Assembly (NCBI GenBank): GCA_963812855.1
Contig: CAWEWW010000011.1
Coordinates: forward strand, 196,028-220,027
Origin: an uncultured Acidobacteriaceae bacterium
Lineage (GTDB): Bacteria > Acidobacteriota > Terriglobia > Terriglobales > Acidobacteriaceae
DNA length: 24,000 nt
Direction of reading: 5' to 3'
Notes under the pieces: generated by a model
What the model was told of the DNA's origin: nothing
Seen by the model: only the letters and a program-made list of their open reading frames with translations
Database searches by the model: none
Made by a program: the position numbers and the translations under genes
In this document: positions 1 through 24,000 of the stretch, one piece after another
How positions within the stretch are numbered: position 1 is the first letter of the stretch
Layout: every line of letters begins with the position of its first letter

Positions 1-681
1 TCCCTCCAAATTCTGCGGCGCTCGAAAAACGATGCCGTGCTCGCCCGCTTTTTGGCGTCCAGCCGGCCGGCCCGCTCGGCTTCTCTCTCCTGCGAATGAG
101 CGTTCCAGGCGGCTTTCAACTCGTCGGTGCGCATCGCCCGCTCCTCCATCCGCTCCCCTTCCAGTTGCTCCAGCAGCCGCAGGTGATTGACCACCATGCC
201 GACCAGCGAACTGGTCGTCCAGGCAAAAGTGAACAGGCCGGAGATAGCGATGATAGGACTAATAATGTGCCAGTTCGGCCCGAGATCCACCGTACCGTAA
301 CCGAGGGTGGTATAGGCATTAGCGCAGAAGTAAAGCGAGTCGGCCGGGCGCAGAATCAGGCCCATGTGGACCAGCGCGAAGGCCCAGGTGGCAGATCTCG
401 AACAGGTGCAGGCCCATCATCAGAAAAACCGACCAGGCGAAGAGAAATTCGGCGCTCCACACATGGGGGCGGCCGAGGCGCAGGCGCGCTTCGCCACGCC
501 TGTTGATCACCAGAACGCGATGCAGGCTGACGCCGTGAAACAGCACCAGAACAACCAGTATCAGCGAACCGATGCCGAGCGCTGCCAGGGGCTTGAATTC
601 GTCAGGAATCTTGAGCAATAGCGACGAAAGACTGGGCACGGGTTTTCCTCGGTTATCCTTCCAGCGCTGCGACGATAACAC
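1..681 (-). pseudogene. Potassium-channel family membrane protein (pore loop with TTLGYG filter). The reading frame is interrupted once and the 3' end runs off the window
   Basis: ORF 319..681 (-) gives an N-terminal part with hydrophobic helices (LAALGIGSLILVVLVLF, FLFAWSVFLMMGLHLF) and then turns into nonsense. My translation of the neighbouring minus frame is open from about 416 to position 2. It reads ..FALVHMGLILRPADSLYFCANAYTTLGYGTVDLGPNWHIISPIIAISGLFTFAWTTSSLVGMVVNHLRLLEQLEGE.., which is a pore helix, K+ selectivity filter and inner helix. That frame is closed upstream by TGA TGA (417-422), so the halves can only be joined by a frame change between about 383 and 416. Confidence 0.7.
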
Positions 682-821
682 TTCCTGCGCTAGGCTTCGA
701 TTCCCAGACCGCTTGTATCATCGTCCCGCTAAGAAAAATACTCGAATCTGTGATTTTTTTCCTCTGGCTGCGAATAACAGGATGAAGCGAAATTGCACGG
801 CAGCTGCCGCAAAGGAATCCG

Positions 822-1328
822 ATGACCACGCCCGCACTCCAGGATCGATTCCAGGCCCTGGTCGATGAGCATAAGAAGATCCTCTACAAGGTCTGCAACC
901 TGTATTGCAGAAATCGCGACGACCGGGATGACCTTGCCCAGGAGATCGTGGTCCAGCTCTGGCGATCGTTTGCATCCTTCGACGGGCGTTGTCAATTCTC
1001 GACCTGGATGTATCGCATTGCCTTGAACGTCGCCATTTCGTTTTACCGCCGCGAGAGCACCCGCGCCCGGCACCTGATTTCGGATAGCGAGCGCCTGCTG
1101 AACGCGGTCGACGAAACCGCGACGCAATCCGAAGAATTACAACTGCTGTATCAATTCATCGCCGGGCTGGACCCGCTGAACAAAGCCCTGGTTTTGCTCT
1201 ATCTGGACGGAAACAGCTATCAGGAAATCGCAAACGTGCTGGGTATCAGCGAAACCAATGTCGCCACCAAGATCAGCCGCTTAAAGAACACCATGAAACA
1301 GGAATCCAGCTCACCCACACAGGCTTGA
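822..1328 (+). CDS. RNA polymerase sigma-70 factor, ECF subfamily (168 aa)
   Basis: Region-2-like DLAQEIVVQLWRSFASFDGRCQFSTWMYRIALNVAISFYRR. Region-4 HTH LVLLYLDGNSYQEIANVLGISETNVATKISRLKNTM. AAGGA at 812-816 lies 5 nt before ATG 822. Confidence 0.92.
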   Translation: MTTPALQDRFQALVDEHKKILYKVCNLYCRNRDDRDDLAQEIVVQLWRSFASFDGRCQFSTWMYRIALNVAISFYRRESTRARHLISDSERLLNAVDETATQSEELQLLYQFIAGLDPLNKALVLLYLDGNSYQEIANVLGISETNVATKISRLKNTMKQESSSPTQA

Positions 1329-1342
1329 GCCAGGAGCACACC

Positions 1343-2014
1343 ATGATCGAACTGGACGAATTCAAACAGAAGTGGGCGGAACTGGACCGTAAGCTCGACG
1401 TCAATATCCGTCTGAACCGCCAGCTGCTGAATGCCACCAAGCTGAACCAGACGCGGTCGTCGCTGAAACGCGTGGCCGCGTATCTAGGAGTCGAACTAGC
1501 GATGTGGGTGGTCATCATTGGCGCGCTGGGGAACTTTATCTACCATCACCTTTCGCGGCCGCAGTTTGTCGTGTCCGCAATTGCGCTGGATCTGTACTCG
1601 ATCGGCATGGTGATTCTGCTAGGACGCCAGATTGCCGCGGCGCTGCAAATCGATTATGGCAAGTCCATCGCCACCATCCAACGGCAGATTGAAGCTCTGC
1701 GCGTGCTCCGCATCCGGAACACGCAATGGGCAGTGCTGGTGGGAGTCGTGGTCTGGGTAGCCTTCCTGATTGTCATCTTCCAGGCACTTTTCGGCGTGGA
1801 CATCTATCAGCCAGCCTGGGTGTGGAGCAACGTCGCGTTCGGACTGGCCCTTATCCCTCTCTGTATCTGGGTATCGAGGAAATTCGGGGATCGCATGGAC
1901 CGTTCCCCGTTTCTGCAGGCGATCATGCGCAGCCTTGCCGGCTACAACCTGAATGCGGCCGCCGACTTTCTGGCGACGCTAAAGCGATTCGAGGAAGAAA
2001 GCCCCGCCCGTTAG
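1343..2014 (+). CDS. Four-TM membrane protein co-transcribed with the ECF sigma factor (candidate non-canonical anti-sigma factor)
   Basis: AGGAG at 1332-1336 lies 6 nt upstream of ATG 1343, which is 15 nt after the sigma stop (1326-1328). The track ORF starts at a TTG at 1325 in the same frame. The protein has a helical cytoplasmic N-terminus (MIELDEFKQKWAELDRKLDVNIRLNRQLL) followed by four hydrophobic segments. No HxxxCxxC zinc anti-sigma motif is present. Confidence 0.6.
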   Translation: MIELDEFKQKWAELDRKLDVNIRLNRQLLNATKLNQTRSSLKRVAAYLGVELAMWVVIIGALGNFIYHHLSRPQFVVSAIALDLYSIGMVILLGRQIAAALQIDYGKSIATIQRQIEALRVLRIRNTQWAVLVGVVVWVAFLIVIFQALFGVDIYQPAWVWSNVAFGLALIPLCIWVSRKFGDRMDRSPFLQAIMRSLAGYNLNAAADFLATLKRFEEESPAR

Positions 2015-2044
2015 GTTGGGTGAGTTACGGACTCGCCTAAGATG

Positions 2045-2085
2045 TTTGTCATCCCGACCGGAGCGAAGCGCAGAGAGGGATCTGC
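2045..2085. repeat. REP-like palindromic intergenic repeat, copy A (TTTGTCATCCCGA...GGGATCTGC)
   Basis: tttgtcatcccga at 2045-2057 and gggatctgc at 2077-2085 are both shared verbatim with the element at 6756-6795. The ATCCC/GGGAT ends are inverted. It lies between convergent genes. Confidence 0.6.
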
Positions 2086-2243
2086 GGGTCCTCGTCGATT
2101 CAGTGAAGGGGAAGCTCCCGTCGAGCCCCATTCGACCACTCCACCAAGGAATGAGGAAACTCATGCTGGAGAAATCGTTTCGCAAATTTCTGGCTGTGGC
2201 CGCCGTCTGTCTGCTGACCAGTCAAGTCATGGTAAGCAGCCAT

Positions 2244-3215
2244 CTAGATCTCAAAATGATGCTGAAACGTCTCGATCAGCAACTTATCGCTGCGTCGCCG
2301 CACTATCGCAGCTACCGACTGCTTTATGCTTTCATTTGCCTTGTAAATCGCCAGCGCTGCGACCACATCGGAGGCAGTCTGTGAGCTGGTGGTTTCCACT
2401 AGCGAGCGCAGGAAATCGATCGACTCCTCCAATCGCGAGGCGGCCATTGCCGCCAGCAGGAGTTTGCGCGACGAGCGGCTCACCGTCCGCTCCCACTTTT
2501 CCTTGAGCACCTCGAACGCCGCCGGCAGGCGCGATTCTCCCAACGCCCAGATGGCTGCTTCGGCAGTAGCTTGGTCATCGTCATCGACATATTTCGCCAC
2601 GAAACTCAGCGACTGCTCCGGAGCGGCTGCAATAAGCCCGGCAAAACACTCGCCCAGGACCTCGGGCTCCTCATCGCCGGTCAGAACCTTTAAGCGAAGC
2701 AGCAATGCGCCCGCGTCGCCGCCATTGGAAGCCAAAGCACGAACCGCACCCAGTCTAGCGGGAGGTTCGGGATCGACAAGGAGTTGCACCACCTCGGCCA
2801 GCGCATAAGCATAGCGAGTTCGGACCAATCCTTGCGCGCACATCCCTCGCAGCGCAGCTGCGGTATCGACCGGAGGACCGAACGAAGCTTCTCGCTGGAT
2901 ATGCTTCAGACCTTGCAGATAGATTTCGGGCTCGCGGTAGTCCATCTCGTACAACGCGCCCGTGATTTCGGTGACCGCCGCGCAACGCTTGTCGAGCTGC
3001 GGCGGATTCTTCATGAACCGGTGAAATGCCGTCACCAGATCGGGCACAAGTTCCGAAAGTCGCAACTCACCCGCAATTTTTGCGGCCTTCGCGACAATCA
3101 GATTCGACCGATTGGCAAGGTAGGTGCGGAGTTCTTTGGTGGCAAGCTCGGTAGAAGCTGTGCGCAATCCACTTAGCCGGTTCAACGCAGTTTCAATGGG
3201 ATCGGATTTCTTCAT
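2244..3215 (-). CDS. Alpha-helical repeat protein (HEAT/PBS-lyase-like repeats), function unknown
   Basis: 323-aa ORF with ATG at 3215. The sequence is A/L-rich with repeated helical units, for example ARLGAVRALASNGGDAGALLLRLKVLTGDEEPEVLGECFAGLIAAAPE and ATAEAAIWALGESRLPAAFEVLKEKW. The family assignment is by eye only. Confidence 0.55.
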   Translation of the reverse strand: MKKSDPIETALNRLSGLRTASTELATKELRTYLANRSNLIVAKAAKIAGELRLSELVPDLVTAFHRFMKNPPQLDKRCAAVTEITGALYEMDYREPEIYLQGLKHIQREASFGPPVDTAAALRGMCAQGLVRTRYAYALAEVVQLLVDPEPPARLGAVRALASNGGDAGALLLRLKVLTGDEEPEVLGECFAGLIAAAPEQSLSFVAKYVDDDDQATAEAAIWALGESRLPAAFEVLKEKWERTVSRSSRKLLLAAMAASRLEESIDFLRSLVETTSSQTASDVVAALAIYKANESIKQSVAAIVRRRSDKLLIETFQHHFEI

Positions 3216-3406
3216 GGGCTACCTGGTTGACGCGTTGCGCGGGCCGTGGTCGGTCATTAACCACTGGATAAGTTTTTTATCCCGAAGGAAGCGAAGACGG
3301 CCTCCCCGCCGAGAGCCGTTTTTGCGCTTGGCGGGGTGTTGGAGCGGAGCGGAGGGACCTGCGGTTTCCCGCGTCGCCAACATGCTCCACGCCCACCGTC
3401 TTCCCG

Positions 3407-4975
3407 TCAAAATACCGGTGCGGCGGCAGCGATTTCCTTGCGGAACCGGCGCGCATCCGGCGAAAACAGTATCGCCGCTACCGCCAGCACTCCTAGCGCA
3501 ATTCCGAAACTTACCCGCAATGCCGGCGCGCCCTTCATCCAGTACAGAATTCCGCCCATGGCGATCGCAGGGAGCACATACACTGCAGACTTTAGAGTCA
3601 ATGGACTTCTGCCCGCAAAGATCCAGAAGGCGGCCCAGGCGCAGCCCAGAAACAGCAATTCCGTCAGCGCGGTGGCAAATCCTGCTGCCGTGAAGTTGTA
3701 ATGACGCAAAGCTACTAGATTGATAGCAGCATTGACCACCAAGGCCGCCGTGCCAATCGCCAGCAACACCTTTTCTTTGCCGGCGGCAAGCAAGGCCCCA
3801 GTCAGTACCGTGGTGACACACACTTGTCCCAGACCGACCGCCAGCCAGCGAAATGCGTTCACGCAGGAGAGCGCGCCCTCCAGATAGCGACCCCGATAGA
3901 GCACCTGGACCAAATCCGGGGCCAGCAGCGTACCGCCTACCAGCCCGCACGCGCCGATGCCCAAGGCCAGACCACTCGCGCCGCGCACTTGACGCACGAA
4001 CCGCTCTTTATCTTGGGCCGAGCCGGTCAGTACAGGAATCATCGGCACCATCAACAACCAGGGCAAAAGCAACAAGGGATTGATCGGACGGAAGGCAGCA
4101 GCATAGGCGCCCAACTCCTGCTGGCCGCGCAACGCGTAGACGAAGAAGACATCGCAATTGAAATAGACGGTATAGATCAGACTGGCAAGTCCGAAGATTA
4201 ACGCCGGGCCGGCGAACTCTCTCAGCTTGCGTTCGCGAAAGCCGGGCCGGGGACGATAACCCAACAGGTGCCACGCCAGCGGTAGGGTAAACAGCAAGAT
4301 CACGGCTTCGCGGGCAACCAGGAGCCAGGCGAACTCTGGTCCGGCGACGGCGAGTCGCTTCAGCACCATGCTTCCGCCCAACACCAGCAATCCCCCGAGA
4401 ATGTTCAGCAGCGCCGGTCCTCCCTGCGCCTGACGCACCTGGAAGACAGGATCGAGCGCGGCGGGCTCGGTGAACAAGAGGACAATACCCACTCCGAGCA
4501 GAACGAAACGCTGGCTTTCGTCCTTCTGCATCAGCGCGAAAATAATCAGCCCGATCGCCAGAACCACACCCGCCGCGCGGCGATAGGCCATCAGGCCTTC
4601 CAGAATCGGCCGCTCGCGTTCAGCATCGCGTGTCGTTTCCCGGGCGGCAACGTTGCTCAGGCCCAAGTCCAGGAATTTTCGCGCAAGAATAAAAATGCTG
4701 CCGACCAGCGAGAAGAACCCGAATGCCGCGGGCGATAGCTCGCGTGCCAGGTAAATCGTGATCAGCAGCGCGATCGCAAGTTGCGCAAACGCGCTGCCCA
4801 GCAGCACTACCTGAGCTACGTTGGGGCTGCGGCGGGTTGGGATGACAATCCGGTAACCCGGATCCGACACGGATTGCGATATTCGGTTGAACCGCGACGG
4901 CGTTCTCGAAGGGACCGACATCATACAGGAATCACTTGTCTTCGTCATGAAGCACTCGCGAGATGCCGCGCCCAT
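3407..4975 (-). CDS. Polysaccharide biosynthesis flippase (Wzx / MOP superfamily)
   Basis: Long polytopic ORF with more than 10 hydrophobic segments. The N-terminal pattern LARELSPAAFGFFSLVGSIFILARKFLDLGLSNVAARE is typical of oligosaccharide flippases. The true start is uncertain (ATGs at 4975, 4948, 4924 and 4921; no clear SD). Confidence 0.75.
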   Translation of the reverse strand: MGAASRECFMTKTSDSCMMSVPSRTPSRFNRISQSVSDPGYRIVIPTRRSPNVAQVVLLGSAFAQLAIALLITIYLARELSPAAFGFFSLVGSIFILARKFLDLGLSNVAARETTRDAERERPILEGLMAYRRAAGVVLAIGLIIFALMQKDESQRFVLLGVGIVLLFTEPAALDPVFQVRQAQGGPALLNILGGLLVLGGSMVLKRLAVAGPEFAWLLVAREAVILLFTLPLAWHLLGYRPRPGFRERKLREFAGPALIFGLASLIYTVYFNCDVFFVYALRGQQELGAYAAAFRPINPLLLLPWLLMVPMIPVLTGSAQDKERFVRQVRGASGLALGIGACGLVGGTLLAPDLVQVLYRGRYLEGALSCVNAFRWLAVGLGQVCVTTVLTGALLAAGKEKVLLAIGTAALVVNAAINLVALRHYNFTAAGFATALTELLFLGCAWAAFWIFAGRSPLTLKSAVYVLPAIAMGGILYWMKGAPALRVSFGIALGVLAVAAILFSPDARRFRKEIAAAAPVF

Positions 4976-5098
4976 TCTTCTCGAAAGGTCAGGATACGAA
5001 TCGTCGAGAGAAAAATATCACAGAGCTCGAATGCGACTGCATTGTCGCCCGAAACTCCCTGCGTTTGCGTTACCATCCTAAGACGGCTTCATTCGCGT

Positions 5099-6619
5099 AT
5101 GATCTTCCCACGATCCAGCGGCATCCTCTTGCATCCTACTTCCCTGCCCGGGCCTTATGGCATCGGCGAGCTGGGCGCCCAGGCACACGACTTCGCAGAC
5201 TTCCTGCACGAATCCGGCCAGCATCTCTGGCAAGTCCTGCCGCTGGGCCCCACCGGCTATGGCGACTCGCCCTACCAATGCTTTTCGGCCTTTGCCGGAA
5301 ATCCGTTGCTGATCAGCATCGATCGCCTGGTCGAGCGCGGCTATCTCGACGCTCGCGATCTCAAAGACCAGCCTCACTTCCCCACGGACGAAGTCGACTT
5401 CGGTGCGGTCATTGCCTGGAAGCTGCCGCTGTTGCGCAAGGCATTTGCGGCGTTCACCCAGCGTGGCAGCGGAGATCGCGCGGAGTTCGATGCGTTTTGC
5501 CAGCGGCATTCTTCCTGGCTCGACGAGTTTGCGCTGTTCCTTGCCTTGAAAGATGCTCACGACTTGCTGAACTGGACGGAATGGGAGCCTGCGCTGTCGC
5601 TGCGCGAGCCCGCGGCGCTGGAACGGGCGCGTAACGAATTGCGCGACCCGATCGAGTGCAACAAGTTTATCCAGTTTGAATTCGAACGCCAGTGGTGCGA
5701 TCTGAAGGCCCACTGCACCCGCAACGACATTCGCATCCTGGGCGATCTGCCGATTTACGTGGCCTTCGATAGCGCCGATGTCTGGGCCAATCGGCAATTG
5801 TTCGAACTGGATGAGCAGGGGCGGCCGCGAGTCGTCTCCGGCGTACCGCCCGACTACTTCAGCGCCACCGGACAGCTCTGGGGCAACCCGATTTATTGCT
5901 GGGACGAGCACGCCCGGAGCGGCTATGCCTGGTGGATCGCCCGCTTCCGGCGCGCGCTGGAGATGCTGGACATGATTCGCCTCGACCACTTTCGCGGCTT
6001 CGAGGCTTACTACGAAATTCCTGTGGGCGAAGTGACCGCTGTCAACGGCGCCTGGGTGAAGGGTCCGGGAGCGGTGTTCTTCGAGGCGCTGAAGGAAGCG
6101 CTCGGCACCTTGCCAATCGTTGCCGAAAATCTGGGTGTCATCACCCCGCCGGTGGAGGAATTACGCCGGCAGTTTGGATTCCCGGGCATGGCGATTCTGC
6201 AGTTCGCCTTCGGCAACGATCCGCAAGCCCCCAACTTCAAGCCGCATAACTATCACCATCCGCTGGTGGCCTACACCGGCACGCACGACAACGACACCGT
6301 GGTCGGCTGGTGGAACAGCAAGCCGGGTACGGGCAGCATTCGCACGGCGGACGAGGTAGAAAAGGAACTGGACTATGCGCGCCGCTACCTTAACACCGAC
6401 GGCAGCGACATCCACTGGGTCATGATTCGCACCTTGATGGCGTCGGTGGCCGATACCGTTCTGTTTCCCCTGCAGGATGTGTTGGGCGTGGGCAGCGAGG
6501 GCAGAATGAATCTGCCGGGAAGCTCGTCGGGAAATTGGCGCTGGCGCTTCCGCGAAGAAAAGCTGACGCCGGCGATCAGCACGCGCTTGAAAGAGTGGGC
6601 GGAAACCTACGAGCGGTAG
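5099..6619 (+). CDS. malQ: 4-alpha-glucanotransferase (amylomaltase, GH77)
   Basis: Hallmark GH77 blocks are present: SSGILLHPTSLPGPYGIGELG, GDSPYQCFSAFAGNPLLI, MIRLDHFRGF, IVAENLG and YTGTHDNDT. I chose ATG 5099 (MIFPRSSGILLHP) because the 106-codon upstream extension of the track ORF is Arg-rich junk that overlaps the divergent gene. Confidence 0.95.
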   Translation: MIFPRSSGILLHPTSLPGPYGIGELGAQAHDFADFLHESGQHLWQVLPLGPTGYGDSPYQCFSAFAGNPLLISIDRLVERGYLDARDLKDQPHFPTDEVDFGAVIAWKLPLLRKAFAAFTQRGSGDRAEFDAFCQRHSSWLDEFALFLALKDAHDLLNWTEWEPALSLREPAALERARNELRDPIECNKFIQFEFERQWCDLKAHCTRNDIRILGDLPIYVAFDSADVWANRQLFELDEQGRPRVVSGVPPDYFSATGQLWGNPIYCWDEHARSGYAWWIARFRRALEMLDMIRLDHFRGFEAYYEIPVGEVTAVNGAWVKGPGAVFFEALKEALGTLPIVAENLGVITPPVEELRRQFGFPGMAILQFAFGNDPQAPNFKPHNYHHPLVAYTGTHDNDTVVGWWNSKPGTGSIRTADEVEKELDYARRYLNTDGSDIHWVMIRTLMASVADTVLFPLQDVLGVGSEGRMNLPGSSSGNWRWRFREEKLTPAISTRLKEWAETYER

Positions 6620-6678
6620 CTGAATAAGATCCATGCCTTCACGTGGCCGAGGCCGCGAAAGCGAGTCGAGACGGCTTG

Positions 6679-6820
6679 ACAGTTTGCTGAAAAAGTCGGC
6701 CTAAGACGATTTTGAAGGGGCGTAGCTTTAGCTACGCCGTAGCAAGCCCTTTATATTTGTCATCCCGAACCGACTTTAGTCGGTTCGGGATCTGCTTTTC
6801 CGACTTTTTCAGCAAACTGT
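6679..6820. repeat. Compound nested palindromic element: a 21-bp perfect terminal inverted repeat enclosing two perfect hairpins with TTTA loops
   Basis: acagtttgctgaaaaagtcgg (6679-6699) is the exact reverse complement of ccgactttttcagcaaactgt (6800-6820). Inside it, ggcgtagc-ttta-gctacgcc occupies 6719-6738 and atcccgaaccgac-ttta-gtcggttcgggat occupies 6762-6791. The second hairpin carries REP copy B (6756-6795). Confidence 0.85.
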
Positions 6821-6857
6821 TGAGCCAGCCTACGGAATCTGCGGCTCCAACTTGTCG

Positions 6858-6905
6858 GTAAATGGGGTAGTGGTGCAATTCAAACTGCACCACTACCGTA
6901 AATGG
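6858..6905. repeat. 32-bp perfect hairpin (12-bp stem, 8-nt loop) flanked by an 8-bp direct repeat GTAAATGG. Candidate operator or miniature insertion upstream of the MBL gene
   Basis: ggtagtggtgca (6866-6877) pairs with tgcaccactacc (6886-6897). gtaaatgg occurs at 6858-6865 and again at 6898-6905, abutting both sides. The element ends 57 nt upstream of ATG 6962. Confidence 0.8.
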
Positions 6906-6961
6906 TTATGTTTAGCTAATTCCCGGGCACTTCGATATCATGGTGCGCGGACTGGAGGCTT

Positions 6962-8354
6962 ATGTACTTCGAACAGTTCTACCTGGGATGTTTGGCGCAC
7001 GCATCGTATCTGTTGGGCTCGGAAGGCGAAGCTGTGGTCATCGATCCGCAGCGTGACGTAGAGATCTATCTGGAAGCCGCGCAAAAACAGAATTTGCAAA
7101 TCCGTCACATCTTTGAAACGCATTTGCACGCCGATTTCGTCTCCGGTCATAAAGAGCTGGCAGCCCGCACCGGCGCCACCATTTACATCGGCAAGCAGGC
7201 AGGCGCCACCTTTCCCCACATCGGGGTCCATGATGGTTTCATATTGCCGGTGGGCAAAATGCGCCTTCAGGTTCTGGAGACTCCCGGACATACTCCGGAA
7301 AGCTGCTGCCTGGTCGTCACCGACGAGGAGAAGTCGCAGCAGCCCTGGGCCGTTTTCACCGGCGACACCTTATTCATTGGCGATGTCGGACGGCCCGATC
7401 TCTCCAAGACCCACACTCCGCCGGAGCTGGCAGCCCTGATGCACGATTCCCTTCACCAAAAGTTGATGGCGCTGCCCGATGAAGTGCTGGTGTATCCCGC
7501 GCACGGGGCCGGTTCGCTGTGCGGCCGCAACATGCGGGCCGAGCGTTCGTCCACGATCGGCACCGAGCGCCTGACCAATTACGCGCTACAAATTAAGGGC
7601 CGCGACGAGTTCGTCCGCCAGATGACCTCCAACTTGCCGGCTCGTCCCGATTACTTCCTGGAAGACGCCGCCATCAATCGCGCCGGAGCCGCCAGCATGG
7701 CGGAGTTGCCGCAGCTGGTCGCCTATTTCTCCTGCCGAGTTGAAAGCCAGGTTGGAGGGTGGCGCGGTTGCCCTCGATGTTCGACCGTCCGAGCAGTTTG
7801 CCGCGGCACACGTGCCGGGGTCCATCAACATCGCGCTGTCGGGTCAGTTTGCTTCTTGGGCCGGAGCCGTTCTTGGGCTTTCGTCGCATCCGGTGCTTAT
7901 CGCCGACACTGCAGAGCAATTGTCTGAAGCGCGGACTCGCCTGGCGCGAGTCGGCATCGAAGACCTGCCCGGCTATCTCGAGGGCGGTGTCGAGGGATGG
8001 AAGCGCGCCGGATTTGAGGTCGCGCAGATCCAGCAGATGACGGTCGAGGAACTGAATCAGCGCCGGCAGCATCGCGACCTGCAGGTGCTGGATGTGCGCC
8101 GGCAGGGAGAGTGGGACGCCGGCCACCTTGCCGACGCAGACTGGTATCCCCTCGACCGCTTTAAGGCTGCGCTGCCATCTTTGGATCAGGGAGCGACAGT
8201 GGCCGTCCATTGCAAGAGCGGCTATCGCAGCATGATTGCCTGCGGTCTGCTGCAACGCGCAGGCTACAACGTGGTCAACGTAATCGGCGGATTCGATGCC
8301 TGGGAGCAGGCGCAGCTGCCGGTTATGTCGGGTGCCGCTGTGGGCGCGTCTTAA
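6962..8354 (+). pseudogene. Metallo-beta-lactamase-fold protein fused to two rhodanese domains (persulfide dioxygenase-sulfurtransferase, CstB/Blh-like). Frame interrupted once near 7724-7728
   Basis: ORF 6962..7927 has the HxHxD motif (ETHLHADFVSGH) and TPGHTPES. It is sensible up to ..AELPQLVAY and then becomes Arg/Cys-rich nonsense. The next phase, read upstream from ORF 7740..8354, gives (I)SPAELKARLEGGAVALDVRPSEQFAAAHVPGSINI (rhodanese 1, no Cys). It continues to LQVLDVRRQGEWDAGHLADA...VAVHCKSGYRS (rhodanese 2 with an active-site Cys loop). Joining the two requires skipping 1 nt at or near TTT 7726-7728, giving about 463 aa in total. Confidence 0.8.
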
Positions 8355-8490
8355 CCTTCAGCTGTGACCTAAGTCATTTCGCCAATCGCACTGTCCTGTT
8401 CAGATATGACAACAGGCTGCAGGGGACGCTTTGCCCAATCGGCAGAGTATCGCTTCTGTTCCCGGCGGCCTGACCAGGAGACGACCAGCT

Positions 8491-8733
8491 ATGGCCGAAA
8501 TTCACTGTCCGGGACAAGATTTGCGTTATTGGAAGCTCGACGATATTTACGAACTCGACTGTGTTCACTGCGGCGCGCGAATCGAATTTTTCAAAGATGA
8601 CCCGCGCCGGCTTTGTAAAGCGTGTGGAAAGAGGATGCTGAACCCGCGCAACGATATGTCATGCGCGCAATGGTGCAAGTTCGCGAAAGAATGTTTGGCC
8701 AGCCTGGGCGCCGATCCGCCGGAGCATGATTAG
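8491..8733 (+). CDS. Small cysteine-rich (8 Cys) putative zinc-ribbon / metal-binding protein, 80 aa
   Basis: The sequence is MAEIHCPGQDLRYWKLDDIYELDCVHCGARIEFFKDDPRRLCKACGKRMLNPRNDMSCAQWCKFAKECL. It has two CxxC pairs (C24/C27, C42/C45) plus C6, C58, C62 and C68. AGGAG at 8476-8480 lies 10 nt before ATG 8491. Confidence 0.6.
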   Translation: MAEIHCPGQDLRYWKLDDIYELDCVHCGARIEFFKDDPRRLCKACGKRMLNPRNDMSCAQWCKFAKECLASLGADPPEHD

Positions 8734-8797
8734 GGTAGCGCTGTAGGAATAGCGATGGGATTACCTCATGGAGCCCATGTTCCGGGCACCGTCGAGC

Positions 8798-9353
8798 CTA
8801 GAACATAAATGGCAGAAGCGCTTTGACCCGAGCCTTATAGGCGGGATACTCGTCGGGAAAGTGACTCAGGAGGAGATTTTCTTCCTGCTTCAGCTTGATC
8901 CAGAAGCCAATGAAGAAAAGCAAGAGTCCCACGAAGGCAACCAGCAAGCCGGACGCAACAGCGGTGCCCAGCCCCATGAGCAGATGGCTGGTGTAAATGG
9001 GATGACGCACGAATCGATACGGGCCGCGTTCCACAAGTTTGTGCCCCTGTTTCAACTCGACGTCTCTGCTCCAATCGCTCCCAAGCGTTTTGCGCGACCA
9101 GATGGCCGCGAACAGGCCTGCGGCACAGATCACTACCCCCAAATACTCAGTGCTAACGATATGCGGTATCACCGCATGCCAACCGGATGCACCCATGCCG
9201 CAACCAGCAGGATGTAGCCCAGCCAAACTGGCACCCGGGCCTACCTGCCGGACCAGCTTTGGCCTCAGCCACGGGCTTGCTCGAGCGGGCGCTGATATTC
9301 CAATACAGGATAAGCAGAACCCAGCAAGCGAGTATCAATAGTCCGGGCAACAT
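8798..9353 (-). pseudogene. Isoprenylcysteine carboxyl methyltransferase (ICMT/PEMT) family membrane methyltransferase. The N- and C-terminal parts are in different frames
   Basis: The C-terminal ORF 8798..9226 carries IWSRKTLGSDWS...LVERGPYRFVRHPIYTSHLLMGLG...KQEENLLLSHFPDEYPAYKARVKALLPFMF, the ICMT-family core. The N-terminal TM1 (MLPGLLILACWVLLILYWNISARSSKPVAEAK) is in ORF 9153..9353, a different phase. A third phase between the stops at 9241-9243 and 9169-9171 reads ARVPVWLGYILLVAAWVHPVG, a plausible TM2. Confidence 0.72.
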
Positions 9354-9438
9354 AAATCAGACCACGTCCCCAGGCATTTTATCCGGCAACTCTGACCTGC
9401 CGGCCGCAAAATCCGTGAGCCCGAGGACGGTTATTTCT

Positions 9439-10488
9439 TCAATACCCGTGCTCGCCGCCTTCTTCCAGCTTCACCTTGCCGCGAAACATGCGGTAGACAA
9501 AGACGAAATACCCGGCTGCCAGTATCATGCCGATCGTCCACCACACCAGGCCCACGCTCAATCCATGGGCGCCGGCGGCGCTGTTAGAAATAGTCAGGTT
9601 GTATTGCGAGCCGGTGCTGGCCGGCAGCACGTTGGGGTAGAGCGCGAAGACCGCTCCCACCAGCATGGCGATGATGTAAGTACAGGACGCCAGGAATGCT
9701 CCCTTTTCGTTTCGGCGCGAGTGCGCGAAGTACATGAATATCAGGCTGCCGATTACCACCGCGGGCACCAGATATCCGATCGGCCAGCGGGTGTAATTCT
9801 CCAGAATGTGGGGAACCGCGTACACGGTCGCGATCAGGCTGAAGATGGTCAGCAGCACCTGCACTGGCCATAACCACGACGCCACATTGCGCGCCCGCTG
9901 GTTCAACTCGCCCTCGGTCTTGGTCGCCAGATACAGCGATCCATGAACCACCAGCGTTACCAGCGCGACTACGCCGCACATCACCGTGTACCAGTCGAGG
10001 ATGCCGTTTTGCGCTCCCACGCGCCAGTTCGTCCAGAGAGCTTCAAAGAAATAGCCGTCAGGATTGAGCGGCACCCCGCGAACCACGTTGCCCAAGGCCG
10101 CACCGAAGAAGATGGCCAGCAGAATACTCGACACGCCAAAGATGGTGTCGAAGAAGCCTTTCCAGACTTGCTCCTGGATGTGGGTGCGAAATTCGATGCC
10201 GATAGCGCGCAGCATTAGCAGCCACAACACCATCATCAGCGGCAGATAAAATCCGCTGAAGCCCGACGCGTAGAGTTGGGGAAAAGCGAAGTACAGGGTT
10301 CCGCCCGCGGCCAGCAGCCACACTTCATTGCCATCCCATACCGGACCGATAGCGCGAATCACCATGCGTCGCTCCTGGTCGGTTTTCGCAATGAAAAGAT
10401 GGACTGCGCCTGCGCCCAGGTCGAAGCCGTCGAGGACCACATAGATGGCGACCATCACTGCCACAATCATGAACCAGATCGTTGCCAT
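9439..10488 (-). CDS. cydB: Cytochrome bd ubiquinol oxidase subunit II
   Basis: The N-terminus reads MATIWFMIVAVMVAIYVVLDGFDLGAG...AIGPVWDGNEVWLLAAGG, the canonical CydB N-terminus. The ATG lies 2 nt after the cydA stop. Confidence 0.95.
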   Translation of the reverse strand: MATIWFMIVAVMVAIYVVLDGFDLGAGAVHLFIAKTDQERRMVIRAIGPVWDGNEVWLLAAGGTLYFAFPQLYASGFSGFYLPLMMVLWLLMLRAIGIEFRTHIQEQVWKGFFDTIFGVSSILLAIFFGAALGNVVRGVPLNPDGYFFEALWTNWRVGAQNGILDWYTVMCGVVALVTLVVHGSLYLATKTEGELNQRARNVASWLWPVQVLLTIFSLIATVYAVPHILENYTRWPIGYLVPAVVIGSLIFMYFAHSRRNEKGAFLASCTYIIAMLVGAVFALYPNVLPASTGSQYNLTISNSAAGAHGLSVGLVWWTIGMILAAGYFVFVYRMFRGKVKLEEGGEHGY

Positions 10489-10490
10489 GG

Positions 10491-11873
10491 CTAGCGCACC
10501 TCCACAGAAGTCAGTTGGGCCGCATCGATCTGCCGGCGCAAGTCCGGCGGCAGCGTCGGCTCGGGCCCGTGCTCGATCTCGCGCCGCACCAGGAAGAGGA
10601 ATAGCACCGAAAGTAGGGTGTACATTCCCAGGAAGCCCAGGAAGCTGAACCAGGCATTACCCGCCGACACCATCTTTGAGTAGCCGTCTACCGTGCGCAG
10701 CAGGCCATAGACCAGCCAAGGCTGACGGCCGATTTCGGCTGTCATCCATCCCGCCGTGTTGGCGATGTAGGGAAACGGAAACGCCAGTAGCAGGATCCAC
10801 AGCATCCAGCGCGCCTCGTAAAGCTTCCTGCGCCATAAGAGAAATGTGGCCAGCGCAGTGATCGCGATGAAGATGGTCCCCAGCCCCACCATGATGTGGT
10901 AGGCGTAGTACAGCAGCGGAATGTTCTCCGGCCAATCTTGTTTGGGGACCGCGTTCAGCCCTTTGACCTCGGCACTCCAGCTTCTCCAGGTAAGAAAGCT
11001 CAGCATCTTGGGAACCACGATGGGATTATCGATCTTCTGCGCGACCACATCCGGCTGCCCGAGGATGACCAGCGGTGCGCCCGGCTGCGTCTCCCACAGC
11101 GCCTCCATCGCGGCCAGTGTGACCGGTTGATTGCGGGCCAGCATGCGGCCCTGGGCGTCGCCGGTGGGAATAATCTGAACTACGCTGACGAACAGCGCCA
11201 CGATCACGCCCACCCGTACGAAGATGCGTCCCTGATCGACATGCTTCTGGCTGAGCAGATAGAAGGCGCCGACGGCCGTCATTACGAACGTTCCGGTGAT
11301 AACCGCGCCGCTCATGTTATGCGCGTACTGCCACAAGGCCCAGGGATTCAGCACCAGTTGCCAGAAGCTGCTCAGCTGCACCGAGCCATCGGCCACCCGC
11401 TCATAGCCCACCGGATGCTGCATCCAGGCGTCGGTGGCAATGATGAAGTATCCCGACAGCCATGAGCCCAGGAAGACCATCACGGCCGAGAACCAATGCA
11501 TGCTTTTGGTCAGACGCTTCTCGCCGTACAGAAAGAGTCCCAGAAACGTCGACTCCAGGAAAAAGGCGAACAGGCCTTCCATGGCCAGCGTCTGGCCAAT
11601 CACGCCTCCGGCAAAGCGCGAGAAGTGCGACCAGTTGGTGCCAAACTGAAATTCCATGGGAATTCCAGTCACCACGCCGATCACGAAGTTGATGCCAAAG
11701 ATCTTGGCCCAGAAGCGGGCCGCGGCGTCGTAACGATCGTCTTTGGTCTTAAGCGCTAGCGTCTTCAGGATCACGATCAACGGCGCCAGTCCCATGGTCA
11801 ACTGTGGAAACAGGTAGTGATAGGTCACCGTGAAGGCGAAGTGCAGCCGGTGAATTAAGAGTGCGCTATCCAT
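10491..11873 (-). CDS. cydA: Cytochrome bd ubiquinol oxidase subunit I
   Basis: The sequence has MDSALLIHRLHFAFTVTYHYLFPQLTMGL, then ..MEFQFGTNW.. and ..EIGRQPWLVYGLLRT. The start was set at ATG 11873 (GAGG about 8 nt upstream); the track ORF extends 11 codons further. Confidence 0.95.
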   Translation of the reverse strand: MDSALLIHRLHFAFTVTYHYLFPQLTMGLAPLIVILKTLALKTKDDRYDAAARFWAKIFGINFVIGVVTGIPMEFQFGTNWSHFSRFAGGVIGQTLAMEGLFAFFLESTFLGLFLYGEKRLTKSMHWFSAVMVFLGSWLSGYFIIATDAWMQHPVGYERVADGSVQLSSFWQLVLNPWALWQYAHNMSGAVITGTFVMTAVGAFYLLSQKHVDQGRIFVRVGVIVALFVSVVQIIPTGDAQGRMLARNQPVTLAAMEALWETQPGAPLVILGQPDVVAQKIDNPIVVPKMLSFLTWRSWSAEVKGLNAVPKQDWPENIPLLYYAYHIMVGLGTIFIAITALATFLLWRRKLYEARWMLWILLLAFPFPYIANTAGWMTAEIGRQPWLVYGLLRTVDGYSKMVSAGNAWFSFLGFLGMYTLLSVLFLFLVRREIEHGPEPTLPPDLRRQIDAAQLTSVEVR

Positions 11874-11985
11874 GCTTGGTCCTCGGATGAAAACACTGCC
11901 CCCCAAGATGGGACGGCGGGCAGACGGGCTCGACGGTTTGCACCGGCAGCATTGCAGTTATGGTAGCGGTCAGGGCGAACAGCAA

Positions 11986-12005
11986 GCTGTGACCGACATC
12001 ACAGC
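11986..12005. promoter_or_regulatory. Perfect CRP/FNR-family type palindrome GCTGTGA-N6-TCACAGC in the cydA / secreted-protein divergent intergenic region
   Basis: gctgtgaccgacatcacagc contains TGTGA (11988-11992), a 6-nt spacer and TCACA (11999-12003), which is the CRP-type consensus half-sites with 7-bp perfect arms. It abuts a possible minus-strand -35/-10 pair: TTGCTG (reverse complement of 11980-11985), 17 nt, CATAAC (reverse complement of 11957-11962). Confidence 0.5.
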
Positions 12006-12107
12006 GGGCTGTGCGTGATACCCTCCGCCCCCGCAGCCGGGTCCGACTCTCTATCCGCTTTGGGTCTAAACTAAGGACGATGCGTCTGCACTCTTCCCGG
12101 CGGACTT

Positions 12108-13007
12108 TTGGCTCTGCTCCTCGGCCTGATCGCCATACTGCCACCGCTTTCCTTGGCAGCTCACGCCCAACAGCGCTCCCTGCGGCTGATCTTGAAGGAC
12201 GGCTCCTACCAGTCGGTGGTGAAGTACGAGATGCAAGGCGATCGGGTGCACTACCTGAGCGCGGAACGCTACGAGTGGGAGGACGTTCCGGCGTCGCTGA
12301 TCGATTGGGACGCGACCAACAAGTACAACAACGAACTCAGCAGCGGCAAACTGCACACCCTGGTGGAAACTCCGGAAGAGAAGGAAGAACGCGAAAAAGA
12401 AGAGGCCAACTCTCCGCAGATCGCACCGGGCCTGAAGCTGCCCGGCACCGGAGGCGTGTTTCTGTTCGACCAGTTTCAAGGCAAGCCCGAATTGGCCGAG
12501 ATTGTGCAAAACGGCAGTGAACTGAACAAGGCTGGAAAGAAGAAGAGCGTGCTGCGGTCGGCGATCAACCCGCTGGCGAGTACGAAACAGGCCTTCGAGA
12601 TCAAGGGTGACCACGCGCAAATTCAATCGCACGTGGCGCGGCCCACCCTCTACATCGACATTGACGAAGGTCCGAGAACTGATATCGCGCCCGCCGATCG
12701 ATTCCGTTTGGTCAGGACCGAGGTGAAAAAGGATGCGCGGGTCGTGGGAGGCGTAAAGGTCAGCGTCAGCGGCAAAGTCACCGAGCAGCAGAACCTGGCT
12801 ATTCCTATCGACGTTAGCAAACTGGGGACGGGCGAGTGGCTGAAGCTGGTTCCCAAGCAGGATCTGGCGCCGGGTGAGTATGCGGTGGTCGAGATGCTAA
12901 GTCCGGAGGAAATGAATCTCTATGTCTGGGATTTTGGGGTAAATCCCAATGCGCCGGTCAATCCCAATACCTGGCAACCGGTCAGCAAGACAGCGAGCAG
13001 CAATTAG
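12108..13007 (+). CDS. Secreted hypothetical protein (signal peptide ..LPPLSLAAHA|QQ). The 5' end is ambiguous
   Basis: 299-aa ORF beginning at TTG 12108 with an h-region ALLLGLIAILPPLSLAAHA, a Glu/Lys-rich linker (ETPEEKEEREKEEANSP) and a beta-rich C-terminal part. ATG 12080 (MRLHSSRRTF), with AAGGA just upstream, lies in the adjacent phase and would supply the missing positive n-region. Confidence 0.6.
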   Translation: MALLLGLIAILPPLSLAAHAQQRSLRLILKDGSYQSVVKYEMQGDRVHYLSAERYEWEDVPASLIDWDATNKYNNELSSGKLHTLVETPEEKEEREKEEANSPQIAPGLKLPGTGGVFLFDQFQGKPELAEIVQNGSELNKAGKKKSVLRSAINPLASTKQAFEIKGDHAQIQSHVARPTLYIDIDEGPRTDIAPADRFRLVRTEVKKDARVVGGVKVSVSGKVTEQQNLAIPIDVSKLGTGEWLKLVPKQDLAPGEYAVVEMLSPEEMNLYVWDFGVNPNAPVNPNTWQPVSKTASSN

Positions 13008-13055
13008 CAGTTGGCGATTTGGCGGTTAGAAGCGCGGGCTCGGGACCACGATATC

Positions 13056-14114
13056 CTATTGCTCCCCCGTGCCCACCAGACCCTGTCCGGCAACGGCGAT
13101 GTTGTCGCGTCCGGCCTGCTTGACCTGATACATCAGCTCATCGGCCCGATGCACCATGGCCTGCGGGGTGGTGGCGTCGGCCGGATAGCAGGCAATGCCA
13201 ATGCTGGCCCGCAGCCGCAGCGAGAATCCCTGCCCCGCCAGCCACTCTTTCGTGCGGAACATACTCATCAGGCGGCGCGCCACCAGCAGAGCAGCCTCTT
13301 TTCCGGTCTGTGGCAGCAGAATCGCGAACTCATCGCCGCCGTAACGGAAAGCGGCGTCCACCAGACGCAAATTTTCCCGCAGACAAAGTCCCACCTGCCC
13401 CAGCAGTTTGCTGCCAATCAGGTGTCCGTATTCGTCATTCACGCCCTTGAAGTGGTCGAGATCGAGGAACAGCAGGCTGAACTCGTAGCCGAAGCGTTCG
13501 GAGCGGTGCAATTCCTCCGACAGCACGGTAAACAAGTGGCGGGCGTTGTACAGTCCGGTGCAGTCGTCGGTGATGCTCAGTTCTTGAATGCGATTGACCG
13601 CGCGGGCGTTTTCGATGGCAATGGCGGCATAGTCGGCCAGCGCCTGCAGCAGCATCTCGCTGGGCTTGTAAACCTGCATATCGATGTTGACCAGCTGCAT
13701 GATGCCCAGCACCTTGCCCCCGGTCCGCACCGGCATGCATACCACCGAGGTCGGAGCAGCGAAGAAGTCGTCCTTGGTCGAGGGCTCAATCCGCTCGTCC
13801 TGGTTTACGTCCTGAATGACCAGCGGTTCCCCATGCTCAATCACCCAGCGGGCCAGGCTCTCGCCGGTCTTGAACTTCAGCGCATTGACGCTCTCGCATC
13901 CCTTGCCCACGGCTACCGTGTAGTACAGGTCCTCGCTGCTCTCATCCAGCATGAGCAGCGACCAGGTGGCCGGCTTAAAGTAAGCCGCCATCTTCTCCAG
14001 AATGGTTTGCAGGATGGTGTCGAGGTCCAGCGACGATGTAAGCGCTTTGGCAACATCGTGGAAGATCTTTAGTTCGTACGACTGGCGATCTTTGTCAGTG
14101 GCTGCGAACGTCAT
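13056..14114 (-). CDS. GAF domain-containing diguanylate cyclase (GGDEF) with an intact RxxD I-site
   Basis: The N-terminal GAF-like part reads LDLDTILQTILEKMAAYFKPATWSLLMLDE...VCMPVRTGGKVLGIMQLVN. The GGDEF domain reads TDDCTGLYNARHL...LFLDLDHFKGVNDEYGH...RLVDAAFRYGGDEFAILLP. The RLVD motif lies 5 residues before GGDEF. The start is ATG 14114 or GTG 14132. Confidence 0.9.
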   Translation of the reverse strand: MTFAATDKDRQSYELKIFHDVAKALTSSLDLDTILQTILEKMAAYFKPATWSLLMLDESSEDLYYTVAVGKGCESVNALKFKTGESLARWVIEHGEPLVIQDVNQDERIEPSTKDDFFAAPTSVVCMPVRTGGKVLGIMQLVNIDMQVYKPSEMLLQALADYAAIAIENARAVNRIQELSITDDCTGLYNARHLFTVLSEELHRSERFGYEFSLLFLDLDHFKGVNDEYGHLIGSKLLGQVGLCLRENLRLVDAAFRYGGDEFAILLPQTGKEAALLVARRLMSMFRTKEWLAGQGFSLRLRASIGIACYPADATTPQAMVHRADELMYQVKQAGRDNIAVAGQGLVGTGEQ

Positions 14115-14367
14115 GCAAGGACCCGGGCGCACAAGTCGTATGCTTGGGCAAAGCGACGAGAGCCGCTACCGCATGGCCCCTGATCGCAAACGGATAGACG
14201 GTTACGGCTTGCAAATCACCCTAATATTACAGAAAAACCGCCTCTCAAGCCATCGCTTCGCGTTGATCTCTTTTGAAGCTGCTTTTGGCTACAACCTCGC
14301 CGGAGCCGCCAGTCAGCCCTAAGCGCCTGGCCGGGCAACTTTCTCAGCCCTCGATTACAGTAGGGTC

Positions 14368-14568
14368 ATGGACCTGACGATCAATGGCGAGGAAAAGAGT
14401 TTTGCCAATTCGCTGTCTCTGGCCCAACTGGTCGAGCAGCTGGGCATGAAAGAGGATCGCGTGGCGGTCGAGCTGAACCGCGAGATCGTGCCCCGCGACC
14501 GCTGGGCCGACACGTCGCTAAAGGACGGCGATCGTCTCGAGATCGTGCACTTTGTCGGCGGCGGCTAG
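14368..14568 (+). CDS. thiS: ThiS/MoaD-family sulfur carrier protein (66 aa, C-terminal GG)
   Basis: The sequence is [66 protein letters not shown]. The length, the NGE start and the VxFVGGG end match the ThiS pattern. Confidence 0.85.
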
Positions 14569-14623
14569 GGCCTCGCGGGATTCCGATCACACGCCGCGAC
14601 CGTTCTTGTGACCGGCCAGCCTG

Positions 14624-16591
14624 CTAGGGTTGGCTATTGGATTGGCGCCAGCTGAGTCGCCTCATAATCCAGGGAGTCGGCAGGGTGAGATACTCGGCCA
14701 CCCACTGCGGTGCAACCGTTGCCAGAAAAACCGGCTGCAGACCCTGCTGATAGCGCTGCCGTTTCGGCCCGTCAAATCGCAAGACCCAGGAATCTCCGGT
14801 ATGGCTGATGGAGCTTCTCTGCAGAGTCTCCAGCCCTATCTTGGCTTCGATTTGTGCTAAGGAAGCTTCCGTAACCTCCTGGCCCGGGGGTACCGTCAAC
14901 TCGATTTCGAGAAAGGAAGGATTCTCCACAAAGAAGATGGCGCATAGCCGCAGGGACCCATCGCTTGCATTCCAGCCCGCGCCGTTGTACTCGATGCGCC
15001 AGCCGGGCTGAGAACTTAACGGCGCGCCCAGGCGATATTCAGCCGGCACATATTCCTTCGGAGTCGACAAGGTTTGTCCGGCCAGAATGTCTTTTATCGG
15101 AGGAGCCGCGGACGGCGCCGCGCGTTGAGCGTATGCCATCTCGGCGCCCTGCCATAAGACAAGCACGGCAAACAGTAGGCCAGCTACTTGTCCTGAATAT
15201 TGCATGCGTTTGCGGAACGGCTCCATGAGCCAACACCAGAGCCCGGTAAGGGCCGCCACAAACGCCGGAGCGAAATCGAGCATATAACGCGAGGCGATCA
15301 CCGGAACCTTCATGTAGAAAACGAATAGCAGCACGGCGGCGATGAACGACCATAAAATGATTACGAGATAGAGTGACAGCGGCGTCGAAGTGGAAGAATG
15401 CCACCACTTCCGCCCTGCCCACATTCCTACTATCCAGGCGAGGGCGATAAATACCGCATAAGAGACGTCGTAGGTGGTGAAGCACATTTCCCGCCAGCGA
15501 AGCATAGGCGACTGCCCAGGAAATATTCCGGAAGCATACCAGGCAAGATTATTAAACAATTTATCGAGAAATAAAGCTCCCAGTAATTCGCGGCCTGAAC
15601 CCAACAGCGATACTTGCTTAAAGGGATAACCAAACCGGGTAAAGTAAACGGAAGGTAGAAGCGCTCCTCCTTGCAAATTCAAACTCTGGCCAAATTCCCA
15701 GCCGCTCCCGAAACGCAGGAAGTTGGTGACGAACAGCAGGCCGCCACCAAATACAAACAGCAATACTCCGACAAGTAACCGTGGATTGCCGATAGACTTA
15801 ACCAGAGTAGCTTGAATGGAGTTGCCTGTGGCTGGCTTCCGAAGATAGCCGGCCATAATGAGCGACGCTATCACGAGCGTCGCAAATCCATAAAAGACTA
15901 AGGTAGGGCGGACGAAGCCGACGAGTCCGGCCAGAGCACAGAGGATCCAAAACCTTGACCACCGCGGGTTTCGGGCAAGTTGGATGGTTAAGCATACCAA
16001 CAGGATGCCCCAGAAATATACGTAGACCATAACTTCTTCGTAGATCAGCATCCGATAGCGAAGCAGGTTAATCAAAGGCGGAAACAGGAGGAATAAGCTT
16101 ACCGCACCCAGCCCTTTGAACCATTGCCACCGCTTCTCGTCTACTGTTTGCGGCCCTATTCCGGACTCGCTTTGCAATAAAGGTCCTAGCCAGGTACTTA
16201 AGACAAAGTAGGCGACGAACCCGATGAAGAGCGCCAGCGCAATAAATTCCGGAAAAGGCGAGAAGCCTAGTAACTTAGCCAAAGCCTCCCAGGGCGACTG
16301 CCAGATCGGAATACCTAGTCCCCAAACCTGTTGTACGCTTTGTTGGGACCAGCAAAGGTCGTGAGTTAAGTCGAATGGGTTGTGACTGAGAGCAAGACTA
16401 CCTCGCAAGAGGGCATCCGTCTGAAAATGAAACCAGGGGCTAGCCGAATCCCACGATTGCCAGGAGACTACTCCGCAGGCAGCCAGAAGCAAGAATGCAT
16501 ACACCAGCGCCACGCAACCCAGCAGCAAGCTCCATCGGGCATGGCGAAACCTGCCTGGAAGTTTGCGGTCTGGCACGACAAGGGCAGGCAT
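14624..16591 (-). CDS. Large polytopic membrane protein with a C-terminal extracytoplasmic domain (possible GT-C-like glycosyltransferase; family not recognised)
   Basis: More than 12 hydrophobic segments are followed by about 170 soluble residues (..YAQRAAPSAAPPIKDILAGQTL..EIELTVPPGQEVTEASLAQIEAKIG..). ATG 16591 lies 4 nt after the stop of the upstream GT39 gene. The track ORF start at 16681 would overlap that gene by 86 nt. Confidence 0.6.
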   Translation of the reverse strand: MPALVVPDRKLPGRFRHARWSLLLGCVALVYAFLLLAACGVVSWQSWDSASPWFHFQTDALLRGSLALSHNPFDLTHDLCWSQQSVQQVWGLGIPIWQSPWEALAKLLGFSPFPEFIALALFIGFVAYFVLSTWLGPLLQSESGIGPQTVDEKRWQWFKGLGAVSLFLLFPPLINLLRYRMLIYEEVMVYVYFWGILLVCLTIQLARNPRWSRFWILCALAGLVGFVRPTLVFYGFATLVIASLIMAGYLRKPATGNSIQATLVKSIGNPRLLVGVLLFVFGGGLLFVTNFLRFGSGWEFGQSLNLQGGALLPSVYFTRFGYPFKQVSLLGSGRELLGALFLDKLFNNLAWYASGIFPGQSPMLRWREMCFTTYDVSYAVFIALAWIVGMWAGRKWWHSSTSTPLSLYLVIILWSFIAAVLLFVFYMKVPVIASRYMLDFAPAFVAALTGLWCWLMEPFRKRMQYSGQVAGLLFAVLVLWQGAEMAYAQRAAPSAAPPIKDILAGQTLSTPKEYVPAEYRLGAPLSSQPGWRIEYNGAGWNASDGSLRLCAIFFVENPSFLEIELTVPPGQEVTEASLAQIEAKIGLETLQRSSISHTGDSWVLRFDGPKRQRYQQGLQPVFLATVAPQWVAEYLTLPTPWIMRRLSWRQSNSQP

Positions 16592-16595
16592 AGGT

Positions 16596-18299
16596 TTAAG
16601 GAACGGCCTTACTTTGCAGGTCCGATGGTATGTAATAAAGCCGCAGAGGACCCACGCGTTCCGTGGGAGGCATCCGCTCATACCAGGGATTAGGCAGGTT
16701 ATCGCGCCTGAGTTGGAACCGGGAAGCTTTAGCGAAAGTTGGACTTATAACATTCCAGCCCGGCGATGGATTGGCATCGTTCACTAACTTAACCGTGGGT
16801 AGACCATACCAGGCTTCCAGATAGTCGGAACGCATGACGCCGTCCAGCGTTCCCAGAGTGAATTCCTGCACTCCCAGCTGGTGCAGGCGTTGCGAGAGAA
16901 ACTTCAAATCTTGCCCCCAATCGTAATTGGAGTCGACCAGGATGCGATCGGGATTCTTGCCCGCGAAGCCATTGAAATAGGCCAGATAATCGGGATGATG
17001 GACCGCGACGGAGGTGACCATCCACACCAGCAGAACGCCCGCAGTGAGAGTCGAATTCATCGCTGTGCCCGCCCATTGCAGCAGTTGCACCAGCCCCAAT
17101 GCCGCGATGATGGAAAGTCCAAGGTAGATAGGCTCGATGTGACGGATGCCGATATCAATCCGGCCGAACATTGCTGGTACAAGAATGCCCAGGCTAAAAG
17201 CTAACGGAAAAAGATAGATCGGATTACGCCGTTGCCGAAAGCAGACAAAGATCCCCAGCGCCAGCAAAATGAGAAAGGCAATGGGCGTTTTGACCGCCAG
17301 CGCTACCGGAAAGTAGTACCACCAGCCGGTCATGCGGAACTCGCCAAACAGATAAGCCCCGTGGCCTCTTTGATCATGCTTCAGGGCATCTAGAATTCCC
17401 TGAAAGAACTCCGGAGCCGGCACGCTGAAGCTGAAACCGGGCACGACTCCATAGGAGAACCAGTAGGCCGCCCACATCACCATGATGGTTGCAAAACTGG
17501 CAAGCGCAAACGTTGGAATGCGCTGCCGGGTCAAGGCCCGCAATCCGTTCCAGCCAGGCCAGCGCACGGCCAGGTAACACGCCAGCGCCGCCAGCACCGT
17601 AAAACCGACATAACCCAGTGCGGTCGCCTTGGAGAGGAACGCCAAAGCCGCGCACAATCCCAGCAGCAGGGCTCTGGGGACATCAGGTTTTTCCGCCCAC
17701 AGTAAAGTAGCGAAGAAAGCAGCCCCGACGGTAGCTCCTACCGACATATCCGTGGTGGCGACGCCGGCATCGGCCAGCATGGTGGGCAACAAGGTGAACA
17801 AAGCTGTCGCCAGCACAGCCGCCGGCTTACCGAAAGCTTGCCAAGTCCAGGCGCAGACCACCAGGCAGGCGATCAGGAAGAACGGCAGATTCCCCAATCG
17901 CATGAGGAAGGTAATGCGATCGAAATTCCCCGAATTCGCCAGGATCGCGATTCCCTCTTCCCGCATATTGAGCAGGCCGGTGGGGCGCGCCCCCGCCAGG
18001 TACGGCCCCAACGCCTGCGCGGCCCGCGCCAGCGGCGGATTCTGGATGTCGATGGTGTACACGTGATTCGCGACATATTCCATGCCGCAGGCCAGGTGGG
18101 CGGGCTCGTCCGCGGTGAGGCTTAACGCGTTGTAGGTTGACACAATGCGCGCGCAGGCAATGCCTACCAGGATGACGCATAGCGCCACGCAGTATTTCTC
18201 AAGAAATGGGGCCAGACGAGTTTCCCAGAAACCGGCCTCTGCGGAACGGCCCGACGGCGACAGCCAGGCATGCCTTGGACTGGACTTCCCTATTGGCAT
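16596..18299 (-). CDS. Glycosyltransferase family 39-like (ArnT/PMT-type GT-C, lipid-linked sugar transferase)
   Basis: 567 aa and polytopic. It has an Asp-Glu motif in the first extracytoplasmic loop (LSLTADEPAHLACGMEY) and a later block, NLPFFLIACLVVCAWTWQAFGKPAAVLATALFTLLPTMLA, typical of ArnT/PMT_2-like proteins. The C-terminal domain is soluble. The assignment is by eye. Confidence 0.72.
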   Translation of the reverse strand: MPIGKSSPRHAWLSPSGRSAEAGFWETRLAPFLEKYCVALCVILVGIACARIVSTYNALSLTADEPAHLACGMEYVANHVYTIDIQNPPLARAAQALGPYLAGARPTGLLNMREEGIAILANSGNFDRITFLMRLGNLPFFLIACLVVCAWTWQAFGKPAAVLATALFTLLPTMLADAGVATTDMSVGATVGAAFFATLLWAEKPDVPRALLLGLCAALAFLSKATALGYVGFTVLAALACYLAVRWPGWNGLRALTRQRIPTFALASFATIMVMWAAYWFSYGVVPGFSFSVPAPEFFQGILDALKHDQRGHGAYLFGEFRMTGWWYYFPVALAVKTPIAFLILLALGIFVCFRQRRNPIYLFPLAFSLGILVPAMFGRIDIGIRHIEPIYLGLSIIAALGLVQLLQWAGTAMNSTLTAGVLLVWMVTSVAVHHPDYLAYFNGFAGKNPDRILVDSNYDWGQDLKFLSQRLHQLGVQEFTLGTLDGVMRSDYLEAWYGLPTVKLVNDANPSPGWNVISPTFAKASRFQLRRDNLPNPWYERMPPTERVGPLRLYYIPSDLQSKAVP

Positions 18300-18423
18300 G
18301 TGAAGATGAGGAACTCCGATTTCGGTGATAGCAGTTTACTGCAAGTCGTTTCGCAGGTTCAGCGGAAAAGCCCTTAGATTCGGGGTAAATGCAGGCCGGA
18401 CGCGAGTCTGGGGAGCCCTGGCC

Positions 18424-19887
18424 TCAGGCCACAATACTTTCCGCGCCGCGATATGGCAGAAAAATCGAAAAGCAGGTTCCCGAGCAAGCCGGGTCGACCG
18501 AACTGCGCAACAGCACGTGTCCGGCATGTTTATGGATGATGCCCAAGCTGAGCCACAATCCTAGGCCCGAGCCCTTGGTGCCCTTGGTGGTAAAGAAGGC
18601 GTCGAACACGCGTTGGCGCAGCTCGGGAGGAATTCCGCGCCCGTTATCGGCAATCAGGATGCGAACCCCTTCGCTTTGCAGGTGGCGCCAATCACGCGAA
18701 TGCGAGACTCGCAACACAATCTCGCCTCCCGGACCGGAAGCTTCGATGGCGTTGGACAAAATGTTGGAAACCGCCTGCTGCAGAGCTGACGGCAGCCCCC
18801 GAATCATCAGGTCCGGCGCAAACTGGCGGCGAACCGAAATCTTGCGCGCCGCAATTTGCGGCCCATACAGCGACAGCACGCTGTCCACCAGTTCGGCCAC
18901 ATTCAAATCGATGGGAGCGGTGGCTTCCCGGTGAAAGGCCAGCGTCTGCTTGGTGATGCGCGAGACCCGAGCCAACTCAGCCGTGGCTTGCGCGATATAA
19001 ACTTTCAGATCCGCCTCACTGCAACCTTGATCCATCAGGTAAAGCAGATTGCCCACGGCCTCCAATGGATTGTTGATTTCGTGGGCGATGCTGTGCGCCA
19101 AACGCCCGGTGGCGGCCAGGCGTTCGCTCATTTTCAGCGCTTCTTCCGCCCGCCGGCTGTCGGTGACATCCGAGACCACGAAGATCGTGCCCGAGGGATT
19201 TCCATCCTGGTCGACGATCTGATCGGTCGAGATCACAAACCAGCGTTGATCGGGAGACTCGACCTCCATTCTCTGGCGCTCGGTCGGATAATTGGCGGGG
19301 GGCAGGGTGATCTGCAGCGATTCGGCCAGAATGTCGGATAGTTTGTGCCCTTCGATTTCCGAATAGCGCTTCCCGGTCAGCTCCGACATAGCACGATTGC
19401 AACGCTGCACGCGGCCTTGCTCATCGAGCAATCCGATCGCCTCGGACAACGAATCAAACGTAACCTGCCACTGGCGCGCCGACAGCCGCGATACGGCCTC
19501 GGCTTTGCGCAGCCGCAGCAGCGCCCTCACCGTGGCCAGCAAAACCGGCGGCTCGACCGGCTGGGTCAGATAGGCATCGGCGCCGCCCTCCAGCGACATG
19601 ACCCGGCTCTCGCTGGTGACGAACGATGCCGAAAGGTGAATGACCGGCAGGCTGCGGGTGAGGGGGTTGCCTTTGATCCGGCGACAGACTTCGTAGCCGG
19701 TCATGTCGGGCAAACGAATGTCCAGCAAAACCAGGTCGGGCAGGTCGGCGGCTTTGGCCAGCGCCTCCCGGCCGGTACGAGCTTCCACCACCTCATAGCC
19801 CGCGCTCTTGAGAGTCCGGGAAGTGATGTAGCGGTTCTCTTCCCGATCGTCAACCACCAGGATTCTGGCCGGGGTCTCATCCGGCAT
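18424..19887 (-). CDS. Response-regulator receiver - PAS - histidine kinase (REC-PAS-HisKA-HATPase)
   Basis: REC: RILVVDDREENRY...DLVLLDIRLPDMTGYE (Asp56). PAS-like: WQVTFDSLSEAIGLLDEQGRVQRCNRAMSELTG. H-box: RLAHSIAHEINNPL (His269). ATP-binding boxes: NILSNAIEAS, DNGRGI, TTKGTKGSGLGL. The start overlaps the upstream gene by 11 nt. Confidence 0.9.
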   Translation of the reverse strand: MPDETPARILVVDDREENRYITSRTLKSAGYEVVEARTGREALAKAADLPDLVLLDIRLPDMTGYEVCRRIKGNPLTRSLPVIHLSASFVTSESRVMSLEGGADAYLTQPVEPPVLLATVRALLRLRKAEAVSRLSARQWQVTFDSLSEAIGLLDEQGRVQRCNRAMSELTGKRYSEIEGHKLSDILAESLQITLPPANYPTERQRMEVESPDQRWFVISTDQIVDQDGNPSGTIFVVSDVTDSRRAEEALKMSERLAATGRLAHSIAHEINNPLEAVGNLLYLMDQGCSEADLKVYIAQATAELARVSRITKQTLAFHREATAPIDLNVAELVDSVLSLYGPQIAARKISVRRQFAPDLMIRGLPSALQQAVSNILSNAIEASGPGGEIVLRVSHSRDWRHLQSEGVRILIADNGRGIPPELRQRVFDAFFTTKGTKGSGLGLWLSLGIIHKHAGHVLLRSSVDPACSGTCFSIFLPYRGAESIVA

Positions 19888-22036
19888 GACGCTGCTTTCG
19901 GGCCGGCAGGACTAGGTTCGCCTTGATCAACAATTCGTGCAACTCCTGGCTGGCGTAGGTTTCATTCAGAATGCGCTTGGGAAAAATGCCTATCGTCTGT
20001 CCGCGGATAATTTCCTCTTCTGCACTGTCCAGCGTCTTGGAGCTGTGAATAATCACCGGAATGTCGCGGGTCTGGGACCCGGCGCGAAGCTCCTCCAGAA
20101 CCTGAAGCCCGGCCATGTCGGGCATCAGGAGATCGAGAAAAATTAAATCGGGCGGCTCCCGGTCAACCAGGGCAAGGGCCTCCCGGCCGCCTCTGGCCTC
20201 GAGAATCTGGAAATTCCATTCCGACAATTTCTCGCGCAGCACATAGCGCGATACTTCATTGTCGTCCACCAGGAGCACCTTCTTTCGCGGTTGCCGCCCG
20301 GCGACTGAATACAGAGCCGAACAGAAGGTCTCCTGGTCGACCGGCTTTCGTAAGAACTGGTCCGCTCCGTACGAAAGTACTCTACGGGCCTCGTCCATAA
20401 TGCTGATCACGATAATCGGCACCTCTGCCGTCTGCTCCGCAGATCGCAGCTCGCGCACGTAGTCGGAGCAATTCTGGCCGGCCAGGTACAAGTCAAGGAT
20501 GATGGCCGCGGGGCGAAGGTTGGTCAGAGACTTGCGGGATTGCTGGAGCGAGGAAACCGTGATCGCCTGGAAATCGGTTTTCTGCAAATAACTCTCATAG
20601 ACAAATGAGGTTTCAGGATTGTCCTCGACGATCAGGACCGGAAGTTTCCCAGGCTGCAACGGCTCGCTGGTCTGCTCCTGTGCCTGCTCGGCGCCACCGC
20701 TCCGGGAATGGATCGGAATCACCGCGTAGAAGCTGGATCCCTTCCCCACCTCACTTTCCACCGACACGCTGCCGCCTAGAAGTTCAGCCAGGTTGCGGCA
20801 CAACGGCAATCCCAGGCCGGTGCCCTTTACCCGCTCCTGCACGGCGTTTTCGATCTGGGTAAACTCTTTGAAGATCAGCTCCTGGTCGGCAGGCGCGATT
20901 CCGATCCCGGTATCTTTCACGGCAAAGATAATCGTGTCCTTCGGGCCCGGCGACGCCGATACGCGGACTTCGCCTTCCAAGGTGAATTTCAATGCATTGG
21001 AGATGAAGTTACGCAGAATTTGCGACACCTTACCGTCGTCGGTGTGCATCACCGGCAAGTCCGAGGTGTCTTCGAAGATCAATTCCAGCGAGGTGTCCAG
21101 CAACAGCGGCCGCAACATGCCGCGCAGCGCGCCGAACATCTCCTGAATCTCGAACTCCTTCGGCTTGACCGTTACTTTGCCTGCCTCCACCTTGGCCAAA
21201 TCGAGCAAATCGTTGACTACTTCGTAGAGCTCCTGCGCCGACCGCTGGATGAAGCGAACCTGTTTTTCCTGCTCGCCCGTGAGATCGCCGTCGACCTTCT
21301 CCTGCAAAATGCGAGTGAGGGAAATAATGGAGTTCAGGGGCGTGCGAAACTCGTGCGACATGTTGGAGATGAAATTGGTCTTCAACTCCGAGGCGCGCCG
21401 CAGGTAATCGGCACGCTCGTCCAGTTCCGCGTAGAGCGCCACTACACCGCGGTTGGTATCTTCCAGTTCGCGATTCAGCAGTGCCAGCTCTTCTTGCCGG
21501 GATCGCAAATCGGCCAGCGTCCGCAGCAATTCACGGTTCTGCCGTTCCACTTCCTCAAACGGATTTTGCGGCTCGCGATTATTCAGTTCATCGACCAGCT
21601 TCTGGAAGCCGCTGGAGCTCATCACCGGAGCATGCGGCGGCAAGCGCTTGTCCATGGAGACCTGGGTACCGGCCGCGGCACTCTCGATCTGAAAGGAATC
21701 CATCAACCGGCGAGTTCCGACGATACCCATACCCAGCCCGGTGTCTGATTTGTAGGAGCCGTCCAGAACCTCGGACAGATTGTCGATTCCCGGCCCGGCG
21801 TCGGTTACCACAATCCGTAACGCCGGCGCGGGCTCGCTGTGCAGAGAAAACTCGACCTTACCTTTGCGCGCATAGCGAAAAGCGTTGCGGGCGATTTCAG
21901 AGGTCGCGGTGGCGAGGCGAATCTGGTCTTGCCGGTCGAATCCCAGCAGGGCGGCAATTTCGCGGGCCCGCTGCCGCGCCTGCACCACGTCTCGTTCGTA
22001 GCGCAACTCCAGCGACAAGATGGTCTGGGACTTCAT
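19877..22036 (-). CDS. Hybrid sensor kinase: N-terminal RsbT/RsbW-type GHKL domain, coiled-coil linker, HisKA, HATPase and two REC domains (719 aa)
   Basis: Residues 1-135 read LATATSEIARNAFRYARKGKVEF..VTDAGPGIDNLSEVLDGSYKSDTGLGMGIVGTRRLMD, which is anti-sigma-kinase-like. The linker reads ELLRTLADLRSRQEELALLNRELEDTNRGVVALYAELDE. H-box: SNMSHEFRTPLN (His228). N/G boxes: NFISNALKFT, DTGIGI, GTGLGL. REC1 is centred on Asp515 (AAIILDLYL) and REC2 on Asp635 (LIFLDLLMPDM). The ATG overlaps the upstream stop (ATGA at 22033-22036). Confidence 0.9.
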   Translation of the reverse strand: MKSQTILSLELRYERDVVQARQRAREIAALLGFDRQDQIRLATATSEIARNAFRYARKGKVEFSLHSEPAPALRIVVTDAGPGIDNLSEVLDGSYKSDTGLGMGIVGTRRLMDSFQIESAAAGTQVSMDKRLPPHAPVMSSSGFQKLVDELNNREPQNPFEEVERQNRELLRTLADLRSRQEELALLNRELEDTNRGVVALYAELDERADYLRRASELKTNFISNMSHEFRTPLNSIISLTRILQEKVDGDLTGEQEKQVRFIQRSAQELYEVVNDLLDLAKVEAGKVTVKPKEFEIQEMFGALRGMLRPLLLDTSLELIFEDTSDLPVMHTDDGKVSQILRNFISNALKFTLEGEVRVSASPGPKDTIIFAVKDTGIGIAPADQELIFKEFTQIENAVQERVKGTGLGLPLCRNLAELLGGSVSVESEVGKGSSFYAVIPIHSRSGGAEQAQEQTSEPLQPGKLPVLIVEDNPETSFVYESYLQKTDFQAITVSSLQQSRKSLTNLRPAAIILDLYLAGQNCSDYVRELRSAEQTAEVPIIVISIMDEARRVLSYGADQFLRKPVDQETFCSALYSVAGRQPRKKVLLVDDNEVSRYVLREKLSEWNFQILEARGGREALALVDREPPDLIFLDLLMPDMAGLQVLEELRAGSQTRDIPVIIHSSKTLDSAEEEIIRGQTIGIFPKRILNETYASQELHELLIKANLVLPARKQRHAG

Positions 22037-23055
22037 GCGGCCTCTACCTCGGCACTCTGCCGGACCGCCAGGATGGAAGCGTCATCGCGTCCGCGCTTGA
22101 AGTCGCGATACAAAACCCCGGCGATCAAACCCGGATGCCGCTTACGCAGGCCTGCATACTTGCCCAGGTCCCACTGGGTGCTGAGCCCGTCAGAATGCAA
22201 AATCAGCAAGGCGTTGGCCGGGAAATCGTATTCCAGTTCGACAGCGTGCGTCATCACGTGGCCAACCGTGCCGTTATGCGAGACCAGGCTCTGCGATTTT
22301 CCCTCGCCCACGATGGAGCCGGAGATGTTTCCCACTCCGCAATAGCGAACTTTGTGGGTAGCCCGATTGATCTCGGCAACGCTGGCTACGGCGCCGCGGG
22401 TGGCCCGCAGGGCCGCATGCAGCCGATGCACAATTCTCTCCGGAGATTTGTCCCAATTCTCCTGAAACACCGCGATGGCCAGCTCGCTGGCATCCGCGGC
22501 CCCCACTCCGTGGCCCAATCCATCCACGGCGAGGCACAGGAAGCGGTCGCCTTGTGTATGGAAGGATAGGCCGTCGCCGCACACCGACTCTCCGTGGATC
22601 GGCGCCAGCAGACATCCTACCTCGAAGGCGGAGGTGCCCGCCGGTTTTGAGCGTATCTCCACCAGCCGGGCGAAACATGCGGTGCCGTGGGTGGGGTTGC
22701 TATACACGTCGAAGCCGGCAGTCAGGCGGGCTACTGCTCCCAAGCCATTGCCGGGCGTGCCGGCGGTGGAATAGCCGTCTTTGAGCGACTTCTGCAGATC
22801 GGCAATGCCCGGGCCTTTGTCCAGCGCATACACGTCGATTCCGCTATTGGGCCCGGTTTGCCAGCCCAGCAACACCATCTCTCCCGAGGCAGCGTGAGCC
22901 AGGACGTTTCTGGCCAACTCCATCACCACGATACTCAACTCTCCGGACCGGGTATCGCTCAACCCAAGTTTTTCCGCCAGGCGCGCCGCCGCCCGCCGCG
23001 CCTCTCCCAGGTGCGTCGAGTCGGTGATCTTAATGTCGTGCTGGCCCACTATCAA
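22033..23055 (-). CDS. GHKL (RsbW/RsbT-like ATP-binding) domain fused to a PP2C/SpoIIE-family serine phosphatase
   Basis: The N-terminal part reads ARRAAARLAEKLGLSDTRSGELSIVVMELARNVLAHA...ALDKGPGIADLQKSLKDGYSTAGTPGNGLGAVARL. The PP2C part reads VCGDGLSF...LAVDGLGHGVGAADAS...VGNISGSIV...LILHSDGL. The start is proposed at TTG 23055 (or GTG 23049), 1 nt after the rsbT-like stop. The track ATG at 23115 would overlap that gene by 59 nt. Confidence 0.85.
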   Translation of the reverse strand: MIVGQHDIKITDSTHLGEARRAAARLAEKLGLSDTRSGELSIVVMELARNVLAHAASGEMVLLGWQTGPNSGIDVYALDKGPGIADLQKSLKDGYSTAGTPGNGLGAVARLTAGFDVYSNPTHGTACFARLVEIRSKPAGTSAFEVGCLLAPIHGESVCGDGLSFHTQGDRFLCLAVDGLGHGVGAADASELAIAVFQENWDKSPERIVHRLHAALRATRGAVASVAEINRATHKVRYCGVGNISGSIVGEGKSQSLVSHNGTVGHVMTHAVELEYDFPANALLILHSDGLSTQWDLGKYAGLRKRHPGLIAGVLYRDFKRGRDDASILAVRQSAEVEAA

Positions 23056-23056
23056 G

Positions 23057-23464
23057 TTATTTCCACCGCGTAATCGTAACCACCGTACCCTGGCCAGGCT
23101 GAGATTGAATTTCAAAGTCGTTGACCAACCGTTTGCTTCCGCTCAATCCCAGACCCAGGCCGCCGCCCGTGGTGTAACCGTCCCGCATCGCCTGCTCGAT
23201 ATCGGCGATGCCCGGTCCCTGATCTTCGAAACGCAGCCGCAACCCCTGGCGTATGCCGTTTTCGACGACCTCGATCCGGCAATTCCCGCCTTTGCCATGC
23301 TCCAGCGCATTGCGCGCCAATTCGCTGGCGGCGGTGACAATCTTGGTTTGATCGACCAGGCCGAACTTGAGTTGGACCGACACTTGCCGCACCTTCTGGC
23401 GAACCAGAACGATGTCAGATGCCGAGGTGATGGGAATTGCTTCAGACGCCGGCGGAGCCATCAT
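23057..23464 (-). CDS. rsbT: RsbT-like anti-sigma regulatory factor (serine/threonine protein kinase, GHKL)
   Basis: The sequence runs MMAPPASEAIPITSASDIVLVRQKVRQVSVQLKFGLVDQTKIVTAASELARNALEHGKGG..FEDQGPGIADIEQAMRDGYTTGGGLGLGLSGSKRLVNDFEIQS..TITRWK. It is collinear with Bacillus RsbT as I recall it. The start at ATG 23464 overlaps the rsbS-like stop by 23 nt. The longer track ORF prefix is W/P/C-rich out-of-frame overlap. Confidence 0.85.
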   Translation of the reverse strand: MMAPPASEAIPITSASDIVLVRQKVRQVSVQLKFGLVDQTKIVTAASELARNALEHGKGGNCRIEVVENGIRQGLRLRFEDQGPGIADIEQAMRDGYTTGGGLGLGLSGSKRLVNDFEIQSQPGQGTVVTITRWK

Positions 23465-23846
23465 CCTCCTGCATTCCCCGGTGGAAGGTTCCCCGGCTGG
23501 CTTGCAGCAGTTCCATGCCCGATTCCACGTTGAGCGCGGTCCTGACCCCGGGCAACGACATGCCCAACTCCACCAGCGTGATGGCCACCGCGGGCTGCAT
23601 GCCGACCACCACGGTCTCGGCGTCCAACACACGAGCCATGGCGGCAATGTTGGCCAGCATGCGCCCGATGAAGGAATCGACAATCTCCAGCGAGGAGATG
23701 TCGATCAGTACTCCGATCGCTCCCGTGCGGGAAATCTGCTCGGTCAGGTCGTCCTGCAGGGTCATGGCCAGCCGATCATGCATGTCGACCTGGATGGTCA
23801 CCAGCAGATAGCTGCCCATGCGCAAAATCGGAATGCGCTCCATCAT
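23442..23846 (-). CDS. rsbS: RsbS-like single-domain STAS protein (stressosome scaffold/antagonist)
   Basis: The sequence reads MMERIPILRMGSYLLVTIQVDMHDRLAMTLQDDLTEQISRTGAIGVLIDISSLEIVDSFIGRML..VVVGMQPAVAITLVELGM. It closely parallels Bacillus RsbS (IPILKL..LLVSIQ..GVVIDLTSVDMIDSFIA..LTGIQPAVAVTLIELGI). This includes the phosphorylatable Ser of the DSF motif, here Ser58. Confidence 0.9.
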   Translation of the reverse strand: MMERIPILRMGSYLLVTIQVDMHDRLAMTLQDDLTEQISRTGAIGVLIDISSLEIVDSFIGRMLANIAAMARVLDAETVVVGMQPAVAITLVELGMSLPGVRTALNVESGMELLQASRGTFHRGMQEDDGSAGV

Positions 23847-24000
23847 GCCTCCTTGGCAGCCGCAGAACGAGGCGTGGCCTCGGAAATCTTGACCACCGTG
23901 CGACCACTCTTGCTCAGCGCCAGCGCGAAGGCATCAGACAGTTTCGCTTTGGTGATGACGTCCACCAGATTGATGCCCAGGTGAACGATGGTCTGCGCGA
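23843..24000 (-). CDS. rsbR: RsbR-like STAS protein, C-terminal 51 codons only (5' part beyond the window)
   Basis: My translation of the minus strand from 23998 to 23843 gives AQTIVHLGINLVDVITKAKLSDAFALALSKSGRTVVKISEATPRSAAAKEA*. This resembles the RsbR C-terminal STAS end (..EIAQTIVxLGIxLxxVxT..). Its TGA overlaps the rsbS ATG (ATGA at 23843-23846). Confidence 0.65.
   Translation of the reverse strand, partial: AQTIVHLGINLVDVITKAKLSDAFALALSKSGRTVVKISEATPRSAAAKEA

Follow-up and report, generated by a model that had tools for sequence, protein, structure and literature searches.

A stressosome-type six-gene cassette whose phosphatase and histidine kinase each carry an RsbT-like domain

The stressosome of Bacillus and Listeria includes RsbR (a sensor joined to a STAS domain), RsbS with a conserved serine, the kinase RsbT and an RsbX-type PP2C. 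Its sigmaB cascade runs through RsbU (with the RsbU_N domain), RsbV and RsbW. In minimal rsbRSTX modules, such as VvRSTX of V. vulnificus with VvD1 and VvD2 (Pane-Farre 2005, Heinz 2022), two-component genes come immediately after the RSTX genes, and sigmaB is absent (PMC9237108, PMC10014275). The coupling of RsbRST to two-component proteins, which the original prediction had mentioned, is already documented there. Likewise, the stressosome of Moorella thermoacetica (MtR-MtS-MtT-MtX) has a non-sigma output, the diguanylate cyclase MtG, which is coupled by RsbU_N (PMC12143880).

The locus described here lies on the minus strand of the window, which is the whole stretch of 24,000 nucleotides that was analysed. 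All cassette features given below are on this strand. Between positions 18424 and 24000, six overlapping or abutting genes follow one another: the 3' end of rsbR, rsbS, rsbT, a phosphatase gene (X) and two histidine kinase genes (H1 and H2). The rsbR stop overlaps the rsbS ATG (ATGA), rsbS and rsbT overlap by 23 nt, and rsbT and X are separated by a 7-nt gap. X and H1 also share an ATGA overlap, and H1 and H2 overlap by 11 nt. These tight junctions argue for a single, putative operon. The domains were assigned with Pfam searches of the six proteins, which bore out the six genes and the domains originally named for them. The residues RsbS Ser58, H1 His228, Asp515 and Asp635, and H2 Asp56 had all been numbered correctly, as we found when we located them in the translations. 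Because X has more than 4376 homologues (E<=1e-10) and RsbS matches a solved stressosome RsbS at 2e-30, the locus is far beyond chance. At the level of the predicted proteins, it is confirmed as a stressosome-type stress-sensing cassette of six genes, in which the phosphatase and the histidine kinase each have their own RsbT-type domain.

The first gene is present only by its 3' end (rsbR, 23843..24000). This third-frame ORF consists of the last 51 codons and the stop, and it covers the final part of STAS together with a C-terminal tail. The 51-aa fragment had no Pfam match by itself. However, a twin contig of 98.9% identity (L001) encodes a 291-aa protein with RsbRD_N and STAS, whose C-terminus agrees with the fragment in 50 of 51 residues. 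The expectation that this segment is STAS, with its N-terminal sensor beyond position 24000, was borne out by this full-length protein, from which RsbRD_N was read. Matches to the full RsbR include the RsbR proteins of V. vulnificus (7o0i, 2e-35) and Listeria (7b0u, 4e-33). Thr175 and Thr209 of the Listeria protein correspond in the alignment to its Ser177 and Thr211, which all 75 homologues keep. The next gene, rsbS (23442..23846), encodes 134 aa with a single STAS domain by Pfam. Its PDB matches are 6jhk (1.9e-30), 6qcm (4.9e-30) and MtS 2vy9 (3.5e-25). All 71 cassette homologues share the predicted phospho-acceptor Ser58, which lies in the VDSF motif (codon at 23673-23675).

These matches bear on a simpler reading, a partner switch without stressosome or megadalton complex. 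RsbR and RsbS would be small soluble antagonists of the three kinase domains, similar to RsbV or SypA, and X would be a bifunctional kinase/phosphatase like SypE or Rv1364c. Fusions of a kinase with a PP2C that have a STAS protein as substrate are indeed known, namely SypE (cited in PMC12826045) and Rv1364c (3ke6, which is among the fold matches of X). Besides, the size of a complex is not readable from sequence. Nevertheless, stressosome-forming subunits (1e-30 to 1e-35) are far nearer to the RsbS and RsbR STAS domains than other STAS proteins are. These domains are also 75-83% identical across phyla, against 45-50% for the enzymes, in keeping with many contacts made at once. Stressosome modules, too, have the gene order R-S-T-X (PMC9237108). 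We consider a simple partner switch quite improbable.

The free-standing RsbT-type GHKL Ser/Thr kinase is encoded by rsbT (23057..23464, 135 aa; HATPase_c and HATPase_c_2 in Pfam). It presents the N-box (E48/N52), G1 (D81) and G2 (G102) motifs and shares 45% identity with B. subtilis RsbT. HMM and PDB searches placed rsbT in the RsbT kinase family and rsbS in STAS/RsbS, in line with the original prediction. The rsbT family HMM gives 146 bits for B. subtilis RsbT and 34 for SpoIIAB. X and H1 begin with domains of the same type. With the family HMMs of the three GHKL groups, B. subtilis RsbT reaches 146, 127 and 101 bits, compared with at most 53 for SpoIIAB or RsbW. For the N-domain of H1, the values are 127 (RsbT), 53 (SpoIIAB) and 26 (RsbW). 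The reference sequences used in this comparison were verified as exact. All three domains retain the N-box, G1, G2, the catalytic Glu (RsbT E45) and the STAS-contact Arg of alpha-1 (RsbT R19, aligned with SpoIIAB R20). Judged from these scores and motifs, the N-domains of X and H1 are RsbT paralogues and not RsbW/SpoIIAB-like. The conserved ATP-site motifs in the fused domains would show only selection on nucleotide binding; they are not proof of STAS phosphorylation.

The phosphatase X (22033..23049) has 338 aa and a GTG start, with HATPase_c_2 and SpoIIE in Pfam. The RsbT-like GHKL domain occupies aa 1-135 (22645-23049), and the RsbX-type PP2C, assigned as SpoIIE, aa 146-338 (22036-22614). 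The program-made list of open reading frames gave X as 23115-22033, which is too long; the homologues set the start at GTG 23049. The metal-binding residues of the PP2C are Asp159, Asp176 (DGLGHG), Asp287, Asp322 and Asp323. Across 47 homologues, neither the catalytic nor the ATP-binding motifs vary. By sequence, the PP2C matches MtX (3zt9, 5e-14) and RsbX (3w40, 1.5e-12) in the PDB. The AF2 model of X (pLDDT 90, pTM 0.89) packs both domains with high confidence, and Foldseek relates it to 3zt9 (TMt 0.91), 3w40 (0.82) and SpoIIAB 1th8 (0.75). Sequence and predicted fold agree that the PP2C is RsbX-type, nearest to MtX and RsbX. Since it is of this type, X is most likely the reset phosphatase of the known RSTX module and not an output. 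The stressosome had been proposed to be wired to a PP2C and two histidine kinases. The PP2C is present, but it is most likely not an output.

H1 (19877..22036) is a hybrid histidine kinase of 719 aa, with HATPase_c_2, HisKA, HATPase_c and two Response_reg domains in Pfam. Its RsbT-like GHKL domain (21632-22036) is followed by a helical linker (21401-21631), HisKA (21179-21382, with His228 at 21353-21355), HATPase_c (20711-21040), REC1 (20297-20644, Asp515) and REC2 (19937-20278, Asp635). The linker contains the motif NRGVVALYAEL (21422-21454), which is present in every H1 homologue of 80 loci. In the AF2 model, residues 159-245 form one continuous helix, from the linker through His228. H2 (18424..19887, 487 aa), the second-tier kinase, has Response_reg, PAS, HisKA and HATPase_c domains in Pfam. 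They correspond to REC (19528-19863, Asp56), PAS (19150-19473), HisKA (18928-19107) and HATPase_c (18451-18792), and H2 carries His269 in HisKA besides Asp56. The features of hybrid kinases and phosphorelays (the H-box His of HisKA, HATPase_c and the receiver Asp) were all found in H1 and H2. A REC-(PAS)-HK gene occupies the position of H2 in most related loci. Neither an HPt domain nor a DNA-binding response regulator is encoded in the window.

Of the 67 species-representative loci, 59 preserve the collinear order rsbR, rsbS, rsbT, RsbT~RsbX fusion and RsbT~histidine kinase fusion; the other 8 show insertions or rearrangements. A GHKL-type histidine kinase comes after the GHKL-PP2C in 61 of 62 loci, and the RsbT~RsbX phosphatase fusion is present in at least 571 species. 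The cassette is found in Acidobacteriota, Cyanobacteria (many), Gemmatimonadota, Proteobacteria and Planctomycetota, among at least eight phylum-level groups. With this distribution, many cyanobacteria included, the architecture is not restricted to high-GC soil lineages.

Upstream of rsbR, the twin contig has a KDPG-aldolase-like gene and an RND efflux pump, and no RsbV, RsbW or sigma factor was found upstream there. The original prediction, which such genes directly upstream would have refuted, is upheld here. Downstream of the cassette are two membrane proteins and a GAF-GGDEF protein. Among the 103 nearest flanking ORFs of related loci, no family recurs at all, those of RsbV, RsbW and sigma factors included. 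An ECF sigma gene is located at window positions 822-1328, 17 kb from the cassette. This gene, and source annotations that read 'anti-sigma regulatory factor', would agree with fused GHKL domains acting as anti-sigma factors (OsaC/RsbW-like) that hold an unlinked sigma, and with a cassette ending in a sigma switch. Nevertheless, the domains are of RsbT type and not of RsbW/SpoIIAB type, and no sigma factor recurs in the 103 flanking ORFs. Moreover, ECF sigma factors are not known to be regulated by GHKL anti-sigma factors. A sigma switch at the end of this cassette seems very improbable.

We favour, with a probability of roughly 0.55, a reading in which the fused RsbT domains would dock the phosphatase and the kinase on the STAS core. 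The RsbRSTX output would then be a two-tier His-Asp phosphorelay, not the RsbU-RsbV-RsbW-sigmaB route. The core would be assembled from RsbR and RsbS. The RsbT-like domains would work as STAS-docking and Ser/Thr-kinase modules, bringing the phosphatase and the histidine kinase directly onto it. RsbS Ser58 and RsbR Ser177 and Thr211 would be phosphorylated by RsbT-type domains and dephosphorylated by the fused PP2C. The phosphorylation state of the STAS domains would decide whether the H1 N-domain is bound. Its binding or release would be transmitted by the continuous helix to His228 and switch autophosphorylation. The phosphoryl group might pass from His228 to Asp515 and Asp635 of H1 and Asp56 of H2, and from H2 to a response regulator encoded outside the window. 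In Bacillus, the active species is the released RsbT and not a tethered one, which counts against docking. RsbT R19 is implicated in the binding of RsbT to RsbU (PMC12143880). For the Listeria stressosome, docking suggests that RsbS and RsbR accommodate several neighbouring RsbT molecules (PMC9237128). SypE, which has an RsbW-like kinase, REC and PP2C, controls the phosphorylation state of SypA, a STAS protein (cited in PMC12826045).

Given that the fused GHKL domains are RsbT paralogues, the binding of RsbT to them is only one of two live mechanisms. It was the one originally proposed: only free-standing RsbT would be sequestered by the stressosome, and stress would release this RsbT, which would bind the paralogous N-domains of X and H1 as a pseudo-homodimer and activate them, as RsbT does with RsbU via RsbU_N. 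SpoIIAB and RsbW, both GHKL anti-sigma kinases, form homodimers, so that RsbT paralogues could heterodimerise. Free RsbT is kept at essentially all 67 loci; the fused copies are therefore no substitute for it, and its retention also fits with free RsbT as activator of the fused domains. RsbU is activated when RsbT binds its N-domain and linker (PMC12143880), and H1 has its invariant linker motif beside the N-domain. However, a passive docking domain needs no invariant N-box, G1, G2, catalytic Glu or STAS-contact Arg, and both fused domains conserve all of them. A Pfam search of the six proteins (E<=0.01) gave no match to RsbU_N, the N-domains being HATPase_c_2, and self-association of RsbT is not established. 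Activation by released RsbT is, on balance, unlikely.

The docking reading can be extended, tentatively and with some doubt. Three RsbT paralogues might occupy distinct sites of one STAS core, with the kinase and the phosphatase as integral parts of a megadalton stressosome-histidine kinase supercomplex. The Ser/Thr pattern would be converted by the NRGVVALYAEL helix into a His-Asp output. Possibly, each RsbT-type domain is dedicated to one invariant site (RsbS Ser58, RsbR Ser177 or RsbR Thr211). If such a supercomplex exists, it would represent a general sigma-independent stressosome output in hundreds of species of at least eight phylum-level groups. The layout, which is conserved in hundreds of species, points to a way in which stressosomes could do their signalling with no sigma factor.

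Compared with SypE (Vibrio fischeri) and Rv1364c (M. tuberculosis), X also joins a GHKL Ser kinase domain to a PP2C, and its presumed substrate is a STAS protein (PMC12826045; 3ke6). SypE has a central REC and an RsbW-like kinase, and Rv1364c has the order PAS-PP2C-kinase-STAS; X has neither that REC nor that order. Both lie outside RsbRST modules and lack RsbT-type domains as well as a PP2C of RsbX type. MtS and MtX of M. thermoacetica are among the closest solved relatives of the cassette RsbS and PP2C, although MtX, unlike X, has no kinase domain. The minimal rsbRSTX modules have been described with an RsbX that consists of a PP2C domain alone and with a globin as the sensor of RsbR (PMC9237108); the cassette has an RsbT~PP2C fusion and an RsbRD_N sensor instead. 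The downstream kinases of those modules have RsbU_N or no recognised docking domain, whereas the kinase and the phosphatase of the cassette have RsbT paralogues. No interaction was detected between VvRsbT and VvD1 (PMC9237108). Two-component outputs are already known for RsbRST(X) modules, with a coupling via RsbU_N or unexplained. The RsbT-like domains fused to phosphatase and kinase are apparently new; we found no description of such fusions to outputs in the literature, and an earlier mention in Pane-Farre et al. 2005 is possible.

With the Bacillus and Listeria stressosome, the cassette shares RsbR, RsbS with its conserved Ser, RsbT, the RsbX-type PP2C, the RsbR phospho-sites and the R-S-T gene order. 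The stressosome class was assigned by features of RsbR, RsbS, RsbT and RsbX, all of which were found. By their sequence similarity to complex-forming subunits, RsbR and RsbS may assemble into a pseudo-icosahedral complex of ~1.5-1.8 MDa that binds RsbT. The catalytic motifs with which RsbT would phosphorylate RsbS and RsbR, and RsbX would remove the phosphate, are conserved. Compared with the sigmaB cascade, the cassette is without RsbU/RsbU_N, RsbV, RsbW and sigma factor. Its RsbX homologue has an RsbT-like N-domain, and its output would be a histidine kinase with another RsbT-like domain.

Six consecutive genes on the minus strand form the cassette at window positions 18424-24000. The RsbS gene (23442-23846) encodes a STAS protein, and the RsbT gene (23057-23464) a protein matching HATPase_c / HATPase_c_2. 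They are followed by the fusion phosphatase X (22033-23049, HATPase_c_2 and SpoIIE), the hybrid kinase H1 (19877-22036, HATPase_c_2, HisKA, HATPase_c and two Response_reg) and the kinase H2 (18424-19887, Response_reg, PAS, HisKA and HATPase_c). Of the remaining, sixth gene, rsbR, the window includes the 3' end, in the third frame between 24000 and a stop codon at 23843-23845 that overlaps the ATG of rsbS. In the five complete genes, Pfam returned every domain named in the original prediction. The residues it had singled out were all right as well: RsbS Ser58 (in VDSF), H1 His228, Asp515 and Asp635, and H2 Asp56. According to its homologues, X starts at the GTG at 23049 and has 338 amino acids; the upstream TTG chosen by the mechanical ORF call is the wrong start.

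The genes are tightly packed. From R/S to H1/H2, the junctions consist of a 4-nt overlap, a 23-nt overlap, a 7-nt gap, a 4-nt overlap and an 11-nt overlap, too tight for internal signals. In a consensus scan, no terminator appeared between the six genes, and promoter-like sites stayed below chance expectation. As its results were at or below chance, the scan as a whole speaks neither for nor against an operon.

The cassette is conserved across phyla. The protein collection contains more than 4376 homologues of the fusion phosphatase (E<=1e-10), and relatives of this protein occur in at least 571 species among contigs representing one genome per species. We fetched 80 loci from Acidobacteriota, many Cyanobacteria (Microcoleus, Nostoc, Calothrix and others), Gemmatimonadota, Alpha- and Deltaproteobacteria, Planctomycetota, Methylomirabilia and Kapaibacteriota. 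In the cyanobacterium Microcoleus FACHB-68, all six genes recur with identical Pfam content. The order R>S>T>X>H1 is strictly collinear in 59 of the 67 loci with enough flank. The other eight comprise insertions or rearrangements, one locus without RST in reach and one with an apparently truncated H1. In an ORF-based count, 61 of 62 loci have a GHKL-type kinase after the GHKL-phosphatase. Some loci seemed to have lost RsbS, RsbT or the phosphatase; tblastn traced these losses to ORF de-overlapping artefacts.

RsbS Ser58 is invariant (71/71 homologues), and so are Ser177 and Thr211 of RsbR (75/75). Between phyla, RsbS and the STAS domain of RsbR keep 75-83% identity, and the enzymes about 45-50%. 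Among the 103 nearest flanking ORFs there is no recurrent family (maximum 3 members) and no recurring sigma, STAS or anti-sigma family, so the cassette is self-contained.

Some lineages show variants of this layout. In an Acidobacteriota subgroup (L043-L045, L049, L057 and L079, at about 6400-8500), two tandem RsbRD_N-STAS paralogues lie upstream of rsbS, and the sixth gene is a HisKA_3-type REC-kinase. A Microcoleus subgroup has an H1 without receivers. The cyanobacterial loci L021, L039 and L081 (about 10000-11600) carry an extra gene of ~0.7-1.5 kb between X and the GHKL-kinase, which breaks the tight junction.

The rest of rsbR was read on a twin contig. An X homologue (P0001, 99% identical) lies on a 279-kb ENA contig, L001, to which window positions 12051-24000 align at 98.9% nucleotide identity. 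L001 therefore comes from the same strain or from a sister strain. Among named relatives, MAGs of Acidobacteriaceae and Korobacteraceae are the nearest. Alone, the 51-aa RsbR fragment of the window has no Pfam or NCBIfam match. It coincides in 50 of 51 residues with the end of the L001 RsbR, a 291-aa protein with an RsbRD_N sensor and a STAS domain. Its predicted membership of a STAS protein, and the sensor expected beyond position 24000, are thus both borne out. The L001 RsbR matches stressosome RsbR subunits from V. vulnificus (2e-35) and Listeria (4e-33). On L001, a KDPG/KHG-aldolase-family gene and the genes of an RND efflux system lie upstream of rsbR, after a gap of 296 bp. This region encodes neither RsbV nor RsbW nor a sigma factor, in agreement with the original prediction.

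The hybrid kinase is broken into three ORFs of 417, 191 and 130 aa on L001 (11014-13175). In the window (19877-22036) it is a single gene of 719 aa, and other species likewise have it in one piece. The two contigs align with 9 gap openings over 12 kb, so the split is likely due to assembly indels in L001.

Downstream of H2, two large polytopic membrane proteins of 567 and 685 aa without a Pfam match (14624-18299, minus strand) follow directly. They are also present in L001 and, by eye only, resemble GT-C/ArnT-type glycosyltransferases. A GAF-GGDEF diguanylate cyclase is encoded on the same strand 4.3 kb downstream (13056-14132). We rejected these three proteins as members of the system: they are absent after the cassette in the nearest relatives (L004-L006) and elsewhere. 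Since the GAF-GGDEF protein is not a conserved neighbor, its link to the cassette is unsupported. Farther away, at 822-2014 on the plus strand, the gene of an ECF-type sigma factor (Sigma70_r2 and r4_2) overlaps the next one, which encodes a 229-aa membrane protein without a Pfam match, probably the anti-sigma factor of this sigma. This pair is 17 kb from the cassette and unrelated to it. Also on the plus strand (6962-8354), an MBL-fold ORF (6962-7927) shares 188 nt, in another frame, with a double-rhodanese ORF (7740-8354), and the tail of the MBL-fold ORF appears out of frame. They are probably one MBL-rhodanese gene with a frameshift, from a sequencing error or in a pseudogene.

RsbS is close to the solved RsbS chains 6jhk (1.9e-30) and 6qcm (4.9e-30), and to Moorella MtS (3.5e-25). 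In a PDB sequence search, the best matches of the PP2C half of X were MtX from Moorella (3zt9, 5e-14) and RsbX from B. subtilis (3w40, 1.5e-12). We modeled the whole protein with AlphaFold2 (pLDDT 90, pTM 0.89). Its C-domain superposes on MtX (TM 0.91, 2.0 A) and RsbX (TM 0.82), and its N-domain on SpoIIAB (TM 0.75). This proximity in sequence and predicted fold identifies X as the putative RsbX of an "RSTX" module, with a kinase-type domain added. "RSTX" has already been described as a widely conserved unit (PMC9237108).

Free RsbT (T) and the N-domains of X (X_N) and H1 (H1_N) were compared with B. subtilis RsbT, RsbW and SpoIIAB (exact look-up of RSBT_BACSU, RSBW_BACSU and SP2AB_BACSU). In single-sequence PDB searches, X_N and H1_N gave no significant match. 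The PDB sequence set holds no RsbT structure, and for this reason we used family HMMs, built from 74-81 related loci, against the B. subtilis references. The T HMM scored 146 bits on RsbT, 34 bits on SpoIIAB and had no match to RsbW. For H1_N the values were 127, 53 and 26 bits (RsbT, SpoIIAB, RsbW), and for X_N 101, 28 and 16 bits. Profile-profile comparison linked T to H1_N (5e-44), T to X_N (3e-30) and X_N to H1_N (5e-23). In a six-way alignment, the three window domains share 45%, 38% and 31% identity with B. subtilis RsbT; SpoIIAB and RsbW share 23% each. On these sequence profiles, all three are classed as RsbT-type. The database annotation is generic, "ATP-binding SpoIIE family protein phosphatase" or "anti-sigma regulatory factor". 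That the N-domains act as anti-sigma factors, as the second name would have it, is the least likely of the alternatives and very improbable.

The alpha-1 Arg (RsbT R19), the N-box Glu/Asn and the Asp/Gly of G1 and G2 are invariant in the six aligned sequences. Across loci, conservation of the N-box, G1 and G2 motifs is 90% or more in each of the three groups. RsbT R19 aligns with SpoIIAB R20, which we take to contact SpoIIAA. R19 has been implicated in RsbT-RsbU binding (PMC12143880), and in Listeria RsbT the equivalent of Glu45 is the proposed catalytic base (PMC9237128). RsbU_N, the known module for RsbT docking on non-sigma outputs (PMC9237108, PMC12143880), is absent from all six proteins by Pfam.

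A homologue search with the H1 N-terminus recovered only HisKA-linked proteins, mostly fragments. The AlphaFold2 model of H1 residues 1-370 (pLDDT 84, pTM 0.56) presents the GHKL domain at 1-131, a short helix, and a single helix (159-245) that passes through the H-box His228 into the DHp. With this pTM, the relative placement of domains is less certain than in the X model. All H1 homologues examined, whether cyanobacterial, acidobacterial or from the other phyla, contain the motif NRGVVALYAEL (H1 residues 195-205; window 21422-21454). It is part of the longer block LNRELEDTNRGVVALYAELDE, within the long helix that connects the RsbT-like domain with His228. Similar motifs may occur in actinobacterial HATPase_c_2-SpoIIE proteins. 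H1 has no HPt domain. H2 starts with a receiver (Asp56) and is also a kinase (His269). The sixth gene of related loci is always a REC-(PAS)-HK, of HisKA or HisKA_3 type. A NarL-type regulator lies further downstream in at least one lineage (L043), where a second REC-PAS-HisKA_3 kinase accompanies this NarL/GerE-type response regulator, a candidate transcriptional output. Phosphoryl groups probably flow from H1 His228 to the H1 receivers and H2 Asp56, then to H2 His269 and an unlinked response regulator.

We propose that the RsbT-like domains work as STAS-docking and kinase modules, a reading to which we give a probability of roughly 0.55. They would put the reset phosphatase and the output kinase directly onto the RsbR-RsbS core. 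Occupancy would depend on how Ser58, Ser177 and Thr211 are phosphorylated, and the linker helix would pass it to H1 autophosphorylation. This proposal builds on what the analysis has shown: the parts and their family assignments, the conserved catalytic and phospho-acceptor residues, the helix from H1_N to His228, and the operon-like packing of a cassette that is itself conserved. The original prediction, that released free RsbT binds the paralogous N-domains of phosphatase and kinase, is the chief rival. It is compatible with the universal retention of free rsbT and with the invariant H1 linker. Nevertheless, a mere platform for free RsbT needs no intact ATP motifs, catalytic Glu or STAS-contact Arg, and because of this we favor docking and consider the rival rather unlikely. 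A partner switch in a small complex, without a stressosome, seems less likely still. Docking work suggests that RsbS and RsbR accommodate several neighboring RsbT molecules (PMC9237128). SypE, in which a kinase is fused to a PP2C, determines whether a STAS protein is phosphorylated (PMC12826045). Both fit the docking reading.

Stressosome signaling in the many bacteria without RsbU, RsbV, RsbW and sigmaB is an acknowledged open question. The cassette offers a concrete, testable answer for sigma-independent output, very widespread and sharply defined. As gene order and key residues are nearly invariant across phyla, a mechanism obtained in one tractable host, for instance a Nostoc or Microcoleus strain or Silvibacterium, would transfer widely. 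Among the hosts of the cassette are abundant organisms of soil and biocrusts, and little is known of their stress physiology.

The coupling of RsbRST(X) modules to two-component genes, invoked in the original prediction, has indeed been reported from comparative genomics and investigated in V. vulnificus (PMC9237108, PMC10014275). Such systems are therefore known in kind, and the cassette is not categorically new. Full-text literature searches gave no description of RsbT-type domains fused to RsbX and to a kinase; an earlier mention, for instance in the 2005 survey (Pane-Farre et al.), is possible. In V. vulnificus, contact of RsbT with the downstream kinase could not be shown (PMC9237108). 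In the described modules, RsbX is a single-domain PP2C, whereas here its homologue carries an RsbT-type domain. Their outputs have RsbU_N or no recognized coupling domain; in contrast, the kinase of this cassette bears an RsbT-type domain. As output kinase and reset phosphatase each own such a domain, the coupling could be direct docking on the STAS core.
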